In this document: positions 1 to 64,000 of the stretch, piece after piece
How positions within the stretch are numbered: the stretch's first letter is position 1
Layout of the letters: each line of letters opens with the position of its first letter
DNA from: an uncultured Acidimicrobiales bacterium
GTDB taxonomy: Bacteria; Actinomycetota; Acidimicrobiia; Acidimicrobiales; CATQHL01
Assembly (NCBI GenBank): GCA_958295925.1
Contig: CATQHL010000001.1
Span: 2,030,780 to 2,094,779 of the forward strand
Reading direction: 5' to 3'
DNA: 64,000 bases
Notes under the pieces: generated by a model
Told to the model about the DNA's origin: nothing
Database searches by the model: none
What the model saw: the letters and a program-made list of their open reading frames with translations, nothing else
Position numbers and translations under genes: made by a program

Positions 1-482
1 AGGAGATGGCCGAGGTGGACATGGACCTGCTCCTCGACGTCGACTTGAAGGGGGTGCTGCTGTGCGCGCAGCACAGCATTGCCCCTATGCGGGCAAGAGG
101 CGGTGGCTCGATCGTCTTTACCTCTTCGGTTCAGGCCACGCACTCCCTGCCCGGCTGCGTAGTCTACGCCGCGGCCAAGGCGGGGGTTATCGCTGCCGCC
201 CGTACGCTCACACTGGAGGTGGGATGCGACAACATACGGGTCAACGCCATCTCCCCAGGAACCATCGACACCCCCATGCTGCGCCGCGACCTCGACGACA
301 TGAACGTCGAGGAGTCGGAGGGCTTTCTAGATCGGGTGCGCGCTGCCAACACCCTTGGGCGCATAGGCACGGTGGAGGAGGTGGGGGCTCTGGTGATGTT
401 CCTGGCCTCTGACGCATCGAGCTACATAAGCGGGACGAACGTCTACATCGATGCAGGCTTCACTGCGGTGAAGACGTTCTGA
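1..482 (+). CDS. short-chain dehydrogenase/reductase (SDR), 5'-truncated by window edge
   Basis: The frame is open to the window edge and ends at TGA 480-482. It shows the SDR catalytic Y-x3-K (YAAAKAG), NAISPGTIDTP and a C-terminal GTNVYIDAG. The Rossmann N-terminus lies upstream of the window. Confidence 0.85.
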   Translation, partial: EMAEVDMDLLLDVDLKGVLLCAQHSIAPMRARGGGSIVFTSSVQATHSLPGCVVYAAAKAGVIAAARTLTLEVGCDNIRVNAISPGTIDTPMLRRDLDDMNVEESEGFLDRVRAANTLGRIGTVEEVGALVMFLASDASSYISGTNVYIDAGFTAVKTF

Positions 483-493
483 TCAGCGGGACT

Positions 494-1528
494 ATGCCTG
501 AAGAAATACCCGGGCGGGCGCTGCTGGGAGATCCCGGTCAGATGGCCTCGGTGCGTGAGGTCACCTTGCGGGACGGTTCCACCGACGGGTTGCGCGCCGT
601 TGATGTCCGCCCGGCCGGGGGAATCCACGCACTGGTGCTGGCGGACAGGGGAATGGACGTGGGACCGGCCTGGGTTGGTGGCTGGCCGCTGCACTGGCAG
701 TCCCCGGCCGGCTTCCGCCACCCGTCGCATTTTGACGGGCGGCGTTGGCTGGACTCTTTCGGGGGCGGCTTGCTGGTGACTTGCGGGTTGTCGAATGTTG
801 GGCCGGGCTGCAGCGTCGCAGAGGAGTCGTTTTGCCAGCACGGGCGCTTCTCCAACCTGCCCGCCACAGGCGTTCACTCTGAGATTGTCATGGCAGCGGA
901 AGCGCCCAGGGCTGTTGTCGTGGCAGGGAGCGTCAGGGAGTCGTCGGTCTACGGGGTGAACATCCTCCTGGAGCGAACCCTGCGATTCGAGGTGGGTGAG
1001 CCGCGCATCGAGCTCATCGACATCGTTCGGAACGAGGGATTCGAGCCTGCCCCGCTGTTCCTGCTCTACCATTTCAACCTGGGCTATCCGGTTATCTCGC
1101 CCACTACGGAGCTGAGGATCAGCCCTGAATATGCGACCGAGGCGTTCACCGACAGCGCCTCTGAGCTTCATGCCCGCTTCGCCGCGCCGCGCCCGGGGTT
1201 TGCCGCCGAGGTCTTCGAGCACAGGCTCCCCGGGCAGGAGACCGCTTCCGCCACGCTGGAAAACAGGGGCTTCCCGCCGTCCGGCGGGATTGTCGCGGCA
1301 ATCGGCTGGGACACCGGGCAACTGCCGCGCCTTTGGCAGTGGAGAATGCTGGGGGCGGGCATGTACCTCACGGGGATTGAACCCGCAAACTGCGGAATCC
1401 GGGGCAGGGCGGCAGAGCTCTCCGACGACTCGGCAGCTGTGGATGTTCTCCCTCCTGGGGGGGAGCGCAGGTTCGACTTGACGATTACCGCTGCGGTCGG
1501 TAATGCCGGCGGAGGTGGACATGGCTGA
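494..1528 (+). CDS. aldose-1-epimerase-like / DUF4432-type protein (tentative)
   Basis: A 344-aa ORF with host-like composition, tightly packed between its neighbours. It is beta-rich and carries HGRFSNLPA-type strings reminiscent of DUF4432/mutarotase-like proteins. The family call is from memory only. Confidence 0.5.
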
Positions 1529-2660
1529 AATCGATTTCAGGGGGGTGGGCAAGACCTACGGCGACGGCACAGTGGCCGTGCGAGGCGTGGACCTTCAGGT
1601 CGCAGAGGGGGAGTTTGTGGTGCTCGTCGGGCCTTCGGGCTGCGGCAAATCCACGCTGCTGCGGATGCTGGCTGGCCTGGAGGCCATCACGGAGGGGGAA
1701 ATCCTCATTGACGGCGTAGTCGTCAACAAGACACACCCGCGTGACCGCGACGTGGCGATGGTCTTTCAGAACTACGCCCTTTACCCGCACATGACCGTGT
1801 TTGCAAACATGGCCTTTCCCCTTCGCCAGGGGAAGATGCCGAAGGCCGATGTCGCCGAGCGGGTAAGGGAGGTGGCCGGCATCCTTCAGCTCACCGAGCA
1901 CCTCAAGCGCCGCCCGGCCAATCTCTCTGGCGGGCAGCGCCAGCGGGTGGCCATCGGTCGGGCCATAGTCCGCAACCCCAAGGCTTTCCTGCTGGACGAG
2001 CCGCTCTCCAACCTCGATGCCAAGCTGCGGGTGCGGATGCGGGGTGAAATCGCCCAGCTGCACGCTGACCTGGGTGTGACGACCATCTTTGTGACCCACG
2101 ACCAGGTGGAGGCGATGACCCTGGGTCAACGGGTGGCGGTGCTCTCCGACGGCGAGCTGCGCCAGGTCGGCAGCCCTCACGATCTATACAACCACCCAGG
2201 CGACATGTTCGTGGCAGGGTTCATCGGCAGCCCTTCGATGAACCTGATGCGCGCCGAGTTGCGCAACGAGGAGGGTTGGCGATTGCACCTCGCGTCAGGA
2301 TCCGTCCCGGTTTCGGGCGATGTGGTCAGGGGCGTCTCGGGAGCCGTGCACGGGCAGGAGTTTGTGGCGGGGGTTCGGCCGGAGTCACTGGTGCTGGGCG
2401 ACCCTCGCCTCCCGGAGGCTGAAGGATTGCCGCGTGGGGTGGTTCGCCTCATCGAGGTAATCGAGCCGGAGATGTACGTGTACGTCGACGGCTTCACCCT
2501 GGTGGATTCCGGCGACCCGGACGCCCCGAGCGGCGAGATGCTGGTGGCCAGGCAGCCCTCAGGGCGCTCAGTAAGCCCTGGCGACGTGGTTGCCGTAGGA
2601 TGGGATGACAAGAATCTGCACCTGTTCTCGGCGGAGGACGGGACTGCGGTCACAGGCTGA
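1521..2660 (+). CDS. ABC transporter ATP-binding protein, MalK/UgpC type
   Basis: Walker [10 protein letters not shown], signature [14 protein letters not shown], Walker [13 protein letters not shown]-loop VTHDQ and a C-terminal MalK-like regulatory domain. ATG 1521 has GGAGG 5 nt upstream; ATG 1503 is an alternative start. Confidence 0.9.
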
Positions 2661-2696
2661 ACCTGTGCAGGAACGCTGATCCAGGGAAGGAATGAC

Positions 2697-3260
2697 ATGA
2701 GCAGCAGCGGGGCGGTGAACGGGCTCAGTCACGTTGGCATCACTGTGGCCGACCTGGGGCGCTCAATCAGGTTTTACGAACTCCTGGGGTTCGCCGAGTG
2801 CGCCCGCTGGGTGCGAACCGAGGACTACCTGCGCAAGTTGGTGGGTTATCCCGAAGTTGATCTTTACGCCGCCGTCCTCCGCCACGAGGCGTTCGGGGTG
2901 TTCCTCGAACTGCTTGAATACCGCAACGTTGAGCAGGTGGAGATTGACCCTCGCAACGGTAATCCCGGCACGAGCCACTTCTGCCTGTTTGTGGAGGGCT
3001 TCGAGGAGCTCTGGGAGAGGCTTCGGGCGTCGGGTGTGCGCTATGTGAGCGAGCCGGTGACGCCAACAGTGGGGCCGAACGTGGGATCACTGGCGGTGTA
3101 TCTGATCGACCCGGACGGGCATCGCGTGGAGCTTGTGGAAACCCCCCGAAACCTCGACGGGACGCTGAGATCCGCAAAGCGGCCGGCCCGCCCCGTTTCG
3201 TCGTCGGCTTCAGGGGCGCCCTGCTGCGCCGCTGTCGCCGAAGGGTCGGACGCGGCCTGA
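2697..3260 (+). CDS. VOC (glyoxalase/bleomycin-resistance/dioxygenase) family protein
   Basis: GLSHVGITVADLGRSIRFYE, HFCLFV and DPDGHRVELVE are typical of the paired beta-alpha-beta-beta-beta VOC fold. The C-terminal tail is low-complexity. Confidence 0.75.
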   Translation: MSSSGAVNGLSHVGITVADLGRSIRFYELLGFAECARWVRTEDYLRKLVGYPEVDLYAAVLRHEAFGVFLELLEYRNVEQVEIDPRNGNPGTSHFCLFVEGFEELWERLRASGVRYVSEPVTPTVGPNVGSLAVYLIDPDGHRVELVETPRNLDGTLRSAKRPARPVSSSASGAPCCAAVAEGSDAA

Positions 3261-3276
3261 ATCGGGGGGAGGCTCG

Positions 3277-4188
3277 GTGATTGGAACGGCCACACCGCTC
3301 GTCGGGTTGCATGATCTGGAGACGTTCGCCGACGGGCTTGACCATCCCGAGGGCATCTGCCTGGCACCCAACGGCTGCCTGTATGTGGGCGGGGAGGCCG
3401 GACAGATCTACCGGATAGGCCCATCCGGCGAGGCGGTGGAGATCGCCAACAGCGGGGGGTTCATGCTGGGACTGGCCGCCGACGCCGAGAGCAACGTCTA
3501 CGCCATAGACAACGTGGCAAAGACCGTCTGGCGATTCCCCCCCGACGGATTGAAGCAGGAGGTCTTCACCAGAGGCAGCGCCGAGCGTGCGCTGGGAGTG
3601 CCGAACTGGGGGGCCTTTGACAGCAAGGGCAACTACTACCTCACCGACTCCGGCGGGTGGGGGGAGAGAAACGGGTTCATCTGGGTTGTGCGGCCTGGGG
3701 GCTCGGCGGAGGTGTGGAGCGTCGAGTCTGAGAACTTCCCCAACGGATGCGCCCTGTCAGCGGATGAAGGTCTTCTGTACGTGGCGGAGAGCTACCCGAG
3801 CGCCTTGGTGGCCATCCCCATCTTGGCTGACAACTCGGCCGGGCGCCGTGAGGTGCTCTGCGAGATGGGCAGGAGCGTGCCTGACGGGGTTGCGGTAGCC
3901 ACAGACGGCTCGCTCGTCGTCTCCTGCTACCGGCCCGACGCCCTTTACGTCTGGCATCGGGATTCGGGGCTTGCGTTGCTGGCCACCGACGAGCGGGGGA
4001 CCATCCTTGCGGCGCCCACCAATGCGGTATTTGTGGGAGAGGGGCTCGACACCGTCGTCGTGCCCAACCTGGGGCGCTGGCACCTGACACGTTTTCGCTC
4101 CACGCTCAGGGGCGTCCCGCTGCGCTATCCCGCTCGAGATCTGATCGACGGCGGCGCCGGGTCAGCGGCGAGGGGGGCGGCCGGTTGA
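3277..4188 (+). CDS. SMP-30/gluconolactonase/LRE-family beta-propeller (lactonase-like)
   Basis: HPEGICLAPNGCLYV, YLTDSGG, FPNGCALSADEGLLYVAES and PDGVAVATDGSLVV. GTG start follows GGGGGAGG. Confidence 0.75.
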   Translation: MIGTATPLVGLHDLETFADGLDHPEGICLAPNGCLYVGGEAGQIYRIGPSGEAVEIANSGGFMLGLAADAESNVYAIDNVAKTVWRFPPDGLKQEVFTRGSAERALGVPNWGAFDSKGNYYLTDSGGWGERNGFIWVVRPGGSAEVWSVESENFPNGCALSADEGLLYVAESYPSALVAIPILADNSAGRREVLCEMGRSVPDGVAVATDGSLVVSCYRPDALYVWHRDSGLALLATDERGTILAAPTNAVFVGEGLDTVVVPNLGRWHLTRFRSTLRGVPLRYPARDLIDGGAGSAARGAAG

Positions 4189-4988
4189 GCGGCGAGGAGT
4201 GGGGCGGGGAGGTTCCGGATGGCTACGTAGCCGGGCTCTTTGACTTCGGCGGGAAGGTCGTGATGGTGACCGGGGGCGCCAGCGGCCTGGGGGAGGCGAT
4301 GGCTCTCGGCTTCGCCGACAGCGGGGCGACGGTGGTAATTGCAGACATCGACCGCGAGCGGGCTGAGCGACTCGTTGCGGGCGTGGGGCCGCGACGTCGC
4401 CTGGGGTTCGTGGAGACCGACGTGACCCGGCGGTCGTCGGTAGAGGCGGCAGTGAGTCGGGTGCTGGGGGAACACGGCGCAGTGGACGTGCTGATCAACA
4501 GCGCCGGGACGGCCGCCCGACACCCTGCTGCGGATTTCCCCGACGAGGACTGGGAGAGGGTGATGGGCCTTAATCTCAAGGGCACCTGGCTTCCCTGTCA
4601 GGTGGTCGGCCGGTCAATGATCGAACGCGGCGGGGGCAGCATCGTCAACGTGGCCTCCATCGGAGCGAGTCGCGCTTACCCCGAAACCACCGCCTATCTG
4701 CAGAGCAAGGGGGCGGTGGTGCAGCTCACGCGCAGCCTGGCGCTGGAGTGGATACCCCACGGCGTGCGGGTGAACGCCATCGCCCCGGCCCTCTTCGATA
4801 CGCCCCTGGTGCGCGCAGCCGACGGAAAACGCAGCTTGACCAGCGAATTCATAATGGCCAGAACTCCAATCGGACGGCGGGGGAAGCCTCGTGAGATGGT
4901 CGCCCCGGCGCTGTTCCTGGCCAGCGATGGCGCCTCCATGGTGACCGGGCAAGTCCTAGGAGTAGACGGGGGGTACCTGACGGCATGA
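4185..4988 (+). CDS. SDR family oxidoreductase
   Basis: VTGGASGLG Rossmann motif, NSAG, catalytic Y-x3-K (YLQSKGAV) and NAIAPA. The TTG start overlaps the upstream stop. Confidence 0.9.
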   Translation: MSGEEWGGEVPDGYVAGLFDFGGKVVMVTGGASGLGEAMALGFADSGATVVIADIDRERAERLVAGVGPRRRLGFVETDVTRRSSVEAAVSRVLGEHGAVDVLINSAGTAARHPAADFPDEDWERVMGLNLKGTWLPCQVVGRSMIERGGGSIVNVASIGASRAYPETTAYLQSKGAVVQLTRSLALEWIPHGVRVNAIAPALFDTPLVRAADGKRSLTSEFIMARTPIGRRGKPREMVAPALFLASDGASMVTGQVLGVDGGYLTA

Positions 4989-6175
4989 GCAGAAATCACA
5001 TTGAGAGCCTCCAGGGAAGCAGCGATCAGCGCATCGCAGCCGTTGACGTCTGCACCGTGCGGGCGGCGGTGCCGGAGGTGATCCGCTTCGGTTCCTGGGT
5101 GATGGAGCACAGGGAGTTTGCGCTGGTGCGGGTGCGGACCAGCGACGGTCTGTGCGGCTACGCGTTCACGCTCACCCGCGACGGCCCCATCGCCGAGATG
5201 ATCGGCAACTACATCGGGCCTCGCTACCTGGGGCGCGATCCAGCGGCCCCGCAGGGCATCTTCGCCGGGGTGCAGCGATCAAACATGTCGTGCCTTGCCT
5301 CTGGTTTGGGGCTTCGGGCGCTATCGCTGGTCGACCTGGCCACCTGGGACATGGCGGCACGGCTTTCAGGGCTTGGGATCGCAGAGTTCCTGGGCGAGGG
5401 GTCGGCACGAATGCCGGCCACGGCAATCGTCGGATACCCGCCAACCCTCAGCCCGCAAGAGGTGACTGAACAGGTGGGCGGGCTGTACGAGCAGGGCTGG
5501 CGTCTCTTCAAGCTGCCGATGGCTGCGGATTTCGCCGTTTCCAAGGCTCGCCTGGAGGCGGCGGCCTCGGTGAGCGACGACATCGAAGTCTCCTGCGACG
5601 GGGCCTGGATGTTCGACTCGGTGGACGACGCCGCGTCCTTTCTGGGGAGCTTGGACTGTGAGCTGGGCTGGTTCGAAGACCCGTTCCCCCCCGGCAACGC
5701 CCGAATCATCGCCGAACTGCGTGAGCGCTCCCCATTTCCGATCGCCTTTGGCGACGAGCAGGGGGGTGCGCACTACCCCGAGTCGCTGCTGGCGCACAAA
5801 GCGGTGGACATCGTTCGGGTGGACGCAACTTGCATGGGTGGGCTGAGTTCCCTGGCCGACATTCTGGAACAGGTCTCAGATGCGGGCGTCCGCTTCGAGC
5901 CCCACATGAACGCGCATGTCCACTCACAGATATTCGCCGGCCTGGGGCATCGCGCAGCCCGGCTGGAGTGGGGGGTGCCGGGCACGGGCGTAGACCAGTT
6001 TGCGGACTCCCTGATGCGCCCGGTTGTGATAGACGGGCTGATGGAGCCGCTGAAGGTTGCGGCCGGTTTCGGGACGCTGTTGAACCCCGACTGGGTGCGC
6101 GCCCAGCCTCACGACGACCCGGCAGGGATTCTTGACGAGGCCTCCGCCCAGGGTGTCGGTCAGACGGTCGAGTAG
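4985..6175 (+). CDS. enolase-superfamily enzyme (mandelate racemase/muconate-lactonizing/acid-sugar dehydratase family)
   Basis: Capping domain plus barrel with metal-ligand-type strings (VSCDGAW, WFEDPFPP, IAFGDEQ). ATGA overlap with the upstream SDR. Confidence 0.8.
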   Translation: MSRNHIESLQGSSDQRIAAVDVCTVRAAVPEVIRFGSWVMEHREFALVRVRTSDGLCGYAFTLTRDGPIAEMIGNYIGPRYLGRDPAAPQGIFAGVQRSNMSCLASGLGLRALSLVDLATWDMAARLSGLGIAEFLGEGSARMPATAIVGYPPTLSPQEVTEQVGGLYEQGWRLFKLPMAADFAVSKARLEAAASVSDDIEVSCDGAWMFDSVDDAASFLGSLDCELGWFEDPFPPGNARIIAELRERSPFPIAFGDEQGGAHYPESLLAHKAVDIVRVDATCMGGLSSLADILEQVSDAGVRFEPHMNAHVHSQIFAGLGHRAARLEWGVPGTGVDQFADSLMRPVVIDGLMEPLKVAAGFGTLLNPDWVRAQPHDDPAGILDEASAQGVGQTVE

Positions 6176-6218
6176 AAAACCGGATGGAAGCGCCAATTCG
6201 CAGGAGTCGCCTGGTTCG

Positions 6219-6728
6219 ATGACTGGAGGGCGGGTGTTTGAAGCACGCGAGCGGCGCTACGGCGGCTTTCTGGAGGATTACGAAGTCGGCGACGAGTACC
6301 GACACTGGCCGGGCAAGACGATCACCGACGCGGAGAACCACCTGTTCTGCCTGCTCACGATGGCGACTAACCCGTTACACGTCGACGACGCGCACAGCGC
6401 AAGCCTGGAGGGGCCGTTTGAGAGGGCGGTGGTGGTGGGTTCCTACGTCTACTCCCTGCTGTTGGGGATGAGCGTTCCAGACATCTCCGGGCGGGCTCTG
6501 GCCAACCTTGGCACAACCGACCTGCGCCACACTGCCCCGGTGTATCCAGGCGACACGCTCTACGGGACATCCACGGTCACGGCGGTGCGCCCCAGCCGCT
6601 CCCGCCCCAACGCCGGCATTATCACTTCGAGGACAGTGGGGCGCAATCAGGAGGGTTTGGAGGTGGCGAGTTTCATACGCTCGGTGATGCTTCCGAGGCG
6701 TCCCGCCGCAGTGACTGCCGATGACTGA
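6219..6728 (+). CDS. MaoC-family (hot-dog fold) dehydratase
   Basis: ITDAENHLFCLLTMATNPLHVD and GDTLYGTSTVT are typical of MaoC hydratases. I prefer ATG 6219, because the longer ORF from 6132 would overlap the previous gene. Confidence 0.75.
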   Translation: MTGGRVFEARERRYGGFLEDYEVGDEYRHWPGKTITDAENHLFCLLTMATNPLHVDDAHSASLEGPFERAVVVGSYVYSLLLGMSVPDISGRALANLGTTDLRHTAPVYPGDTLYGTSTVTAVRPSRSRPNAGIITSRTVGRNQEGLEVASFIRSVMLPRRPAAVTADD

Positions 6729-7974
6729 GGTCGCCGCCGCCGCTGGGGAGGCTGTAGAGGGGCGGGATGGGGCCGCCGGGCGGGAAGGGGCGCTTTCCGA
6801 CCTTCGGGTGGTGGACATGGCCACCGTGGTGGCTGGGCCGGGGGCGGCCAAGCTCTTCGCCGACCTGGGGGCGGAAGTTATAAAGGTGGAGGCGCCCGGA
6901 GGGGATTCGGTGCGGAGGATGGGGTGGATGCCCGAGACGCCGGAGGGCGACGACTCCTACTTCTGGAAGCTGCAGGGGCGCGGCAAGCGCAGCGTCGTGC
7001 TGAACCTCAAGACCGCTGCAGGGCGTGAAGCAATGCTGAAGCTGCTGGACACGGCGGACCTGCTCATTGAGAACCTGCGTCCTGGCAAGTTGGAGGCGCT
7101 CGGGCTTGCGCCGGAGATGTTGAGGGGGCGCAACCCGCGGCTTGTCATCCTGCGAATCACGGGTTTCGGGCAGAGCGGCCCTTACGCCATGCGTCCAGGC
7201 TTCGCAACCCTGGCAGAGGCGTTGAGCGGCTATTCGGCCATCAGCGGTTCGCCCGACGGCCCACCGCTGTTGCCACCCGTCGCCCTTACCGACGAACTCA
7301 CCGGCACCATCGGGGCATTTTCGGCCATGGCCGCCCTCTGGGAGGCGCGCCGCAGCGGCGTGGGCCAGGAAATCGATCTTTCGCTGGTGGATTCCCTGCT
7401 GCATGTCATGGGGCCGCTTCCGTCGGCCTGGGCGCACCTGGGCTATCTGCAGCCGCGTCTGGGCTCGGGCATTCCGTACACGGTGCCGCGCGGCACTTAC
7501 CAGTGCTCCGACGGGCGCTGGATCGCCATCTCCACTTCCAGCGACAGCGTTGCGCGGCGCGTGCTTTCGCTTATCGGGGCGGGCGACGACGAGCGCTTTG
7601 CCAGTTTTTCGGGTCGATTTGCCAATCGGGACGAACTGGAGGGCCTGGTGGCCGACTGGGTGCGCCGACACACTGGCGAGGAGGCCATCAGGCTGCTGGA
7701 TGAGGCCGACGCCGCTGTGTCGCCCGTCTACTCGATGGCCGACCTGTTCGCCGACGAGCACTTCAAGGTTCGAGGGACTTTCGTTGAGGTTGACGGAGTG
7801 GTGATGCAGGGGGTTGCGCCGCGCCTTTCGCGCACGCCCGGGCGGGTGCCCTTTGCGGGCAGGCCACTGGGGGCGGACACTGAGGAGGTTCTGGCAGATC
7901 TGGGTCTTGACGCCGGGTTGTCGGGGCGGGAGCCTGGAGCGGATGCGGCAGATCAGGCTGACGGGGCGGGCTGA
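6721..7974 (+). CDS. family III CoA-transferase (CaiB/BaiF type)
   Basis: LSDLRVVDMATVVAGPGAAKLFADLGAEVIKVE, ENLRPGKLE and ITGFGQSGPY. The start overlaps the MaoC gene by 8 nt. Confidence 0.85.
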   Translation: MTEVAAAAGEAVEGRDGAAGREGALSDLRVVDMATVVAGPGAAKLFADLGAEVIKVEAPGGDSVRRMGWMPETPEGDDSYFWKLQGRGKRSVVLNLKTAAGREAMLKLLDTADLLIENLRPGKLEALGLAPEMLRGRNPRLVILRITGFGQSGPYAMRPGFATLAEALSGYSAISGSPDGPPLLPPVALTDELTGTIGAFSAMAALWEARRSGVGQEIDLSLVDSLLHVMGPLPSAWAHLGYLQPRLGSGIPYTVPRGTYQCSDGRWIAISTSSDSVARRVLSLIGAGDDERFASFSGRFANRDELEGLVADWVRRHTGEEAIRLLDEADAAVSPVYSMADLFADEHFKVRGTFVEVDGVVMQGVAPRLSRTPGRVPFAGRPLGADTEEVLADLGLDAGLSGREPGADAADQADGAG

Positions 7975-8091
7975 CGGATCGGGCGGCAGACCGGATAGGG
8001 CGGGATGGACTGGAGTCGGGACAGGCTGACGGGACGCGACTGATTAGCAGGTCGGACAGGGCATGACCGAATGTGAAAGGCGGTAAGTCAA

Positions 8092-8415
8092 ATGAGCGAA
8101 CAGGGTGATTCAGATATGAAGGCGGGCGAGGAGTACCTGGTTCACATTCAGGTCAACTGGCCGCCGGACGGCGACGAGGCGCTGAAGTCCCGTTTGATAG
8201 CCGCCGAGCGCGCCCGTGCCGTCGAGCTCATAGCCGACGGCGTGCTGCGAAGGCTCTGGCGGGTGCCAGGTCGCTGGGCCAACTGGGGCGTCTGGCGTGC
8301 CGCTGACGCCGACGAACTGCATCAGGCGATTGCATCGTTGCCGTTCTTCCCCTGGCTGGACGTGCGGGTCCATCCGCTGGCGGCGCACCCCTCCGATCCT
8401 GGTCTGGGGGCATAG
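8092..8415 (+). CDS. muconolactone delta-isomerase-family protein
   Basis: LRRLWRVPGRWANWGVW...LHQAIASLPFFPWLDVRVHPLAAHPS parallels Pseudomonas CatC (WRHLWRIAG..ANYSVF..LPLFPYMDIEV..RHPS) as I recall it. Confidence 0.8.
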   Translation: MSEQGDSDMKAGEEYLVHIQVNWPPDGDEALKSRLIAAERARAVELIADGVLRRLWRVPGRWANWGVWRAADADELHQAIASLPFFPWLDVRVHPLAAHPSDPGLGA

Positions 8416-8417
8416 GC

Positions 8418-10115
8418 GTGGCCTTTCCGACTGACTTGGAGATTGCTGCCGATGCCCGGCTGAGGCCGCTCGAAGACGTCGCAGCCGACGCCGGCATCCC
8501 TCCTGGCTGCCTTGAGCCCTACGGGCGAGGAGCGGCCAAGATCGATCTGTCCGCCGTCGAGCTGATGTCGGACAGGCCCAAGGCCGCCTACGTGGTGGTT
8601 ACCGCCATCACGCCTACGCCGCTGGGTGAGGGAAAGACGACCACAACGGTTGGCCTGGGGCAGGCGTTCGCGCACATCGGGCGCACTGCCACCATCGCAA
8701 TTCGCCAGCCCTCGATGGGCCCGACCTTTGGCATAAAGGGCGGCGCCGCCGGCGGGGGCTACAGCCAAGTCGTCCCGATGGACATTCTGAACTTGCACCT
8801 CACTGGGGACATGCACGCCGTGACCGCCGCCCACAACATGTGTGCAGCACAGCTGGACGCCCACATCTTTCACGGCAACGAGTTGGGGCTGAACCTGCAC
8901 TCGATTACGTGGAGGCGGGTGCTGGACGTTAACGACCGCGCCCTCCGCAACGTGGTAATCGGCCTTGGCGGGCGGCTGGACGGCGTGCCCCGCGAGAGCG
9001 GCTTTGACATCACCGCCGCCTCCGAGGTGATGGCCGCTCTTGCGCTGTCCACCTCCCTCGGTGACTTGCGCGCCCGGCTGGGGCGAATCGTCGTGGGGTA
9101 CACGCGCTCCGGCGACCCTGTGACCGCTGAAGACCTGAAGGCCGCCGGCGCCATGGCCGTGATCTTGCGCGACGCCATTAAACCCAACCTCATGCAGACG
9201 CTGGAGGGCACCCCGGCGCTGGTGCACACAGGGCCATTCGGCAACATCGCCACCGGCAACTCCTCAATCGTGGCCGACAGGGTGGGCATCCGCAGCGCAG
9301 AGTTTCTGGTGACAGAGGCAGGCTTCGGCGCCGACATGGGGGCCGAGCGATTCTTCAACATCAAGTGCCGCTACTCGGGGCTGGCGCCTGACGCCGCGGT
9401 GCTGGTTGCCACCGTGCGCGGGCTGAAGGCGCACTCCGGGCGCCACCGCATCGTGGCGGGGCGACCGTTGCCTGAGGCGCTGTTGGAGGAGAACCCCGAC
9501 GAGGTTCACGAGGGCAGCGCCAACCTGCGCAAGCAAATCGAGAACATTCGCATTCACGGCGTCGCGCCGGTTGTAGCGGTGAACGCCTTTCCCGAAGACC
9601 ATGACGCCGACTTGGCCGCCGTCGGGGAGGTCGCCGAGGCTTGCGGCGTGCGCTGGGCAGTCTCACACCACTTCACGGAAGGCGGGAGGGGGGCGGCGGC
9701 GCTGGCCGAAGCGGTGACGGAGGCTGCTTCGGAGCCTGGGGGTTTTGAAGTGCTCTACCCGTCGGAGTATTCGCTTCGTCAAAAGATTGAATGCGTGGCG
9801 AAGCGTGTCTACGGTGCCGAAGGGGTGGATTACAGCGCTCGGGCCTCACGCGAGATCGACACCTACGAAGCTGCGGGCTTCGGCGACCTTCCTGTGTGCA
9901 TCGCCAAGACTCACCTTTCCCTCTCTTCCGACCCTTCCTTGAGGGGTGCGCCGACGGGCTGGCGGTTGCCGGTGCGGGAGGTGCGCGCCTCTGTGGGGGC
10001 GGGGTTCGTCTATCCCATCTGCGGCGACATGCGCACGATGCCCGGCCTTGGCCGGGCACCTGCCGCACAGGGCATCGACCTCGACGCAGAGGGGCGGATC
10101 GTGGGGCTCAGCTAG
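8418..10115 (+). CDS. fhs: formate--tetrahydrofolate ligase
   Basis: Full-length 565 aa with the PTPLGEGKTTTTVGL P-loop, a GPFGNIA-type string and C-terminal CIAKTHLSLS. GTG start lies 2 nt after the upstream stop. Confidence 0.95.
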   Translation: MAFPTDLEIAADARLRPLEDVAADAGIPPGCLEPYGRGAAKIDLSAVELMSDRPKAAYVVVTAITPTPLGEGKTTTTVGLGQAFAHIGRTATIAIRQPSMGPTFGIKGGAAGGGYSQVVPMDILNLHLTGDMHAVTAAHNMCAAQLDAHIFHGNELGLNLHSITWRRVLDVNDRALRNVVIGLGGRLDGVPRESGFDITAASEVMAALALSTSLGDLRARLGRIVVGYTRSGDPVTAEDLKAAGAMAVILRDAIKPNLMQTLEGTPALVHTGPFGNIATGNSSIVADRVGIRSAEFLVTEAGFGADMGAERFFNIKCRYSGLAPDAAVLVATVRGLKAHSGRHRIVAGRPLPEALLEENPDEVHEGSANLRKQIENIRIHGVAPVVAVNAFPEDHDADLAAVGEVAEACGVRWAVSHHFTEGGRGAAALAEAVTEAASEPGGFEVLYPSEYSLRQKIECVAKRVYGAEGVDYSARASREIDTYEAAGFGDLPVCIAKTHLSLSSDPSLRGAPTGWRLPVREVRASVGAGFVYPICGDMRTMPGLGRAPAAQGIDLDAEGRIVGLS

Positions 10116-10135
10116 GGGGAGTCGTCGGCCGCATC

Positions 10136-11362
10136 GTGCACTCTCGCCAGGACGTCTTATCTCAGCAGACACTTGACTGGCTTTCAGCCACTCCGATTGA
10201 GCAGCGAAAGAGGCTGGGCCAGTTCATGACGCCTGAGCCGCTGCGGGAGCGGTTGCTCGATAGGTGTGATCTGCGTCCCGGGATGAGGGTGTTGGATCCG
10301 GGTGTAGGCACCGGGGAGTTTCTGGCGTCGGTCAGGAGGCGAGAGCCGCTGGCTGAGATATACGGCTGGGATGTCGACCCCGAGGTTTTGTCGGTGGCGG
10401 GGGGAATGGTGCCGGAAGCCCGCCTGAGCGAGAGATCGGCTCTCGATCCTTATCACGGGGAGCAGTTTGACCTTGTTGTCGGCAATCCTCCTTATTTTCA
10501 GTTCAAGGCGCCGGGCGCAGTGAGGAGCCACTTCTCGCAGGTGATTTCTGGGCGGGTGAACATTTTCGCGCTGTTTTTCCAGGCAGGGTTCGAAGTGCTG
10601 CGTTCAGGTGGTCAGCTTGCCTACGTGGTGCCGCCGTCTATGAACAACGGCGCATATTTTGAGCGGCTGCGCGGGTTCCTGGCGCGCAACGCCAGCATTG
10701 AGTTCCTCAAGATTTACAGGGACCAGTCGTTGTTCGACGGAGCCCGAACCCCTGTTCAGCTGATTGTCTTGCGGTTAGGGGAGAGAGACAGTGGCCGCCA
10801 CGTGTTTGTACGGGAAAGCCCCTCCAACGGTTTTCGGCGGACGATTTTCTCCGAGCGTCCGTCGGAACTTGAGCGGGCCTTCAGTGGAAGGAGGACGATG
10901 TATGAGCTTGGGTATGAGGCTGTCACCGGCACGATTGTCTGGAACCAGCACAAGGCCGACTTGCGTCACGAGGCAGGCAGCAACTCATACCCGCTTATTT
11001 GGGCGCACAACATAAGGGAAACGCTGAGTTTGGACAGCGCCCGTCTCAGGCCGCAATTCATAGAGACGCAACGGATTCCTCTAGTAGGCCCCGCAATAGT
11101 GACCAACCGCATAGTCGGCTCTGTCGGCTCGGCGGAATTCAGGTGCGCACTGGTTCCCGAAGGGATGAGCTTCCTGGGCGAGAACCACGTAAACGTCATT
11201 AAACCTCGCGGAATAATCAAACCTGAGATCAGCATGCCACAGTTACTCGATATTCTCAAATCACCACTCACCGTAGATCGAATTCGAAGACTAACTGGAA
11301 ACACGCAAATCTCGGCAACTGAGCTGACGCACCTCCTACCGTTGGTTGCGCAGGAGGTGTGA
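10136..11362 (+). CDS. gamma-class N6-adenine DNA methyltransferase (M.TaqI/Eco57I-like), no cognate endonuclease seen
   Basis: The motif order is X-I-IV: GQFMTPEPL, RVLDPGVGTGEFL, FDLVVGNPPYF, then NIFALFF..LRSGGQLAYVVP and a roughly 200-aa TRD-like C-terminal half. The start is uncertain (GTG 10136 or ATG 10226). The ORF-track extension back to 9791 overlaps fhs and is rejected. Confidence 0.85.
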   Translation: MHSRQDVLSQQTLDWLSATPIEQRKRLGQFMTPEPLRERLLDRCDLRPGMRVLDPGVGTGEFLASVRRREPLAEIYGWDVDPEVLSVAGGMVPEARLSERSALDPYHGEQFDLVVGNPPYFQFKAPGAVRSHFSQVISGRVNIFALFFQAGFEVLRSGGQLAYVVPPSMNNGAYFERLRGFLARNASIEFLKIYRDQSLFDGARTPVQLIVLRLGERDSGRHVFVRESPSNGFRRTIFSERPSELERAFSGRRTMYELGYEAVTGTIVWNQHKADLRHEAGSNSYPLIWAHNIRETLSLDSARLRPQFIETQRIPLVGPAIVTNRIVGSVGSAEFRCALVPEGMSFLGENHVNVIKPRGIIKPEISMPQLLDILKSPLTVDRIRRLTGNTQISATELTHLLPLVAQEV

Positions 11363-11379
11363 GCGTACGCTTCCGAGTT

Positions 11380-11988
11380 TCAGCTAGTTGTATCTCGGTC
11401 AGGTTTGATACGGTCTACGAGCCGCCAGACGCTTGAGCTTGGATTAGAGCCTTCCCGATTTTCGTTGCACTTATGCCGTTCGTCAAGGTCCTTGGCTCGC
11501 TCTTTGGCTTTTTCGTAGTTCTTTAGTATCGTAGGAGTGCTGCTTTTGGGGACTCTTTTGCCAGCAACAATCGAAAGTTGTTCAGCACGCTTTTGGATTA
11601 CCTTGCTATTAATATAGCCTGTCCGATCTTCACAATGCAGCACTAGCCACAGTTCAAAACAAGGGTTGGAGATGACGGTCTTGATTCCATTCTTGCGCGC
11701 TAATTCCTTTGCTTTATCAAGATCTGAGTGTTGATTCACATCGAAGACGCACCAAACTTCGTTATAGTCATCATCTCCACTCTGAGATTTACGAGTCTGA
11801 TCCATTGTCGCTTCTTTTACCAAGTTTAGTGGTGAATCGCCGTAGCTCCCTAAGCTAAGTTGCACACTATTATTTTGTCTATTCCAAATCTGAAGATAGT
11901 CTCTCTCAGTTTGTCCGTCGGTGTGTACTCGTATTCTCCTAGCGCGATTCTTTGCTTGCTTGGGTCGCCGCGAACCTTTTGGGGGCAT
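11380..11988 (-). CDS. RloB-like protein (AbiLii-type partner of the ATPase)
   Basis: N-terminal RIRVHTDGQTERDYL corresponds to the CEG..TE..YF-type motif. VWCVFDVNQH and ISNPCFELWLVLHCED are RloB hallmarks. Its ATG shares one base with the ATPase stop (TGATG). Confidence 0.85.
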   Translation of the reverse strand: MPPKGSRRPKQAKNRARRIRVHTDGQTERDYLQIWNRQNNSVQLSLGSYGDSPLNLVKEATMDQTRKSQSGDDDYNEVWCVFDVNQHSDLDKAKELARKNGIKTVISNPCFELWLVLHCEDRTGYINSKVIQKRAEQLSIVAGKRVPKSSTPTILKNYEKAKERAKDLDERHKCNENREGSNPSSSVWRLVDRIKPDRDTTS

Positions 11989-13256
11989 CAGAGATCAGCA
12001 GAGTGTATTTCCAAGTCGAAATTCGCATGATCGAGGTCAGGCACTCCACCATATCTGCCCACGAGATAGTCTTTCCTTATATCCGTATCCTTGGGCAGAC
12101 TGAAGTCAGTTAGTGGATAAATGCTGGAGACGCCCTCGTGAGTCTTTTTGGTAAGCCAGATTTGGTCAGGCCCCAACCCGTGTAGCTCAATGTCCTCAAA
12201 TAGGTTGTAATCATGGGAATTGAAGATTAGTTGAGCACAGTAAGGATTCTTATGTCCGCTCTGGAAGATGTCAACAGTATGCCTTACTAGACTGGGATGC
12301 AAGCTGGCGTCTAGCTCATCGACTAACAAAACCGTGCCGTCCAAGAGAGAATCGTGTATCTTTCCGACAAGTCCAATCCAGACCTTTGTTCCCAGCGACT
12401 CGTCAAATGATTCGAATTCGAATTCGCCCCAGGGGCTTGAGTGCGTGAGTCGGTAAGGTTCTTCGAACGGATCATCAATGCGCTTTGAAGCTTCATCAAC
12501 CTGTTTGATGTCTGCAACTCCGAGATCTGCAGCACGAATAAGGTTAAGAATATATTTTTTTGTGCTTGGATCCTCAATTAGATGGGAAGTGTGGTAGCCT
12601 CGCATACCACGATTAAGAGAATCTGCCAATTGCAGGTTGTTCTCAAACCAGGAATACAATGGTAGAATTATTGTTTCCCTGAGAGCACCTGCAACAGAAA
12701 GTAGTAGTATATTGTTGCGAAGAAGCTTGTGAAAATAGTTGCTAGTAGGGCGTAGAGATGATCCAAAGGAAATTTCTTCTTCGTTGCGTTCAAAAATAGT
12801 GACTCGACGCCCTTTCGGGTAGTAGTAGGCATGTTCACTAAGCACGTCATTATCGTCTATTGTAAAACCGTAACGCCAGTATACACCTGATATAAGCAGA
12901 TTGACTTCGAAACAAGAAGGCTGCTGAGCAGACTCTTTATCTAGCAGGAAAGGACGACGAAACACGACTTCATCTTTGAATGATTTCAATATAACACTGC
13001 GCATGTCTTTCATGGCTCTCAAGAATGTCGTCTTTCCGGAGGCGTTTGCTCCGAAAATGCCTGCGACCGGCAAGACTTCTACGTGCTTGCCGCTTGCCGT
13101 GGGGAGTTCGCGTGCCGCTGATTGCTTGGCGTGTGAGCCAGCATGCATCGAAAAGTGTTCTTTGTCCCTGTAAGAGAGCACATTCTCCGACTTGAACGAC
13201 AAGAGAGCACTCTGTGAAGGATCAACGATCTCACTGTATTTTGCAGTGGTGCGCAT
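11988..13256 (-). CDS. ABC/SMC-like AAA ATPase (AAA_15/AAA_21 type; AbiLi/RloA-like), copy 1
   Basis: Walker A GIFGANASGKTT, DESLGT, Walker B LLVDELDASLHP and H-loop IFNSHD. It is translationally coupled to the RloB-like gene and is very AT-rich relative to the host. Confidence 0.9.
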   Translation of the reverse strand: MRTTAKYSEIVDPSQSALLSFKSENVLSYRDKEHFSMHAGSHAKQSAARELPTASGKHVEVLPVAGIFGANASGKTTFLRAMKDMRSVILKSFKDEVVFRRPFLLDKESAQQPSCFEVNLLISGVYWRYGFTIDDNDVLSEHAYYYPKGRRVTIFERNEEEISFGSSLRPTSNYFHKLLRNNILLLSVAGALRETIILPLYSWFENNLQLADSLNRGMRGYHTSHLIEDPSTKKYILNLIRAADLGVADIKQVDEASKRIDDPFEEPYRLTHSSPWGEFEFESFDESLGTKVWIGLVGKIHDSLLDGTVLLVDELDASLHPSLVRHTVDIFQSGHKNPYCAQLIFNSHDYNLFEDIELHGLGPDQIWLTKKTHEGVSSIYPLTDFSLPKDTDIRKDYLVGRYGGVPDLDHANFDLEIHSADL

Positions 13257-13262
13257 GTGAAA

Positions 13263-13290
13263 ATTCTACGGAGGATTCCACGACTGTCAA
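13263..13290 (-). promoter_or_regulatory. sigma70-like promoter giving a leaderless ATPase-1 transcript
   Basis: On the minus strand: TTGACA (13290-13285), 16 nt, TAGAAT (13268-13263), 6 nt, ATG (13256). No Shine-Dalgarno sequence is present. Confidence 0.4.
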
Positions 13291-13412
13291 TCTGAACGCC
13301 CTAAACGGGTAAGAATGCGACTAGATCGACTTGGCCGACTGGCTGATCGTGGAATTGTGCAAGGTTCGCGATGATCGTCTTGCTGGGCGGGAAACGTGGA
13401 AAGGAGGGTCAC

Positions 13413-15725
13413 ATGGTGACAATGGTCGGAGCGAGCGTCGTCCGTAAAGAGGACGAGAGCCTTCTGACAGGCAGGGGGAGTTACGTGGACTCTGTTCGGC
13501 TGCCGGGCACCCTCGTAATGCACTTTGTGAGAAGTACGGAGGCGCACGCCCGTATTGTCTCCGTCGACACCGAGGCTGCGGCCGCAGCGCCGGGGGTGCA
13601 TGCCGTCTTTGTGGCTGAGGACTTCGGCGAATACGGCAACCTGCCGGGCGCACCTGGAATGGACTGCCCGTTGCTTGCGCGCGGCGTAGTGCGATTTGCG
13701 GGAGAGGGGGTAGCCCTGGTGGTGGCCGATGATCACGCCTCCGCAGCGGACGCGGCAGTGCTGGTTGAAGTGGACTACGAACCGCTGGAGGTGGTGACCA
13801 CGCCGATCGAGGCGATGGCCGAAGGGGCGCCCGTGCTGCACGAGGCGATCGGCTCCAACGTGCTCCTGGACACGCCTTGGCCGGACAACCTGGCCGCTCT
13901 CTTCTCCGAAGCCCCGCGCACGGCTTCGCTGAGGTTCTGGAACAACCGGTTGCATCCCGTGCCGATGGAGACCAGCGTCGTTCTCGCCGACTGGAAGCAC
14001 GACAAGCTCACAGTGTGGGCGTCCACGCAAGTGCCGCACGCACTGCGTAACACGCTTTCGAACTTCCTCGACATTCAGCAAAGCCGCTGTCGCGTCGTCC
14101 AGCCGGATGTGGGGGGAGGATTCGGCGCCAAGGTGCAGTGGTATCCCGAGCTCCTGCTGGCGCCGATCGCCTCCAAGCGGCTGGGGCGCCCCGTGAAATA
14201 CGTTCAGACGCGCACCGAGTGCTTCCAGGCCATGTTCCCCGGGCGCGATCAGCACCACTCCGTCGACGTTGCGTTCGACGACGACGGCAAAATCCTAGGC
14301 ATTCGCAGCGACGTGATCGCCGACTGCGGCGCATATCCCGATGTTCCTGTGGCCCTGGGCATGCCCACGCTTACGAACTGGATGTCGTCGGGCTGCTACG
14401 CCGTCCCGGCGATTTCGGCAGGCCACAAGGTGGTAGCCACCAACAAGACCCCCTATTCCTCATATCGCGGCGCCGGGCGGCCGGAGGCGGCCTACCTGAT
14501 CGAGCGTGTAGTTGATCTTGTTGCCGCCGAGACAGGGCTCGACCCGGTGGATGTGCGCTTCGCCAACTTCATTCCCGCCGACGCCTTCCCCTACGAGGTG
14601 CCGCACTCCAAAGTCTGTTACGACAGTGGAAACTACAAGGAATCGCTGAAGAAACTGCTGAAGATCGCCAACTACGAGGCCCTCAAGGCCGAGCGGGAGC
14701 GCCGCAACTCAAACCCGGACGAGAAATTGATGGGCATCGGCTTTTCCACATGGGTGGAGATTGCCTCATTCGGGCCGCGCGGCTCGATGGAGGCTTTCGG
14801 GCACATTGGCAGCTACGAGTCGTCGCAGGTGCGGATTCAACCCGACGGCACGGCAATTGTGAACACGGGGGCCGCCCCGCACGGACAGGGGACGGTGACA
14901 GTCCTCTCTCAGATTGCCGCAGACGAGCTGCAGATTCCCTTTGACTACATCATCGTGCGTTACGGCGACACCGACTCGACCCCGCAGGGCGTGGGCACCA
15001 TGGGTTCGCGCACGGCCGCGCTGGCAGGGGAGTCCACCAAGCTGGCAGCGCAGAAGGTGATGGGCGTCGCCCGCCGGGTGGCGGCTCACCTGCTCGAGGC
15101 CAACCCCGACGACGTTGTCTGCGAGGAGGGCAGGTTCTCGGTGGTGGGCACGCCAGAGAAGTCCATCGGCTGGCGGGAGGTCGGCTGGGCGGGGCTGTCG
15201 CCCATGCAGCTTCCCGAAGGCCTGGAGACTGGCTGCCTGGAGTCGACGGCCTACTTCGAGCCTTCAGGCTTCACGTTCCCCTTCGGCGCCTACCTGTGCG
15301 TGGTGGGAATCGACAGGGAGACGGGCGACATTGAGATCGAGCGGTTTCTTACGGTGGACGACTGCGGGACGGTGCTGAATCCGATGCTGGCCGACGGACA
15401 GGTGCAGGGAGGAATCGTGCAGGGCATAGCCCAGGCGCTGTATGAGGAGATGCGCTACGACTCGGAGGGTCAGCCGCTCACGGCCAACCTGGTGGACTAT
15501 TTGATGCCCGCCGCTTCCGACGTGCCGTCGATTGCAAGCGACCGCACGGTGACACCCACTCCGCACAACTCCCTTGGCGCCAAGGGCGTCGGCGAGGCCG
15601 GTTCAATCGGGGCGCCGCCGGCGGTGATCAACGCAGTGGTTGACGCCCTGAGCCGGTTCGGGGTTAGCCACATCGACATGCCGGCCACGCCTGAGAGGAT
15701 CTGGCGCGCAATGCGGGGCGCCTAG
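13413..15725 (+). CDS. xanthine dehydrogenase/aldehyde oxidase/CoxL-family molybdopterin-binding large subunit (orphan copy 1)
   Basis: N-terminal VRKEDESLLTGRGSYVD, DVGGGFGAK, active-site loop YRGAGRPEA and C-terminal LGAKGVGEAGSIGAPPAV. ATG 13413 follows AGGAGGG. No adjacent 2Fe-2S or FAD subunit gene is present. Confidence 0.9.
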   Translation: MVTMVGASVVRKEDESLLTGRGSYVDSVRLPGTLVMHFVRSTEAHARIVSVDTEAAAAAPGVHAVFVAEDFGEYGNLPGAPGMDCPLLARGVVRFAGEGVALVVADDHASAADAAVLVEVDYEPLEVVTTPIEAMAEGAPVLHEAIGSNVLLDTPWPDNLAALFSEAPRTASLRFWNNRLHPVPMETSVVLADWKHDKLTVWASTQVPHALRNTLSNFLDIQQSRCRVVQPDVGGGFGAKVQWYPELLLAPIASKRLGRPVKYVQTRTECFQAMFPGRDQHHSVDVAFDDDGKILGIRSDVIADCGAYPDVPVALGMPTLTNWMSSGCYAVPAISAGHKVVATNKTPYSSYRGAGRPEAAYLIERVVDLVAAETGLDPVDVRFANFIPADAFPYEVPHSKVCYDSGNYKESLKKLLKIANYEALKAERERRNSNPDEKLMGIGFSTWVEIASFGPRGSMEAFGHIGSYESSQVRIQPDGTAIVNTGAAPHGQGTVTVLSQIAADELQIPFDYIIVRYGDTDSTPQGVGTMGSRTAALAGESTKLAAQKVMGVARRVAAHLLEANPDDVVCEEGRFSVVGTPEKSIGWREVGWAGLSPMQLPEGLETGCLESTAYFEPSGFTFPFGAYLCVVGIDRETGDIEIERFLTVDDCGTVLNPMLADGQVQGGIVQGIAQALYEEMRYDSEGQPLTANLVDYLMPAASDVPSIASDRTVTPTPHNSLGAKGVGEAGSIGAPPAVINAVVDALSRFGVSHIDMPATPERIWRAMRGA

Positions 15726-15871
15726 TCGTAGTTCGCTCTGTTCTGATTTGGCAAGTACTTAAGGTGTTCTCTTTCAGTTACTTGGCCTTCGGTGTGGATT
15801 CGAATTACTTGGTTAGTATTAATTCCTGTCGGGCGATGTCTAGGTTATTCATACGAGTTTCCATGGTGCTA

Positions 15872-17185
15872 CTAGGTTGTTGCCAGCTCGAAGTCTGCAG
15901 GGTCAAGATTTGGTATTCCTCCGTATCTGCCAAAGAGGTAACGGTGCATGAATGCCTCATCCTTTCGTGTGTTATAGCTGCTGAGAGGATAAATGCTCGT
16001 GATACCGTGCAGATCTTTTTCGGCAAACCAGATTTGATCTCTGCCTAGACGGGGAAATTCGCCCTCTTCAAGCAGAGTGGGATCGTGTGAGTTGAAGATT
16101 AGTTGAGAGCACTTTGGGTTTGTTTTGGGGTCTTGAAATAGACGTATGACTTGCTGGACGAGAAGAGGGTGAAGACTTGAGTCAAGCTCGTCGATCAGTA
16201 TGTGCGTACCGCTGCCTAAAGCAAACAAAATTGGGCCGATTAATCCTATCCACGTTAGTGTTCCCAAGGATTCATCTTCGGCATCGAGCGCGACGGAGCC
16301 CGACGGAGTCGAGTGGGTCAGCTTGAGGATGTCGTTGACAAACATAACCTCATCGTCATTTAATTCTTCATTGCCAGTGAGAATTGCTGCGGCTTTTTTC
16401 ATTCGCTCCATAATTTCGGGACTTGTTGGAACCCGCTCAATGTCAGTAATACCAAGGTCGGCAGATCTCAAGAGTAACAACACGCGCTCGCGCACGTTCA
16501 GATCCCTCGACATGTCGGCGGTAAATACACAGCGCAAATCGCGGTTGTCGGATTCGGCTAGTTGAAAGTTATTTCTAAACCATAAAAAGAGCGAGCTGAG
16601 AGGGTAGTGGGCGGTTGCGCCTGCGACAGAAAGCAGAAGGGAATTGCCTCGAAGAAACGGAAGCAGCAAACGTCCTAAAGAACGGAAGCGGGGGCCGAAT
16701 GTGGTGCGATCCCCGTCGCGCTCAAAGACCAGCGCCTTACGCCCGTTGGGGTAGTGAAAGGCGAACTCATTCAGCACCCGAGTGTCGTCAAACTCGAAGC
16801 CGTACTGCCAGCGGACGCCTTCGACTATGAGGTCGATTTCGAAACTTGAGGGCCGTCGAGCAGATTCGTCGTCTAACAGGAACGGGCGACGGTACATACC
16901 GCTCTCCACGTTGCCCTGTCGGAAAGAACTCAAGACGACCTTGCGCATGTCATCGATCGCCTTGAGGAGGGTTGACTTTCCGGAGGCGTTGGCGCCGAAA
17001 ATGCCCGCTGCAGGCAGTACTCGGACGGGGCTGCCGGCCGTGGGCAGGGCATGAACCGCCGATTTCTCTGAGAGCCTTCCGGCATGCATAGGCAAATACA
17101 CCTCGTCCCGGTAGGAGCGAACGTTCTCTGCGGCGAATGACAAGAGAGCACTTGGGAGAGAAGAAGGAGTTTCTAAGGCGGACAT
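15872..17185 (-). CDS. ABC/SMC-like AAA ATPase, paralog (copy 2) of 11988..13256, no RloB partner
   Basis: It aligns end to end with copy 1 (AGIFGANASGKST, RRPFLLD, LLLSVAGA, DESLGT, ILIDELDSSLHP, QLIFNSHD, GRYGGIPNLD). It ends in a double stop, TAGTAG. Confidence 0.9.
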   Translation of the reverse strand: MSALETPSSLPSALLSFAAENVRSYRDEVYLPMHAGRLSEKSAVHALPTAGSPVRVLPAAGIFGANASGKSTLLKAIDDMRKVVLSSFRQGNVESGMYRRPFLLDDESARRPSSFEIDLIVEGVRWQYGFEFDDTRVLNEFAFHYPNGRKALVFERDGDRTTFGPRFRSLGRLLLPFLRGNSLLLSVAGATAHYPLSSLFLWFRNNFQLAESDNRDLRCVFTADMSRDLNVRERVLLLLRSADLGITDIERVPTSPEIMERMKKAAAILTGNEELNDDEVMFVNDILKLTHSTPSGSVALDAEDESLGTLTWIGLIGPILFALGSGTHILIDELDSSLHPLLVQQVIRLFQDPKTNPKCSQLIFNSHDPTLLEEGEFPRLGRDQIWFAEKDLHGITSIYPLSSYNTRKDEAFMHRYLFGRYGGIPNLDPADFELATT

Positions 17186-17191
17186 AGTTAG

Positions 17192-17220
17192 ATTTTTGCG
17201 GAATTTTCGTAGAAAGTCAA
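17192..17220 (-). promoter_or_regulatory. putative sigma70-like promoter giving a leaderless ATPase-2 transcript
   Basis: On the minus strand: TTGACT (17220-17215), 17 nt, AAAAAT (17197-17192), 6 nt, ATG (17185). The geometry matches the copy-1 promoter, but the -10 element is weaker. Confidence 0.3.
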
Positions 17221-17292
17221 CTTAAAATCGTAGCAAACACTTTTCTGCTGGCACCCTTGCTGCGCGGCGCGGGCGCATCGCGGGGGAGGGGA

Positions 17293-18225
17293 TCAGCTAT
17301 CCGCCAGCCGCTCGGCTTGGCGCAGGTGCTCGGTCAGCTCGGCCAGGGGGCAGCGGGCGTTCAGCCCGCTGGTGGAGGGCATCAAATAGACGGGACGGCC
17401 CCCTACGCGGCGGGGCTGCGCCCCGGGCTCGGCGCGCCGGTCGACGCCAGCCCGCCAGCCCGCCAGGCCCACGAAACAGACGACCGCCGGCTTCAGCCAG
17501 CCTGCCAGGGTGTCGAGCCGCTGCAGCCCGTGCTTGAACTCCGAGGCGGCGATTTCCCCGGCGCGCCTGGAAGGGCGCTTAACCAGGTCTGTCATTCCCA
17601 CGCCGTGTTCGAGCAGTGCGCGGCGCGGGCAGCGATTCGTCGAGACCAGGCCGGCGAGGAGGGCGGCAGGCCAGAAGCGGTTTCCTGCCGTGGCGAAGCC
17701 CACGCCGACTTCGGCGGAGTACAGGCTGGGATTCAAGCCACAGACGAGCAGCCGCATCCCGCTCCCCACGGTGTCGGGCAAGGTGTGCGAGCGTCGGGCA
17801 TTGACGAGCAGGGTGCGCTCCTGCTGCTGGATCGACTCGGGGGCCAGACCGGCCCCTTCGAGGACTGCTCGGAGCAGCGTCAGGGGCCAGTGCGAGAAGC
17901 GCCGCCGGGGGAAGTCGTCGTTGGCGACCTCCCCCCATTCCATGTCCCCGGCGAAGAGATGCATCTCAACCTTGCTCTCGGGTGCCAGCGCTGCGTGCAG
18001 GTCGGCGAGCGCCAGGGGCACCTCTGAGCGGGGAAGATGCACGTACGACCGCGAAGCCCACGCTCCACGCAATGATCCTCGGCGAAACGGAAGGTGGCGC
18101 AAATCCCCTGCCACACGCAGCCCGCCTTCGCATTGGGCAAGCATGGAGCGGCTGGCGTCGAAAGCCACTGCGGGCTGCGGAAGCAGGCGCGTGTGCCAGC
18201 CCGGACCGCATCCCAGGTCGGCCAC
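17293..18225 (-). CDS. fusion protein: class I SAM-dependent methyltransferase + family-2 uracil-DNA glycosylase (Mug/TDG-like)
   Basis: The N-terminal half has DLGCGPGWH (motif I), DLRHLPF and a Methyltransf_11-like layout. The C-terminal half has LLVCGLNPSLYSAEVGVGFATAGNRFW and MPSTSGLN, which are Mug hallmarks. The coordinates use GTG 18225. The true start is probably CTG 18339, which lies 5 nt after AAGGAGG (see findings). Confidence 0.8.
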   Translation of the reverse strand: MADLGCGPGWHTRLLPQPAVAFDASRSMLAQCEGGLRVAGDLRHLPFRRGSLRGAWASRSYVHLPRSEVPLALADLHAALAPESKVEMHLFAGDMEWGEVANDDFPRRRFSHWPLTLLRAVLEGAGLAPESIQQQERTLLVNARRSHTLPDTVGSGMRLLVCGLNPSLYSAEVGVGFATAGNRFWPAALLAGLVSTNRCPRRALLEHGVGMTDLVKRPSRRAGEIAASEFKHGLQRLDTLAGWLKPAVVCFVGLAGWRAGVDRRAEPGAQPRRVGGRPVYLMPSTSGLNARCPLAELTEHLRQAERLADS

Positions 18226-18718
18226 CGGCCCTTCCTCCAGTCTTTGGCCGAATGCCTCGAGGCGTTTCAGGAACCGGGGAGAGCGGCGTCTTACCCATTC
18301 CTCCGCACGTCGGTCATAGACATCGACGGTCTCGTCCAGGGGTTCCTCCTTTCGGTCAAGGTTGATTGGTGAACATTGTTTCAGGGAGTAAGTAGAATTG
18401 CCGTCGTGGTCAACAGCAAATCCAAATCCGTAGAAAAGGTGAAGTCGCAGAGTCAGTCGACGCTTGGAACACAGTCAGTTGGCACCTCTGCGGTTCTGGG
18501 CGAAGCCCTCGCGCTTATCGATTGCAAGCTGGGGGAGGTTTCCATGCGGGAACTGGTGTCACGAACGGAGTTCACCGACTTGCTGTTGGACCTGCGCATC
18601 CTGCTCGCTGCCGAGGCGGAGGCGCTTTCCAGCAACTGAGCTGCGTGCAGCCGAAGTCGGGAGCGGATTCCCGCCCGGTGAGAACGCATCCTTTAAGAGA
18701 AGGCCACGAGGAGACGGA

Positions 18719-21163
18719 GTGACCACCCGCCTAATTGGTGCGAGCGTCCCGCGAAGCGAGGATCGGCGCATCTTGGACGGCGCCGGAGTCTTTATAGACG
18801 ACATCGAGCCCGCCGGCTGTCTGCACGTTGCGATGGTGCGATCCACTTGCGCCAACGGGCGCATCAGAAGGGTGGATGCCACGCCAGCGCGGGCCGCTCC
18901 GGGCGTGGTAGCCGTTTACACAGCGGACGACCTGGGGGAACTAGGTCGGAGGAACCTTCCCCTGCTGATTCCCAACCCAGCCCTCACCGAACCTCGAACG
19001 CAGTTTCTGCTCGCCTTCGAGTACGTGCATTTTGTGGGCGAGGCAGTGGCGATGGTGGTGGCGGAGAGCCGTTACGCAGCCGAAGACGCTGCAGGGCTGG
19101 TGGAGGTTGACTACACGGAGTTCCCGGCGGTCGTCGGGCCGTTGAACGCCTTTCATTCCAAAGAGCGCGCGCACGTGGACATGAACACCAACGTGGCGGC
19201 CCACTTTGTGCAGGAGCACGGCGACACGGAGGCGGCGTTTGAAGGGGCCACGCGTGTTCTCGAGCGTGAATTTATGGTGGAGCGCAGCGCCGCTACGCCC
19301 ATCGAGTGCCGAGGGGTGGTGGCGATACCCGAGCAGACCGGCCAACTCCTGGTCTACGACTCGTCGCAGGCGCCAAGCACTATCAGGGCGGGGCTATCCA
19401 CCTACCTCGGGGTAGCCGAGCATGAAGTGGAGGTGGTGGCTCCCGACGTGGGCGGGGGATTCGGCGTCAAGCTGCCGGTTTTCTATCCTGAGGAAATACT
19501 CGTTCCGTGGGCTGCGAGGCGCCTGGGCGCCCCTGTGAAGTTCGTAGAGGACCGCTCTGAGCACTTCGTTGCCTCCAACCACGAGCGGGCGCAGTGGCAC
19601 AGGGTGAAGGTCGGATACGAGGAGGATGGGCGCATCTGCGGACTGGTCGACGAGTTCATCCACGATGCGGGCGCCTACTGCCCGTACGGGATCATCATCC
19701 CCATCGTCACGGCCAGCAGGCTGCCGGGGCCATACAAGATCCCCGCGTACGGCAGCGAGATGCATGTCGTCTACACAAACACCGTGCCCGTCACGCCGTA
19801 CAGAGGCGCAGGGATGCCGCAAGGTGCTTTCGTGATGGAGAGGGTGATTGACCTGATTGCGCGCGACCTGGGCGTCGACAGGGCAGAGGTGCGACGAAGA
19901 AACTTCATCGCCCCAGACGAGTTTCCCTACGTGGTCGGACTCATGGACGAGGACGGCACCACCACCACCTACGACAGTGGCGACTACCCCAGGGGGTTCG
20001 AGAAACTCCTCGAGTCGATCGGCCATGCGGGCTTTCCCGCTGAACAGGCCGCGGCTCTAGCGGAGGGAAGGCGCATCGGAATCGGCTTCGGCTGTTACGT
20101 GGAAGGGACGGGCTGCGGCCCCTACGAAGGGGCCCGCATCCACGTGGAGACAACCGGGAAGGTCTTTGTGAGCACCGGCATAGCCACCCAGGGCCAGTCG
20201 CACTGCACCATCCTCTCGCAGATCGTTGCCGACGTTCTTGGCGTGGCGCTCGACGACGTGGTGGTGAAGACGGGGGACACGCGGCAATTCAAGTGGGCCA
20301 CTGGGACTTTCGCCTCCCGCATAGCGGTTGTGGCGGGCAGCGCCGTGGCAGAGGCGGCATTGCTCGTAAAGGAAAAAGCAGCCGAGATAGCGGCGAGAAT
20401 TTTCGAAGCCAGCACGGCCGACGTCGCCTTCGAAGACGGCGACGTCTTCGTGAAGGGTTCGCCTGACGTCCGGATCCCGCTTCGGCAGGTCGCGGTGCTC
20501 GCCAACCCTCTCCGCTACGCATTCAGCAGTGAAGCCCTCGCCGCCACACAGTTCGTCGGCGACGGCGAGCGCGCCAAGGCCCCTCCGCCTTCGGAGGTTG
20601 CGCCCGGCCTGGAGGCGACGGCGTACGCCAGCCCTGAGTTCGCCACATTTGCCAGCGGTGCGCATGCCGCAGTGGTGGAGGTGGACGTGGAGACTGGCGC
20701 GGTGCGCATTCTGCGCTACTCGGTGGTGCACGACTGCGGGAGGATGATCAACCCCGCTGTTGTCGAGGGGCAGGTGCACGGCGGCACGGCCCAGGGGATC
20801 GGCGGGGCGCTGTACGAGCGGATTTGCTACGACGAGGAGGGGCAGCTGAAGAACGCCAACTTCATGGACTTTCTCGTCCCGTATGCCTCGGAGATTCCTG
20901 AGATTTGCGTGGAGCACACCGAGACGCCCTCGCCCTTGAATCCCCTCGGAGTCAAGGGCGTGGGGGAGGCGGGCTGCATCTCAGCTGCGCCGGCTGTAAT
21001 AGGCGCGATTGAGGATGCCCTGGGCGTCGAGATCACGTCTTCGCCTCTCAGCCCTGAGATGGTCGCGGGGTTGGCTGCGGGCAGCGCAGGCGGTGAGGCG
21101 GCGGGCTCATTCGCGGCGAGAGGGGGCGTTGGGCAGTCTCGAGGTGAAACAGATGGTGCTTGA
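18719..21163 (+). CDS. xanthine dehydrogenase/CoxL-family molybdopterin-binding large subunit (copy 2)
   Basis: VPRSEDRRILDGAGVFIDD, DVGGGFGVK, YRGAGMPQGAF and LGVKGVGEAGCISAAPAV. GTG 18719 follows GAGGAG. The ORF-track extension to 18464 is rejected. Confidence 0.9.
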   Translation: MTTRLIGASVPRSEDRRILDGAGVFIDDIEPAGCLHVAMVRSTCANGRIRRVDATPARAAPGVVAVYTADDLGELGRRNLPLLIPNPALTEPRTQFLLAFEYVHFVGEAVAMVVAESRYAAEDAAGLVEVDYTEFPAVVGPLNAFHSKERAHVDMNTNVAAHFVQEHGDTEAAFEGATRVLEREFMVERSAATPIECRGVVAIPEQTGQLLVYDSSQAPSTIRAGLSTYLGVAEHEVEVVAPDVGGGFGVKLPVFYPEEILVPWAARRLGAPVKFVEDRSEHFVASNHERAQWHRVKVGYEEDGRICGLVDEFIHDAGAYCPYGIIIPIVTASRLPGPYKIPAYGSEMHVVYTNTVPVTPYRGAGMPQGAFVMERVIDLIARDLGVDRAEVRRRNFIAPDEFPYVVGLMDEDGTTTTYDSGDYPRGFEKLLESIGHAGFPAEQAAALAEGRRIGIGFGCYVEGTGCGPYEGARIHVETTGKVFVSTGIATQGQSHCTILSQIVADVLGVALDDVVVKTGDTRQFKWATGTFASRIAVVAGSAVAEAALLVKEKAAEIAARIFEASTADVAFEDGDVFVKGSPDVRIPLRQVAVLANPLRYAFSSEALAATQFVGDGERAKAPPPSEVAPGLEATAYASPEFATFASGAHAAVVEVDVETGAVRILRYSVVHDCGRMINPAVVEGQVHGGTAQGIGGALYERICYDEEGQLKNANFMDFLVPYASEIPEICVEHTETPSPLNPLGVKGVGEAGCISAAPAVIGAIEDALGVEITSSPLSPEMVAGLAAGSAGGEAAGSFAARGGVGQSRGETDGA

Positions 21164-21674
21164 GGACTCCCGAGCCGTAAGGGTGGTGGTCAACGGCGAG
21201 GTGAGGGAAGCGGACGCCCCCGTGCGGATGCTGCTCTCCGACTTTCTCCGCCACCGCCTGGGCCTGACGGGAACGCACGTGGGCTGTGAGCAGGGAGTCT
21301 GCGGGAGCTGCACCATCCACTTGAACGGGGATCCTCACCGCTCGTGCCTTCTTCTGGCGGTCCAGGCGCACGGCGAGGAGATCACGACCATAGAAGGGAT
21401 GAGGGAGCACCCGGTTGCCCTGTCGTTTGCCCGCTGCCACGCCATCCAGTGCGGATTCTGTACGGCAGGGCTCGTCATGTCGGCGACGGCGTTCCTGCGA
21501 GAGGAGCCTGCGCCGAGTCGTCAGGCGATAGTCGGGGCCGTCTCCTCGAACCTGTGCCGATGCACGGGCTACCAGAACATCGTCAGGGCAGTGGCAGAGG
21601 CTGCAGCCGAGATGGGCGCCCAAGCCGATGAGCGCGCATCGCCCGACACCTCGGCGGCGGTGGGGCCGGGCTGA
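21153..21674 (+). CDS. (2Fe-2S)-binding small subunit of Mo-hydroxylase (CoxS type)
   Basis: CEQGVCGSCT and CGFCTAG...CRCTGY are the two [2Fe-2S] cysteine clusters. ATG 21153 overlaps the large-subunit end by 11 nt. Confidence 0.9.
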   Translation: MVLEDSRAVRVVVNGEVREADAPVRMLLSDFLRHRLGLTGTHVGCEQGVCGSCTIHLNGDPHRSCLLLAVQAHGEEITTIEGMREHPVALSFARCHAIQCGFCTAGLVMSATAFLREEPAPSRQAIVGAVSSNLCRCTGYQNIVRAVAEAAAEMGAQADERASPDTSAAVGPG

Positions 21675-21721
21675 AGAACCAAGGCGTCGGGGCGGCGATC
21701 AGGGCGCTGGACGAGACGCAG

Positions 21722-22951
21722 GTGACTGCGATCTCGGTTCGCCTGGCAACCGAGGCGACCGATGCGGTGGGAAGGCTCGAGTACCTCCATGCAGGCCCTC
21801 CCCTCGATGGCGGGGAGATGCCTGGACCGCTCAGGGGGGCGATCGTGGGGGCGCTGATCTTCGAGGGTGAAGCCGACTCCCCCGACGAGGCGGCCAAAAT
21901 CATCGACGGGGGCTCTTTGGGGCTGCGGTCCTGCCACGACCACGGAGGGGTCGGGGCGATGGCAGGTGTGGTGACGCCCTCCATGCCGCTGTTGGTCGTC
22001 GAGACCGACAGGGGAACGCGGGCGTTCGCCCCCCTTAACGAGGGGCTCGGCCGCGCTCTGCGCTTCGGTTCACACGACCACGCCACCCTGGACAGGCTCA
22101 GGTGGATGAGGGATGTGGCCGCCCCTGTTCTCGACGCTGCCCTTGCCGCGGTCGGGGGGCTGGAGATTACGGGGTTGTGGTCGGAAGGGTTAAGGCGCGG
22201 CGACGAGTGTCACAACAGAAACGTGGCTTCGTCTGCGGCTGTCCTCGCCCGCCTCGCTCCCGACATCGTGAGAGCAGGGAGGGCGGACGCAGCCGAGGTT
22301 CTTTCGTTTATTGCCGGCAACCCCCACTTCTTCCTGTCTTTCTCCATCGCCGCGGCCAAGGCCCTTGCCGATCTGGCGGGCGATTCCGACGAAGAGGGTG
22401 TGGTGTGCGCGATGTCGGCGAACGGGAACGACTTCGGAATTCGTGTCAGCGGCGCCGGCGGCAGATGGTTTCTAACCGAGAGTCTCATCGGCGAACCGAA
22501 GCTGTTCGAGGGCTTCACCCCGGGCGACGTGTGCCCGGTCTTGGGGGATTCCTTCATCACGGAGACGGTCGGGCTGGGGGCCTTCGCCCTTTCCGCCTCG
22601 CCATCCATCGCCGCCTACATCGGGGGAGATCCCAGGCAGGCGCCAGATCTGATTGCCGAGCTTCGTCGCATCTGCCGCGCCACGAGTTCCCGCCTGCTGA
22701 TTCCCTACGAGGGCTTTCGCGGCACCCCCCTCGGCATCGACGTGCGAAGAGTGGCGTCCACGGGCGTCACCCCCCTCGTGAACGCAGGCCTGGCTCACCG
22801 CCAGGCGGGAAGGGGGCAGGTCGGGGCGGGGATGATCCGGCTGCCGCTAGCCCCCTTTGCCGCCGCTGACGATTTCCTGCGACGGCGGGTGCCCCAGCAA
22901 GCCGAAGGCCGTCCGGGCGTATACATCGGCGCAGAGGGCGATGTCCTGTAG
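21722..22951 (+). CDS. DUF1116 / YlbE-family protein
   Basis: YLHAGPP, SCHDHGGVGAMAG, GDECHNRNVASSA, NGNDFGIRVSGAGGRWF, GDSFITETVGLG and GIDVRRV..TGVTPLVNAGLAH match E. coli YlbE as I recall it. The start is uncertain: GTG 21722, or CTG 21671 overlapping the coxS stop. Confidence 0.8.
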   Translation: MTAISVRLATEATDAVGRLEYLHAGPPLDGGEMPGPLRGAIVGALIFEGEADSPDEAAKIIDGGSLGLRSCHDHGGVGAMAGVVTPSMPLLVVETDRGTRAFAPLNEGLGRALRFGSHDHATLDRLRWMRDVAAPVLDAALAAVGGLEITGLWSEGLRRGDECHNRNVASSAAVLARLAPDIVRAGRADAAEVLSFIAGNPHFFLSFSIAAAKALADLAGDSDEEGVVCAMSANGNDFGIRVSGAGGRWFLTESLIGEPKLFEGFTPGDVCPVLGDSFITETVGLGAFALSASPSIAAYIGGDPRQAPDLIAELRRICRATSSRLLIPYEGFRGTPLGIDVRRVASTGVTPLVNAGLAHRQAGRGQVGAGMIRLPLAPFAAADDFLRRRVPQQAEGRPGVYIGAEGDVL

Positions 22952-24043
22952 GGAGACTGACTCTTCGTCGGAGTGCCACATGGCCTGATCCCCCGGTCCC
23001 AGCATTACCGCCGGGATGCCGTTTCTGGTAAAGACACCGGCGTCAATGCAGCCGTGTGAGCTGGTCAGCGCAACTTCGGGGCGTCCCGCAGCCGCAAAAG
23101 CGGAGCGCAGGGAGGCGACGAGGGGGGAGTCGGGGGGCAGATCGGACGGGAACATCACGGGGCCGGGCTCCAGCTCTGTTTCCCAGTCGTCTACTTCGTT
23201 GAGGGCGGCTTGAATGTCCTCGAGGGCCGACTCAGGGCTGTCGCCGGGCAGGAGTCGGCGGTCGACGACGATCTCCACGCAGTCGGGGATCGTGTGTGTG
23301 GCTTCGGGGCTGCTTCTGAGCGATGTCGGTGTCAGGGTGGGGGAGCCCAGGCGGGGATGCGTCCCCGGCAGGTGTATGTCGTCGAGCCTCCTCAAGACTT
23401 GACGCGCCCCTTCAATGGCGTTCCTCGACATCCAGGGCATGGCACTGTGACCGGCGCGCCCGTAGACCCTGATTGTGGCGTCGATCCTTCCCTTGTTCGC
23501 GGTGCAGATGTCGTTGTTAGTGCCTATTCCCACAAGGCAGGCCGAAGGTGCCGGCAGATTCCTCCTGTGGTCGAGGAAAGCCTCGGCGGCGTCATGCCTG
23601 CCAGTTTCCCCGGATGGTGAGACGCAAAGGGTGAACGTCCCCCCGAGTTCGTTTCGCCGTTCCGCTATTTGGCTCAGCGCCAGGAGGGCGGCGGCCAGCG
23701 CCCCCTTCTGCTCGCTCGCCCCACGTCCACGCAGATGGACTTCGCCGTCGTCGGTGGTTGAACGGCTGGCGTCGTAGGGCTTTGTCATTCGACCGGCGGG
23801 GTGCGTCATGGCGTAGCAGAAGATGACAAGTCCAGGGGCATGGCCTTCCCCCGCCTCTGTGATCAAGTTGCCCGCCTCGTCGGTTTCGTGAGACAGCCCG
23901 ATCTGCTCGATGAGCGGGGCGACTGTGCTTCGCAGAAAGTTCCGCACGAGCGGTTCTGACTCGAAGAGGCTGGTTTGCGGGGAGGGCGTCTCCAGCAAGG
24001 GCTGGAGTACCTGCTCGACCTCCGAGTCTGAAAACCTTTTCAT
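22847..24043 (-). CDS. M20-family metallopeptidase/amidohydrolase (ArgE/DapE/carbamoylase-like)
   Basis: It has the M20 layout: N-terminal catalytic part (HLRGRGASEQKGALAA), dimerisation insert and C-terminal HSDEESV. It is the last gene of the minus-strand operon. Confidence 0.8.
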   Translation of the reverse strand: MKRFSDSEVEQVLQPLLETPSPQTSLFESEPLVRNFLRSTVAPLIEQIGLSHETDEAGNLITEAGEGHAPGLVIFCYAMTHPAGRMTKPYDASRSTTDDGEVHLRGRGASEQKGALAAALLALSQIAERRNELGGTFTLCVSPSGETGRHDAAEAFLDHRRNLPAPSACLVGIGTNNDICTANKGRIDATIRVYGRAGHSAMPWMSRNAIEGARQVLRRLDDIHLPGTHPRLGSPTLTPTSLRSSPEATHTIPDCVEIVVDRRLLPGDSPESALEDIQAALNEVDDWETELEPGPVMFPSDLPPDSPLVASLRSAFAAAGRPEVALTSSHGCIDAGVFTRNGIPAVMLGPGDQAMWHSDEESVSLQDIALCADVYARTAFGLLGHPPSQEIVSGGKGG

Positions 24044-24060
24044 CGCCTATGAGGGGCGCG

Positions 24061-25284
24061 CTAGCGTCGCAGCCCCATTTTCTTTAGACGCGGAAAGATC
24101 TCCTCCTCAATTTGCTGGAGGCCCTTGAACGGGTCGAAGAAGGAGATCACGGCGCTTTCTATGCCTGCCTCATGGAGCTCCCGCAGCGTCTCAGCGACCG
24201 TGTCGTAGCTACCAACAAGATGGTAGCCCCCTATGCCAAGCGCCATGCTCAGGAAGCGCTCCTTGCCGATGCCCCCAAAGGGATCGGAGCTTTTCTGGTC
24301 GAGTTCGTCCCAGCCGAAGGTGGAGGAGGTGTGCTGACGCTTGGCCGACTCCATGAAGTTCATCGCGGCCATGTGGTCCACCTCTTCGGCGATCCAGTCG
24401 GCTGTGGCCTGCGCGGCGGAGTCGGTCTTGTCGATGATGGGCCAGAGTTGGGTGGAGACGAGGACTTTGCGATTGTAGGAAGCCGCCTTGTTGTGGATTC
24501 GCTCGGCGACGTTTCTGTATTCCTCTATTGTCGGCTGGACTTGGAAGATCCATTCGGCGTGCCGGCAGGCGAAGTCGATTCCTATCTCGGACTGCCCTGC
24601 CTGCATGAGCAGCGGCCTGGGTTTCCTGGTGGGCTTCGGGTTCACGTAGCCCCCGTAGCACTGGTAGTACTCGCCTTCGAAGATGATCGGGTCCTCAGAC
24701 GCCCAGAGGTGCTTTACAAGTGTGAAGAACTCGTCGGCGCGACGGTACGACTCGTCGTGTTCAGGCGGTTCGACATGACCGAAAGCGGCGTACTCCTTGG
24801 CGGAGTAGCCGGTGACCATGTTGAGGCCCCAGCGGCCGCCGGAAATGTGGTCGATCGTCACCCCGAACTTGGCAAAGTGGAGCGGGTGAAAGTTGTAGTT
24901 GCTGTGAGCCGTTGAGAACTGCAGCATGCGGGTGGTGATCGTCGCGGCGGCCGCGGCTGCGGTGAGTGATTCAAGGCTGGACTCATTCCAAGAGGTCTCC
25001 CCGCCCTGCCCGATCCAGCGCGCGAAGGGGACCTGGTAGTCGAAGCCGATCCTCTCGGCCTCGGTGATCAGGTGTGAGGCCAGAGGCCACTTCCAGTAGT
25101 TCTGGTAGCGATCGGGGTCTGCGAGGACTGCTTTAGAGCTTGTTGTGCCTCCCTGGATGTTCCAGGCAAACAGTCCGACCTGAAGGGGCTGGCCAAGATG
25201 GGGGTCGGGTTGTCCGTGAGGCTCGAAGGGGCCGTTGAGCTGCTCAACTCTTCTCGGTCGGGTGCCAAAGCGGGTTGTAACCAT
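24061..25284 (-). CDS. luciferase-like (LLM) FMN-dependent monooxygenase, NtaA/SnaA/DszA/RutA-like
   Basis: QVGLFAWNIQGG, FDYQVPFARWIG and ISGGRWGLNMVTGY are typical of the large LLM monooxygenase subgroup. AGGACGA SD before the ATG. Confidence 0.85.
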   Translation of the reverse strand: MVTTRFGTRPRRVEQLNGPFEPHGQPDPHLGQPLQVGLFAWNIQGGTTSSKAVLADPDRYQNYWKWPLASHLITEAERIGFDYQVPFARWIGQGGETSWNESSLESLTAAAAAATITTRMLQFSTAHSNYNFHPLHFAKFGVTIDHISGGRWGLNMVTGYSAKEYAAFGHVEPPEHDESYRRADEFFTLVKHLWASEDPIIFEGEYYQCYGGYVNPKPTRKPRPLLMQAGQSEIGIDFACRHAEWIFQVQPTIEEYRNVAERIHNKAASYNRKVLVSTQLWPIIDKTDSAAQATADWIAEEVDHMAAMNFMESAKRQHTSSTFGWDELDQKSSDPFGGIGKERFLSMALGIGGYHLVGSYDTVAETLRELHEAGIESAVISFFDPFKGLQQIEEEIFPRLKKMGLRR

Positions 25285-25295
25285 TCTCGTCCTTT

Positions 25296-25760
25296 CTAGA
25301 TGGTGTCGGCAGGTGCCTGTCGATAGATAGGGCCGCGTTTGCTCACTTCTTCTAGCAGACCCTCCTCGTAGTATGCGGGCAGCGCCCCCACGTCAATCCT
25401 CAGCGCCTCCTGTCCCGAGTATCCGAGGGCGCCCTTTACGGCGTCGCTCATGTAGTAGGCGCCAAGCAGAAGGGTGAGGATCGTCAGGTAGCTCTCGTAG
25501 TCCCGCTCGATCAGGTCTTGCACGGTCTCAGACGTCGGGGTTTCAGGGAGGTTGGCGACAGACCGGGCAAACGACTCCGCGAGGTCGGGACGGGCTCGAA
25601 GCGCCTTCTCCAGGAGACTCCCGACCACCCCCGCAGTGGAGGCTGAGGGCAAATTCCCCCAGGCGGGGATGAGGACGTCTGCGACCGTGGCTATCCGCGA
25701 CCGCTCCTCTTCGGCGAATCCCCCCGCTTTGGCCTCTTCGGCCCGTCGAGGGGCTCTCAT
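25296..25760 (-). CDS. gluconate 2-dehydrogenase subunit 3-like small subunit of the GMC dehydrogenase
   Basis: A 154-aa ORF, ATGA-coupled to the GMC gene, with IATVADVLIPAWGNLPSAS typical of this family. I saw no obvious twin-arginine signal. Confidence 0.6.
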   Translation of the reverse strand: MRAPRRAEEAKAGGFAEEERSRIATVADVLIPAWGNLPSASTAGVVGSLLEKALRARPDLAESFARSVANLPETPTSETVQDLIERDYESYLTILTLLLGAYYMSDAVKGALGYSGQEALRIDVGALPAYYEEGLLEEVSKRGPIYRQAPADTI

Positions 25761-27355
25761 GGCGTTGCCTGCCCTTTCCTCCGTGAGATCAGGTGTTCAG
25801 TGGCTCGAAGCGCCAGGGCGGAGATGGTCGCCGTCGGGTTTACGCCGCCTGACGTCACGAACAGGCTGCCGTCGATCACGAACAGGTTCCCCACGTCGTG
25901 GGCGCGTCCCCAGCGGTCCACGACAGAAGATTCCGGGTCGTCGCCCATCCTGGCCGTGCCGAGGAGATGCCAGCCGGTGCCCCTCACCTGAGGCGTGACA
26001 ATAGTCTCGTATGCGCCGGCCTCGATGAGCGACTCCGAGGCGCGCTCTGCATGAAACTCGAGCAGCCGGGTGGAATTCCCCGAGACCCGGTAGTGGATAC
26101 GAGGCGCCCGTACGCCATCTGAGTCGACGAGTTCGGAATCGAGGGTGACGGCGTTGGACTCATCCGGCAGGTCTTCGCCGATGATCCCCCACATTATTGA
26201 GTGACCGAGGCTCTTGGAGACCCGTTCTTGCAGCTCCTCGCCCCAGACAGGGTCTCCTCCGAATCCCATCGCAACCCCCAATGGCCCCCCGGTGGGCTGG
26301 AGACCCCATTTGGCGCCCCGCACGAAATCCGCCGAGGGGCCTGTCTCGTAGAACTGCATGCTCTGCAAGCTCTGCCCCCAGTGCCCCTGCCAGCTCGCCC
26401 AGCGGCGATCGAACAGACCGATCACCGTTCCGAAGGGATGCATCATCAGCCTCTTGCCAACCAGACCTGATCTGTTGGCGAGTCCGTCGGGGAAATGCGC
26501 GCTTGAGGAGAGCAGCAGAAGGCGGGGAGTTCCGATTCCGTTGGCGGCGAGCATCACCACCGAGGCCTCCTGGTGCCTATGCACTCCCTCATGGTCCACA
26601 TAAGCCGCCCCGGTGGCCAGCCCGCGCCCGTTCACCGTTATCTCGTAGACCCTTGCGCCAGTGGCCAGTTTGACCCCCAGCCGCTCGGCGTCGGGCCAGT
26701 GGGTCTGATCGGTGGATCCCTTTGCGCCCTCCCCGCATCCCCAGGCGCACGTGCCGCGCTGAACGCACGGGCGCCTGCCGCGGTAGCTGCGTGAGGCGAT
26801 TGCGTTGTAGCCCGGCCACCAGTGCCATCCGAGCCGGTTGTGCGCACGGGCGATTTCGTTGGCGACGTCCGGCACGGGAAGCGGTGGCAGCGGAGGCTCG
26901 GCACCGGGAGGGTAGGCGGGATCACCTCCCATTCCCGAAACCCCGAAGTCGACGTCCGATCTTTCGTAGTAGGGCTGCAGTTCCTCGTAGGTGAGCGGCC
27001 AGTCGTCCGCCACCCCGTCAAGGGAGCGGACATGGAAGTCAGAGGGTGCCAGACGAGGCCACTGGGCGGCGAACTGCACTGTGCTTCCGCCCACCCCGTT
27101 GAACATCAGGGGGTCGATGTCGCTCTCTGAGACTTCGACGGGGTAGTCGGCGTCGGCTTGACGTACGTTGGGGTCCCAGTTCCACTGTTTAAGCCCGGTC
27201 AGTTCCCAGTCGGGGTAGGCCCCGCGGTAGGCGCCAGGGTCAGTGCGCTGCCCCTGCTCGAGGCAGACCACGTCGAATCCACCTTCTGCCAGGCGCTTGG
27301 CGGCCACCGCCCCCGAGGCCCCGGCTCCGATGATCAAGACGTCGGGACGACTCAT
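25757..27355 (-). CDS. GMC-family FAD-dependent oxidoreductase
   Basis: N-terminal DVLIIGAGASGAVAAKRLAEGGFDVVCLEQG, a C-terminal HLLGTARMG-type active-site region and NLFVIDGSLF. Confidence 0.9.
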   Translation of the reverse strand: MSRPDVLIIGAGASGAVAAKRLAEGGFDVVCLEQGQRTDPGAYRGAYPDWELTGLKQWNWDPNVRQADADYPVEVSESDIDPLMFNGVGGSTVQFAAQWPRLAPSDFHVRSLDGVADDWPLTYEELQPYYERSDVDFGVSGMGGDPAYPPGAEPPLPPLPVPDVANEIARAHNRLGWHWWPGYNAIASRSYRGRRPCVQRGTCAWGCGEGAKGSTDQTHWPDAERLGVKLATGARVYEITVNGRGLATGAAYVDHEGVHRHQEASVVMLAANGIGTPRLLLLSSSAHFPDGLANRSGLVGKRLMMHPFGTVIGLFDRRWASWQGHWGQSLQSMQFYETGPSADFVRGAKWGLQPTGGPLGVAMGFGGDPVWGEELQERVSKSLGHSIMWGIIGEDLPDESNAVTLDSELVDSDGVRAPRIHYRVSGNSTRLLEFHAERASESLIEAGAYETIVTPQVRGTGWHLLGTARMGDDPESSVVDRWGRAHDVGNLFVIDGSLFVTSGGVNPTATISALALRATEHLISRRKGQATP

Positions 27356-28389
27356 CGCAGAGCAGGCATCACGCGAGACCCGAAAGCCTCAATCAGGTCG
27401 AGGGGAAGTTCGTAGGAGGGGAAGCCTCTGATGTAAAAGCTGCTCACCCCAAATTCGGCGGCCCTGCGCAGGCGGGCGGCGCACTCCTCAGCCGTTCCAA
27501 CCGCACAGAAGGCGTCGGCGTAGCGTCTGCCGTCGTCGTCGCTCACCCATTGCCCTGCCACCTCCGCTGCCTGCGCCCAGTCCTCGGCGTGCGTCATGTC
27601 AGGGTAGACGCCCTTCACCACCTTGGGCACCTCGATTTCGATTCCCGCCAGCCTGAGGGAGGCCGCGGCGCCGATCTGCGCGAGGCCCACGCACACCGGC
27701 TTGGCCACCTGGGCTGCCTCAAGGGGGTCATCGGTGATGTGACAGAACGCGCCGAGGCAGACGTCGAGGTCTTCGAGCCTGCGCCCTGAGCGCTCCGCTC
27801 CGGCGCGGATGTTTCCGAGGGCCTGCTCGATGAGCGGCGGGGACAGGCCGGCGAGGACGATCACCCCGTCGGCAACCTCCCCGGCGAGCTGAAGAGCCTT
27901 GGGGCCGCTGGCGGCCATGTATACGGGGATTCCGTCGACGGCCTGGCCGTGAATGCGCACTTCCCGTCCCCCGAACTCGCAGGCCCCCCCCGCCAGCAGC
28001 CGGCGCACCGTGTAAATGTGCTGACGCATTTCGGCGAGGCGCGTCGGGCGCATCCCGAGGAGCTTGATGGCGCTGTCGCCGCTGCCCACTCCGAGGATCG
28101 TGCGTCCCGGCGCTATCTCCGCAACCGTGCGTGCGGCGGCTGCGGTGACGCTGGGGTGCCGCGTCTCGAACGTCGTCACGCAGCTTCCCACACGAATGGC
28201 GGAGGTCCCCAGAGCGGCGGCGGTCATCGTAGACCAGACGTCCCTCCAGATGAACTGTGAGTCGGGAAACCAGGCGACCTCAAAGCCGGCCGACTCCGCA
28301 GCCCTGGCGGCGTCCTTCAGGGCTCGGACATTACGGCAGGGTGGAATCCGAATCCCAAATGCAGGGGCAGGTGCGCGCTCCGGGGTCAT
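27352..28389 (-). CDS. LLM-class (F420/FMN-type) oxidoreductase
   Basis: FGIRIPP..., FEVAWFPDSQ, ILGVGSGDS and a TIM-barrel LLM layout. ATG 28389 forms an ATGA overlap with the permease stop. The ORF-track extension to 28728 is rejected. Confidence 0.8.
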   Translation of the reverse strand: MTPERAPAPAFGIRIPPCRNVRALKDAARAAESAGFEVAWFPDSQFIWRDVWSTMTAAALGTSAIRVGSCVTTFETRHPSVTAAAARTVAEIAPGRTILGVGSGDSAIKLLGMRPTRLAEMRQHIYTVRRLLAGGACEFGGREVRIHGQAVDGIPVYMAASGPKALQLAGEVADGVIVLAGLSPPLIEQALGNIRAGAERSGRRLEDLDVCLGAFCHITDDPLEAAQVAKPVCVGLAQIGAAASLRLAGIEIEVPKVVKGVYPDMTHAEDWAQAAEVAGQWVSDDDGRRYADAFCAVGTAEECAARLRRAAEFGVSSFYIRGFPSYELPLDLIEAFGSRVMPALR

Positions 28390-29366
28390 CTGGCGAGATG
28401 GAGGGGGCGCCCCTCCTCGCGCGGCGGAAGCACCTTTCTGCCCGTCAGGGCAATAGCCAGGATCGTCACAAGGTAGGGGAGCGCCAGCAGCAGTTCCCCT
28501 GCTATCGGGATGTTGAGTGCCTGCAGCTGGAAGCCCAGCGCGTAGGATCCCCCGAAGAGCAAGGCCGCGCCAAACGAGCCTCCCGGAGTCCAGCGCCCCA
28601 GGATGATTACTGCTATGGCTATGTATCCCCTGCCGCGAACGATGTCCTGCTGGAACAGGCGGATGTCCGCCAGAACCATGTAAGCACCGGCCACGGCTGC
28701 AAGCACGCCGCTGGCCGTCATGGCCCAAAGACGCACCCTCAACACGTTCACGCCGGTCGTCTGGGCCCCCTCCGCGTACTCCCCGCAGGCTCTTAGGCGT
28801 ACTCCCAGGCCCGTCTTGAACAGGATGTAGGAAAAAAGGGGGATCAATACGTACGTCATGTAGACCAGCCAGTGCTGGTCGAAGAGCACCCCGACTATCG
28901 GAATCGACGCCAGGCCAGGAATGCGCGTGGTGAGATCTCCCCTTGGAACGGACATCGCTGCCAACCCGCCGCCCCGAATCGCCACGTCGAACAGGAAACT
29001 GGTGGCCCCCAACGCCAGGATGTTGAAGGCGATGCCCACGACCACCTGGTCCCCACGCAACCCAACTGTTACCCAGCCGACGAGCAGGCCGAAGACCGCC
29101 CCAAAAAGAACCGCAAACCAGAAGCCGCCCACCTCCGAGCCGAAGAGGGCGGCAGTCCAGGCCGAGGCAAATGCGCCGATGAGCATCAGCCCTTCGAGTG
29201 CGATGTTAAGCACTCCGGAACGTTGGGCGATCACGCCGCCCAGTGCGGCGAGGATGAGCGGGACGCCAGCGATGATCGAGGCGCCTATGACGTTGGCGGT
29301 GACAGTCACGCGCGGCTCCGGGTGGATGCAGGCGAGGATTGGCCCGAATGCGTTCTCCCGCCACAC
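28386..29366 (-). CDS. ABC transporter permease, BMP/simple-sugar type (second-permease, YufQ/RnsD-like)
   Basis: A multi-TM protein with GVLNIALEGLMLIGAF. The exact start is uncertain; an internal GTG at VTVTANV is possible. Confidence 0.8.
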   Translation of the reverse strand: MWRENAFGPILACIHPEPRVTVTANVIGASIIAGVPLILAALGGVIAQRSGVLNIALEGLMLIGAFASAWTAALFGSEVGGFWFAVLFGAVFGLLVGWVTVGLRGDQVVVGIAFNILALGATSFLFDVAIRGGGLAAMSVPRGDLTTRIPGLASIPIVGVLFDQHWLVYMTYVLIPLFSYILFKTGLGVRLRACGEYAEGAQTTGVNVLRVRLWAMTASGVLAAVAGAYMVLADIRLFQQDIVRGRGYIAIAVIILGRWTPGGSFGAALLFGGSYALGFQLQALNIPIAGELLLALPYLVTILAIALTGRKVLPPREEGRPLHLAR

Positions 29367-29509
29367 AGGCGCAGGGACTGGCGCATGCCCAAATCATACA
29401 TCTTTGCCAAATTCTGCGCCGGGTGGGCCGCCACCCTCTCCATGCGCGCCTTGGCACGGACGATTTGATTAGGCGTATACTCAGGTTCCTGCAGAGGAGC
29501 GTCTGAACT

Positions 29510-30319
29510 ATGAGCACCGGATACGCATCACGGCATTTTGAATTTGGCAAAGCCCGCGTTCACGTAATGAGTGGGGGGGAGGGTGAGCCGATGCTGTTTC
29601 TGCACCCGGCCGCGGGGGCGGGATATTGGATGCCCTTTCATGAAATGCTTGCCGAGAGTTTCACTGTGATTTCCCCTGATCACCCAGGGTTCGGGGACTC
29701 GGACGCCTTGGAATGGATAGACGGGATGGACGATCTCGTCTACTTCTACCTCGATTTGCTGGAGCGGCTTGACATCGAGCGGACGCACCTTCTGGGGGCA
29801 TCCCTGGGCGGGTGGCTGGCGGTTGAGCTGGCCCTCCACCAACCTTCCCTCGCACGCAGCCTTGTGCTGGTGGATCCAATAGGCCTGGACATTCCTGAAC
29901 ATCCGATAGAGGACATCTTTGCGATGAACCCCGACGAGCTGCGGGCGGCGCTGTTTCACGATCCCGACGTGGCCAGGAGGTTCATCCCTGAAGAACCCGA
30001 TTTCGAGGCGCTTATGCGAGCTTTCAAGGAAAAGTCGGCTTTTGCGCGCCTGGCCTGGAACCCCTTTTGCTGCAATCCAAAGCTGCCGCTTAGGACGCAC
30101 CGCATTGCAGCGCCCACGTTGATTCTCTGGGGACGGCATGACCGACTGGTGCCCCCCGCGCACGGAGAGCGCTACAGGGATCTCATCGCCAACTCTCGAC
30201 TGGAGTTCATCGAGGACTCAGGACATGCGCCATTGCTGGAACAGCCGAGGCTTACTGTCGACGCCATAGGGAAGTTCGTTTCCGAAACAGCTTCGGGAAC
30301 GCCAGCGACGGGAGGATGA
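29510..30319 (+). CDS. alpha/beta-fold hydrolase (meta-cleavage-product/RutD-like)
   Basis: HPAAGAGYW, nucleophile elbow GASLGG and C-terminal DSGHAPLLEQP. Confidence 0.85.
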   Translation: MSTGYASRHFEFGKARVHVMSGGEGEPMLFLHPAAGAGYWMPFHEMLAESFTVISPDHPGFGDSDALEWIDGMDDLVYFYLDLLERLDIERTHLLGASLGGWLAVELALHQPSLARSLVLVDPIGLDIPEHPIEDIFAMNPDELRAALFHDPDVARRFIPEEPDFEALMRAFKEKSAFARLAWNPFCCNPKLPLRTHRIAAPTLILWGRHDRLVPPAHGERYRDLIANSRLEFIEDSGHAPLLEQPRLTVDAIGKFVSETASGTPATGG

Positions 30320-30320
30320 G

Positions 30321-31493
30321 ATGAAGTTCTACATGTTTCATCTGATGCCCTATCCACACCTCTCAGAGGACTTCGAGGAGCGGGAGTCGGCGTGGGTGAC
30401 CTATCCCAACAGCAACTACGACCCGACGGTGGGAACCTACCTCTACAACCGCTATTTGGACGAGCTGGAGTACGCCGAGCCGCTTGGGTTCGACGGCATC
30501 TGCGTAAACGAGCACCATCAGAACGCCTACGGAACGATGCCATCCCCGAATCTCATGGCAGCCACCCTGTGCAGAAACACCGAACGAGTGGATATTGCGA
30601 TTGTCGGAAACGGCCTTCCCCTGCGCGATCACCCTCTCAGGGTCGCCGAGGAGGTGGCGATGCTCGACGTAATCTCGGGCGGTCGCATAATCTCCGGATT
30701 CGTTCGAGGAATCGGGGATGAGTATTTCTCCATGTCGCTAAACCCGACACATTCCCGCGAGCGCTTCAACGAGGCCCACGACCTGATCGTCAAGGCATGG
30801 ACCACCCCAGGCCCGTTCCGCTGGAGCGGCAAGCATTATCGACACAACTACGTAAACGTCTGGCCGCGTCCCCTCCAGCAGCCTCATCCACATGTTTGGA
30901 TACCGGCCTTCGGCAGCACCGAGACAATGACGTGGGCAGCCGCTCATCACTACACGTATCTGTCGGTGTTTGCGCCCTCCAAACTCCTGAAGAAGTGGTT
31001 CGACGGGTTCAGGGCTGGCGCCAACGAAGCTGGATATGAGGCGAGCAAGGATCAGATCGGCATACTGCTGCCCATTTTCGTGGGGGAAAGCGACCGCTCC
31101 GCCCACGCCGAAGGGCGTGAGCACGTACTCTGGCTCTACCACAAGGGACTCAAGCACAAGTTCGAGCACCTCTTCCCGCCCGGGTACATGACCGAGGAGT
31201 CGTGGGGAAGATTCCTTCGTTCCGGCCTCGGCAGCTATACGGCCTTGAGCTACGAGGAGTTGATCTCTCAGGGCTACGCGGTGGTAGGCAGCGCGGAGAG
31301 CGTGAGGGAACGTCTAGAGGAACTCGCCGACGAGCTTGGGTTCGGTCTGGTGAACGCCTTACTGCATATGGGGGCGATGTCGCATGAGGTCACCAAGCAG
31401 AACATGGAGATATTTGCGGCTGAGGTCATGCCGTATTTCCAGGCTGACGATGAGCCTTCCTCCCTTGAAAAGCCTCAGACGGCAGCGCCATGA
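30321..31493 (+). CDS. LLM-class flavin-dependent oxidoreductase
   Basis: FDGICVNEHHQN, a GGRIISGF-type string and WTTPGPFRWSGKHY. It starts 1 nt after the hydrolase stop. Confidence 0.85.
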   Translation: MKFYMFHLMPYPHLSEDFEERESAWVTYPNSNYDPTVGTYLYNRYLDELEYAEPLGFDGICVNEHHQNAYGTMPSPNLMAATLCRNTERVDIAIVGNGLPLRDHPLRVAEEVAMLDVISGGRIISGFVRGIGDEYFSMSLNPTHSRERFNEAHDLIVKAWTTPGPFRWSGKHYRHNYVNVWPRPLQQPHPHVWIPAFGSTETMTWAAAHHYTYLSVFAPSKLLKKWFDGFRAGANEAGYEASKDQIGILLPIFVGESDRSAHAEGREHVLWLYHKGLKHKFEHLFPPGYMTEESWGRFLRSGLGSYTALSYEELISQGYAVVGSAESVRERLEELADELGFGLVNALLHMGAMSHEVTKQNMEIFAAEVMPYFQADDEPSSLEKPQTAAP

Positions 31494-31551
31494 GATAACA
31501 AGGCAAATGCCACTGACAAGACATCAATTAGCTAACAGAAAGGGGAAACTG

Positions 31552-32667
31552 ATGATTATCAGGAGTACGAGATCAACACTGCTGGTGCTGCTGGCGGCCC
31601 TTATGGCGGTCGTGCTGGTGGCCTCAGCCTGCGGGGAAGGAGACGAGCCGAGCGCTGAGCCCGATCCTGAGCCTGCGTCGAGCCCCGATCCTGAGCCTGC
31701 TCCGGCTCCAAGCCCCGATCCGGCACCTTCGCCAGGCCCGATGCAGAAGGAAAACCCCAGGGTCGCTCAGATTCATCCCGACGCGGTAAACGCGGCGGGC
31801 TGGTACAGCAAGGGGACTGATGCTTTTAAGAAGATGGCTGAGGTACTGGGTTCCGAGCCCGAGGTGCTTGAGAGGATCACCTACGACGAGGCCCCCTCAA
31901 CGCTGCGGCAGTTGGCCGCGGACGGGGTGGACATAATTGTTTCACACTCCTCCGGTTATGAGTCTGCGGTGCTCGAGGTGGCACCGGAATTCCCGGAAAC
32001 CTGGTTCCTGATCTACTCCGACCTGTCGACCACCAACGACCTGCCCAACGTCGCCGGATGGGCGGTGCACTGGAACGAGGTCGGATACCTCGTCGCCACG
32101 ATTGCCTGCGCCTCATCAGACGCCAACCACGTGGGAATGGTCGTCAGCGCGCCGATTCCTGCCTACACCCGCTGGACGGGCGGATCCGATCAGCTGAGCG
32201 AGGAATCCGCCGAAGTGCTGGGCGAAGCCTGCGAGTTCAACTATGTGTGGACAGGGGACTTCGTAGATGTCGTAAAGGCGAAGTCGGCAGCCGAGGCGCT
32301 CATTGACGGCGGTGCGGACGTGCTGTTCGACGGCGCGGACGCCGCCGGGGCGGGCGCTGTGGAATCCGCAGTCCAGAACGAACTCATGTATGTCGGATCT
32401 GTTGTAGACCAGTGCGAGCAGGCGCCAGACACCATCATCACAAGCGTGATTATGAACTTCGACATCGCGTACGCGGAGATGGCGGACTTGTATGCGGCAG
32501 GCAGTCTTGAGCCGAAGATATATCCGCTGAACTCTGCGAACCAGGGAATTCAAGTAACGGGTTTCTGCAATCCTGACGAAGAGGTGCAAAAGGCCATCGA
32601 CAGCGTCCTGGAACAGATCGCGGCCGGGAGCATCGTAGTGGACCCGACACGCGAGGTAACCTCTTAG
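31552..32667 (+). CDS. BMP-family ABC substrate-binding lipoprotein
   Basis: ATG 31552 follows AAAGGGGA. Signal peptide with lipobox LVASAC, then a PDPEPA-rich linker and a BMP/PnrA-like periplasmic binding fold. The upstream ORF-track extension is rejected. Confidence 0.85.
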   Translation: MIIRSTRSTLLVLLAALMAVVLVASACGEGDEPSAEPDPEPASSPDPEPAPAPSPDPAPSPGPMQKENPRVAQIHPDAVNAAGWYSKGTDAFKKMAEVLGSEPEVLERITYDEAPSTLRQLAADGVDIIVSHSSGYESAVLEVAPEFPETWFLIYSDLSTTNDLPNVAGWAVHWNEVGYLVATIACASSDANHVGMVVSAPIPAYTRWTGGSDQLSEESAEVLGEACEFNYVWTGDFVDVVKAKSAAEALIDGGADVLFDGADAAGAGAVESAVQNELMYVGSVVDQCEQAPDTIITSVIMNFDIAYAEMADLYAAGSLEPKIYPLNSANQGIQVTGFCNPDEEVQKAIDSVLEQIAAGSIVVDPTREVTS

Positions 32668-32688
32668 CAGTAACGGAAGGCAACCCGC

Positions 32689-34275
32689 GTGGGCGTTGCC
32701 ACTGATGCGCACACCGAGGCTGCGACAAAGGCGCAGAGCACCCTTGTCGCAGCCTCCGTGCGTAAGCACTTCGGAAAAGTCAAGGCCAATGACGGCGTAG
32801 ACGTCACCTTCAAGGGTGGTGAGGTTCACGGCCTGCTTGGGGAGAACGGGGCAGGCAAGTCCACGTTGATCAAGTGCCTCACGGGTGTCTACCGACCCGA
32901 CTCGGGGCACTTCGAGGTCAACGGCAGGGAGGTCTCCTTCAAGAACCCTGTCCACTCCCGCCAGTCCGGCATCGCCGTGGTGCACCAGAACTCAACCTTG
33001 ATCTCCCGGCTGAGCCTTATAGAAAATGTCGTGCTGCAAGAGGGGCGGCTGGGGCGGATTACCTCGAACTACGCCGAGCAACTGGTGGCGAGCGGGGAAC
33101 GGCTCGGGTTCAAGGTCGATCCAAGCGCCAGGGTGGAGACACTCTCGGTTGGGGATCGTCAGCGAGCCGAGATCGCAAGGGCGTTCATGCACGACGCCAT
33201 GTTCGTGATACTCGATGAGCCGACTGCCGTTCTTTCACCCGCCGAGCGCGAGAGCCTGTTTGGCCTCTTCACCGCCCTCACAGATCGGGGCATCGGGATA
33301 GTTTTTGTCACCCATCACCTGTCCGAGGCCCTTTCGCAGTGCACGCGCACGACGGTTTTGCGCCACGGGCGGGTGGTCGGTCGTCTGGAGGAGGGTCACC
33401 AAGTCGATGAACAGGAGCTTGTGAGGCTCATTATCGGGGACGCAGTTGACGGGGAGGGCCCGGAGTCCGCTATCCCTGCGGGCGCCGGGGAATCATTGAT
33501 TAGATCACCGCCCGCGGGAGCTTCCCCCGGGGAGGGGGCAAGAGTATCGGTCAGGTCGGTTTCGGGCGCCCCTTCCTGGGGTCGGCGTCTGTTTGACATA
33601 AGCCTGGAGGTTCGAAAGGGGGAGGTGATGGGAATAGCAGGGGTGGAGGGCAACGGCCAGCGCGAGTTCTCCGCCATGCTCACGGGAGCCTGGCGGGCGG
33701 ACGAAGGGGAGGTCACCCTCGACGGAGAGCCTCTCGCCGAAATCCCCCCCAGGCGACGCTCCGAGCTCATCGGGGACGTACCGGACGACCATTTCCTGGC
33801 TACGTGCGACTCGTTGTCCCTCTGGGAGAACCTCGCCCTGTCCACGTTTGCGTGGCAGGAAGCCCCTGTTCCGTCCGGGAGGTCTCGCCATCGCCGACGG
33901 GCGGGGGAACTGGTGGACGAATTCGACATACGCACCGGCAGCGTCAACACGCCGGTCAACCAGCTATCAGGCGGAAACCGGCGCAGGGTCATCCTGGCCA
34001 GGGAGCTGTGCAAGCATCCGATCCTGCTTGTCGCCACTTATCCGACCCGGGGGTTGGACGTCCGCTCCGCAGAACAGGTGATCGGCTATCTTCGCCGCCT
34101 TTCTGCGGGGGGAACCTCGGTGGTGATCTTCAGCATGGACCTCGAGGAGATCATCGAGGTGAGCGACCGCGTGGCGGTCTTGTCGCAAGGGCGCATAACA
34201 GGGATATTGGAGGCGGATGAGATCTCCATTGTTCGCATCGGAAGCCTGATGCTCACCAAGGCGGCAGCGTGCTGA
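32689..34275 (+). CDS. ABC transporter ATP-binding protein with duplicated ATPase domains
   Basis: The first domain has GENGAGKSTL, LSVGDRQRAEIARA and ILDEPTA. The second has LSGGNRRRVILAREL and TRGLDV. Confidence 0.9.
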   Translation: MGVATDAHTEAATKAQSTLVAASVRKHFGKVKANDGVDVTFKGGEVHGLLGENGAGKSTLIKCLTGVYRPDSGHFEVNGREVSFKNPVHSRQSGIAVVHQNSTLISRLSLIENVVLQEGRLGRITSNYAEQLVASGERLGFKVDPSARVETLSVGDRQRAEIARAFMHDAMFVILDEPTAVLSPAERESLFGLFTALTDRGIGIVFVTHHLSEALSQCTRTTVLRHGRVVGRLEEGHQVDEQELVRLIIGDAVDGEGPESAIPAGAGESLIRSPPAGASPGEGARVSVRSVSGAPSWGRRLFDISLEVRKGEVMGIAGVEGNGQREFSAMLTGAWRADEGEVTLDGEPLAEIPPRRRSELIGDVPDDHFLATCDSLSLWENLALSTFAWQEAPVPSGRSRHRRRAGELVDEFDIRTGSVNTPVNQLSGGNRRRVILARELCKHPILLVATYPTRGLDVRSAEQVIGYLRRLSAGGTSVVIFSMDLEEIIEVSDRVAVLSQGRITGILEADEISIVRIGSLMLTKAAAC

Positions 34276-35297
34276 AACGACTGCGGGGGGCTGTCGTGCC
34301 AATTCTGGCGATCCTTGTCTCCCTCCTGGTGCTTGCGCCCCTGATCAGAATCGGTGGCGCCGGGGTCATGGACGGCTACCGCGAGTTGCTGAAGTCCACC
34401 TTCGGGTCTCTGGTGGGGCTGGGGTCCTGGCTCACGGCCTCATTGCCGCTCATCCTCGTCGGCCTGGGAGTCGCCCTCCCTTATCGCGCCGGCCTCTTCA
34501 ACGTGGGGGGGGAGGGGCAGCTGATCACAGGCGCCCTCGTGGGTGTCTACGTCGGAACGTCGTTTGAAGGAGGGCCGGGCGCCTTTCTGCTTCCCATGCT
34601 GGGCGCGTTCGGGGCGGCGGCGTGCCTGGGGGCGCTCGCGGGATGGCTGAAGACCCGGGGGATGCATGAGATCGTCACGACCATCATGCTCAACTTCGTC
34701 GTGCTCTTCCTGATCACGTTCCTCCTGAGAGGCTCGCTCAAGGAACCCGGCCTGCCATACGCAGCAAGCAGGGCCGTCGCCGACGGGTTCCGCTTTCACC
34801 GGTTCCTCGACAACAAGCTTCCCTACGGCCTGATCGTGACGCTGGTCATCGTCGTCGCCGCTTCCTGGCTGACCGAGTACACCCGGTTCGGCTGGCGCCT
34901 CAGGCTCCTGGGTCTGAGCGACGCCGTTGCCGAAAGGCAGGGAATCGACGTGAAGCGAACCCGGATCGCCGCGCTGGCACTGGGCGGTGGGCTGGCCGGC
35001 CTTGGCGGGGTGGTGGAGTTGCTGGGGAACCAGTACCGGCTCGGGGCCAACTTCTCCCCGGGCTGGGGTTTCACCGCGATTGCGGTGGCACTCCTGGCCC
35101 GCGGCAATCTGCTCGTGGTGCTTCCCTTCGCCCTGTATTTTGGTTTCCTGCAAAACGGGGAGGTTCGTCTTCAGTCCATTCTGGGGCTTCCAGGGAACCT
35201 CATCTTGATCCTTGCGGCATCCCCGGTGATCATCGTTGCGGCCGTTTACGGTTACCAGACGTTCCGGAGGGCGGTCAGGGTGGCGCCGGATGCGTGA
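34269..35297 (+). CDS. ABC transporter permease, BMP/simple-sugar type (first-permease, YufP/RnsC-like)
   Basis: A multi-TM protein with FNVGGEGQLITGAL. The GTG start overlaps the ATPase stop. Confidence 0.85.
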   Translation: MLKRLRGAVVPILAILVSLLVLAPLIRIGGAGVMDGYRELLKSTFGSLVGLGSWLTASLPLILVGLGVALPYRAGLFNVGGEGQLITGALVGVYVGTSFEGGPGAFLLPMLGAFGAAACLGALAGWLKTRGMHEIVTTIMLNFVVLFLITFLLRGSLKEPGLPYAASRAVADGFRFHRFLDNKLPYGLIVTLVIVVAASWLTEYTRFGWRLRLLGLSDAVAERQGIDVKRTRIAALALGGGLAGLGGVVELLGNQYRLGANFSPGWGFTAIAVALLARGNLLVVLPFALYFGFLQNGEVRLQSILGLPGNLILILAASPVIIVAAVYGYQTFRRAVRVAPDA

Positions 35298-35344
35298 GGG
35301 CGGGGACGTTGCGGGAGGAAAACAGAGAAGGCAGGTTTGCAGGA

Positions 35345-37405
35345 ATGCGTGAGCAAAACCAATCCAGCTACGCCGTGGCGGTGGACATCGGAGGCACGTT
35401 CACCGACTTGGTGGCGGTGGCAGCCGACGGGGACGTCGTGCTCGTGAAGAACCCGTCGGTCCCCTCCGACTTTCTGCAGGGGGTCAGATCGGTTCTGCGA
35501 AGCATCGGATCGGGGGAGATAGTCGACTTCCGCCACGGGACCACTGTGGGCACCAACGCCATCATTCAGCGCAAGGGGGCGAAGACGGGACTGATCACCA
35601 CGAGAGGTTTCAGGGACGTTCTCACTGCTGCGAGGGCGAGCCGCATCGATCTCTACGACTCCATATGGGACCCCCCGCCGCCCCTGGTGGCGCGCCGGGA
35701 CATTCTCACTGTGACAGAGCGCATGGATTACCTGGGGAGGGTCGTGACGCCTCTGGACGAGGAGGAGGTGCGGCAGGCGGTGGGCACCCTCCGCAGGCGG
35801 GGGGTGGGGGCGATCGCCGTCTGCTATCTCAACTCCTTTGTCAACACCTCACACGAGGAGCGCACCCTGGAGATAATCGCCGAGGAGTGGCCAGGGGTCT
35901 TTGCGTGCGCCAGCAGCAAGGTGGTGCCGGAGATTCGTGAATTTGAGCGCACGAGCACGACGGTCGTGAACGCCTACCTGGGTCCCCCAATGGCCACCTA
36001 CCTGAGCGGCCTGGACGACTTGCTGGGCGAGTTTGACTATGGGGGGGACGTCCTCATCACGCATTCGGGGGGAGGCCTGATGACGTCTGCGTCCGCCGCG
36101 ACCATCCCGGCTCGGGTGTGCCAGTCGGGCCCGGCGGCGGGTGTCATGGGTGGGCTCGCGGTGGCCAGGACGGTAGGTCTCGACAGGGTGATCACCCTGG
36201 ACATGGGCGGGACCAGCGCGGACATCTCGGTGATCGTCGACGGCGTCCCGGCGTTTCGCTCTGAGTGGCATGCACAGTCGAATGTGCCCATCATCTTCCC
36301 TTCCATCGACTTGGTGACCATCGGCGCCGGGGGAGGCACGATCGCTTGGGTGGACGAAAGCGGCACGCCCCACAGCGGGCCGCAGAGCGCCGGCGCCGAT
36401 CCGGGCCCTGCCTGCTACGGCAGGGGCGGGGAGCACCCAACCAATACCGACGCCAACGTGGTGATGGGGAGGCTGCGACCGAAGTCGTTCACCGGTCGTC
36501 GGGGCGAGCTTTCAATCAGCGCCGAAGCCGCGGCCGCGGCAATTGAGCGCAGCATCGCCCCCGCCTTGGATTGCACTGCGCTGGAGGCGGCAGCCGGGAT
36601 CATCCGACTCTCCAACAACTCCATGCTCAACGCCGTCAGGCTCATGACCGTTGAGCGGGGCTACGACCCCAGGGAGTTTTCCCTGGTGGCGTTCGGCGGT
36701 GCAGGCCCGTTGCACGCAGCAGACCTGGCCAGCGCCCTGCAAATCCCTTCCGTGGTGATCCCCACCTATCCGGGCCTGGTTTCGGCGTTGGGCGCCCTTC
36801 AGGTAATGCTCAGGCACGACTTGCTGCGGCCGGTCTTTCAGCTTCACTCCAGCGCGGACGAGGATGTTCTTAAGAGAGCCCGAGACGAGTTGCTGGTTGA
36901 AATCGATGAGCTGTGCAGCAGGGAGACGGCGACCGAGTGGAAGGTTGACTGGCAGGCCGACATGCGCTACTACGGCCAGATTTCCGGCTATCTCACGCTG
37001 GGGTTGCCGGGCGGGATCGAGTACTTGCTGCGCTCAGACAGCCTGGAGAGGTTCCAGCAGGAGCACATGAGGGAGTTCGGGTATGTGCTCTCAGAGCAGG
37101 TGACCGAAGTTGAGATAGTGAATCTTCGAGCCGTGATTGTGGGCGACGTCGAGCCCGTGAGCCTTCCGGCCCGTGAAAAGAGCGACACTGCCGAGCCGCA
37201 GGAGATTGGCGTCGCCTACTTTTACGAGGCGGGGGGATTGCTGGACTGCGCCTTCATTCAGCGGGATTCCCTCGCCTCCGGCGACGAGGTGAGCGGACCG
37301 GCAGTTATTGAGGAGTGGGACTCCACGACGGTGGTTCCTCCCGGGGCAGTGGCTCGGGTAGCGCCATGTGGTGAGCTTGTAATTGAAATAGGAGTCAGTC
37401 AATGA
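35345..37405 (+). CDS. hyuA: hydantoinase/oxoprolinase family, A subunit
   Basis: YAVAVDIGGTFTD, GTTVGTNAIIQRKG and TLDMGGTSADIS. I prefer ATG 35345. GTG 35294, in a GTGA overlap with the permease stop, is the alternative. Confidence 0.9.
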   Translation: MREQNQSSYAVAVDIGGTFTDLVAVAADGDVVLVKNPSVPSDFLQGVRSVLRSIGSGEIVDFRHGTTVGTNAIIQRKGAKTGLITTRGFRDVLTAARASRIDLYDSIWDPPPPLVARRDILTVTERMDYLGRVVTPLDEEEVRQAVGTLRRRGVGAIAVCYLNSFVNTSHEERTLEIIAEEWPGVFACASSKVVPEIREFERTSTTVVNAYLGPPMATYLSGLDDLLGEFDYGGDVLITHSGGGLMTSASAATIPARVCQSGPAAGVMGGLAVARTVGLDRVITLDMGGTSADISVIVDGVPAFRSEWHAQSNVPIIFPSIDLVTIGAGGGTIAWVDESGTPHSGPQSAGADPGPACYGRGGEHPTNTDANVVMGRLRPKSFTGRRGELSISAEAAAAAIERSIAPALDCTALEAAAGIIRLSNNSMLNAVRLMTVERGYDPREFSLVAFGGAGPLHAADLASALQIPSVVIPTYPGLVSALGALQVMLRHDLLRPVFQLHSSADEDVLKRARDELLVEIDELCSRETATEWKVDWQADMRYYGQISGYLTLGLPGGIEYLLRSDSLERFQQEHMREFGYVLSEQVTEVEIVNLRAVIVGDVEPVSLPAREKSDTAEPQEIGVAYFYEAGGLLDCAFIQRDSLASGDEVSGPAVIEEWDSTTVVPPGAVARVAPCGELVIEIGVSQ

Positions 37406-39234
37406 ATGGCAGCTTGAAAGTTGATCCGATCACCGCCGAAGTGCTCAACAGCGCGTTCCGGGCAATCTGCGACGAGTCAAGCACGTTGCTGGCGAAAGGC
37501 GCCTACGCCGCCACGATCAGCGAGGGCCACGATCACTCCGGCTCCCTTCTCACCAGGGAGGGCAACCTCGTGGCGCACGGCCGCAGAGACCAGGCGGCTC
37601 ACCTGGGCACGTTCGAGGAGTCGATTCGCACGACCATCGCCCAGGCGGGCGGGTTCAGGGAGGGCGACGTATTTGTCTTCAACGACCCCTACAGCGGCGG
37701 GACGCACCAGCCCGACGTGAAGGTCATCCGCCCGGTGTTTGTTGACGGCAGCCTGTTCGCGTTCGCCATTTCCTGCGGACACTGGCCAGACGTGGGCGGT
37801 CCGATTCCTGGCTCGTTCAACCCCCTCGCCACGGAGTGCTTCGCGGAAGGTCTGCGCATTCCACCGATGCTTCTTTACGACCAGGGGAGGCCGGTCCGCT
37901 CGACGTTCGAGCTCATCAAGGCGAACGTGCGGGTGCCTGAGGAGAGGATGGCCGACCTGCATGCCCAGACGTCAGCCACGGAACTGATGGAGCGACGTCT
38001 CAAGGAATACACGGAGCAGTTCGGCCCAGACGTGGTGGAGCACACGATGGGGATGCTGATGGACAAGAGCGAGAGACTCTTCAGGGAGGGGGTGAAGGCG
38101 CTGCCAGACGGGAGTTACGAGTTTGAGGACTTCGGCGACTGCGACATCCTCCACCCGGACAGGCCGCGCATCCGCGTCCACGTGAGGTTGGACATCTCCG
38201 GCGACCGGGTGAGCTTCGACTTCAGCGAGTCGGATCCGGCCCCGCTATCCCCGTTCGGGTTCGCCAAGCCCGCCTTGCTGTCCGCTGTCTACGACGGGAC
38301 CATGCACTGTTTTCCGCACCTTGTCCCGCTCAACCACGGCATCACGCGGTCGATAGAGGTGATCTCCGTGCCGGGGTCTTGCGTGGACGTGCTCGAACCC
38401 ACCCCCGTGCTTGGGTTCGCCTCGGGCGCATACGAAAAGGTCGCGGCCGCAACCATGGCGTGCTGGGCACAGGCCTTTGCGTCCGTTGACAGCACATGCA
38501 TGCACGCCGCAACCGTGAACCTTGCGAATCTTGCGCTCAGCGGAGATCACCCCGACACCGGTCAGCCCTTCGTCTCGTATCTCTGGAATGAGGGTGGCCA
38601 GGGTGCCCGCAGCTTCAAAGACGGCAACAGTTTCCAGCTGATGATCTTCATCGGCGGCGCCACCAATCAGCCCATCGAGGTGTTGGAACGACTCAATCCG
38701 ATGAGGGCGCTGTCGTGCGAGGCTGTCGGAACGTCGGCAGGACACGGCAGGTTCCGTGGAGGCTTCGGCATCAACCGGTCGTTCGAGGCGACCGGCGACA
38801 TGATCTTGACGATGCACGGAGACCGGGCGGAGGTCACGCCGTTCGGGCTTGCCGGGGGCTACAACGGCGGAGGCAACATCCTTGTTCTGAATCCGGGGAC
38901 TGACGCCGAGAGAAGCCTCGGCATGCACGCAGTGGGCGAAAGGATCCGGAAGGGCGACCGCCTCCTCTACTGCTCCAACGGCGGCGGCGGATTTGGCCCG
39001 CCAGTCGAGCGTGATTCCTCCGGTGTGGCGCGGGACGTCTCGGAGGGCTACATTGACGCAGACCTGGCCGAGAGCGTCTACAGGGTGGCGCTGCTTGAGA
39101 CTGAGGACGGTGTCACGGTGGACGAGGAGGCCACTGCGAGGCTGCGGTCGGCAGGTGATGGTCGGGCCGTGATTGGATACGGGCCGGGCGAAGTCCACCC
39201 CATGGGCCTGAATGTGGTCCCAATCACGGACTGA
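37402..39234 (+). CDS. hyuB: hydantoinase B/oxoprolinase family, B subunit
   Basis: DPITAEVLNSAFRAICDE, NDPYSGGTHQPD and GGGGFGPP. ATGA overlap with the A subunit. Confidence 0.9.
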   Translation: MNGSLKVDPITAEVLNSAFRAICDESSTLLAKGAYAATISEGHDHSGSLLTREGNLVAHGRRDQAAHLGTFEESIRTTIAQAGGFREGDVFVFNDPYSGGTHQPDVKVIRPVFVDGSLFAFAISCGHWPDVGGPIPGSFNPLATECFAEGLRIPPMLLYDQGRPVRSTFELIKANVRVPEERMADLHAQTSATELMERRLKEYTEQFGPDVVEHTMGMLMDKSERLFREGVKALPDGSYEFEDFGDCDILHPDRPRIRVHVRLDISGDRVSFDFSESDPAPLSPFGFAKPALLSAVYDGTMHCFPHLVPLNHGITRSIEVISVPGSCVDVLEPTPVLGFASGAYEKVAAATMACWAQAFASVDSTCMHAATVNLANLALSGDHPDTGQPFVSYLWNEGGQGARSFKDGNSFQLMIFIGGATNQPIEVLERLNPMRALSCEAVGTSAGHGRFRGGFGINRSFEATGDMILTMHGDRAEVTPFGLAGGYNGGGNILVLNPGTDAERSLGMHAVGERIRKGDRLLYCSNGGGGFGPPVERDSSGVARDVSEGYIDADLAESVYRVALLETEDGVTVDEEATARLRSAGDGRAVIGYGPGEVHPMGLNVVPITD

Positions 39235-40489
39235 CGGGTTTCCAGCTCCGGCAAGGGGGTCGCTTGGAGCTGCGGGCCGAGTTCCAGCGGTCGGGGGTGA
39301 AGGCGAGCGCCCGGGGGTAGTCCTCAAACAGCCAGCGGGCGAACTCTCGACGGGTGAAGGGGCTGAGGCCGGAGATCGCCACCGCCAAGTCAGCCCCCCG
39401 GGGTGATCGAAGGACTCCTCTGAGGCTGCAGGCCAGTCGGAAGTCACGAAGCAGATGCCGTTCAACTCCGGTCAGGTAGCGACTACGTACGCCGTCAACG
39501 TCGAAAGGTCCCGCCGAGATGAGGGCTTCCGCCGCAAGAATGCCGCTGAGCAGGGCTTGGCCGATCCCCTCGCCTGTCATGGGGTCGCCTGCTGCTGCTG
39601 CGTCCCCGCAGAAGAGCACTCGCGGCGCCCAGAGAGCGAGGTCTCCCAGGCGGGTGGGAATTGGCCACGCCCTGGGCCGCTCCTCGGCTTCAGCGCCTGG
39701 ACCGAGCACATCGGCGATCCAGCGACGCTTCAGCAGCCTCTGCCAGAGCCTGCCCATCCCGCCGGTGGGGTGATTGCCCCGCCACACCCCGAATCCCACG
39801 TTTGCGCGGCCTCCAGGCAGGGGAAACGACCAGACGTAGCCAGGCAGGATCTCCGGCTCGAACCACACGTGCATGGTTTCGGAGTCCTGGGCGGTCACGT
39901 TTCGGAAGTACTGCCGGCAGGCGTGCCAGTCGCCCCGGTAGGAGGCTGGGGAAAGCCCCAGCATCCGGCGCGAGGGAGACCACATTCCGTCGGCGGCCAC
40001 CACGTACCGTGAATGCACCCTGCCCAGCCCTTCGGCGGTTACCGCAACCCGATCCGAGCGCAGATCCATCCCCTTGACGGCGCAGCGCTCGAAGACCCTT
40101 GCCCCGGCGTCCTTGGCCAGGGACCAAAGGGCGTTGTCGAGGTGGCGGCGCTCGGCGACGGCGGCGTAGGCGCCGGAGCCCTTCGGGAACGGGAAGGAGA
40201 CCTGGCGCCCTCCAGGGGAGCGGATCACCACCCTCGAGGCGATCTGCCATCCGCCTGTCACAGAGGGATCGAGACCGAGTTGCCCCAGCAGGCGAAGGGC
40301 GCCGGCCGTAAGGCCGTCGCCGCAGCACTTGTCGCGGGGCAGGGAGGCTTTTTCCAGTACCACCACCGAGAGCCCCGCCCTTGCCAGCACCGTCCCGGCG
40401 GCTGAGCCGGCAGGCCCTCCCCCAATAACCGTTACGTCCGCGGTGGCTGCTTCCACAGGACGGCCGGGCGTGTTCCAACTGGCTCTCAT
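39224..40489 (-). CDS. geranylgeranyl-reductase-family FAD-dependent oxidoreductase
   Basis: DVTVIGGGPAGSAAG, LEKASLPRDKCCGDGLT and GDAAAAGDPMTGEGI. Confidence 0.8.
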   Translation of the reverse strand: MRASWNTPGRPVEAATADVTVIGGGPAGSAAGTVLARAGLSVVVLEKASLPRDKCCGDGLTAGALRLLGQLGLDPSVTGGWQIASRVVIRSPGGRQVSFPFPKGSGAYAAVAERRHLDNALWSLAKDAGARVFERCAVKGMDLRSDRVAVTAEGLGRVHSRYVVAADGMWSPSRRMLGLSPASYRGDWHACRQYFRNVTAQDSETMHVWFEPEILPGYVWSFPLPGGRANVGFGVWRGNHPTGGMGRLWQRLLKRRWIADVLGPGAEAEERPRAWPIPTRLGDLALWAPRVLFCGDAAAAGDPMTGEGIGQALLSGILAAEALISAGPFDVDGVRSRYLTGVERHLLRDFRLACSLRGVLRSPRGADLAVAISGLSPFTRREFARWLFEDYPRALAFTPDRWNSARSSKRPPCRSWKPVSP

Positions 40490-40534
40490 CCAGGTTGGCG
40501 TTTCGAGGAGGGGATTTTTCTTTGGGCTGGCGCG

Positions 40535-42514
40535 CTAGCCAGCCTGCGCTTCGGGCGACGACGGTTCGGCCGGCTGCTCACTGGGCTGCCCTGAGGTGTC
40601 GGGAGCCCCCACCCCGGGCTGGGGATCGGATTGGGCTCCGTCATCTGGCGCGGGAGGACGCCAGTCAGCCGAAACGCAAGTACCCGGCGGGCCCTCCTCT
40701 GCTGACCCGCAGATTGGAATGCAGGTCGGCTGCCCGCTTTCGGTGGTGGTCATCTCCCCTTCGCAGATGGGCTGGCAATTCGCCGGGACGCCCTGGCCCT
40801 CGGTGCATATCGGTCTGCAGGAGTCGTTCCAGCCGTCGTCGTTGGTGTCCACCGCGGCTTGCCCCAAGGCACAGTCAGGCGGCGGCACCTCAGGTTCGCC
40901 GTCGCAGTTCAGCCCTTCGGCGGGTCGGTAGACGGCGAAGACTGTGTCTTCCTCGCTGGTTCCGTCAAAATAAGCCCTGGTGCGGGTGGTGATGACCCTC
41001 TGGCACTCCCTCTCTTGAATTACCTCCTGGCCGCTTTGAACAACGTCCATGTGTTTCGTGCTGTAGATGCTCACTGTCACTGAGCCTTCGGTGGAGGTGG
41101 GCCAGAGCATTATCGAGTAGGGGGTGTTGTTAATGAGCTCAAGGTTGGGGCGAGGATAGGAGATCGTGGCTTCCCGCCCGTAGGGGTAGCGGGAAATGTA
41201 GAGAGTGTGCGCCTGGTATTCCCCGAAGTCCAGTCCCGCAAAAAACGCTGCGTTGAAAATAGTGGTGGCGAACTGCGAAACCCCCCCACCGATGTCCTCC
41301 CGGTAGAGGCCGCGGTAAATCACGCCTCCAGGCACGAATCCCTTCGCCGTTGTGCGCCTGCCCACGTAGCTGTTGACAGACCAGGTTTCGCCAGGGGCGA
41401 TAATCGCCCCCTGAACTATCTCCGCGATTCTGCGGATGTTCGTGACCCGACTCTGACCAGGCGTGAAGTAGGTGGTGAACTGGCCCACGAGTTCCCGAAT
41501 TCCGGTCTCTTCCATCAGGTCGACGTCATTTTCAGGGTCCTCGGTGAGCGTGAGCTGAACGTTGCTCCCCCCGGCGAGGACTGTCTCAAAAACCTTCTCG
41601 CCTATGCCCTCTGTGCAGCAGCGGAACGACGGGGTGGCCCCAACCACCGTCGGTGTGCCGTCGATCAGATCGAAGTGCCCGGCGCTGCCTTGAATCCTCA
41701 CCGCTGAAAGCCTCTGCTCGAGAAGGTCACCCACATATTCGGTGTCGATTTCGATTTTCGGCGGGTTTCCGTGTGTAAGGGTAATCCAGCTTCGCAGCTC
41801 GTCCGGGCTGACGACCCAGAACTCATCCCCGATGTACAGCCTGAGCCCTTTGGCGGTCAACTGATTGGCATAGTCAACGGTGGGCTGCAGCGATATTGAC
41901 GGGACGTTCGGGGGAATCGTCGAAGGTGTCAGGATGAGCGATTCCGGCAGGGAGACCCTCTCGGTGGCATCCTCGAGTGCCCTTCGCAGGGCCTCTGAGG
42001 TGATCTCCTCCCCTGTGCTGCCAGGGACTACCTGAAAGGAGCGCCCGTGCTCCTGCGGGTTGTCGGCGAAGATGAGTTGCGCATTGGCGGGTTCCGAGAG
42101 GCGGATCGCCTGAAAGCCCCTGATGAACTCCTCGGCGTCGGCGGCGCTCCAGAGAGTCTTGAGGTGGACCTCGTAAGGGGTGAAGAAGGCGCCGATCCAT
42201 CGGAATGGAATAGACGCCAGAGAGCCTCTGCCCGCCTTGAGCGCGTCGCTCACGCCCTTGGCCACGTCGACTCGAAAACCCAACTGGCTGGCAGTTGCCA
42301 CAAGCGAGCGGTCGGGAAGGAGCAGGCTTACCTCTCGCTGCGAGAATTCCTCGGCCATCGACTGAATCCTTGCCCGCACATCTTCCTCGCTCAGCCCCCC
42401 CACGGCGACGCCCTCCACCGAGACGTTGCGCACCGAGCCGTCGGAATTGGCGGCGTAGTCCACTATCAAGGCGACCATGAACGCCACGACGACGAGGACC
42501 GCCAAAAATATCAA
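40535..42514 (-). CDS. VanW-family membrane-anchored protein with Cys/Pro-rich C-terminal extension
   Basis: N-terminal TM helix and a VanW-like core (YISRYPYGREATISYP...LELINNTPYSIMLW). The C-terminal tail carries three CxPIC motifs. TTG start is uncertain. Confidence 0.75.
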   Translation of the reverse strand: MIFLAVLVVVAFMVALIVDYAANSDGSVRNVSVEGVAVGGLSEEDVRARIQSMAEEFSQREVSLLLPDRSLVATASQLGFRVDVAKGVSDALKAGRGSLASIPFRWIGAFFTPYEVHLKTLWSAADAEEFIRGFQAIRLSEPANAQLIFADNPQEHGRSFQVVPGSTGEEITSEALRRALEDATERVSLPESLILTPSTIPPNVPSISLQPTVDYANQLTAKGLRLYIGDEFWVVSPDELRSWITLTHGNPPKIEIDTEYVGDLLEQRLSAVRIQGSAGHFDLIDGTPTVVGATPSFRCCTEGIGEKVFETVLAGGSNVQLTLTEDPENDVDLMEETGIRELVGQFTTYFTPGQSRVTNIRRIAEIVQGAIIAPGETWSVNSYVGRRTTAKGFVPGGVIYRGLYREDIGGGVSQFATTIFNAAFFAGLDFGEYQAHTLYISRYPYGREATISYPRPNLELINNTPYSIMLWPTSTEGSVTVSIYSTKHMDVVQSGQEVIQERECQRVITTRTRAYFDGTSEEDTVFAVYRPAEGLNCDGEPEVPPPDCALGQAAVDTNDDGWNDSCRPICTEGQGVPANCQPICEGEMTTTESGQPTCIPICGSAEEGPPGTCVSADWRPPAPDDGAQSDPQPGVGAPDTSGQPSEQPAEPSSPEAQAG

Positions 42515-42670
42515 GCTCCTCAGGGGAGTCCAGAGCCTGCGGCGGGGGATGGTGGACGGCTTTTGTGTGGGCAGAGGAGGGGGAAGGGAAGGGAGGTGTA
42601 TGCAGTGAGAGTATCGCTGCCGCCTGCTCTTGTATGAGAGGCTGCGTCTCCGCTGCGACAGTGGCGGCGG

Positions 42671-43330
42671 TCAGAAGAGCCGCAGTTCCTCAGGGGCGTC
42701 GCCCTTCAATCTTGAGTAGTCCACCAACAGGCAGCGGATTCCGCGCTCTTCGGCCAGGACACGCGCCCCGGGGTTGATTTGTTGCGCTACAAGAAGCCCG
42801 CAGACCGGCGCCAGCGTCTCGGTCTTGTTGAGGAACTCAAGGTATCGGGCCAGTTGCTCCACCCCGGTGGTTTCGCCGCGCCGCTTAACCTCCACAGCCA
42901 CGACATTCCCGTCGGCGTCCCTAACCAGCAGGTCCACAGGCCCGATGGCGGTGGGGTACTCGCGCCGAATGAGCCTGTAGTCCTCTCCCAGGACGCTCGG
43001 GTCGTTCGCCAGCAACTCCTGGAGGTGCGCCTCCACGCCGTCTTTCCAAAGACCGGGGTCTTCCCCCAGGTCGTGGGAGACGTCGGAGACCACCTCGTGA
43101 AGGGTGATGACGAGCCGCTCCCCGGCTTCGTTGGAGACCACCCAGCGCCCTTCGGATTCTTCCAGGAAGTTTGGCGGCGACATCCAGTTCAGGGGCTTGT
43201 AGGCGCCGCCGTCTGCGTGAATCGCCAGGCTGCCGTCGGCCTTTCTCATGATGAGACGGACAGCCTCCTCAAGGCGGGCGGCCAGGCGCCCCTCGTACTC
43301 GACGGTGCAGCGGGCGACCACCAGGCGCAT
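42671..43330 (-). CDS. nucS: endonuclease NucS (EndoMS)
   Basis: [16 protein letters not shown]..., [15 protein letters not shown] and [19 protein letters not shown] (RecB-like nuclease core). Confidence 0.9.
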
Positions 43331-43333
43331 TGC

Positions 43334-44266
43334 TCAGGGAGTCGCCGAGCCGGGTTGGGGTCGGCCGCCGGAGGGGGCGGCCAATAGGCCCAGCACCTCC
43401 TCCGCCAGCTCATGTCGGCAGACAATCAGGTCGTCCAGCAGCGGGCTGGGGAGGTTGAAGCGGGGCTTGCTCCCGTCGAAGCGGGAGACCCTGAGCCCAT
43501 GGGCCCTGGCCACCGCCGAAGGTGCCGCCGCGTCCCATTCCCACAAGCCGCCGGAATGGACATAGACGTCCGCCTCCCCTCGAATGAGGGCGGCGACCTT
43601 GGCTCCCACGGAACCGATCCGCAGCAGGCCGCCGCCGAAGTGCTCCGCAAGGGCTTTGGCCTCGCTTACGTGTCGGGAACGGCTTGCCACAACCACAGGC
43701 CGGCGCCCCCCGGTCGCATCCTTCCCTCGGGTGGATGCACCTGCCACCTGTTTGGATGCACTTGCCCGGGCCGTCTTGATCAGTATCCCGGCAGCGGGCA
43801 GCGCCACCGCACCCGAGACGGCTTCGCCTCCTTCAACCAGGGCGACATGAACCGCCCAGTCGGTCCGGGAACGCTCGCAGTACTGCCTAGTGCCGTCGAG
43901 CGGGTCAACGATCCAGACCCGGTTATTGCCCAGCCGCTCGCGGTCGTCGGGGGCTTCCTCGGACAACAGGGCGTCATCGTGACGGCATTCCGCCAGCCGC
44001 GAGGCAATCAGTTCGTGGGAGCGCCTGTCTCCAATGGCGCCGAGGGTGGCCGGGTCGGCCTGCGGAGGTGTTTCACCTCGCAGCGCCAGCAGCATCTCCC
44101 CCGCCTCCCCCGCCAGCGCAGCTGCAAGGTCGTGGTCGTTGGCGAGTGCAAGGTCGTGGTCGTTGGCGGGCGTCCTTCCGAAGCTCAACTCGCCTACACA
44201 GCTCGACTTGAGCCTGTCGGGCGCATCATTGCCGCCCGCTGCGCCGCCCGGCATGCTGCGAATCAT
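43334..44266 (-). CDS. cysQ: 3'(2'),5'-bisphosphate nucleotidase / inositol monophosphatase family
   Basis: LSEEAPDD, WIVDPLDGTRQY and WEWDAAAP. The start is uncertain because the N-terminal region contains a tandem duplication. Confidence 0.8.
   Translation of the reverse strand: MIRSMPGGAAGGNDAPDRLKSSCVGELSFGRTPANDHDLALANDHDLAAALAGEAGEMLLALRGETPPQADPATLGAIGDRRSHELIASRLAECRHDDALLSEEAPDDRERLGNNRVWIVDPLDGTRQYCERSRTDWAVHVALVEGGEAVSGAVALPAAGILIKTARASASKQVAGASTRGKDATGGRRPVVVASRSRHVSEAKALAEHFGGGLLRIGSVGAKVAALIRGEADVYVHSGGLWEWDAAAPSAVARAHGLRVSRFDGSKPRFNLPSPLLDDLIVCRHELAEEVLGLLAAPSGGRPQPGSATP
44123..44170. repeat. 24-bp in-frame tandem duplication (2 units, 23/24 identical) inside cysQ
   Basis: tgcaaggtcgtggtcgttggcgag (44123-44146) is followed directly by tgcaaggtcgtggtcgttggcggg (44147-44170). 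It encodes ANDHDLAL-ANDHDLAA. Confidence 0.9.
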
Positions 44267-45045
44267 CGGGTTCTCACCCGAAAGCGCGGTGCGAGCCTCC
44301 TCCTTGCAGTCAAAGCCGCAGCCGTTCGCCGCGCCGCCTCCTCGAAGTGGTCGTCGAGGGGTTCCAGTTCGTACTTTCCGCCGTACCGGTGCTCGAGCGC
44401 CAAGCGGAGGACCCAGTCGGCCAACTGCGGGTTCTTAGGCAGCAGCGGGCCGTGAAGGTAGGTGCCTGCGAACCTGCCTGACAGCGCACCCTCGGTGCGA
44501 TCCTCCCCGTTGTTGCCGTGGCCGCTGATCACGCGGCCCAGCGGGGACGAACCAGGCCCGAGCCTGCTGCGCCCGGCGTGGTTCTCGTACCCGAAGATAC
44601 GCATCCGCCCGGTGTCGAGGCGGGATTCGATCTCCACGTTTCCGACAAGGCGGGTTGCGTCGGCCTCGGTGGTTACGTCGAGGGCGCCGATCCCCCCGAT
44701 GGCCTGACCGTCGACGGTTCGGTACTCGTGGCCGGCCAGCTGATATCCGCCGCAGACGAAGAGACCGGCGACCCCGTCGGCTGCGGCGGAGCGCACAGAG
44801 GCGGCTTTGTGCCCCTGAAGGTCAACGGCCACCCCCAGCTGGTCACGATCCTGGCCTCCCCCCAGGTAGAAGAGGTCGGTCTCGCCCGTCCGAATCCTCT
44901 CGCCTGGGGGTGACTCACTTACTCTGAGATCGAAGCCCCGCCAAGCAAGCCGACGGTGCAGCACCGCAATGTTCCCCCGGTCGGCGTAGATGTTCATCTC
45001 CCTCGGGTAGAGGTGGCAGAGGCGCACGGCAGGTCGAAGCCCCAC
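44263..45045 (-). CDS. gatD: lipid II isoglutaminyl synthase, glutamine amidotransferase subunit
   Basis: LCHLYPREMNIYADRGNI, FVCGGYQLAG and a GTYLHGP-type class I GATase layout. GTG 45045 lies 2 nt after the murT stop. ATGA overlap with cysQ. Confidence 0.8.
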   Translation of the reverse strand: MGLRPAVRLCHLYPREMNIYADRGNIAVLHRRLAWRGFDLRVSESPPGERIRTGETDLFYLGGGQDRDQLGVAVDLQGHKAASVRSAAADGVAGLFVCGGYQLAGHEYRTVDGQAIGGIGALDVTTEADATRLVGNVEIESRLDTGRMRIFGYENHAGRSRLGPGSSPLGRVISGHGNNGEDRTEGALSGRFAGTYLHGPLLPKNPQLADWVLRLALEHRYGGKYELEPLDDHFEEAARRTAAALTARRRLAPRFRVRTR

Positions 45046-45047
45046 GG

Positions 45048-46481
45048 TCAGGCAGTCTCCCAGAATTCGCGGGCGACCCCCCGTCGCACCAACTCGGAGC
45101 GCAGCTCCAGCATTGCCGTGTATGTGGGGAGTATCCACAGGGTGCCGCCCTCGGGGGTTGCGGAGAGGGCGTCGTCGAGGGCGTCGGGGAGCCTCTCGTG
45201 CACGCTAAAGCTGTCGTGAGGGGCCCCTGCGTAGCGGAAGCGAAGGGCCAGCTCCCAGCAGCGACGTCCCCCCAGGGTGAGGCTGTCAAGGCGGTCGAGC
45301 AGCGGCTCGTAGTCCACGTCCCATATCCAGGAGGGATCTCGACCGTCGGCGGTGCGGTCGTTCAGCAGGATCAGAACGTGGAGGCGACTCTCCTCAGACA
45401 TCACGAAGCGCACGTTCTCGTTGGCGCCCGTGGGGTTCTTGGCCAGCAGCAGGCGCAGAGTGCGCCCTTGCAGAAAAATCTGCTCAGATCGCCCGAAGGC
45501 GGCGTCCACCTGCGAAAGGGCCCCTGAGACGGTCTCGGGAGGGACCCCCAGGGCACGTGCAGCCGAAGCGGCGGCAAGGGCGTTGTAGGCGTTTGGCAGA
45601 CCGCCGATGGGGACGGAGACGTCAAATGCCTCGGGGCGGCCGCCGCTCGAGTCAAGCAAGGAAAACGACAAGCCCTCGAAGCCCCTCAGCTCCACCCTGG
45701 AAGCCTGAAAGCGGGGTGTTGGGCGATGCAGCCCGCAGGAGTCGCAGCGCCAGGCCCCCAGGTGACCGACAGTTACGAAGTCGTGACTGAGCGCCTCCCC
45801 GCAGCGTCGGCAGCGAATGGTGTCGGCGGCGTGGGAGAGTTCCCGATTGTTGCCGTGGTCGTCCGCCATGCCGAAGAGCACGGTGTTGGGGTGCCCATTG
45901 CCAAGGAAGGCGAGGGCGGGGTCGTCTGCGTTGAGCAGCAGCGTCACGTCTTCGGGCAGGGAGCCGGCCAGTTCTACCCAGCGCTCAGTCACCGACTCAA
46001 GCTCCCCGTAGCGGTCGAGCTGATCCCTGAACAGGTTCATCAGCAGCACTAGGCCGGGCCGCAGTCGCCGCACAATGTCGTTGAGGGCGGCCTCGTCCAC
46101 CTCGAAGACGCCGACGCTCTCACCGGTTCGCCCGGTTTCCTGCCCCGTGTTGCGATCCTTCCTGCGACCCGCCCGCTTGGCGGCCAGCAAAGCCGCCGAA
46201 ATGCCGGAAGCCAGATTCGCCCCAGCGGTGTTGGCCGCGATGCTGCGCCCGTCGGCCGCAAGGCAGGCGATAAGCATCCGGGCGGTGGTCGTTTTTCCGT
46301 TGGTGCCTGAGAGCACCACGCAGCGCCGGGCCGTCTCGGCGGCCAGCCTCTCCATCGCACCCGGGTCGAGCCGGTTCAGAACCATCCCGACAATGCTCGT
46401 GCCGCCCCCCAGCCGCAGACGTCTGGAAAGCGCACCGGCCGATCCTGCAACGGTCTCGGCAAGGCGCACCACGGCGATCAT
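45048..46481 (-). CDS. murT: Mur-ligase-family lipid II isoglutaminyl synthase subunit
   Basis: GTNGKTTT P-loop, the four-Cys ribbon CRRCGEAL...WRCDSCG and a DUF1727-like C-terminus. Confidence 0.85.
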   Translation of the reverse strand: MIAVVRLAETVAGSAGALSRRLRLGGGTSIVGMVLNRLDPGAMERLAAETARRCVVLSGTNGKTTTARMLIACLAADGRSIAANTAGANLASGISAALLAAKRAGRRKDRNTGQETGRTGESVGVFEVDEAALNDIVRRLRPGLVLLMNLFRDQLDRYGELESVTERWVELAGSLPEDVTLLLNADDPALAFLGNGHPNTVLFGMADDHGNNRELSHAADTIRCRRCGEALSHDFVTVGHLGAWRCDSCGLHRPTPRFQASRVELRGFEGLSFSLLDSSGGRPEAFDVSVPIGGLPNAYNALAAASAARALGVPPETVSGALSQVDAAFGRSEQIFLQGRTLRLLLAKNPTGANENVRFVMSEESRLHVLILLNDRTADGRDPSWIWDVDYEPLLDRLDSLTLGGRRCWELALRFRYAGAPHDSFSVHERLPDALDDALSATPEGGTLWILPTYTAMLELRSELVRRGVAREFWETA

Positions 46482-46592
46482 GTTAATGAGCCTCGGAAGA
46501 GCCCAGCCTGAGGAGGCTCATCCATCACCTGCCTGGGGGGATCCCCTCAGGGTTCAACCTGCGATACCACTGGCCCAACTAGTCTGCCCGGT

Positions 46593-47369
46593 ATGCGGAT
46601 CGCCGCCTGGAACGTGAACTCCCTGCGAGCCCGCCTGCCGAGGGTGGAGGCCTGGCTGGCAGCCGTCTGCCCCGAGGTGGTCTGCTTGCAGGAGACGAAG
46701 CTGAACGACGGCGATTTTCCGAGCGGATTGCTGGAATCGATGGGCTATCGAGTCGCCCACCACGGGCAGGGACGATGGAATGGCGTTGCAGTCTGCAGCC
46801 GGGTGGGGCTCGAGGATGTCACGGCGGGCTTCGACGACGGGCAACCCCCCGATCCCGACGCCCGATTGGTCTGGGCGACCTGCGGGGGTGTGCGCGTCGC
46901 CAGCGTCTACGTGCCCAACGGGCGGGCGCTGGACGCAGACCACTATCAGTACAAACTGGCCTGGCTTCGACGGCTGCGCGGCTGCCTCGAGGAGCGCCAT
47001 GACCCCTCGGAAAAGCTCGTGCTGGCCGGTGACTTCAACGTGGCCCCCTCAGACATGGACGTCTGGGACATCGACGCCTTCGCAGGGCTTACCCACGTGA
47101 GCGAGCCCGAACGCATCGCCTGGAGGGATCTCTGCGAGTGGGGGCTCGAAGACGTTTTCCGCCTCGCCTACCCCGGAATTGCTGGGCTTTATACGTTTTG
47201 GGATTATCAAGGGGGGCGATTCCACAAACGTCAGGGAATGCGCATCGACCACATCCTGGCCACGGCAACACTGGCCCGGGAGGTTGAGGGCATCATCGTG
47301 GATCGCAACGCCCGCAAGGGCCCCAAGCCGTCGGACCATGCCCCTGTGGTGGCGGACTTCCGACTCTGA
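46593..47369 (+). CDS. xthA: exodeoxyribonuclease III
   Basis: MRIAAWNVNSLRAR, VVCLQETK, GDFNVAP, RIDHIL and SDHAPV. Confidence 0.9.
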   Translation: MRIAAWNVNSLRARLPRVEAWLAAVCPEVVCLQETKLNDGDFPSGLLESMGYRVAHHGQGRWNGVAVCSRVGLEDVTAGFDDGQPPDPDARLVWATCGGVRVASVYVPNGRALDADHYQYKLAWLRRLRGCLEERHDPSEKLVLAGDFNVAPSDMDVWDIDAFAGLTHVSEPERIAWRDLCEWGLEDVFRLAYPGIAGLYTFWDYQGGRFHKRQGMRIDHILATATLAREVEGIIVDRNARKGPKPSDHAPVVADFRL

Positions 47370-47520
47370 TGCCCTCTAGCCGGATACGTCTGAGGTCGCC
47401 AAGGGACAGCCGTCTCCAGTTTGGCCGCCTTAGCAGGGGGGTTTCGTCCTGGAAGTAGCGCAGGAAGCCGCGCACGGAGGCTTAAACGAACTCGTCTTCT
47501 GGGTTCAGCTCCTGGCGCTT

Positions 47521-49611
47521 GTGCTTGTGGCCCGCATCCTTGGCTGGGTCATGGTCCAGATCGGGATGCCGAGGGTCATCGGGGAGCTAGGCGCGGGGGT
47601 CATTCTGGGGCCTTCTGTGTTCGGGCGCGTCTGGCCCGAGGGCTTTGACTGGTTCCTGCCCGGCTCAGAGGTTCAGAACACGGCCATCCAGGTCGTGAGC
47701 TTTGTGGGGGTGGCCCTGCTGCTTGTGCTGGCAGGCTTCGAAACCGACCTGGGGCTCATCTCCAAGCTGGGCCGCCCGGCGATGCTGGTTGCACTGGGAA
47801 GCATGCTCCTGCCGGCCTTGGGAGGCACCGCGCTGGGAATGCTTCTGCCTGGGGGGTTCCTTGGGGAGGAGGCCAGTCGCAGCACGTTCACAATGTTCGT
47901 TGCGGTGGCGGTGAGCGTCTCTTCCCTGGCCGTGGTGGCCAAGATACTGTCCGACCTGGGATTGATGCGCCGCGACTTCGGCCAGATAACCATGGCCGTG
48001 GGGATGACCAACGACGTGATCGGCTGGCTGGCGCTGGGCATCTTCAGCAGCCTTGCGGCCTCGGGTGGGGTTTCCGCGGTGAGGATTGTTATCTCCATCG
48101 GCGGGCTGCTGGTTTTCCTGGCACTGGCCCTGACAGTGGGGCAGCGCATGCTGGATTTCTGGCTGCGTCAAACGAAGCGTGGCAGTGACGTGCTGGGCGC
48201 CGCTGTGACCACGGCGGTCGTGACGATGCTTGGCTTCGGTGTGATCACCCAGGGTCTCGGGGTGGAGGCGGTGTTGGGGGCTTTCGTGGCGGGCGTGATC
48301 TTGCATCGTTCCCGCTTTGTGGACTCCCGGCTGGAGGGTTACCTGGAGCGGCTCACATCTTCCTTCTTCGCCCCCGTCTTTTTTGCCTTCGCCGGTTTGA
48401 AGGTGAACCTGAACCTTCTCTCAGACTCCTCGTTGCTGGGCTGGACGGTTCTGCTGGTTGCGGTGGCCATCGTGTCAAAGTTCCTGGGTTCCTACTACGG
48501 GGCCCGCTGGGCCAAGCTCAGCCCCCGCGCTGCCATGGCCCTGGGTGCCGGGTTGAACGCACGCGGCACGCTGGAGATCGTCATCGGGACAGTGGGGTTG
48601 AGTCTGGGGGTCTTCAACGACGCCTCTTTTACCGTCATCGTGCTGGTGCCGCTCGTAACGTCGATTTTTGCCTCGATCGCCCTGCGCGTCGTTGTCTGGA
48701 ATTGGCGAGGGAGCGACGCTGAGGTCAAGCGTCTGGAGCGGGAGGAGATGCTCAAATCAAACCTGCTGGTGCGAACCTCCAGGATGCTTCTCTTGAGCCG
48801 TGGGGGGCCTGCTTCGATTGCGGCTGCCCAGCTGATGCACTTCACTTGGCCCAAGGAGGCCCACGTCACGGTTCTCTCGGTGGCCGGGCGGCAGGTGCGC
48901 TTTGACCTCACCCCGATCTCCAACGTGCTCTACGACCGTGAGGTGAGTTACCGGCGTGTGCGCTCGGAGAAGGTGCTTAAGGCCATAACCAACGAGGCCC
49001 GGCTGGGCTACGGCGTCATCGGAATGGGTGTGGAGTCCTCCGAGGAGGCAGGGAGGGTGGTCTCCCCGCTGGTGGACGAGGTGCTCAAGTTCAGCCCGAC
49101 GCCGGTGGTGGTGGTGAGACGTCCCAAGGACTCTGAGCGACCGATCCCCGCCGCCTTCGGAAAGGCCGTGGTTCCGACCTCCGGCAGCCGGACTTCGCGA
49201 GGGGCTGTAGAAGTGGCAGCAAATCTGAGTGGGCAGCTTGGGACCCGGCTCGTCCTTGCCCACGTCATTCACCGGAGTGAAGCCATCGGTGCTCGTTCCG
49301 CCGTCCTGCCGCTTCGGCTGAGTCGTTTGCGCCCCGGGCAGCGAGCGGAACACCTCTCTCAGCAGGTGCTCCTAAAGTCGGCGGCGGTGGCCAAGGATCT
49401 TTCCGTGGAGCCTCTGCTGGTCACTCGGACGGGGGCTTCCACAGCCGATGAGATTCTGGCGCTGGTGAGGGAGTCGGGCGCCGATCTGGTGATAATGGGT
49501 GCAAGTCTTCGACGGCTGCGCGACAGGCCGTTTCTTGGTCACACCGTAGAGCAGGTGCTGAATCGCTGCGAAGTCACGGTGGCGATAGTCATGATGCCGT
49601 TTGAGATCTAG
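47521..49611 (+). CDS. CPA2-type cation:proton antiporter fused to C-terminal universal-stress-protein (Usp) domains
   Basis: About 400 aa of multi-TM Na+/H+-exchanger-like sequence are followed by two Usp-like modules (HVTVLSV..., LVLAHVIH...GADLVIMGA). Confidence 0.8.
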   Translation: MLVARILGWVMVQIGMPRVIGELGAGVILGPSVFGRVWPEGFDWFLPGSEVQNTAIQVVSFVGVALLLVLAGFETDLGLISKLGRPAMLVALGSMLLPALGGTALGMLLPGGFLGEEASRSTFTMFVAVAVSVSSLAVVAKILSDLGLMRRDFGQITMAVGMTNDVIGWLALGIFSSLAASGGVSAVRIVISIGGLLVFLALALTVGQRMLDFWLRQTKRGSDVLGAAVTTAVVTMLGFGVITQGLGVEAVLGAFVAGVILHRSRFVDSRLEGYLERLTSSFFAPVFFAFAGLKVNLNLLSDSSLLGWTVLLVAVAIVSKFLGSYYGARWAKLSPRAAMALGAGLNARGTLEIVIGTVGLSLGVFNDASFTVIVLVPLVTSIFASIALRVVVWNWRGSDAEVKRLEREEMLKSNLLVRTSRMLLLSRGGPASIAAAQLMHFTWPKEAHVTVLSVAGRQVRFDLTPISNVLYDREVSYRRVRSEKVLKAITNEARLGYGVIGMGVESSEEAGRVVSPLVDEVLKFSPTPVVVVRRPKDSERPIPAAFGKAVVPTSGSRTSRGAVEVAANLSGQLGTRLVLAHVIHRSEAIGARSAVLPLRLSRLRPGQRAEHLSQQVLLKSAAVAKDLSVEPLLVTRTGASTADEILALVRESGADLVIMGASLRRLRDRPFLGHTVEQVLNRCEVTVAIVMMPFEI

Positions 49612-49625
49612 CCGACGGGGTGCAC

Positions 49626-51488
49626 TCAGAGGCGGGTGGCCTCGTCTTCAGATGCCCCGCCGTGTTCGGAAACGATTTTCAGGATCCTTGAGCCAAAGTT
49701 GCGAATGCGGGGTTCCCCCAGCGACGTGAGCAGTTCCAACTCCGAGAGCGTGGATGGTCTTTGTGAAGCTACAGAGTGCAGGTCGGCGTCTCCGATGACC
49801 GCCTGGGGAGGCACCCGTGCCGCATTTGCCTGCCGTCGCCGCCACTCCATCAGGTTGCGGATCAGCGCCAAATCCCTGCGCTCGCCATTCAGGGCACGGC
49901 CATTCAAGGGAGAGGCGCTCAAACGGGGGCGTGGGGCCGCAGCACCCGGTGCGGCTTCAATGCGTGCAGGGATTTTTCCTCTCCTGGCCGTTGAGGCTTC
50001 CATTGTCCTTGAGAGGTCCATTAGCCACCTGGAGGGTCGACGCCCGCCGTGTCGCGCGCCGCTGCGATTGGCGGCCCAGGTAAGGGAGAGTTTCCGGCGA
50101 GCCCTTGTGAGCGCCACGTAGAACAGCCTTTTCTCCTCTGACAGGGCTGCGCCATCCATTGAGAGGTAATGCGGCATCAGTCCCTCCTCAAGCCCTGCGA
50201 CATGCACCACGGCGAACTCCCGTCCCTTGGCTGCGTGCATGGTGGATACGCAAACTGCGTCCTCCTGCCCCGAGGGAGGGGGGCCCTCGGCCCAGCGGGA
50301 CTCGCCGGCGACGGCAACTGCAGGGATTCCCGCTCTGCTCAGGGCCTCCGCCGTCTGATCCACAAGCGATTTTGTTCGCACCAGAACGGCCTGGGCAGAC
50401 CAGTGCTCGCCTGGCAGGCGCTCAGCTTGAATGGCTTCGACGATCGCCTGCCGCTCTGCGTCGTCGTCGTTCAGCCGGCGGATGCTCAGGGCGTCCTCAG
50501 GAAGGTCGCCGAGGTTCTGAGGGGCTGCACGGGCTGACTGCCCACTTGGCCGGATCGCCTGGGAGACCGCCACCACGCCTGCGCTGGATCGGTAGTTGGT
50601 GTCAAGTCGCAGCACCTGGGCGTCTTCGAAGTTGGAGGCGAAGTCGGCTAGCAGCGTCTCGTCCGCCCCGTTCCAGCCGTAGATGGCCTGATCCGGGTCG
50701 CCCACTGCGCACAGGTCGGCCCGCCCGCCGAGTTGCGCTCGCAGCAGCCTGAACTGGGCAGGGGTTAGATCCTGGAATTCGTCCACGAAGAAGTGCCGGT
50801 GTCCCCAGCGATAGGCATCCGCCAGGTTGTCGTCCTGCTCGAGTCGCTCTGCGGCCATCCTCAGCAGGTCGTTGAAGTCGCAAACCCGCAGAAAACGCTT
50901 TTCCGTGCCGAAGTCTGAGATGATCTCGGCCATTCTCCATAGGGGGAAACCGGGGTTTCTGCCTGCCGCCGCCGCAGCGGGTTGATACCCGGAGGCGCCC
51001 AGGTTGTTGGCCGCGGCCCAGTCCAGCTCCTCTGCTGCCTTGTGGATGCTCTCGCCCGATCTCAGGACCTTCCTGAGCATCTGCGCCCGGTTGGGGAGGA
51101 TCTTCGGTGGCTTGCGTCGCTCATCCTCGGCCCAACTGGCGATCATCCTGGAGGAGAGGGCGTGAAAGGTGCCCACGACAGGCATGTCGCGCAGGCCCAG
51201 CCTCTCGAGGCGTTCGGACAGCTCGACAGCGGCGCGGCGGGTGAAGGTGACCGCCACCGCGAATCGGGGATCCAGCCCCCCGACAGCGGCCCTGTATGCG
51301 ATGCGGTGAGTAAGCACGCGTGTTTTGCCCGATCCTGGCCCGGCGCAGACGCAGAGCGTCGTTGCCCGCGATGAGACTGCGGCCCGCTGTTCGTCGTCGA
51401 GGCCGTCAAGCAGCCGCTGCGAGGAATCCGAGACCGTGAGGGCGCCTGCGCTCTCTGAGAGTGCGATCCCAGACGGGTTGCCTGCCAC
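49626..51488 (-). CDS. UvrD/Rep-family helicase with C-terminal HRDC-like domain
   Basis: GPGSGKT, FVDEFQD, TMHAAKGREF and YVALTRAR. The last roughly 70 aa (LMEWRRRQA...VPPQAVIGDADL...LGEPRIRNFGSRIL) look HRDC-like. Confidence 0.85.
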   Translation of the reverse strand: MAGNPSGIALSESAGALTVSDSSQRLLDGLDDEQRAAVSSRATTLCVCAGPGSGKTRVLTHRIAYRAAVGGLDPRFAVAVTFTRRAAVELSERLERLGLRDMPVVGTFHALSSRMIASWAEDERRKPPKILPNRAQMLRKVLRSGESIHKAAEELDWAAANNLGASGYQPAAAAAGRNPGFPLWRMAEIISDFGTEKRFLRVCDFNDLLRMAAERLEQDDNLADAYRWGHRHFFVDEFQDLTPAQFRLLRAQLGGRADLCAVGDPDQAIYGWNGADETLLADFASNFEDAQVLRLDTNYRSSAGVVAVSQAIRPSGQSARAAPQNLGDLPEDALSIRRLNDDDAERQAIVEAIQAERLPGEHWSAQAVLVRTKSLVDQTAEALSRAGIPAVAVAGESRWAEGPPPSGQEDAVCVSTMHAAKGREFAVVHVAGLEEGLMPHYLSMDGAALSEEKRLFYVALTRARRKLSLTWAANRSGARHGGRRPSRWLMDLSRTMEASTARRGKIPARIEAAPGAAAPRPRLSASPLNGRALNGERRDLALIRNLMEWRRRQANAARVPPQAVIGDADLHSVASQRPSTLSELELLTSLGEPRIRNFGSRILKIVSEHGGASEDEATRL

Positions 51489-51686
51489 GCCCCGACCTTA
51501 CAACGCCCCTGTGACGCCTTCGGCTCGCGAGGCTCTACCCGCGCCGGAACAAGGGCGGCGGCTTGTCGGCCTGTTTGGAAAAGGCGGATTGTAATATTGG
51601 GCTTGCGTGAAAGGCTTGCGAGCATTGCTGGAGGGCGCGCATGCGTGCAGTGAACCTGAGCCTCCGCTGAGCGGGGCCTGAGAGGG

Positions 51687-52919
51687 ATGGCTCACTCCTT
51701 CGACGTGGCGGTGGTCGGGGCGGGGATCGTAGGGTTGGCAACCGCAAGGGCGGTAGCGGAGCGGCTTCCGGGAGCGGCCATCTGCGTTCTCGAAAAGGAG
51801 GGCGTGGTCGGGGCACACCAGACCGGTCACAACAGCGGGGTCATCCACACAGGGCTGTACTACGCGCCGGGATCTTTGAAGGCTCGGCTGTGCGTGGAGG
51901 GTCATCGTTTGATGCGCGAGTTCTGCGAGGACGAGGGAATAACGGTGAGACGCTGCGGAAAGGTGGTGGTGGCCACTTCAGAGGAGGGCTTGCCGCGCCT
52001 CGAGGAGCTTTACCTCAGGGGAACCGCCAACGGCCTGCGCGGGCTTCGTCGGCTGGACGCCGACGGGCTGCGGGAGATCGAGCCGCATGCGGCGGGGCTG
52101 GCAGGGTTGGCCGTCCCAGACGCCTGCGCGGTTGATTTCTCAGCTGTGGCCGAGCGCATGGCCGAGGGTCTTACCGGCGAGGTCGTGCTTGAAAGCCCGC
52201 TGGAGGCCGTCAATGTCGGCAAGGCGAACTCGAGGGTGCTCTTGAGCGCCGGGGGAAGGACGATCAGGGCGCGCCTGTTGGTGAATTGCGCCGGCCTGTA
52301 CTCCGATCAGGTGGCAAGGCTCTCGGGCGCCGAGGTGGATGTGCGAATCATCCCGTTCAGAGGCGAGTACTACAAGCTCACGGAACGGGCGGCGGCCAAG
52401 GTCAAGTCCCACATCTACCCTGTGCCCGACCCGGCTTTTCCCTTTCTGGGCGTCCATTTCACCCGTAGGGTGGACGACACTGTGGAAGTCGGCCCAAACG
52501 CGGTCCTCGCCCTGGGGAAGGAGCACTATCGGGGGAGCAGCCCAAACCTCTCCGAGTGCGCAGCCATGCTGGGCTTCCCCGGCTTCTGGCGGCTGGCGCG
52601 CCGCAACTGGCGTGCAGGGGCGACAGAGTTTCGGCGCCGATCTCGCAGAGGCTTTGCGCGTTCCGCTCAGGCGCTCATGCCCGCGCTGACTATGGCAGAC
52701 CTGCGGCCTGGAGGCTCGGGTGTGCGGGCACAGGCCGTGACGCGCAGCGGCAGGCTTGTCGACGGTTTCCTGATTGAGCACACCCCCGGCTGCCTCCACG
52801 TCCTGAACGCCCCTTCGCCTGCCGCAACGGCGTCGCTGGCGATTGGCAGGCATGTCGCCGCCTTGGCAGTCGAACGTCTTTGCCCGCCCCGCCGGGGCGG
52901 ATCGCAGCCTGGCCGCTAG
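51687..52919 (+). CDS. lhgO: L-2-hydroxyglutarate oxidase/dehydrogenase
   Basis: FDVAVVGAGIVGLATA, HQTGHNSGVIHTGLYY and NAPSPAATASL. Confidence 0.85.
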   Translation: MAHSFDVAVVGAGIVGLATARAVAERLPGAAICVLEKEGVVGAHQTGHNSGVIHTGLYYAPGSLKARLCVEGHRLMREFCEDEGITVRRCGKVVVATSEEGLPRLEELYLRGTANGLRGLRRLDADGLREIEPHAAGLAGLAVPDACAVDFSAVAERMAEGLTGEVVLESPLEAVNVGKANSRVLLSAGGRTIRARLLVNCAGLYSDQVARLSGAEVDVRIIPFRGEYYKLTERAAAKVKSHIYPVPDPAFPFLGVHFTRRVDDTVEVGPNAVLALGKEHYRGSSPNLSECAAMLGFPGFWRLARRNWRAGATEFRRRSRRGFARSAQALMPALTMADLRPGGSGVRAQAVTRSGRLVDGFLIEHTPGCLHVLNAPSPAATASLAIGRHVAALAVERLCPPRRGGSQPGR

Positions 52920-52933
52920 GAGGAGGGCAGGCC

Positions 52934-53278
52934 ATGCGACTGTCGACGCAACGGTTCGAAGATCTTGTGGAGGCGGCCCTGGCTCAGATTCCGGACGAAC
53001 TCTGGGCGTGCGTGGACAACCTGGTGGTCACAGTGGAGGAGGAGTCTGAAGACTCCCCCGATCTTCTCGGCCTCTACTACGGCATCCCGTTGACCGAGCG
53101 GGACAATTACTCCGGGATGATCCTGCCGGATCGCATTTACATCTACCGCAAACCCATCTGCGAGCTTTCCGACTATGAATCCGAGGTGATTGAGCAAATC
53201 CGCATAACAGTTCTGCATGAGGTGGCGCACCACTTCGGCATCTCCGATGAGCGTCTAGAGGAGCTGGGCTACGACTAG
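52934..53278 (+). CDS. zincin-like metallopeptidase-family protein (DUF1025 type)
   Basis: LHEVAHHFG (HExxH) and LLGLYYG. ATG 52934 follows AGGAGGG. Confidence 0.8.
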   Translation: MRLSTQRFEDLVEAALAQIPDELWACVDNLVVTVEEESEDSPDLLGLYYGIPLTERDNYSGMILPDRIYIYRKPICELSDYESEVIEQIRITVLHEVAHHFGISDERLEELGYD

Positions 53279-53331
53279 CGGAGGCTCGAAGGCCCTCTAA
53301 TGGGGCGCTGACGGCAAGCTACGATCTCAGC

Positions 53332-53994
53332 ATGTCCTTCCCCCTGGAAATGCTCGCGGAGGGCGAGGAAATAGCAGTCGAAATCCGTCCCCACTGGACA
53401 TACCTTGGAAGCCCCGCGGCCGTGTTTCTGCCGTCATTGGGGATGATGCTGGCTGCGGCGCTGCTCACACCCGATGGCTGGCCATCGGGGCTCAGGGGCG
53501 CCATAGTGGGCATTGCTGTTGCTCAGTTCGTCTTGGCGACGGCGGCTAGCGGCCTCAGGATCCTCAAATGGCTGAGGACGCGCCTGTTGTTTACCAACTT
53601 GAGGGTTGTCTCCTGGGAGGGTTCGCTGAGGATGCGCGGGGTTGAGCTGAAATTGCGAAGGATCAAGAATCTGGGAGTTGGGGAAACCACCTGGGGGCGG
53701 CTGCTGGGTGTGGGTGACCTGTTCATCCATTCAACCCTCGGCGATCACTGCAGGCGATTTGCATTCATGCCCAGGCCCCGCAGGCGTCTGGGGGAGGTGT
53801 TGCTGCACCTCTCGAGTCTTAACATCGCGCTGGACGGTGAAGCCGATGCGCAAACGGGGCTCGTCCCCCAGGCTTCGTCGAGCCGAGGTGAGCTTGGCGA
53901 GGCTTTCAGGCAACTTCAGGTAATGAGGTCTGCGAAGCGTATTTCCGAGTCTGAGTACCGCCGGAAGATGAGGGAGCTGCGAACCCGCTGTTGA
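53332..53994 (+). CDS. bacterial PH-domain (YdbS/YdbT-like) membrane protein with SHOCT-like tail
   Basis: LAEGEEIAVEIRPHW, two TM helices and FTNLRVV...LKLRRIKNLGV...GDLFI. The C-terminal ISESEYRRKMRELR is SHOCT-like. Confidence 0.6.
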   Translation: MSFPLEMLAEGEEIAVEIRPHWTYLGSPAAVFLPSLGMMLAAALLTPDGWPSGLRGAIVGIAVAQFVLATAASGLRILKWLRTRLLFTNLRVVSWEGSLRMRGVELKLRRIKNLGVGETTWGRLLGVGDLFIHSTLGDHCRRFAFMPRPRRRLGEVLLHLSSLNIALDGEADAQTGLVPQASSSRGELGEAFRQLQVMRSAKRISESEYRRKMRELRTRC

Positions 53995-54091
53995 GGGTTA
54001 GGCGAAGCATCCAGGGGGTTCCCCGTTTGCGAGGGCGGTGTGCGCTCAGATCGGAAAGCGCCGGGAAGGGGTGGGTGGCTTCAATATCCTG

Positions 54092-54889
54092 ATGCCGGTG
54101 TCCACCCTGGTCTGCTTTCACGCCCACCCCGACGACGAAGCCATCGCCACAGGCGGGACCATGGCGGCTGCGTCGGCGAGAGGTCATCGGGTGGTGCTGG
54201 TACTTGCCACTCGTGGCGAACTCGGCGAGAAGATCCCCGGGGTTGTGCCCGAGGGCTGGGAACTGGGCCGCTGGCGCGAAGGGGAGACGTGGGCTTCGGC
54301 TGAGGTTCTGGGATGCCACAGGCTGGTGTTTCTGGGCTACAGGGACTCCGGCATGGCGGGAACGCCCACCACCCGGCACCCCGAGGCTTTCTGTCAAATG
54401 GACGTGGAGGTCGCTGCCAGACGGCTTGCGGCCGTGCTGAGGAGCGAGAACGCGGACGTGCTTACCACCTACGACCCGCACGGCGTCTACGGCCACCCCG
54501 ACCACATTGCGGTTCACGAGGTGGGGAAGAGGGCCGCTGAGCTGGCCCGGACGCCGAGGCTTTTCTGGGCGACCGCCGACCGGGACTTCTTCGTGGAACG
54601 GGCCGCCGTCGATGAGGCCTTGGCGGAGAGAGTCGGGGGGGAGGGGATTGAGGATGTCACCGACATCTCGTTCGGTCTGCCGAGGGATGAGATCACCCAC
54701 CGCATAGACGTGCGCGACTTTGCAGCCGCCAAGCGGGCGGCCATGAGGGCGCACGCAAGCCAGATAGGCCCGGACTCGTTTTTTCTCGCGCTGGACGACG
54801 AGGCGTTTGCCCAGGCGTTCGGCTGGGAGTGGTTCGTGCTTGCCGGGGGGCGGCGCAACGGGCCGTTCGCAACCGATCTTTTTTCCTGA
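54092..54889 (+). CDS. PIG-L/LmbE-family deacetylase
   Basis: LVCFHAHPDDEAI, YGHPDHIAVH and MRAHASQ. Confidence 0.8.
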   Translation: MPVSTLVCFHAHPDDEAIATGGTMAAASARGHRVVLVLATRGELGEKIPGVVPEGWELGRWREGETWASAEVLGCHRLVFLGYRDSGMAGTPTTRHPEAFCQMDVEVAARRLAAVLRSENADVLTTYDPHGVYGHPDHIAVHEVGKRAAELARTPRLFWATADRDFFVERAAVDEALAERVGGEGIEDVTDISFGLPRDEITHRIDVRDFAAAKRAAMRAHASQIGPDSFFLALDDEAFAQAFGWEWFVLAGGRRNGPFATDLFS

Positions 54890-54981
54890 TGCGCCCGGGC
54901 GGGCTGTAGCGACGAAATGCGATTCCGCAAGATGCGACTGACCGCCACCCTGACGCTTCCGCCAGGCGCTGGGGGTCGCCT

Positions 54982-55338
54982 TTGCTAAAGGAGATTCACG
55001 CAAACTTTGCCTGGCTCGCCATCATCGGGAACGGATTGGCTGGCGTCTGGTCGTTGCTGGCGCACTGGATTCGGCCTATGCGCATGCGCTCGCTGTGGTG
55101 GTTCGCCGCCTTTGCTCAGAGCCTGATGTTTATCCAGGTCGGGCTGGGTGTGGGCTTGGTGGCGGGGGAGGGCTTGCGGGTGGAGGGCTTCCACATGTTT
55201 TACGGGTTCATCGCCCTGGCGTTCGTGGCGATTCTGTTCAGCTATAGAAACCAGATGAGGCGTTGGAGGCATCTCCTCTACGGCTGGGGGAGCCTTTTCC
55301 TGATGGGGCTCGCCATCCGCGCCATGTCCGTAGGTTGA
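54982..55338 (+). CDS. small integral membrane protein, function unknown
   Basis: A 118-aa ORF with four hydrophobic helices, a TTG start and host-like composition. Confidence 0.5.
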   Translation: MLKEIHANFAWLAIIGNGLAGVWSLLAHWIRPMRMRSLWWFAAFAQSLMFIQVGLGVGLVAGEGLRVEGFHMFYGFIALAFVAILFSYRNQMRRWRHLLYGWGSLFLMGLAIRAMSVG

Positions 55339-55347
55339 GCCGGGGGC

Positions 55348-55371
55348 CTGCAGGGACGGTCAGCCCTGCAG
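55348..55371. terminator. hairpin between convergent genes (possible bidirectional, U-tract-less terminator)
   Basis: CTGCAGGG (55348-55355) pairs with CCCTGCAG (55364-55371) across an 8-nt loop that contains the pckG stop codon. There is no U tract. Confidence 0.3.
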
Positions 55372-57183
55372 CAGAGCCTCCAGCCTGTCCACTTCCTCCC
55401 AGAGACGTTTCGGCAGGCGATCTTCAAAGGACTCGTAGTGGTTGCGTATCAGCTTCAGCTCCTCGCCCCACACAGAGGTGTTCACACGCAGCAACTCCTC
55501 GAGGTCGGCAGCCGGAATGGGGAGACCGGAGAGATCAAGGGAGCCTGGGGCGGGCAGGAACCCCAAGGGTGTCTCTACAGACTTCGCCGTTCCCTCCACC
55601 GTTTCGACGATCCAGCGGAGCACGCGGGAGTTCTCGCTGAAGCCGGGCCAGAGGAACCGCCCGTCGTCGCCGCGTCTGAACCAGTTGACCCAGAAGATCC
55701 GGGGAAGCAGGCCCTGATCGGTTCGTTCCCCCATCTCCAGCCAGTGACCCATGTAGTCGCCAAGGTTGTATCCGCAGAACGGGCGAATGGCGAAAGGGTC
55801 GAAACGCACTTGTCCGACCTTCCCTGTGGCGGCGGCTGTGGTCTCCGAGCTCAGAATCGAACCCATGAATACCCCGTGCGCCCAACTGCGGGCGGCGGTT
55901 ACGAGCGGCCCTACGCTTCCCCTCCGCCCTCCGAAGATGATCGCCGACAGCGGTACGCCCTGAGGGTCTTCCCACTCTGGCGCAATTGAAGGGCACTGGG
56001 CGGCCGGGGCCGTGAAGCGGGCATTGGGATGCGCCGGAGGGTCTCCGGATTCAGGTGTCCAGGGCTCGCCATCCCAGGATGTCAGGTTGGGTGGCGGCGA
56101 GTCGGTCAAGTCCTGCCACCACACGTCGCCGTCCTCCGTGAGGGCGACGTTGGTGAAGATGCAGTTGCCCCCCAGGGAGGCCAGGGCGTTGTAGTTGGTC
56201 TTCGGGGAGGTGCCCGGGGCTATCCCGAAGAACCCGTTCTCGGGGTTGATGGCCCAAAGCCGCCCGTCTTCGCCGAAGCGCAGCCAGGCGATGTCGTCGC
56301 CCAGCGTCTCCACCTTCCAATCCCGCAGAGTCGGGATCATCATCGCCATGTTGGTCTTGCCGCAACCCGACGGGAACGCCGCTGCCACGTAGTGCTTTCT
56401 GCCTGCGGGCGAAGTGACCCCCAGGATGAGCATGTGCTCGGCCATCCAGCCCTCGTCGCGGGCGATGGCCGAGGCTATTCGCAGAGCCAGGCACTTCTTG
56501 CCCAACAATGCGTTGCCGCCGTAGCCGGATCCGAACGCCCAAATCTCGCGGGTTTCCGGGAAGTGGGCTATGTAGCGGTTCTCCGGGTTGCATGGCCAGG
56601 GGACGTCCTCCGAACTGGCCGTGAGGGGAGCCCCCACCGAGTGAATGCAGGGCACGAAGGAGTGGCCACCTTCGAGTTCGGAGATCACGTTGTCGCCAAT
56701 GCGTGTCATGATTCGGGAGTTGACCACCACGTACGGGGAGTCGGTGAGCTGTACGCCGATTTGCGAAAACGGCGACCCGATCGGCCCCATGCAGAACGGC
56801 ACGACATACATGCATCGGCCGCGCATCGCCCCGCGGAAGTGCTCGAGCATCTCCGATCTCAGCTCTGTGGGGTCGCGCCAGTTATTGGTGGGCCCCGCCT
56901 CATGCTGCGAGCGGGAGGCAATGAAGGTGCGGTTCTCCACCCTCGCCACGTCCGCCGGATGCGAGAGTGCCGCAAAGCTGTTCGGACGAAGTTCCCGGTT
57001 CAGCCTGCGAAACGTGCCGGAGGCCTCCAGCCTCCTGCAAAGGTGTTCGTACTCCGAGTCGCTTCCGCTGCACAGGTGCACGTCGTCGGGCGCCAGGACG
57101 GCGCGCCAAGCCTGCACCCAGCGCATCAGTTCCTTTCCAGGCACTGGCCCCCCAGGTGATATGTAGTCTCGATCTGAAGTCAT
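55360..57183 (-). CDS. pckG: phosphoenolpyruvate carboxykinase (GTP)
   Basis: A 607-aa protein with [26 protein letters not shown] and WVNWFR. Confidence 0.95.
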
Positions 57184-57255
57184 GAATTGGGAACAGGCTA
57201 AGAGTTGTAGACGGCGGAAAGGATTCCAGACGGGACTAACGGCTGGCTGAGACGG

Positions 57256-57483
57256 CTAGCGGAGATGGGAGGGTGTGCCCATGTCGGTTTCGCTGCCAAG
57301 GCGCAAGGAGGTTGCGAATCCCTCTTCGTCGAGATCGAAGACGATGCGCTGGCCCTGGCGCAGAAATCGGAACATCGACCCCATCAAGGCGCTGGGCGCA
57401 ATCTCAATCTCGGCGAAATCGGTGTCGCGCATAATCACCCCGTCGCCCGAGGACGGATCAAAAGACTTCACGACTCCTTGCAT
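57256..57483 (-). CDS. cold-shock-domain-like small protein (divergent)
   Basis: MQGVVKSFDPSSGDGVI... has OB/CSD-like spacing but lacks the canonical KGFGFI RNP motif. ATG 57483 follows GGAAGAGG. Confidence 0.5.
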   Translation of the reverse strand: MQGVVKSFDPSSGDGVIMRDTDFAEIEIAPSALMGSMFRFLRQGQRIVFDLDEEGFATSLRLGSETDMGTPSHLR

Positions 57484-57538
57484 GCAAGCCTCTTCCCCGC
57501 GCAGGATGGAGAAACCCTGTCGCGTATAATTCTTCCGA

Positions 57539-59170
57539 ATGTCGGCCATTCAAGCATTCGACGCCTCCCACTTGAACTTGGCGATGCGCCGTTACTACCA
57601 GGCTCTCACGGAGCATAGGGCTTACCTGAACTCGCTCAACGTATATCCGGTTCCCGACGGCGACACCGGTACAAACATGGCACTCACGCTCAAGTCGGTT
57701 GTGGATGCGCTCGGAGACCCTGAAGAAGCCGGGTTCGCCGAGTCGTTGGAGTCGGTTTGCAGGACGATCGGCGAGTCCTCCCTGATGGGTGCGCGGGGCA
57801 ACTCCGGGGTGATTCTCTCACAGATCCTGAGGTCTCTGTGCACCGAGTTGGCCGATGTCGAGAGCGTGGACGCCAAACGCCTCGCGGCAGCCTTGAATTC
57901 TTCCGCCAAAGCCGCCTACGGGGCTGTCCTGCGTCCTGTGGAGGGGACGATTCTTACGGTCGTGCGCCACCTTGCGGCGGCCGCCGAGGAGGCGGCTTCG
58001 GCGAGCGACGATCTGCCGGGGATGCTTGAGCGCTCCCTCGAGGCTGGCCGGAAGAGCCTGGAGAGGACACCCGATCTGCTCGAGGTGCTGCGCCTTGCCG
58101 GGGTGGTGGACGCAGGGGGGGCAGGCCTTCTGCTGCTGATTGAGGCGCTGCTCTGCGTGGCTGACGGCAGGGGGCTGTCGAAGGCGCCGGAGGTGGGGGG
58201 GATCGTGATGGCGTTAGAGCCGCCGGGCGCTGTGGCCCACGACGAGTCCTCGGTGGCAGATCTCCGCTATGAGGTGATGTTTCTGCTTTCCAGCGACGAC
58301 GAGCACGTAGCCCGCTTTCAGGAGCGCTGGCAGGAGGTCGGGGACTCCATAGTGGTGGTGGGCGGGGACGGTCTCTGGAACTGCCATATCCACACCGACG
58401 ACATCGGGGCGGCCATCGAGGCCGGAATCGAGGCTGGTCGTCCCCGCCGGATTGAGGTCACCGACCTGCACGAGCAGGTTGCGCACACCGAGCACGTGGC
58501 CCCCCCTCAGCGCAAGACCAGCGGGGTGGTGGCGGTGGCCGCCGGGGACGGGGTTCGGGGCCTCTTCGAAGCGCTCGGGGCGGAGGAGGTGGTAACCGGT
58601 GGCCAGACGATGAACCCGCCGACGCTTGCGCTGAAGGAGGCTGCGGAGCGTCTGGCGGCAGACGAGGTTCTAGTGCTTCCGAACAACAAGAACGTCATCG
58701 CCGCTGCGAAGCAGGTCGGCGAGCTCACCGACAAGAAAATCGTGGTCGTGCCCACGTCGAGCGTTCCAGAGGGGCTTTCGGCGATGTTGGCCTTTGACGC
58801 AGACAGCGGAGCCGAGGAAAATGGCGAGGTCATGCTTTCGATGGCGGCCGACGTGGTTCACGGAGAGGTCACCCGGGCGGTGCGCAGCGCCAGGACGCCG
58901 ATGGGCGACGTCGCCGAGGGCGATTTCATGGGCATTAGCGCAGGGGAGGTGCGCGTGGTTCGGCAGAGCCTTGTCGAGGCGACCTGCGGTCTGCTGGCTG
59001 AACTGGTCTCCCCAGATCACGAACTCGTAACCCTGGTGGCAGGGGCGGACGCGGGCGACGATGAGACGGAAGAGGTGCGGTCGTGGCTGGAGGGGAACCG
59101 TCCCGACGTTGAGCTGGACCTGCACGTCGGCGGCCAGCCGCTCTACCACTACTACATAGGCGTCGAGTAG
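57539..59170 (+). CDS. DAK2-domain fusion protein YloV-like
   Basis: LNVYPVPDGDTGTNM, GARGNSGVILSQ and a C-terminal DegV-like half. It occupies the usual position upstream of recG. Confidence 0.85.
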   Translation: MSAIQAFDASHLNLAMRRYYQALTEHRAYLNSLNVYPVPDGDTGTNMALTLKSVVDALGDPEEAGFAESLESVCRTIGESSLMGARGNSGVILSQILRSLCTELADVESVDAKRLAAALNSSAKAAYGAVLRPVEGTILTVVRHLAAAAEEAASASDDLPGMLERSLEAGRKSLERTPDLLEVLRLAGVVDAGGAGLLLLIEALLCVADGRGLSKAPEVGGIVMALEPPGAVAHDESSVADLRYEVMFLLSSDDEHVARFQERWQEVGDSIVVVGGDGLWNCHIHTDDIGAAIEAGIEAGRPRRIEVTDLHEQVAHTEHVAPPQRKTSGVVAVAAGDGVRGLFEALGAEEVVTGGQTMNPPTLALKEAAERLAADEVLVLPNNKNVIAAAKQVGELTDKKIVVVPTSSVPEGLSAMLAFDADSGAEENGEVMLSMAADVVHGEVTRAVRSARTPMGDVAEGDFMGISAGEVRVVRQSLVEATCGLLAELVSPDHELVTLVAGADAGDDETEEVRSWLEGNRPDVELDLHVGGQPLYHYYIGVE

Positions 59171-59209
59171 CTGCAAACCCCCAAGCCTCCCCTCACTTGC
59201 CGTGATCTG

Positions 59210-61369
59210 GTGGGGCTCCGTCTGTCGTTGTTGGGAACCACAAGGCAGCGTCGGCTGGCACCAGGCCTGGAATCGCTGGGGCTGGGGAGCGTCTGGGATC
59301 TGCTCACGTGGTATCCGCGCCGCTATCTGGATCGCGAAAAGGTCACGACGATTTCGGAGCTCGTCGCTGGGAGGGAAAGCATGATCCTGGTGACGGTTTC
59401 CAGCGTCAGGAGCGTTCCTGGGATGAAGGGGAGAAAGGCGAGGGTTGAGGTCAAGGTTCTGGACGCAGAGGGGGTGTCGCTTCAGTGCGTCTTCTTTAAC
59501 CAGACATGGCGTGAACGCCAGCTCAGGGCGGGGACGGACATGACTATCTCGGGGAAGATGGAGTTCTTCCGCAGACAGCGCCAGATGGTCAACCCTGTTG
59601 TCGATCTGGTGGGCCGCTCGCAAGCAAGCATCCCCATCTACCCGCAGTCGGCCCGGTCCGGACTGACCAGCGAGGACTTCGCCCTGATGGTCGATGAGGC
59701 TCTGCGCCGCTGCTCGACAAGGGGCATCGCCGATCCCGTGCCGCGGCAAACCCTTGACCGATTGAGCCTCTGCAGCAGATGGGACGCCTTTGTCAACATC
59801 CACACCTCCCACGACGTGCAGGAGCGCGAGAGGGCAAGGAAACGGCTGGTCTTCGACGAACTTCTTCGCATGCAGCTCGCACTGGCGGTGCGTCGAGAGG
59901 AGGCCCGGTCCTTGGGGAGTGTCCAGCATTCGATTCCCAAGGGGCTGCTCGTGCAGTTTCGCGTCAGTCTGCCTTTCGAGTTCACCAAAGCCCAGGAAAA
60001 GGCGACAGGGGAGATTCTCGGGGACATGGCCCGGAACGAGCCCATGCAGCGCCTGCTGCACGGGGAGGTCGGCTCCGGCAAGACCGTCGTGGCCCTCGCC
60101 GCGATGCTGGTGGCCGCGGGCGGGGGGCATCAGGCGGCGCTTATGGCCCCCACGGAGGTCTTGGCGGAGCAGCATTTTGCCAACCTCACCGATCTGCTCT
60201 CAGGGGGGCTCGCCCGGGGATTCGGAGGGGGGGCGCAGGCCGCAGGGGGAAGGGGCCTGCAGACCGCGCGCTGGGGTGTCAACCTGGATCTGCTCACCGG
60301 CAGGAGCAGGCCAGAGGCCCGTCGCAGGGTGATTTCGGGGCTGGCCTCGGGAGAGGTGGACATGGTCGTGGGCACCCACGCCCTAATCGCAGAGGGCGTG
60401 GAATTCCGTTCCCTGGGGTTGGCCGTGATCGACGAGCAGCACCGCTTCGGGGTTGAGCAGCGAGCGGCCCTGCGCTCAAAGAGCGCCTCGGGCGCGCCTC
60501 CTGACGTTTTGGTGATGACTGCCACGCCCATCCCCCGGACAACGGCAATGACCGTCTACGGCGACCTGGACGTCTCCAGGCTGGACGAGATGCCGAAGGG
60601 GCGGCCTGGCGTTACCACCAAGGCGATCTGGACTTTGAACGAGGTCGGCGAGGTCTGGGAGCATCTGAGAAGGGAGGTGGAGGCTGGGCGACAGGCGTAC
60701 GTGGTGTGCCCCGTTATCTCCGAGTCGGACACCTTGGAGACGGCGGCCGCAGAAAAGGTTCATGCCGCCCTTGAGGGGGATCAGTTGTCAGGGCTGCGGC
60801 TGGGTCTGCTGCACGGGCGCGTGCGGGCCGCGGAGCGGGAAAGGGTGATGCGGGAGTTTAGGGAGGGCAGGCTTGCCGTAATGGTTGCCACCACGATGAT
60901 CGAGGTGGGGGTGGACGTTCCCAATGCGACCGTGATGGTGATCCTGGGCGCCGACCGGTTCGGCATAGCCCAGCTCCACCAGCTTCGGGGAAGGGTGGGA
61001 CGGGGCGATCACCGTGGCTGTTGCTACCTGGTGAGCGGAGACCCGGTTACGGGACTCGGGCTGGGGCTGGTGCCCTTGGACTCGTCCACGGGCAATCCCC
61101 GCATTGAGGCTCTTGTGCAGCACTCCGACGGGTTTGAGTTGGCCGAGATCGACCTCGAGCTGCGCGGCGAGGGCACCTTGATGTCGGAGAGGCAGACGGG
61201 GAGCAGCGACCTGAGGCTGGCCTCCCTGCGCCGGGACTTTGAATGGGTCAAGCACGCCAGGGACGTGGCTCAAGATCTCGTGCGCAACGGGCCGCTGCCC
61301 GACGCCCTGCGCGACGAACTGGACGCCTGCGTGTCTGCGGGCGAGGCGGAATTCCTGGAAAAGGCGTAG
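59210..61369 (+). CDS. recG: ATP-dependent DNA helicase RecG
   Basis: Wedge domain, FEFTKAQ, GEVGSGKT, VIDEQHRFGV, MTATPIPRT and LHQLRGRVGRG. Confidence 0.95.
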   Translation: MGLRLSLLGTTRQRRLAPGLESLGLGSVWDLLTWYPRRYLDREKVTTISELVAGRESMILVTVSSVRSVPGMKGRKARVEVKVLDAEGVSLQCVFFNQTWRERQLRAGTDMTISGKMEFFRRQRQMVNPVVDLVGRSQASIPIYPQSARSGLTSEDFALMVDEALRRCSTRGIADPVPRQTLDRLSLCSRWDAFVNIHTSHDVQERERARKRLVFDELLRMQLALAVRREEARSLGSVQHSIPKGLLVQFRVSLPFEFTKAQEKATGEILGDMARNEPMQRLLHGEVGSGKTVVALAAMLVAAGGGHQAALMAPTEVLAEQHFANLTDLLSGGLARGFGGGAQAAGGRGLQTARWGVNLDLLTGRSRPEARRRVISGLASGEVDMVVGTHALIAEGVEFRSLGLAVIDEQHRFGVEQRAALRSKSASGAPPDVLVMTATPIPRTTAMTVYGDLDVSRLDEMPKGRPGVTTKAIWTLNEVGEVWEHLRREVEAGRQAYVVCPVISESDTLETAAAEKVHAALEGDQLSGLRLGLLHGRVRAAERERVMREFREGRLAVMVATTMIEVGVDVPNATVMVILGADRFGIAQLHQLRGRVGRGDHRGCCYLVSGDPVTGLGLGLVPLDSSTGNPRIEALVQHSDGFELAEIDLELRGEGTLMSERQTGSSDLRLASLRRDFEWVKHARDVAQDLVRNGPLPDALRDELDACVSAGEAEFLEKA

Positions 61370-61411
61370 CCGAGCCACCAGTGTCATGCATTACGGAGCG
61401 ACAATAGGAGC

Positions 61412-62065
61412 GTGGAGGAACTGGTGGGGGAGGCCGTGAGCGCCCTAAAGCCCAGCGAACAGGCCCGGTTGGCGGAGGTGCGTCGCATCGGGACGGAGCG
61501 GGTGGGGGAAATATGCCACACCCTCTCTGAAGCCTTTGCCGGAGACCCCTTCACCCGCTGGGTGTTCGGGGGGGAGGCCGATCCGTCCGCCCTGCTGCGG
61601 TGGTGGGAGTTCCTGGTGATCCACGCCCCGCCCGGCAGCGAGTTTCATGTGAGCGGCGATCTGGCGGGGGTGGCTGTCTGGCACCCCCCAGGGGTGGGCC
61701 CCGTCGAGGTGGGGTCCTCCCTGCGCTTTAGAAAGTTGATCGAGTCGCTGCTGGGCGGGCGGGCGGGGGAGGCGCTGTTTGTGTTCTCCAGGCTCACGAG
61801 GCGTAAACCAGTCGAGGCGCACTGGCATCTGGCTGTGTTGGGCGTCCTGCCGCACCGTCAGAACAGCGGGCTCGGATCCAAGCTGCTGGTGCCCATGCTG
61901 GCGCGCTGCGACAGTACGGGGACTCCCGCCTATCTGGAGTCGAGCAATCCTCGCAACCTGGGCTTTTACGAGCGAGCTGGTTTTCGAACCGTGGGGAGTT
62001 TCCGCTACTCGATCGACAGTCCGCCTCTTTCGCTCATGTGGCGAGATCCCAGCCCGGCGCAGTGA
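61412..62065 (+). CDS. GNAT-family N-acetyltransferase
   Basis: HLAVLGVLPHRQNSGLGSKLL (acetyl-CoA loop) and NLGFYERAGF. The start is uncertain. Confidence 0.7.
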   Translation: MEELVGEAVSALKPSEQARLAEVRRIGTERVGEICHTLSEAFAGDPFTRWVFGGEADPSALLRWWEFLVIHAPPGSEFHVSGDLAGVAVWHPPGVGPVEVGSSLRFRKLIESLLGGRAGEALFVFSRLTRRKPVEAHWHLAVLGVLPHRQNSGLGSKLLVPMLARCDSTGTPAYLESSNPRNLGFYERAGFRTVGSFRYSIDSPPLSLMWRDPSPAQ

Positions 62066-62661
62066 CGCGCATAATCGCCGGCACGGCGGGAGGAAGACGA
62101 CTGAGGGTGCCCAAGGGACGAGTGGTGAGACCGACCACCGACCGTTCCAGGGAGGCCATCTTCTCAGCCTTGGGCAGCAGGGCGCCCCTCCAAGGGGCCA
62201 CAGTGCTGGACGCCTTTGCCGGCAGCGGGGCGCTGGGGCTGGAGGCGCTTTCGCGGGGCGCGGCGCGCGCCGTCTTCGTGGAGCGGAACGCAACCTGCCG
62301 GGAGGTTCTTCGCTCCAACGTCTCCGCGCTTGGGTTCGAGGATCGGGCCGAGGTGGTGTGCGCCAATGTTCTGGGCTGGCTGGAGAGGCTCAGGGGCGAC
62401 AGCGATTGCGATAATGACGAAGCAGGGGCTGCTTGCATTTACGATGTTGCATTCTGCGATCCGCCGTACAGCTTCGCCGACTGGGACCGCCTGATGGAGA
62501 TCCTGCCGGCGCTTGTGCTGGTGGCGGAGTCGGACAGGCCCGTGGCTGGAAACCCCGAGGCTGGAGATGAGAAGTCCAAGACGAGGTGGAGAGTGACATA
62601 TGAGAAGAAAGTCGGGAGAACCGTCGTTCAGCTGGCGACTCGAGTGTTTGACCAGGCGTAG
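62062..62661 (+). CDS. rsmD: 16S rRNA (guanine966-N2)-methyltransferase
   Basis: RIIAGTAGGRRL, RPTTDRSREAIFS, LDAFAGSGALGLEALSRGA and FCDPPY. GTG 62062 forms a GTGA overlap with the GNAT stop. Confidence 0.85.
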   Translation: MTRIIAGTAGGRRLRVPKGRVVRPTTDRSREAIFSALGSRAPLQGATVLDAFAGSGALGLEALSRGAARAVFVERNATCREVLRSNVSALGFEDRAEVVCANVLGWLERLRGDSDCDNDEAGAACIYDVAFCDPPYSFADWDRLMEILPALVLVAESDRPVAGNPEAGDEKSKTRWRVTYEKKVGRTVVQLATRVFDQA

Positions 62662-62675
62662 AGCAGGCTGAAGGC

Positions 62676-63158
62676 ATGATCCGAGTCCTCTATCCGGGAT
62701 CATTTGATCCTGTTCACAATGGCCATGTGGAGGTGGCTGAGCTCGCCTGCAAGCTCTTCGACGAGGTCGTGGTTGCGGCAATGCGCAATCCTGAGAAGGG
62801 GGAGCCCCTGTTTTCCACCGAGGAGCGCGAGGCAATGCTGATCGAGTCGTTCTCGCACCTCCCAAACCTGAGGGTGACGATGTTTGCGGAGTTGGTTGTC
62901 ACGCTGGCAAGGCGCGAGAAGGCTAACTTCATAGTAAAAGGCCTGAGGGCGGTGAGCGATTTCGAAAGCGAGTTGCAGATGGCTCAAACAAACAAGGTGC
63001 TGGCGGGTGTGGACACGGTGTTTCTGCCGTCTACGTCCTCGAGCTCCTTCGTCGCATCCAAATTCATTCGTCAGATCGCCCGGCTGGGCGGGGACGTGAC
63101 CAGCATGGTCCCGTCCCCGGTTGCCGGCAGGCTGCAGCTGAGGTGGCCGCGGCCGTGA
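62676..63158 (+). CDS. coaD: pantetheine-phosphate adenylyltransferase
   Basis: YPGSFDPVHNGHVE, VKGLRAVSDFE and SSSFV. Confidence 0.95.
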   Translation: MIRVLYPGSFDPVHNGHVEVAELACKLFDEVVVAAMRNPEKGEPLFSTEEREAMLIESFSHLPNLRVTMFAELVVTLARREKANFIVKGLRAVSDFESELQMAQTNKVLAGVDTVFLPSTSSSSFVASKFIRQIARLGGDVTSMVPSPVAGRLQLRWPRP

Positions 63159-63763
63159 GCGATTTCCCAGGGGACTTCCCCGAAGAGCAGAGGGAGGAGG
63201 CGCCGGATGAGGGCGAGCTCACCGATGTCGCCCCGGACGCCGTCGCAAACGTGGAGAAGATCCTGGCAGACCTCTACGTGTACATAAGCGATGCCCGGGC
63301 AACCTCGATGTCGACGGCTCTCCGCATCGACCGCGACTATGTGCTGCGCATGATCCAAAGCGCCCGCAGCATGCTTCCCGTCGCCTTGCGAAGTGCGCGC
63401 TGGCTCATCAAGGAGCGTGACGTCTACCTGGCCAGGGCGCGCCGCGACGCTGACGCTGTTGTCGAGCAGGCCTCCGTGGAGGCTGCGCGGATGGTCGACC
63501 GCACTCAGGTGGTGATGCAGGCCCGTCGCAGCGCCCAGGAGATAGTGGATGAGGCCGAGGATCGCGAACGGATGCGCCGTCACGAGGTCGACGACTACTG
63601 CGATCGGCAGCTTGCCCGCTTCCAGAACTCGCTGATGAAGGCCATGGAGACCGTAGCGGAGGCGCGGAGGAGGCTTCAAGGCGAAACCGAGCCGGAAACC
63701 CAGGAACAGTCCCAGCAGGAGCCGCCTCGGCGCGAAGGGTTTTTTGATCAGGATCAGGTCTGA
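63155..63763 (+). CDS. charged coiled-coil protein of unknown function
   Basis: A roughly 200-aa ORF rich in R/E/A heptad-like sequence. GTG 63155 forms a GTGA overlap with the coaD stop. I recognised no motif. Confidence 0.5.
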   Translation: MSDFPGDFPEEQREEAPDEGELTDVAPDAVANVEKILADLYVYISDARATSMSTALRIDRDYVLRMIQSARSMLPVALRSARWLIKERDVYLARARRDADAVVEQASVEAARMVDRTQVVMQARRSAQEIVDEAEDRERMRRHEVDDYCDRQLARFQNSLMKAMETVAEARRRLQGETEPETQEQSQQEPPRREGFFDQDQV

Positions 63764-63768
63764 GCGAC

Positions 63769-64000
63769 ATGACTTCCGGCAGGCACGGACGTAGTCAATT
63801 TGCACACCCTGTCGGCGATCTCCTAGCGCATCCCGGCCGCCGTCGCCACATGAGAGGGGTGCACGTCCTTGAGGCGCTGGTCGTGGGGGATTCCCGGCTG
63901 GCCGACGAATCGGTGGAGCTTGATCTGACTTTGACCTGCCGCGGCAACAAGGTGGTGGTTTCGGGGGGCGTGCGGGCGAGGTGGATGCTGATCTGCCGTC
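63769..64000 (+). CDS. DUF177/YceD-family protein, 3'-truncated by window edge
   Basis: My own translation from ATG 63769 gives MTSGRHGRSQFAHPVGDLL...VELDLTLTCRGNKVVVSGGVRARWMLICR, which runs open to the window end. The layout matches a YceD N-terminal region, and the position downstream of coaD is typical. Confidence 0.65.
   Translation, partial: MTSGRHGRSQFAHPVGDLLAHPGRRRHMRGVHVLEALVVGDSRLADESVELDLTLTCRGNKVVVSGGVRARWMLICR

Follow-up and report, generated by a model that had tools for sequence, protein, structure and literature searches.

The three genes between fhs and a molybdopterin hydroxylase gene in the 64-kb window (the whole stretch of DNA that was analysed, from an uncultured Acidimicrobiales bacterium) very probably represent two independent, already-known modules that lie side by side in a variable slot, i.e., a stand-alone AbiL operon and an orphan Type II DNA methyltransferase (MTase). 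The clustering of mobile defence genes at a recombination hotspot would account for the adjacency of MTase and AbiL, and not a functional three-gene unit.

Layout and base composition downstream of fhs

The conserved gene fhs (formate-tetrahydrofolate ligase, 8418..10115, plus strand; FTHFS, 5e-244) forms the left boundary of the slot, and the gene for the large subunit of a molybdopterin hydroxylase (Mo-hydroxylase, 13371..15725, plus strand; Ald_Xan_dh_C, MoCoBD_1 and MoCoBD_2) follows on the right. The first-pass annotation had placed three ORFs in between, for an MTase, an ATPase and an RloB-like protein, and the ORF list has them at these positions. The ORF coordinates likewise confirm the convergent gap of 17 bp (11363-11379), which lies between MTase and RloB, and the TGATG sequence at 11988, where the ATPase stop and the RloB start overlap by one base. 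No nuclease-like ORF fits between the end of fhs at 10115 and the start of the Mo-hydroxylase gene at 13371, and the island is indeed without an endonuclease.

At 11.4-13.0 kb the GC content is only 0.41-0.49, down from 0.65-0.69. The drop described for the island is therefore real, but it is not uniform: the MTase gene has a GC content of 57.5% compared to 46% for the ATPase-RloB pair. GC3 is about 0.8 in the host genes, 0.65 in the MTase gene and only 0.47 and 0.44 in the ATPase and RloB genes, respectively, so that the composition drops in two steps. The low-GC patch is also not the only one, as a second patch at 15.7-17.2 kb, which carries a decayed AbiL copy, had been overlooked. The Mo-hydroxylase gene is a conserved host gene that separates the two AbiL patches.

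The second patch contains a paralogous AbiLi-type ATPase of 437 aa (15872..17185, minus strand; AbiLi 1.3e-83), which is 47% identical to the first ATPase and identical to the database protein P0007. Of its RloB partner an N-terminal remnant of about 22-25 codons is left (15740..15805, minus strand; tblastn 54.5% over 22 aa), cut off beside the 3' end of the Mo-hydroxylase gene. The remnant frame translates to VIRIHTEGQVTEREHLKYLPNQN compared to RIRVHTDGQTERDYLQIWNRQN, stop codons are found upstream, and it reads as a pseudogene fragment. This second AbiL copy, 2.5 kb off, is already decayed to an ATPase and an RloB stub. The second-ATPase insertion between the Mo-hydroxylase and UDG genes is absent in two sister genomes (L001 and L002), and in a third one (L166) no gene is called there.

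The methyltransferase and its usual neighbours

The MTase gene (10136..11362, plus strand) encodes a solitary gamma-class (M.TaqI-like) N6-adenine DNA methyltransferase of 408 aa. It starts with a GTG on the same strand as fhs and 20 bp behind the fhs stop; the open frame (9791..11362) offers no other plausible start beyond fhs. The public gene call P0121 (378 aa) is probably too short at the N-terminus, because conservation among the homologues reaches upstream past the ATG at 10226.

The earlier assignment to the M.TaqI/Eco57I type is well supported. The protein matches Eco57I (1.2e-14) and N6_Mtase (2.4e-9), both above the Pfam cut-offs, as well as the PADLOC models MTase_II (4e-45) and oMTase (1e-25), and M.TaqI is its best solved relative (5e-13). 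In a full-length alignment with 55 homologues motif I and NPPY are invariant, and the family also conserves a C-terminal half of about 165 aa at the place of the target-recognition domain of M.TaqI. The SAM-binding motif I (VLDPGVGTGEF, residues 52-62) lies N-terminal to the NPPY motif IV (GNPPYF, residues 116-121) and a C-terminal recognition domain follows, which is the gamma-class order of Type II enzymes (FxGxG, NPPY, C-terminal recognition domain) that the window MTase has in common with M.TaqI-type R-M systems and orphan Type II MTases. Relatives were not found in the phage collection, and plasmid relatives are only about 28% identical.

As the gene directly follows a gene of one-carbon metabolism and also gives weak matches to the NCBIfam PrmC/HemK models (2e-7, far under the cut-off), it could be asked whether a protein or RNA methyltransferase, i.e., a HemK/PrmC-like NPPY enzyme, had been recruited downstream of fhs. 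Given that the DNA methyltransferase families exceed their Pfam cut-offs, with M.TaqI as the best solved relative, and that a conserved C-terminal half occupies the position of the target-recognition domain, this is the least probable of all readings considered here and extremely unlikely. The recurrent nuclease-like ORFs beside homologues and the sister genomes that do without the gene also argue against it.

Neither the ATPase nor RloB was found near the MTase homologues (0/83 loci). Instead, an ORF without Pfam match recurs beside the MTase, in 27 of the 42 loci whose flanks both extend over 1 kb or more and in 49 of the 69 loci with one such flank. These ORFs fall into five families of 200-330 aa, are located 0-70 bp from the MTase gene and are mostly convergent to it. 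Pfam and PADLOC searches with all five families gave no match, and neither did PDB sequence and profile searches with three of them. Two of the five have invariant D…ExK motifs, and on the basis only of position and these motifs the families are probable restriction enzymes. Members of the MTase family normally are the methylating partner in a compact R-M pair.

The window MTase differs from M.TaqI-type R-M systems in that no endonuclease partner is present, either beside it, where fhs (20 bp) and RloB (17 bp) are the neighbours in place of the adjacent cognate endonuclease of a complete Type II R-M system, or elsewhere in the 64-kb window, in which none of the five partner families was found. 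Lacking a partner, the window copy is therefore an orphan. Of the two readings put forward in the first-pass annotation, a true orphan MTase or a three-gene MTase-coupled module, the former is favoured by the missing partner families and by the absence of ATPase or RloB from all 83 loci. A cognate endonuclease may be encoded far away in the 2.55-Mb genome.

The MTase homologues usually have the convergent restriction gene at the very position of RloB and with a similarly tiny gap (17 bp in the window). It could be read such that AbiL stands where the restriction enzyme would be, i.e., took its place. Alternatively, the whole cassette of MTase and divergent AbiL allele might have come together from an unsampled donor.

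The AbiL pair and its relatives

The description of the pair as AbiL-like is confirmed at the profile level. The ATPase (11988..13256, minus strand, 422 aa) is an AbiLi-type ABC ATPase (AAA_21 5.4e-34; PADLOC AbiLi 1.7e-79) with an invariant Walker A (G69-K75) and D313 region, and RloB (P0241; 11380..11988, minus strand, 202 aa) is an AbiLii-type putative Toprim effector (Pfam RloB 4.6e-33; PADLOC AbiLii 1.1e-22). The gene-level elements by which PADLOC and DefenseFinder define AbiL, the ATPase, the RloB-family partner and their adjacency and co-orientation, are present. PDB sequence and profile searches with both proteins gave no match. The AlphaFold model of RloB (pLDDT 89) consists of alternating beta-alpha units with a beta-alpha-beta core, and its acidic motifs follow strand 1 (D24/E28) and strand 3 (D83-V-N85), where in comparison to the Toprim consensus a D replaces the E and an N replaces the second D. 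When the model was compared with the PDB by Foldseek only generic alpha/beta matches with a TM of about 0.3 were obtained and the Toprim fold was not recovered.

Just upstream of the ATPase start a promoter-like site (TTGACA-16-TAGAAT, 13263..13290, minus strand) matches the consensus at 11 of 12 positions, in a consensus-only scan that returned 10 sites compared to 3.1 expected in this AT-rich stretch. The site implies that the pair would be a separate transcription unit.

As in AbiL of Lactococcus lactis, an AAA_21 ABC ATPase is followed by an RloB-family protein in a two-gene, co-oriented and overlapping operon. However, the lactococcal system is located on a plasmid and the window pair on a high-GC actinobacterial-type chromosome, and the likeness is one of profiles, read here from the genes alone. 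AbiL has been grouped with PARIS as a system of ABC ATPase and TOPRIM protein (PMC11464382; PMC13064643). In both, a small putative Toprim effector accompanies an AAA_15/21-family ATPase, and a sensor ATPase that holds a nuclease is likely to be the common logic (PMC11464382). In contrast to the window pair, the PARIS effector is AriB/DUF4435 and not RloB (PF13707), and its tRNA cleavage and its trigger Ocr are not evidenced for the pair. Membership in PARIS was rejected, since, despite the match of the ATPase to AriA-type models (5.7e-32), AbiLii is the only PADLOC model that RloB matches and an AriB/DUF4435 protein is missing.

The genomic context of the ATPase was surveyed in 79 homologue loci beyond the three sister loci, with an MTase HMM search within 10 kb. 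RloB lies directly downstream of the ATPase in 66 of these loci, whereas an MTase of the window family was detected in none (0/79); two further RloB contexts also contained no MTase. The only HMM matches were Type I HsdM proteins in 10/79 loci, adjacent in seven and at 2-6 kb in three, and the other neighbours were unrelated housekeeping or assorted genes. HsdR is encoded in eight of these ten loci, namely all seven Streptomyces-type loci and L057. The Type I linkage is limited to a Streptomyces/Nonomuraea subclade and a few other relatives, and includes hsdS beside hsdM. The Streptomyces arrangement of ATPase, RloB, HsdM and HsdS was considered as an endonuclease-free MTase-coupled system and discarded, because an HsdR homologue follows 2.5-3 kb downstream in 7/7 loci.

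The ATPase and RloB domain pair resembles the restriction-linked ORFs RloA/RloB of Campylobacter Type I R-M loci (PMC13064643). This link, which the first-pass annotation had named, holds for a minority of the homologues, but not for the window, where hsdM, hsdS and hsdR are absent beside the pair and the neighbours are fhs, the M.TaqI-like MTase and Mo-hydroxylase. Instead of a Type I system the neighbour is a single-chain Type II enzyme, which is missing from the orthologous loci.

Independent modules or a common system

The synteny of Mo-hydroxylase and ATPase is common to the three sister loci (L001, L002 and L166). It extends over RloB as far as fhs in L001 and L002, whereas the L166 contig ends at the ATPase, short of the RloB/fhs junction. 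In L001 and L002, fhs and Mo-hydroxylase are 90-91% (amino acid level) and 84% identical to the window, respectively; the sister alleles of ATPase (about 65%) and RloB (49-56%) are less similar. In both loci that reach the junction only about 50 bp separate the RloB stop from the fhs stop and therefore the MTase is absent from this site.

L001 and L002 have 95-97% nucleotide identity to each other, except for the 3' end of the ATPase gene and RloB (55-78%), and this divergent stretch ends at fhs. The comparison marks the slot downstream of fhs as a recombination hotspot, in which RloB and the ATPase 3' end are swapped as one unit between near-identical genomes. Their joint exchange hints that the ATPase C-terminus may be matched to its effector.

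A three-gene module, in which the MTase marks self DNA and the ATPase-RloB pair replaces the conventional restriction enzyme as methylation-sensitive effector, is very improbable on this evidence. It would agree with the tight convergent packing (17 bp), with the lack of an endonuclease in the island and with the position of the MTase relative to its neighbour, which is that of the R-M pairs of its family. However, the linkage does not recur: the neighbourhood counts in both directions (0/79 ATPase loci and 0/83 MTase loci) and the two extra RloB contexts returned no ATPase-RloB pair that adjoins this MTase family, and L001 and L002 retain the pair without the MTase at the orthologous site. 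In addition, MTase and pair differ in base composition, and they are convergent and therefore cannot be co-transcribed, the pair having its own promoter-like site. MTase-coupled ATPase/Toprim systems do exist, as an N6-MTase, an ABC ATPase (mad3) and a TOPRIM protein (mad4) all belong to MADS (mad1-8), and the window MTase matches the PADLOC model mad2 (2.6e-26) and the ATPase weakly mad3 (1.2e-5). Nevertheless, the mad2 match spans the generic catalytic domain only, the mad3 match is marginal, RloB does not match mad4, and mad6, mad7 and mad8, which the detection model demands, are absent from an island of only three genes directly flanked by housekeeping genes; MADS membership was thus rejected. 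Even less probable is that the ATPase-RloB pair captured an M.TaqI-like MTase, with an effector that acts on unmarked DNA or that the MTase licenses or guards. If true, a methylation-coupled system of the MADS kind, minimal and without an endonuclease, would have arisen a single time and too recently for it to recur in databases.

Cooperation of two independent modules, where the AbiL pair would be a PARIS-like back-up against anti-restriction or anti-methylation proteins of phages and the endonuclease of the MTase is encoded elsewhere, is unlikely as well. Although the AriA-type matches of the ATPase, the placement of AbiL with PARIS (PMC11464382; PMC13064643) and the roughly 13% of homologous pairs that adjoin Type I R-M loci speak for it, RloB matches AbiLii only, an AriB/DUF4435 protein is not encoded and a trigger is not known for any AbiL system. 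Moreover, in every case where a partner was found for this Type II family, the R gene lay next to the M gene, and the 64-kb window has none of the five partner families.

For the favoured reading, a stand-alone AbiL operon next to an orphan MTase, the AbiL operon would be the resident of the slot, as it is present in the sister genomes, with its own promoter-like site. By analogy to PARIS and OLD-family systems of ATPase and Toprim proteins, the ATPase would be the sensor of infection that holds or licenses the RloB nuclease, and abortion of the infection would follow from the attack of this nuclease on nucleic acid. The orphan MTase would be an insertion specific to the lineage of the window, with the fhs stop and the RloB stop as its exact borders, and read-through from fhs probably accounts for its transcription.

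As it stands the locus matters little: it contributes a further case, of actinobacterial type, of the widespread AbiL/RloAB pair together with an orphaned MTase of Type II, and it cautions that close packing within a defence hotspot is no evidence of a system. Mechanistic work on AbiL would apply broadly, because the ATPase has over 6000 homologues at E<=1e-10, and the MTase family marks at least five unannotated families of probable restriction enzymes that are open to mining.

Genes of the low-GC island

Downstream of the end of fhs (8418..10115 (+)) the ORF map shows a plus-strand ORF with its stop at 11362, which lies in the same orientation 20 bp behind fhs and encodes the methyltransferase (MTase, 10136..11362 (+), 408 aa). 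The public gene call P0121 for this gene comprises 378 aa and begins with ATG 10226. As about 20 residues before this ATG (window 10136-10225) are kept in homologues (…RKRLGQFMTP), the GTG at 10136, the sole sensible start downstream of fhs, is favored. Pfam identified Eco57I (1.2e-14) and N6_Mtase (2.4e-9) domains, the PADLOC models MTase_II/oMTase were matched and the best solved relative is M.TaqI (5e-13, catalytic domain). Motif I and the NPPY motif are intact and the protein aligns to its family over the full length, which argues for an active m6A DNA methyltransferase. The window MTase has the characteristics of a gamma-class Type II MTase and does not have those of a complete R-M system.

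Separated from the MTase stop by a gap of 17 bp, RloB (11380..11988 (-), 202 aa; Pfam RloB 4.6e-33; PADLOC AbiLii 1.1e-22) and the ATPase (11988..13256 (-), 422 aa; Pfam AAA_21 5.4e-34; PADLOC AbiLi 1.7e-79) are encoded on the opposite strand, with one base shared by the ATPase stop and the RloB start. The three genes of the first-pass annotation were thus confirmed by the ORF map, Pfam, PADLOC and the M.TaqI relative, and the convergent gap and the stop/start overlap it described are seen in the ORF map. The reported drop in GC content is real as well, from about 0.66 to 0.41-0.49 across 11.4-13.0 kb, though it occurs in two steps, with 57.5% for the MTase (GC3 0.65) and 46% for the ATPase and RloB (GC3 0.47 and 0.44), compared to a host GC3 of about 0.8. 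Because they are convergent, the MTase and the pair do not form a common operon; upstream of the pair a near-consensus TTGACA-16-TAGAAT is present, which is a consensus match only.

The predicted model of RloB (pLDDT 89) contains four beta-alpha units, in which strands 1 and 3 are followed by the conserved acidic positions, and would be compatible with a Toprim core; no Toprim structure was among those retrieved from the PDB by Foldseek. At residue 24, RloB (window 11383-11988) has D, a position occupied in most homologues by the E of the 'EG' motif. Residue 85 is N in place of the second D of the consensus 'FDVD', which is probably tolerated since several aligned homologues also have N.

A second low-GC patch at 15.7-17.2 kb was overlooked in the first-pass annotation. 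Here a second, intact AbiLi-type ATPase is encoded (15872..17185 (-), 437 aa, 47% identical to the first; AbiLi 1.3e-83), directly followed downstream by an RloB stub of about 25 codons (VIRIHTEGQVTEREHLKYLPNQN), which has stop codons upstream and is truncated beside the 3' end of the molybdopterin hydroxylase (Mo-hydroxylase) gene (13371..15725 (+)). The stretch 15740-17185 (-) is a second AbiL locus in decay. A third ATPase paralogue, P0004, is found in the same genome outside the window.

Neighborhoods of the ATPase and MTase homologues

The first-pass annotation had proposed that the ATPase-RloB pair is the methylation-sensitive effector of a three-gene, MTase-coupled module. The ATPase has at least 6332 homologues. 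For the survey, ATPase homologues were collected by a pattern scan with one genome per species (79 loci, relatives 35-47% identical, flanks up to 10 kb), and neighbors were detected using HMMs built from sequences collected in this analysis. RloB lies directly downstream of the ATPase in 66 of the 79 loci, and an MTase of the window family was found within the flanks of none of them. The only matches of the MTase HMM were Type I HsdM proteins, 7 immediately downstream and 3 at 2-6 kb upstream. Likewise, in Pfam scans of the immediate up- and downstream neighbors HsdM_N/N6_Mtase (6 members) was the sole recurring DNA-MTase family, and the remaining neighbors were heterogeneous. Two further RloB homologues (45-46% identity) are also paired and have unrelated genes on their flanks.

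The seven HsdM-adjacent loci belong to a Streptomyces/Nonomuraea subclade (L071, L072, L074, L075, L077, L078, L081; about 9.9-21 kb), in which ATPase, RloB, HsdM and HsdS are co-oriented and HsdM (about 866 aa) carries a long C-terminal extension. An HsdR homologue is located 2.5-3 kb beyond the HsdS cluster in all seven, with HTH/DUF5753 genes and genes of unknown function standing in between, and in a further locus, L057, HsdR is adjacent. An endonuclease-free reading of the hsd-linked RloAB loci was therefore rejected, and these loci are classical "restriction-linked" RloAB contexts. The earlier association of rloA/rloB with Type I R-M systems holds for them, and the window differs in having no hsd genes.

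The MTase family gave 2363 matches at E≤1e-5, the best 120 of which are 53-69% identical to the window MTase, and the C-terminal half is conserved across the family too. None of the 83 MTase-homologue loci surveyed (at least 1.5 kb downstream in 54, at least 1.5 kb upstream in 38) contained an ATPase or RloB HMM match. When the neighbors were clustered, five families without a Pfam match (200-330 aa) recurred, mostly convergent and 0-70 bp from the MTase (L084, L086, L090-L165); the closest homologue with a partner is that of L086. Of the 42 loci in which both flanks extend over at least 1 kb, 27 encode such a family; where one flank reaches this length, the figure is 49 of 69. An invariant D…ExK occurs in families 1 and 2 (D85/E96/K98 and D98/E115/K117). 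Some loci encode two partners, either families 3 and 4 (L101, L106, L108, L110, L113, L116) or families 2 and 1 (L121, L124, L126, L127). As Pfam and PADLOC gave zero matches for these partners, and the PDB none for the three compared with it, we infer their nuclease role; such a picture is expected where the members of a Type II MTase family have different restriction endonucleases as partners, and the five unannotated families are candidates for new restriction enzymes or for two-subunit partners. One MTase homologue, P0155 (63% identical), is situated in a dense defense island of the sister genome L083 (contig about 804-822 kb), together with Dnd-like genes (PAPS_reduct, DUF4007, cysteine desulfurase), a PIN protein, two proteins of ThsB_TIR type and two N6_N4 MTases.

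The MTase linkage recurs neither at the ATPase nor at the MTase loci surveyed, an outcome that the first-pass annotation itself had named as speaking against the three-gene module, and the module is not supported. That a one-off, very recent functional capture has joined the MTase to the ATPase-RloB pair is highly improbable. None of the five partner families was found in the 64-kb window, and a cognate endonuclease for the MTase may be encoded elsewhere in the genome.

Sister loci and recombination downstream of fhs

The ATPases closest to that of the window, three proteins of 64-67% identity, come from the sister contigs L001, L002 and L166, where the gene order is as in the window. L001 and L002 encode CoA-transferase, muconolactone isomerase, fhs, RloB, ATPase, Mo-hydroxylase and a UDG/methyltransferase fusion, and the shorter L166 contig UDG, Mo-hydroxylase and ATPase before it ends. 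Identity to the window is 90-91% for fhs and 84% for the Mo-hydroxylase. In L001 and L002 only about 50 bp separate the fhs stop from the RloB stop, so the MTase is absent from this slot; the second ATPase is missing too, as only 18 bp lie between the Mo-hydroxylase gene and UDG in L001, and in L002 these two genes overlap by a few bases. The pair of the sisters is likewise AT-rich (42-45% GC). Since L001 and L002 keep the pair without MTase or second ATPase, the AbiL pair is the resident of the slot, and the window lineage alone has gained the MTase and the second AbiL copy. In the L001 genome two MTase homologues are encoded, at distances of about 300 and 540 kb from the AbiL pair of that genome, and one of them is adjoined by a member of partner family 1.

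L001 and L002 share 95-97% nucleotide identity over the region except for a block of about 850 bp (L001 11034-11870, aligned), in which identity falls to 55-78%; this block comprises all of RloB together with the 3' end of the ATPase gene and terminates exactly at fhs. At the protein level, the ATPases are 89% identical and the RloBs only 54%; it seems that the RloB effector was exchanged together with the C-terminus of the ATPase, as a single unit. The fhs-stop/RloB-stop junction of L002 (reverse strand of about 11369-11450) contains a second copy of roughly the final 30 bp of fhs (…GGGGGCATAGTCGGGCTCAGCTAGGGGGTGCTGT), which lies at the RloB stop about 48 bp further downstream. In the window, TCAGCTAG is found at the fhs stop (10107-10115) and at the RloB stop (11379-11386). 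These repeats may represent a scar of recombination or attachment, and the MTase of the window was inserted at the same fhs/RloB junction. The slot downstream of fhs is a recombination hotspot.

Relation to known defense systems

AbiL is grouped with PARIS, MADS3-4 and OLD-family systems, which combine an ABC ATPase with a TOPRIM nuclease, and its mechanism and trigger are stated as unknown (PMC11464382; PMC13064643). The window pair corresponds to AbiL in sequence and arrangement; it differs from PARIS in the absence of AriB and from MADS in the absence of mad4 or mad6-8. By analogy with these systems, the ATPase would most likely act as a sensor that restrains or licenses the putative small nuclease, which in turn would lead to abortive infection. 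The locus provides further examples of already known kinds, an AbiL pair and a gamma-class Type II MTase. Its analysis yielded two useful by-products, the observation of a hotspot with an apparent effector swap and several unannotated families that are candidate restriction enzymes.

Follow-up and report, generated by a model that had tools for sequence, protein, structure and literature searches.

A second AbiL-type module, probably in decay, that retains an intact ATPase gene next to a broken rloB partner

The closest described counterparts of the locus analysed here are systems that combine an ABC ATPase with a Toprim-type nuclease. AbiL of Lactococcus lactis consists of AbiLi and AbiLii, and in its original description the abortive-infection phenotype reportedly needs both genes. 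Homologues of the ATPase analysed here normally precede a gene coding for an RloB/AbiLii protein (PF13707), which overlaps the gene of the ATPase or lies close after it. AbiL has been placed among the systems of ABC ATPases and TOPRIM proteins on the tree of PARIS ATPases (PMC11464382) and its component AbiLii was described as a toxic effector (PMC10440598). PARIS, which is OLD-like and belongs to class 4, contains the ABC ATPase AriA and the DUF4435 Toprim nuclease AriB, the latter of which is sequestered by the former (PMC11464382), and TOPRIM_OLD toxins were found to be neutralised by AAA ATPases in toxicity assays (PMC10440598). The window, by which we refer to the whole 64-kb stretch of DNA analysed in this study, contains one module (module 1) that is exactly alike in its layout, with the reported overlap between the first ATPase copy and rloB amounting to a single nucleotide (TGATG). 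It also contains a second copy, which the original prediction had described as a paralog that has no RloB partner. As shown below, a partner is present as a broken stub. The features relevant for this description are the following, with positions referring to the window:

11380..13256, minus strand: intact AbiL-type module 1 (Pfam AAA_21 and RloB; PADLOC AbiLi and AbiLii)
11380..11988, minus strand: rloB-1 (Pfam RloB, E 5e-33)
11988..13256, minus strand: abiLi-1 (copy 1)
13371..15725, plus strand: native Mo-hydroxylase large-subunit gene (Pfam MoCoBD_1/2, Ald_Xan_dh_C)
15726..17245, no strand assigned: inserted low-GC segment with promoter-like element, abiLi-2 and rloB-2 stub (by synteny and composition)
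15726..15852, minus strand: rloB-2 pseudogene stub (by tblastn, RloB profile, BLASTP and the frame layout read from the sequence)
15872..17185, minus strand: abiLi-2 (copy 2), coding for an intact 437-residue ABC ATPase of the AbiLi type (AAA_21, predicted Rad50-like)
17192..17220, minus strand: predicted promoter-like element TTGACT-17-AAAAAT (consensus scan only)
17293..18339, minus strand: native gene of a SAM-methyltransferase/UDG(Mug)-family fusion, MTase-Mug (Pfam UDG, Methyltransf_25/11)

The properties of abiLi-2 are those of a complete gene. Its open reading frame runs without interruption and the encoded protein matches the Pfam family AAA_21 with an E-value of 3.9e-36 and the AbiLi model of PADLOC with 1.3e-83, compared to 5e-34 and 2e-79 in case of copy 1, while its match to AAA_15 falls below the Pfam cut-off. 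Every residue that is invariant in the ATPase family is kept, including G64 to K70 of Walker A, D332 of Walker B, the signature E305-S306-x-G308-T309, H339 and the pair H367-D368, with the H-loop motif included, which upholds the initial view that the ATPase motifs are intact and that the gene does not look like a pseudogene. At positions that are at least 90% conserved, copy 2 is off the consensus in 7 of 105 columns and the partnered copy 1 in 10 of 106. An AlphaFold2 model of copy 2, which is of moderate confidence (pLDDT 70.9, pTM 0.71), was matched by Foldseek to Rad50 and PtuA with E-values of about 1e-8 and a probability of 1.0, at low TM-scores of 0.3-0.4, and a search of the PDB with the sequence yielded no match better than E 0.003. 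Together with the Pfam matches, this model predicts that the protein folds like the Rad50-related ABC ATPases of the AAA15/21 group.

The partner of this ATPase is found in the 146-bp spacer after the TAGTAG at the end of abiLi-2, which had been taken for non-coding DNA. The suggested tblastn search of this region with RloB-1 as query detected 13 identities over 29 positions. A profile of the RloB proteins that accompany homologous ATPases, scanned against 1493 six-frame segments of the window, recognises the same remnant with an E-value of 1.5e-4 (17.8 bits, profile positions 27-63 of 222), as the sole match besides RloB-1 and with the next best segment reaching 4.7 bits. By BLASTP it shares 14 of 27 residues (E 2e-8) with the RloB protein of locus L003, which is the partner of an ATPase that is 54% identical to copy 2. 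With few codons left and a modest profile score, the stub is identified partly through its position. It comprises about 43 codons from the 5' end of the gene, including the EGxxTE motif, and likely starts with the ATG at 15852..15850. As read from the sequence, a probable 1-nt frameshift is located in a short A run near 15845, at codon 3, after which about 40 codons, PRHRPTGINTNQVIRIHTEGQVTEREHLKYLPNQNRANYD, spanning the EGxxTE motif, continue in the frame of the ATPase at 15725..15844 on the minus strand, and the stub is left with no usable in-frame start. At its other end, rloB-2 is cut at the junction to the host DNA, precisely where the convergent gene of the Mo-hydroxylase has its stop codon. 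Roughly 160 codons are absent, among them the DxD and NPCFELW motifs, and what lies directly downstream of copy 2 on the same strand is this stub rather than a complete AbiLii/RloB (PF13707) gene. The frameshift could reflect a homopolymer error if the genome was obtained from long reads, and its relatives are long-read-style chromosomes assembled from metagenomes.

The origin of the segment is illustrated by L004 and L005, two related Acidimicrobiales genomes (metagenome-assembled chromosomes). In both, orthologues of the Mo-hydroxylase (88% identical in L004 and 84% in L005) and of MTase-Mug (77-79%) adjoin each other in direct convergence, with stop codons that are 56 bp apart in L004 and 18 bp in L005, nothing between them and no ATPase, and the patch from 15726 to about 17245 is for this reason a lineage-specific insertion. 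Its left junction abuts the TAG stop codon of the Mo-hydroxylase gene (15723..15725), the C-terminus of which is intact and of equal length in L005. The right junction is approximate, as it was set by the shift in GC content, and beyond it GC-rich intergenic sequence continues for about 45 nt up to the stop codon of MTase-Mug. The patches of the two copies are the only stretches of the window with less than 53% GC (300-bp windows, 64 kb). Copy 2 had been recognised as the less AT-rich of the two, which is reflected in a GC content of 0.527 vs 0.461 and a GC3 of 0.58 vs 0.47, with host genes at about 0.81 and MTase-Mug at 0.82. The gene of MTase-Mug, which probably starts with CTG at 18339, 6 nt past AAGGAGG, and whose N-terminal region is conserved in frame, is a native bystander outside the module, so that its adjacency to the ATPase arose through the insertion. 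We found no tRNA genes in the 64-kb window and saw no integrase among the Pfam-scanned open reading frames flanking the patch and no flanking direct repeats when inspecting the junction sequences by eye. The cassette appears to carry its own promoter. Since only 6 nt separate the -10 hexamer of the promoter-like element from the ATG start codon of abiLi-2, its predicted position suggests a leaderless mRNA, and a matching geometry is found 5' of copy 1 (TTGACA-16-TAGAAT-6-ATG) and also 5' of the cassette in L005.

The latter is a counterpart of module 1 at the same site, with 66% identity in the ATPase and 49% in RloB, and it bears on the relationship between the two copies. Aligned end to end by BLASTP, these share 201 of 424 residues (47% identity, 64% positives, E 2e-133), in agreement with the earlier estimate of about one half. 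The term paralog is appropriate in as far as it denotes homology, but not for a recent duplication in this genome, which the two copies do not represent because copy 1 is closer to the ATPase of L005, with which it paired in 200/200 bootstraps compared to 0/200 for the two copies, because third codon positions are identical in only 37.5% of cases and because the 16-nt run shared by both copies is not significant. The copies are homologues from separately acquired cassettes. The identical run itself is present as described but not meaningful, since it is at chance level for genes of such similarity (codon-column permutation, P = 0.09), and gene conversion as its source was rejected on the same grounds. 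Copy 2 also joined the pair formed by copy 1 and the ATPase of L005 in 177/200 bootstraps of the raw NJ tree, which was rejected as evidence of a common origin since recoding with Dayhoff-6 lowers this support to 9/200 and all three proteins are rich in residues with AT-rich codons. In the database, the homologues nearest to copy 2 reach 54-55% identity, compared to 47% for copy 1, and no relatives above 55% identity were found. Searches of plasmids and phages detected distant relatives only (at most 47% identity), whose occurrence confirms that the ATPase family is mobile, and none of which identifies a donor of the cassette.

Collectively, these properties lead us to assign a probability of about 80% to the locus being a second, separately acquired AbiL-type module in decay, in which the ATPase is intact and the nuclease gene broken. 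A decayed second system had been the first of three alternatives that the original prediction listed with no preference, with the reasoning that RloB genes always present next to the homologues of copy 2 would point to simple decay. Such genes are indeed common, as a full RloB gene is located directly downstream in 48 of 61 evaluable homologue loci, with short or weak RloB fragments in 7 and none in the remaining 6, and stubs similar to rloB-2 are found at L105 (92 residues) and L090 (69 residues). It is this usual pairing, together with the truncated and probably frameshifted stub exactly at the site of the partner, that argues for decay. In the process we envisage, copy 2 would be the ABC ATPase that acts as sensor and neutraliser in a two-gene module of AbiLi and RloB/AbiLii, the latter of which is a Toprim-like nuclease. 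In this lineage only, a low-GC cassette of about 1.5 kb with its own promoter would have entered the narrow gap that separates the convergent genes of the Mo-hydroxylase and MTase-Mug, and rloB-2 would have been destroyed after the insertion, leaving its first 43 or so codons with a probable frameshift at codon 3, or else the cassette may already have been truncated on arrival. Devoid of its effector, module 2 would be unable to work as an AbiL system and the intact orphan ATPase would presumably play no present role in defence. The direction of decay would fit a logic resembling that of toxin-antitoxin pairs, by analogy to related pairs of ATPases and Toprim proteins, where the ATPase restrains a toxic nuclease and where loss of the nuclease would therefore be harmless, unlike the loss of the ATPase alone.

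A different outcome, in which the orphan ATPase has been selected, either because it shares RloB-1 in an arrangement of two sensors and one effector or because it blunts incoming RloB-type nucleases, appears unlikely to us. It would turn the loss of the nuclease from decay into adaptive rewiring. Weakly hinting at persisting selection is the integrity of the ATPase next to a 127-nt stub with one frameshift, as the chance that a single such event across ATPase and stub falls into the latter is about 9%. It is also clear that orphan ATPases of this family can be maintained, since a clade lacking RloB (L099, L100 and L101), whose members reside in unrelated genomic contexts, shows dN/dS values of 0.17-0.26. 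In its specific form as shared effector, the second alternative of the original prediction, where ATPase-2 would join or regulate RloB-1 as second sensor or as heteromer with ATPase-1, we consider this scenario unsupported and improbable, even though it would account for an intact gene with intact motifs and its own promoter-like element, both ATPases belong to one subfamily and the stub resembles the N-terminus of RloB-1. This is because the distances of ATPases and RloB proteins co-vary tightly over 48 modules (mirror-tree r = 0.85, Mantel 0/2000) and partners of ATPases that are 42-52% identical to one another are only about 35% identical, which indicates that both components are inherited as a pair and that they are probably cognate. 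Moreover, the genes of ATPase-2 and RloB-1 belong to separate transcription units, at a distance of about 3.9 kb and with a convergent host gene between them.

Still somewhat less credible is a stand-alone role of the ATPase, as orphan antitoxin or anti-addiction factor against incoming RloB-type nucleases or in combination with an effector encoded at an unlinked site of the genome, of which our partner search covers 64 kb. RloB-less homologues as such are not rare, AAA ATPases do act as antitoxins of Toprim toxins (PMC10440598) and the family can switch partners, as suggested by locus L093, where an HNH open reading frame takes the downstream position of RloB, and by L099 with its UvrD-like helicase upstream, although the genes elsewhere are unrelated and, with contexts differing, no common alternative partner was found among the orphan homologue loci. 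However, there is no candidate partner beside copy 2, whose neighbours are native metabolic and repair genes, and recent decay is the simplest explanation for the presence of a degraded cognate partner. A complete module 2, for which truncation or frameshift or both would be errors of assembly or sequencing, is highly improbable, since, irrespective of metagenome-assembled relatives and the location of the putative frameshift in an A run, the 2.55-Mb contig, which is otherwise contiguous, would have to lack about 480 bp of rloB, with a clean junction at an intact host stop codon in a context as found in L005. Finally, the proposal that ATPase-2 acts with the MTase-Mug fusion, encoded on the same strand at a distance of 107 bp with no terminator-like site found between them, is effectively refuted by orthologues that occupy the same position next to the Mo-hydroxylase without ATPase in two genomes, which implies that the gene predates the insertion, by its host-like GC3 and the lack of a PADLOC match, and by a cassette that includes both a promoter-like element and an effector of its own, the latter now broken.

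The preferred reading of a decaying module describes an ordinary case of decay in a defence system, and the main value of our study lies in a correction, since the supposedly partnerless paralog has a partner, though a broken one. The appropriate annotation of the locus is consequently that of an AbiL-type module in degraded form, composed of an intact AbiLi-like ATPase and an rloB pseudogene. It offers a clean and dated example for the decay of an ATPase-nuclease pair in which loss begins with the nuclease and spares the ATPase and, considered along with the 13 of 61 homologue loci where RloB is fragmentary or absent, it suggests that orphan ATPases are a recurrent state. This is relevant for tools that predict defence systems by counting single genes and for the question whether orphan sensor ATPases gain new roles.

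The described features position copy 2 relative to known systems. It resembles AbiL of Lactococcus lactis and RloB-associated ATPases in its matches to AbiLi and AAA_21, but it differs from the former in the incompleteness of its system, in its low identity to AbiL-type proteins of lactococcal prophages (27% to Lactococcus phage proPhi7) and in its host, an Acidimicrobiales-like actinobacterium. With PARIS it shares the logic of an AAA15/21 ATPase combined with a Toprim-type nuclease and weak matches to the AriA model of PADLOC, whereas the partner domain in its module is RloB rather than DUF4435, for which Pfam detected no match in neighbouring open reading frames, and a PARIS-like mechanism, where an ATPase scaffold would free the nuclease upon sensing of a phage protein, can be invoked only by way of analogy. 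Rad50 and the PtuA proteins associated with Septu and retrons provide the best structural matches to the model, with a Rad50-like ABC head and helical insertions in common, although matches to PtuA models are weak (E 1e-6 or worse) and no HNH nuclease of the PtuB type is encoded beside copy 2, between its Mo-hydroxylase and MTase-Mug neighbours. In its present state, the locus may thus be best compared, by analogy, to the orphan antitoxins of decayed toxin-antitoxin loci, where the neutraliser is likewise kept and the toxic effector is lost.

The 146 bp between the TAGTAG that ends the second ATPase gene (copy 2, abiLi-2; 15872..17185, minus strand) and the stop codon of the convergent Mo-hydroxylase large-subunit gene (13371..15725, plus strand) were regarded as non-coding in the original prediction, but they hold the remnant of an rloB gene instead of a plain spacer. 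On the minus strand, 15844..15725 translates in the frame of the ATPase into PRHRPTGINTNQVIRIHTEGQVTEREHLKYLPNQNRANYD. When the 1493 segments of a six-frame translation of the window were all searched, with filters off, using a RloB profile derived from genes downstream of homologous ATPases in other genomes, only two scored, namely the rloB gene next to the first ATPase (rloB-1, E 4e-68) and this stub (rloB-2, E 1.5e-4, 17.8 bits), with the best segment after them reaching 4.7 bits. The stub covers positions 27-63 of the 222 in the profile, including the conserved EGxxTExxY motif, and shares 14 of 27 residues (E 2e-8) with the RloB of a homologous locus (L003) whose ATPase is 54% identical to copy 2. 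An ATG at 15852, upstream of the stub, opens 'MNN' in the +1 frame, and restoring one base near 15845 would yield MN(K)PRHRPTG..., which resembles the start of the L003 protein (MNRPRPKAG); the first lesion is probably a frameshift at codon 3. The second cuts the gene short beyond about codon 43, so that the DxD and NPCFELW motifs are gone. What is left of rloB-2 runs exactly up to the Mo-hydroxylase stop codon (TAG, 15723..15725); the C-terminus of the Mo-hydroxylase is intact and equal in length to that of a relative. An error could account for the single-base frameshift should the assembly be a long-read MAG, and is much less likely to account for the 480-bp truncation. We assign a probability of about 0.8 to copy 2 being the ATPase of a decayed AbiL-type module, whereas it is less certain that the ATPase is now inert.

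The ATPase gene itself is an open reading frame of 437 codons without interruption. As anticipated, its product aligns end-to-end with that of copy 1 (abiLi-1; 11988..13256, minus strand) with about half of the residues identical (BLASTP, 201/424 or 47%, 64% positives, E 2e-133). Both contain a Pfam AAA_21 domain and are hits of the PADLOC AbiLi model (E 1e-83 for copy 2, 2e-79 for copy 1), and the proposed overlap of copy 1 with rloB amounts to one base, the overlapping gene matching Pfam RloB and PADLOC AbiLii. An alignment with 26 database homologues bears out the predicted integrity of the ATPase motifs: residues that are invariant in the family, among them those at the Walker A, signature-like, Walker B and H-loop positions, are all present in the two copies. 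At columns with at least 90% conservation, copy 2 is off consensus at 7 of 105 and the partnered copy 1 at 10 of 106 (family median 3), and no decay is visible in the sequence of the copy 2 ATPase gene. An AlphaFold2 model of copy 2 (pLDDT 70.9, of poor quality over the last 65 residues) retrieved Rad50 and PtuA-type defence ATPases in Foldseek (E about 1e-8, TM 0.3-0.4).

Protein look-ups (three loci) and a metagenome scan (80 loci) provided 83 loci with homologous ATPases, of which the 61 with enough downstream DNA were judged. The original prediction had listed a decayed system as its first alternative, to be recognized by homologues that carry RloB; a full RloB gene is found directly downstream of the ATPase at 48 of the 61 loci, pointing to simple decay. 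Seven others contain only short or weak RloB fragments, including stubs like that of copy 2 in L105 (92 aa) and L090 (69 aa), and six have no RloB. Across the 48 modules, ATPase and RloB divergence are tightly correlated (r = 0.85, Mantel 0/2000) and the pair is therefore inherited together. Two of the RloB-less loci carry other candidate partners, L093 an HNH and zinc-ribbon ORF after the ATPase, where RloB would be expected (3835..4626, plus strand), and L099 a UvrD-like helicase upstream of it (795..2888, plus strand), contexts that suggest effector swapping within the ATPase subfamily.

An alternative to module decay with an inert ATPase is a retained role of copy 2, either with RloB-1, as in the originally proposed sharing of a single RloB, or as an orphan neutraliser, which we consider together to be unlikely. 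One hint of it is that the stub has one frameshift and the ten-times-longer ATPase gene none, where a single event would fall into the stub by chance in only about 9% of cases. Another comes from a clade of RloB-less ATPases (L099, L100 and L101), which are 86-90% identical to one another in unrelated genomic contexts and show dN/dS values of 0.17-0.26 compared to 0.07-0.14 in partnered pairs; purifying selection can therefore maintain orphan ATPases in this family.

Scanning species-representative genomes with the Mo-hydroxylase protein identified two related Acidimicrobiales MAG chromosomes, L004 (OZ241998, 88% identity) and L005 (OZ251507, 84%). Both chromosomes place the Mo-hydroxylase orthologue directly next to, and convergent with, an orthologue (77-79% identity) of the SAM-methyltransferase/UDG fusion gene MTase-Mug (17293..18339, minus strand), with 56 bp (L004) and 18 bp (L005) between the stop codons and no ATPase in between. 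For this reason, the segment 15726..~17245 is, as judged from gene order, a lineage-specific insertion and MTase-Mug a native neighbour of copy 2. The suggestion that MTase-Mug serves as effector of copy 2 is effectively refuted by its native origin and by orthologues in L004 and L005 that adjoin no ATPase. The MTase-Mug frame runs 38 codons upstream of its first canonical start (18226..18351, minus strand), and this extension matches the N-termini of 348-aa orthologues; the gene likely starts at the non-canonical CTG at 18339..18337, 6 nt after AAGGAGG. Beyond it, the window contains a second Mo-hydroxylase large-subunit gene (18464..21163, plus strand) and L004 and L005 an ORF on the other strand, possibly a flavin-dependent reductase by its N-terminal GGGPAG dinucleotide-binding-type motif; synteny therefore breaks on that side too.

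A recent in-genome duplication is ruled out by closer outside homologues of copy 2 (54-55% identical, compared to only 47% for copy 1), by the pairing of both copies in none of 200 neighbour-joining bootstraps, where copy 1 paired with the L005 ATPase in all 200, and by a nucleotide identity of 56% that drops to 37.5% at third codon positions. The copy 1/L005 pair was joined by copy 2 in 177/200 replicates of the raw tree and in 9/200 under Dayhoff-6 recoding, and this grouping was rejected as kinship; it is likely compositional because residues encoded by AT-rich codons are abundant in all three proteins. The two ATPase genes are, by these comparisons, old homologues, each of which came in with a cassette of its own. 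Their patches are the only stretches below 53% GC in the 64-kb window, and copy 2 is, as had been noted, less AT-rich than copy 1 (GC3 0.58 and 0.47, host genes about 0.81). The reported 16-nt identical run exists but does not exceed chance for genes so alike (codon-column permutation P = 0.09).

At the position of module 1 (abiLi-1 and rloB-1), in the gap that separates the genes for formate-tetrahydrofolate ligase and Mo-hydroxylase, L005 has an AbiLi/RloB cassette (GC 44%) whose ATPase and RloB are 66% and 49% identical to those of module 1, and L004 has none. This gap (~10120..13370 in the window, 7855..9962 in L005) looks like an insertion hotspot, the genes on its flanks being 84-91% identical. 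In the window it also holds an Eco57I-like N6-adenine methyltransferase gene (~10199..11362, plus strand, GC3 0.675), for which no restriction partner is visible. Upstream of copy 2, a promoter-like TTGACT-17-AAAAAT matching the consensus ends 6 nt before the ATG, and -10-like elements share this geometry in copy 1 (TAGAAT) and L005 (TAAAAT). The promoter-like regions are:

13257..13300, minus strand, window, upstream of copy 1
17186..17220, minus strand, window, upstream of copy 2
upstream of 9807, minus strand, L005

All three cassettes contain a similar GAAA(T)TCC-like spacer. The consensus matches suggest leaderless transcripts of the ATPase genes, and the promoters are possibly homologous. 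Among 59 aligned RloB partners, only two have DxN in place of the Toprim DxD (FDVNQH and FDRNTH), the others showing D in 51 and E in 6 cases at that position:

11380..11988, minus strand, window, rloB-1
7931..8536, minus strand, L005, its counterpart

In RloB-1, D also replaces the first E of EGxxTE, with a gap of one residue. Catalytically, the 'intact' nuclease encoded by module 1 may be unusual, and module 1 is by analogy a plausible working ATPase-nuclease defence pair.

Pairs of AAA15/21 ABC ATPases and Toprim-type nucleases form related systems, among which AbiL has been placed, and the PARIS nuclease stays sequestered on its ATPase scaffold until triggered (PMC11464382). Toxicity assays have shown AAA ATPases to neutralise TOPRIM_OLD toxins, and AbiLii was described as the toxic effector (PMC10440598). 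By analogy, module 2 would have lost its toxic half, a loss that a cell could tolerate, and its remainder would be a sensor or neutraliser with nothing of its own left to control. The annotation can be corrected to an insertion between native genes that comprises an AbiLi-like ATPase gene and an rloB pseudogene, and such nuclease-first decay recurs in the AbiLi-like ATPase family. The copy 2 locus is of little novelty, as a degraded member of an already known type of system.

Follow-up and report, generated by a model that had tools for sequence, protein, structure and literature searches.

The gene described here is a plain orthologue of a vertically inherited, class-wide two-domain protein of the Acidimicrobiia, in which a class I SAM-methyltransferase is joined to a uracil-DNA glycosylase (UDG) of family 2, the Mug/TDG family. 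It lies in a stretch of 64,000 nucleotides from an uncultured Acidimicrobiales bacterium, hereafter the window. Our preferred reading, to which we assign a probability of about 0.7, is that this copy is the inherited fusion with a repair-type Mug half, that its translation most likely starts at a CTG codon, and that the ATPase gene downstream is a passenger.

A two-domain protein conserved across the Acidimicrobiia

The minus-strand frame is open from a TGA at 18477-18475 to the TGA at 17295-17293 (Table 1). Pfam places Methyltransf_25/11 at residues 39-123 and UDG (PF03167) at residues 194-329, and the top NCBIfam match is the G/U mismatch-specific glycosylase (E = 1e-23). The protein contains the motifs DLGCGPGWH, DLRHLPF, LLVCGLNPSLY...GNRFW, and MPSTSGLN. 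A sequence-only reading of the window had proposed that a single frame combines a SAM-methyltransferase half with a family-2 UDG half and had suggested searches with the Methyltransf_11/25 and UDG profiles; both profile families matched, and together with NCBIfam and the quoted motifs they bear the proposal out. An AlphaFold2 model of the fusion (pLDDT 91.6, pTM 0.91) indicates that the two domains are held in a fixed, rigidly packed arrangement. An Rfam scan of positions 17100-18800 gave no match.

Table 1 Features of the fusion locus, in window coordinates.
Feature	Position	Strand	Basis or remark
Methyltransferase::Mug fusion gene	17293..18339	(-)	348 codons from CTG 18339; TGA stop 17295-17293
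Class I SAM-methyltransferase domain, aa 1-185	17785..18339	(-)	Pfam, structure matches
Codons 2-38, two N-terminal methyltransferase helices (H3-18, H24-32)	18226..18336	(-)	AlphaFold2 model, alignment
Motif I DLGCGPG	18199-18219	(-)	Methyltransferase domain
Family-2 UDG (Mug/TDG) domain, aa 186-348	17296..17784	(-)	Pfam, NCBIfam, E. coli MUG alignment
GLNPS motif with catalytic-position Asn203	17725-17739	(-)	UDG domain
MPSTSGLN motif	17359-17382	(-)	UDG domain
AAGGAGG Shine-Dalgarno motif	18345..18351	(-)	5 nt upstream of CTG 18339
CTG codon	18337..18339	(-)	Inferred non-canonical start; orthologue start codons at same position
GTG codon	18223..18225	(-)	Sole canonical in-frame start; V39, first residue of strand beta-1
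Orphan AbiLi-type AAA_21 ATPase (copy 2)	15872..17185	(-)	PADLOC, Pfam
Low-GC insertion carrying ATPase, ~1.5 kb	15729..17243 (approximate)		Between fusion stop and convergent XDH1 stop
Sigma-70-like TTGACT-17-AAAAAT element	17192..17220	(-)	Ends 6 nt before ATPase ATG

A protein search returned more than 100 full-length fusion proteins. At least 400 genomes matched; the best 80 are all Acidimicrobiia or Actinomycetota MAGs, and their orthologues are approximately 348-390 aa long. Database records give the family generic names only: "methyltransferase domain-containing protein", "uracil-DNA glycosylase family protein", or "TDG/mug DNA glycosylase family protein". Acidimicrobiia members such as P0002, P0040, and P0059 have the same architecture and length as the window protein, with 55-77% identity and partly common synteny. 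Synteny with housekeeping genes is common to about 27 loci, and recurrent neighbours in the relatives include inositol monophosphatase, NucS, VanW, FAD monooxygenase, luciferase-like oxidoreductase, SDR, PAP2, and DUF7064. Within this family the window copy is alone in having no canonical start and alone in having an ATPase gene inserted downstream. The suggestion that the gene is an unusual housekeeping repair fusion, one of the two alternatives offered by the sequence-only reading, is thus supported by conservation across the Acidimicrobiia whatever the neighbours. "Housekeeping repair" nonetheless accounts for only half of the protein.

We also looked for a Rosetta-stone counterpart of the fusion, a split methyltransferase and Mug gene pair, and the stand-alone homologues from an exhaustive search gave it no support. 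Several apparent stand-alone methyltransferase homologues are contig-end fragments of fusions, and L087 is a frameshifted fusion. Three (L084-L086) are genuinely stand-alone, and no Mug gene was found near them. The stand-alone methyltransferase of L085 comes after DUF2207, as do many of the fusions, and these homologues gave no hint of a function. Glycosylases of the Mug/TDG kind and class I methyltransferases are each textbook enzymes. A full-text literature search found no relevant methyltransferase-Mug/UDG fusion, and the protein, kept throughout the Acidimicrobiia, seems never to have been characterised.

The glycosylase half resembles Mug and TDG

The C-terminal 163 residues align end to end with E. 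coli MUG (E = 3e-20, approximately 31% identity), and this half is predicted to adopt the alpha/beta UDG fold of family 2. A Foldseek search with the AlphaFold2 model matched 1MUG with E = 1.9e-14, a target TM-score of 0.84, and an rmsd of 2.3 Å; TDG chains were matched with TM-scores of 0.65-0.80. In UDG motif 1, which reads CGLNPS, N203 aligns to N18 of 1MUG, the water-activating Asn (N140 in the human enzyme). Motif 2, the DNA-intercalation or minor-groove loop, reads MPSTSGLN and aligns with E. coli LPNPSGLS. Residues G201, N203, P204, and S205 of the first motif and M320, P321, T323, S324, and G325 of the second are invariant in 25 orthologues.

The closest known glycosylases are E. coli Mug (1MUG) and the human TDG catalytic domain. 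The fusion has their fold, the catalytic-position Asn in G-(I/L)-N-P, and a second motif P-x-x-S-G-L, and its MPSTSGLN is intermediate between LPNPSGLS of Mug and MPSSSA of TDG. Unlike either enzyme, the fusion carries a 185-aa methyltransferase domain at its N-terminus. The protein scored 83.8 bits against the NCBIfam equivalog model NF007570, below the cutoff of 144, and by this measure the Mug half appears to be a divergent subfamily rather than an E. coli-type equivalog. It most likely performs ordinary base-excision repair. By homology, its targets would be pyrimidines opposite G that have been deaminated or adducted, of the U:G or ethenocytosine type, which it would flip out and then excise by means of the water-positioning Asn of GLNPS.

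The methyltransferase half is probably active

Pfam matches to the methyltransferase half, PF13649 (1e-7) and PF08241 (1e-5), are both above their cutoffs, and the families matched (Methyltransf_25/11/23) are all of the small-molecule type. The modelled strands (39-41, 57-61, 74-77, 90-96, 118-130, 165-173, and 176-183) form a seven-stranded Rossmann-like fold with N-terminal capping helices, in agreement with Pfam and with the Foldseek matches to the SAM-bound structures 3E23 (TM 0.76) and 3H2B (TM 0.75). The SAM-binding residues D41-L-G43-C-G45-P-G47 of motif I and D79-L80 of motif III are invariant, and D61, the acidic residue that ends beta-2, is near-invariant. The uncharacterised small class I SAM methyltransferases 3E23 (RPA2492), 3H2B (cg3271), and 3E8S (PP NP_744700) have the Methyltransf_11/25 Rossmann-like fold, the N-terminal helices, and motif I-III residues in common with this domain, although identity in the structural comparison is only about 22-24%. 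Two invariant patches, WASRSYxH and DDFPGRRFSxWP, are specific to the fusion family. Because all SAM-binding motifs and both patches are kept, the methyltransferase half is probably an active enzyme.

One could imagine that this half acts on DNA, at cytosine or at a flipped-out base, and that deamination products arising from the bases so made are cleared by the Mug half, giving a self-correcting "write-and-repair" enzyme with the logic of Dcm/Vsr or DNMT/TDG. The rigid, high-confidence packing of the two domains would suit such a scheme, as would the placement of WASRSYxH and DDFPGRRFSxWP where class I methyltransferases bind substrate, and fusion of two domains may in itself imply coupled activities. 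However, the 185-aa domain has no (D/N/S)PP(Y/F/W), PC, or ENV motif, and no match to the Pfam DNA-methylase families N6_Mtase, N6_N4_Mtase, and DNA_methylase. The structures closest to it are those of small-molecule methyltransferases or of uncharacterised ones, and the true stand-alone homologues occur with no Mug gene nearby. We consider the scheme very improbable. Methyl handling is coupled with repair of the related lesion, in an operon or a polypeptide, in Dcm/Vsr of E. coli and in the AdaA-AlkA fusions of Actinobacteria and Firmicutes. Dcm belongs to the C5 DNA methyltransferases, Vsr is an endonuclease, and Ada is a suicidal alkyl acceptor rather than a SAM enzyme; to our knowledge, none of these proteins contains a Methyltransf_11/25 or Mug domain.

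Translation most likely starts at CTG 18339

The first ATG, GTG, or TTG in the frame is GTG 18225, from which the public record (P0001) annotates a product of 310 aa. A start at CTG 18339 would instead give 348 aa with the N-terminus LDETVDVYDRRAEEWV. Our reading of the frame agrees with the sequence-only reading on the lack of canonical codons upstream of GTG 18225, and we confirmed its coordinates for a CTG that follows AAGGAGG by 5 nt. Its further claim, that the true N-terminus lies upstream of GTG 18225, is upheld by the orthologues, which begin at the CTG position or one to two codons from it. A canonical start is found from -8 to +2 codons of this position in 75 of the 79 evaluable loci and further upstream in three more, and it is missing only in the window. 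At the exact position of the CTG, L001 has TTG, L006 has ATG, and L039 has GTG, so that a single T-to-C or A-to-C change separates the window codon from that of L001 or L006.

As the heptamer AAGGAGG occurs in the window at chance frequency (11 observed, 10.1 expected), we dropped it as statistical evidence by itself. It carries weight through its position: the closest orthologues have their ribosome-binding region at the homologous site (TGGAGAA in L006, CTGAGAA in L001). The predicted duplex of -15.8 kcal/mol comes near the -16.6 kcal/mol of the strongest of 313 in-frame positions, both calculated with an assumed typical bacterial 16S 3' tail that may not be that of the host.

Codons 2-38 hold Y8, W15, R19, and F30, which are invariant or near-invariant in the family, and they align to the SAM-bound methyltransferase 3E23 over its residues 11-47. 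Their dN/dS is 0.20-0.28, a value of low power, given 37 codons and saturated dS, that we use as supporting evidence only, and the saturation leaves room for relaxed constraint that may have set in recently, after loss of the start codon. Taken together, the conserved upstream codons, the dN/dS, the N-terminal helices, and the orthologue starts make initiation at CTG, or else a start that was crippled not long ago, the best reading of the sequence.

The alternative is that the start-codon change decapitated the gene. Translation from GTG 18225 would then yield 310 aa lacking the two N-terminal helices, that is, a Mug glycosylase with a crippled methyltransferase remnant, or a pseudogene in the making. 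GTG 18225 is the sole canonical start and has a Shine-Dalgarno-like GGAGGA 8 nt upstream (-11.4 kcal/mol). The first 38 codons also form the most diverged part of the gene, with approximately 50% identity to the closest relatives L001 and L006 vs approximately 79% for the remainder. CUG is a poor initiator: in E. coli it reaches about 1-2% of the AUG level, ranging from 0.02 to 3% by construct (bioRxiv 10.1101/063800). Against decapitation, however, the 38 codons are still open and retain all four of the conserved residues under the low dN/dS noted above, and the Shine-Dalgarno motif before the CTG is not decayed but stronger than in the relatives. Moreover, V39 opens strand beta-1, so the GTG product would lack helices that are present in the closest solved structure, 3E23, and the downstream methyltransferase motifs are intact. 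We regard decapitation as unlikely, and we infer CTG initiation.

An error of sequencing or assembly, or a minority allele, would also explain the CTG; the real codon would be TTG or ATG and the gene wholly ordinary. Such a codon is one base away in each of the two closest relatives, and the window is alone among the 79 loci in its start defect. Nevertheless, the window is part of a 2.55-Mb contig, the neighbouring genes examined have no frameshifts or other obvious errors, and polished long-read assemblies seldom contain substitution errors. This explanation appears quite improbable.

Under the preferred reading, an ancestral ATG, GTG, or TTG would have turned into CTG in the window genome behind a strong, positionally conserved Shine-Dalgarno motif. 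Full-length protein would most likely still be produced from CTG 18339, at a lower level, and GTG 18225 may also yield some N-truncated product.

The downstream ATPase and the defence-module question

The ATPase gene follows the fusion on the same strand after 107 bp, the distance given in the sequence-only reading. It matches PADLOC AbiLi (1.3e-83) and Pfam AAA_21 (4e-36). It is 47% identical to a first ATPase copy in the window, too little for a recent duplication of that copy, which we ruled out. The sequence-only reading had raised, as its other alternative, a modification-linked module in which the fusion works with this ATPase; as an anti-phage system, it would combine a glycosylase directed at modified phage bases with an ATPase that serves as sensor or effector. 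The shared strand and short gap fit such a module. No terminator-like site was found between the two genes, and read-through co-transcription is therefore possible. An AbiL pair and an N6 DNA methyltransferase also lie 4-7 kb away.

Brig1 and the Brig2-like proteins have the UDG superfamily fold. UDG-fold glycosylases can serve as defence effectors, examples being Brig1 (PMC11078745) and the Brig2-like proteins, whose integron candidates are no more than 20% identical to Brig1 (bioRxiv 10.1101/2025.10.29.685425). These are single-domain proteins of AT-rich or mobile islands and only distantly related, whereas the fusion is core, syntenic, and native in composition. The AT-rich mobile contexts of the reported defence glycosylases (bioRxiv 10.1101/2025.10.29.685425) are the opposite of its setting. 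No PADLOC model matched the fusion, and no full-length fusion was found in the phage and plasmid collections.

The ATPase gene, in contrast, is compositionally foreign. Its GC3 is 0.58, with AT-rich flanks, vs 0.80 for the fusion, a value equal to those of XDH1 and FTHFS. It sits on an insertion absent from the closest relatives L001 and L006, in which the XDH1 orthologue comes right after the fusion and the two stops are approximately 80-130 bp apart. The ATPase ATG has no Shine-Dalgarno motif (-0.8 kcal/mol) and follows a promoter-like element by 6 nt, so the gene likely has its own leaderless transcript. No AbiLii/RloB partner adjoins it: its stop lies only 146 bp from that of XDH1, and the RloB gene of the window (11380-11988) belongs to copy 1. 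A homologue of the ATPase, P0280, does adjoin RloB.

The presence of the ATPase in relatives was judged by tblastn, because the GC3-based gene caller under-calls low-GC genes. An AbiLi-type ATPase adjoins the fusion in the window only. Of 83 loci, a single relative (contigs L001/L002) has one within 10 kb of the fusion, and in L001 XDH1 stands between the two and the ATPase has RloB as its partner. With native GC3, housekeeping synteny, and an AbiLi-type ATPase this near in one relative only, the fusion does not have the setting of a mobile island with a conserved partner. The sequence-only reading had itself held that conservation of the fusion regardless of ATPase neighbours would count against a module, and that is the pattern across the Acidimicrobiia loci. 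The proposal is disfavoured further by the foreign insertion, the promoter-like element of the ATPase, and the RloB-paired homologue, and we consider it exceedingly improbable. The ATPase is horizontally acquired and unrelated to the function of the fusion. It is an orphan paralogue of AbiLi, the ATPase of AbiL abortive infection, carried as a passenger on an acquired low-GC insertion of 1.5 kb.

Implications

The negative result on a glycosylase-ATPase defence module spares follow-up effort. If the reading preferred here is right, the locus provides a natural example of a conserved gene whose only start is a CTG behind a strong Shine-Dalgarno motif. Such an example is useful for start-codon annotation, as the public record cuts 38 conserved residues from the fusion protein.

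It is highly doubtful that the methyltransferase half methylates DNA or a base flipped out by the Mug half. If it did, the class-wide fusion would be a "write-and-proofread" enzyme in one polypeptide and a bacterial counterpart to the Dcm/Vsr or DNMT/TDG pairing. Its methyltransferase fold would be one for which no action on DNA had been known. More broadly, the Acidimicrobiia are high-GC, little studied, and for the most part uncultured, with sponge symbionts among them, and finding the role of the methyltransferase domain could reveal a new coupling of SAM chemistry to base-excision repair.

Reading frame and start codon of the fusion

The minus-strand frame of the methyltransferase::Mug fusion is open between two TGA codons, and GTG 18225 is the sole ATG, GTG, or TTG in it ahead of the methyltransferase core. 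The public record (P0001, on a 2.55-Mb contig) annotates the gene from this GTG, giving 310 aa. Reading instead from a CTG that lies 5 nt past an AAGGAGG gives 348 aa. The sequence-only reading was accurate wherever we checked its description (frame, start codons, AAGGAGG, and Pfam/NCBIfam domains), and its placement of the N-terminus before GTG 18225 is supported by orthologue starts and conserved residues.

In the closest orthologues (P0002-P0004, 75-77% identity, 348-351 aa), M aligns exactly with the Leu encoded by CTG in the window. Four residues encoded ahead of GTG 18225 (Y8, W15, R19, and F30) vary little or not at all in the orthologue alignment. The codon homologous to the CTG is TTG in the related loci L001 and L002, ATG in L006, and GTG in L039. 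A canonical start lies -8 to +2 codons from the CTG position in 75 of 79 evaluable loci (ATG 43, GTG 28, TTG 4) and further upstream in three; the window is the only locus with none at all. The ribosome-binding regions are homologous among the closest relatives, reading TGGAGAACCG-ATG in L006, CTGAGAACCGA-TTG in L001, and AAGGAGGAACCC-CTG in the window. The window has the strongest of these regions, at -15.8 kcal/mol, close to the in-frame maximum of -16.6 over 313 positions, assuming a typical bacterial 16S 3' tail; the AAGGAGG heptamer alone occurs in the window at chance frequency.

In the fusion model, residues 3-18 and 24-32 form two helices ahead of strand β1, whose first residue is V39, the GTG 18225 codon. 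In the SAM-bound methyltransferase 3E23, residues 11-47 are their aligned counterpart. Over codons 2-38, dN/dS is 0.28 against L001 and 0.20 against L006. Given the orthologue starts, conserved residues, ribosome-binding region, helices, and dN/dS, the N-terminal extension is coding, and purifying selection has acted on it for most of its history at least. The public annotation is short by 38 residues, exposed by the probable CTG start, which is the one notable feature of the window copy.

The ancestral start would have become CTG through one substitution. CUG initiation in E. coli reaches ~1-2% of the AUG level (bioRxiv 10.1101/063800), and a truncated product in place of the full-length one is possible: GTG 18225 has its own GGAGGA 8 nt upstream (-11.4 kcal/mol), CUG is a weak initiator, and identity to the closest relatives is ~50% in the N-terminal 38 residues vs ~79% across the remainder. 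The CTG may also be a sequence error. Full-length protein is probably still produced, at a low level.

Features of the fusion locus in the window
Feature	Position	Strand	Remarks
Fusion frame	TGA 18477-18475 to TGA 17295-17293	-	open between stops
Probable CTG start	18339-18337	-	
AAGGAGG before CTG	18351-18345	-	
ATPase copy 2	15872-17185	-	AAA_21; top defence-model match AbiLi, 1e-83
Proposed insertion	~15729-17243		~1.5 kb
AbiL pair	AbiLi 11988-13256, then RloB/AbiLii 11380-11988		complete; 4 kb away
Eco57I-like N6 DNA methyltransferase	~10200-11362	+	
Low-GC defence islet	10200-13256		GC 0.46-0.58
XDH1, listed ORF	13371-15725		convergent with fusion
AAGGAGG in XDH1	13401-13407	+	
Small ORF	18404-18639	+	~78 aa from GTG 18404
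MurT-GatD-InosP-NucS-VanW-FAD-monooxygenase block	39281-46500		
Genes between fusion and block	18340-39280		~21 kb

Domains of the fusion protein

The AlphaFold2 model of the fusion, built on 25 orthologues, has a pLDDT of 91.6 and a pTM of 0.91; with so high a pTM, the relative orientation of the two domains is predicted to be fixed. In the 348-aa protein, Pfam assigns aa 39-123 to Methyltransf_25/11 and aa 194-329 to UDG (PF03167).

The N-terminal half has the characters of a class I SAM methyltransferase: motif I (D41-x-G43-x-G45-x-G47), an acidic residue after β2 (D61), and D79-L80 are all retained. Its structural neighbours in a Foldseek search of the PDB are 3E23, 3H2B, and 3E8S, small class I methyltransferases without assigned function. 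Two patches, W94-A-S-R-S-Y-x-H101 and D141-D-F-P-G-R-x-F-S-x-W-P152, are family-invariant and family-specific. The tests for a DNA methyltransferase were negative for this half: it lacks DPPY-like and PC/ENV motifs and matches no DNA-methylase Pfam family. It resembles an active, small-molecule-type SAM enzyme.

The fold and motifs of the Mug half are those of UDG family 2. E. coli MUG (PDB 1MUG) aligns end to end with the last 163 residues (E = 3e-20), with MUG GINPG opposite fusion GLNPS, the catalytic-position N18 opposite N203, and LPNPSGLS opposite MPSTSGLN. 1MUG superposes on the C-terminal domain of the model with a TM of 0.84 and rmsd of 2.3 Å, and in the same Foldseek search this domain also matched the human TDG catalytic domain. 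The top NCBIfam match is G/U mismatch-specific DNA glycosylase (E 1e-23), at 83.8 bits, below the equivalog cutoff of 144; the Mug half is not an E. coli-type Mug equivalog.

Distribution of the fusion family

More than 100 full-length two-domain proteins of 340-417 aa came up in a protein search; the few with names, from Acidimicrobiia and "Candidatus Poriferisocius", are listed as "methyltransferase domain-containing protein," "uracil-DNA glycosylase family protein," or "TDG/mug DNA glycosylase family protein." In a scan of one genome per species, at least 400 loci matched, and the top 80 all come from Acidimicrobiia or Actinomycetota MAGs (Acidimicrobiales, Microthrixaceae, Iamiaceae, Poriferisocius). 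The fusion is a class-wide family and not a local oddity. In phage and plasmid collections there was no full-length fusion, and matches were confined to the Mug half at 32-40% identity. In L001 (11000-11120), a tandem copy of the last ~48 nt of the fusion gene, stop codon included, lies immediately after the gene.

An exhaustive search using only the methyltransferase half as query returned 235 clusters at E <= 1e-10: fusions, fragments, and some 190-200-aa proteins. Several of the short proteins examined proved to be fusion fragments at contig ends. The apparent 211-aa stand-alone methyltransferase P0132 (L087, 5001-6060) is a frameshifted fusion in which Mug similarity resumes in another frame; several genes nearby on the contig seem to be broken up as well, indicating an error-prone assembly. 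Genuine stand-alone homologues of the methyltransferase domain (34-38% identity) are found at L084 6001-6582, L085 5001-5588, and L086 4644-5240, with no Mug gene nearby. The L085 gene comes after DUF2207, a place taken by many fusions, which points to gain or loss of the Mug domain at a fixed locus.

Genomic neighbourhood

At ~27 loci the fusion follows a block of inositol monophosphatase, NucS, VanW, and FAD monooxygenase, with MurT and GatD further upstream; the block directly adjoins the fusion in L001, L003, L006, and ~24 other relatives. In the window, ~21 kb separates the two, with genes for, among others, an XDH2-type molybdoenzyme, a 2Fe-2S subunit, AllG, M20 peptidase, a luciferase-like oxidoreductase/monooxygenase, and a GMC oxidoreductase, and the separation reflects either a rearrangement or insertion of a metabolic island. 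L005, L007, L008, L010, and L012 likewise have an XDH2 orthologue next to the fusion and divergent from it. Recurrent neighbours in more distant relatives are luciferase-like oxidoreductase, SDR, PAP2, DUF2207, DUF7064/7065, and PHA synthase. There is no partner for repair or defence among the recurrent neighbours; NucS lies suggestively close, yet this proximity is not kept across the class.

Divergent from the fusion is a conserved small ORF (core ALALIDxKLGEVSMRELVSRTEFTDLLLDLRxLL) without a Pfam match. It is present at 16 of the Acidimicrobiia loci, in most cases immediately upstream of the fusion or at a distance of a few kb. Its presence shows that the listed 899-aa XDH2 ORF must start near 18690 rather than 18464. 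In XDH1, an AAGGAGG lies ~30 nt inside the listed ORF, just before an in-frame ATG (protein ...KEGHM...) that is probably the true start.

The downstream ATPase

The sequence-only reading had raised a module of the fusion with the adjacent ATPase, and here the evidence runs the other way. In L001, L002, and L006, the fusion stop is only ~80-130 bp from the stop of the convergent XDH1 orthologue, which argues that ATPase copy 2 was carried in by an insertion absent from these closest relatives. The ATPase has a GC of 0.53, a foreign GC3 of 0.58, and AT-rich flanks, compared with 0.69 and 0.80 for the fusion and a GC3 of 0.81 for XDH1 and FTHFS. Among 83 related loci, only L001 has an AbiLi-type gene within 10 kb of the fusion, an AbiLi+RloB pair beyond XDH1. 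From both the fusion and the ATPase sides, the evidence says that the adjacency is accidental.

The sequence TTGACT-17-AAAAAT ends 6 nt before the ATPase ATG, where there is no Shine-Dalgarno motif, and this arrangement would fit a leaderless transcript of its own. There is no terminator-like site between fusion and ATPase, so read-through is possible. Its identity to copy 1, the AbiLi of the AbiL pair, is only 47%, too low for a recent duplication. In copy 2 the motifs Walker A (GANASGKS), Walker B (LIDELDSSLH), and H-loop are intact, and no RloB adjoins it. Of two homologues, P0280 (55% identical) has RloB following it and AbiE beside, and P0281 has no called partner. This orphan AbiLi paralogue could work in trans with the RloB of the AbiL pair or be a decaying remnant. 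The pair shares a defence islet between FTHFS and XDH1 with an Eco57I-like N6 DNA methyltransferase; in L001, a 77%-identical relative, the pair is found at the corresponding place, and the methyltransferase was not seen there.

Function of the fusion

Every defence-gene test applicable to the fusion was negative: it matched no PADLOC model, its base composition is native, its synteny is housekeeping, and it is absent from phage and plasmid collections. UDG-fold defence glycosylases have been reported in AT-rich, mobile contexts (PMC11078745; bioRxiv 10.1101/2025.10.29.685425), the opposite of the setting here. Class-wide distribution and conserved housekeeping synteny favour the other alternative of the sequence-only reading, a housekeeping repair fusion. 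That the methyltransferase acts on DNA, making the fusion a write-and-repair enzyme, seems very improbable. Most likely, the fusion would couple a SAM-dependent activity to base-excision repair, acting on deaminated or adducted pyrimidines opposite G. Such fusions are an uncharacterised form of a known kind of enzyme and are widespread in one class.
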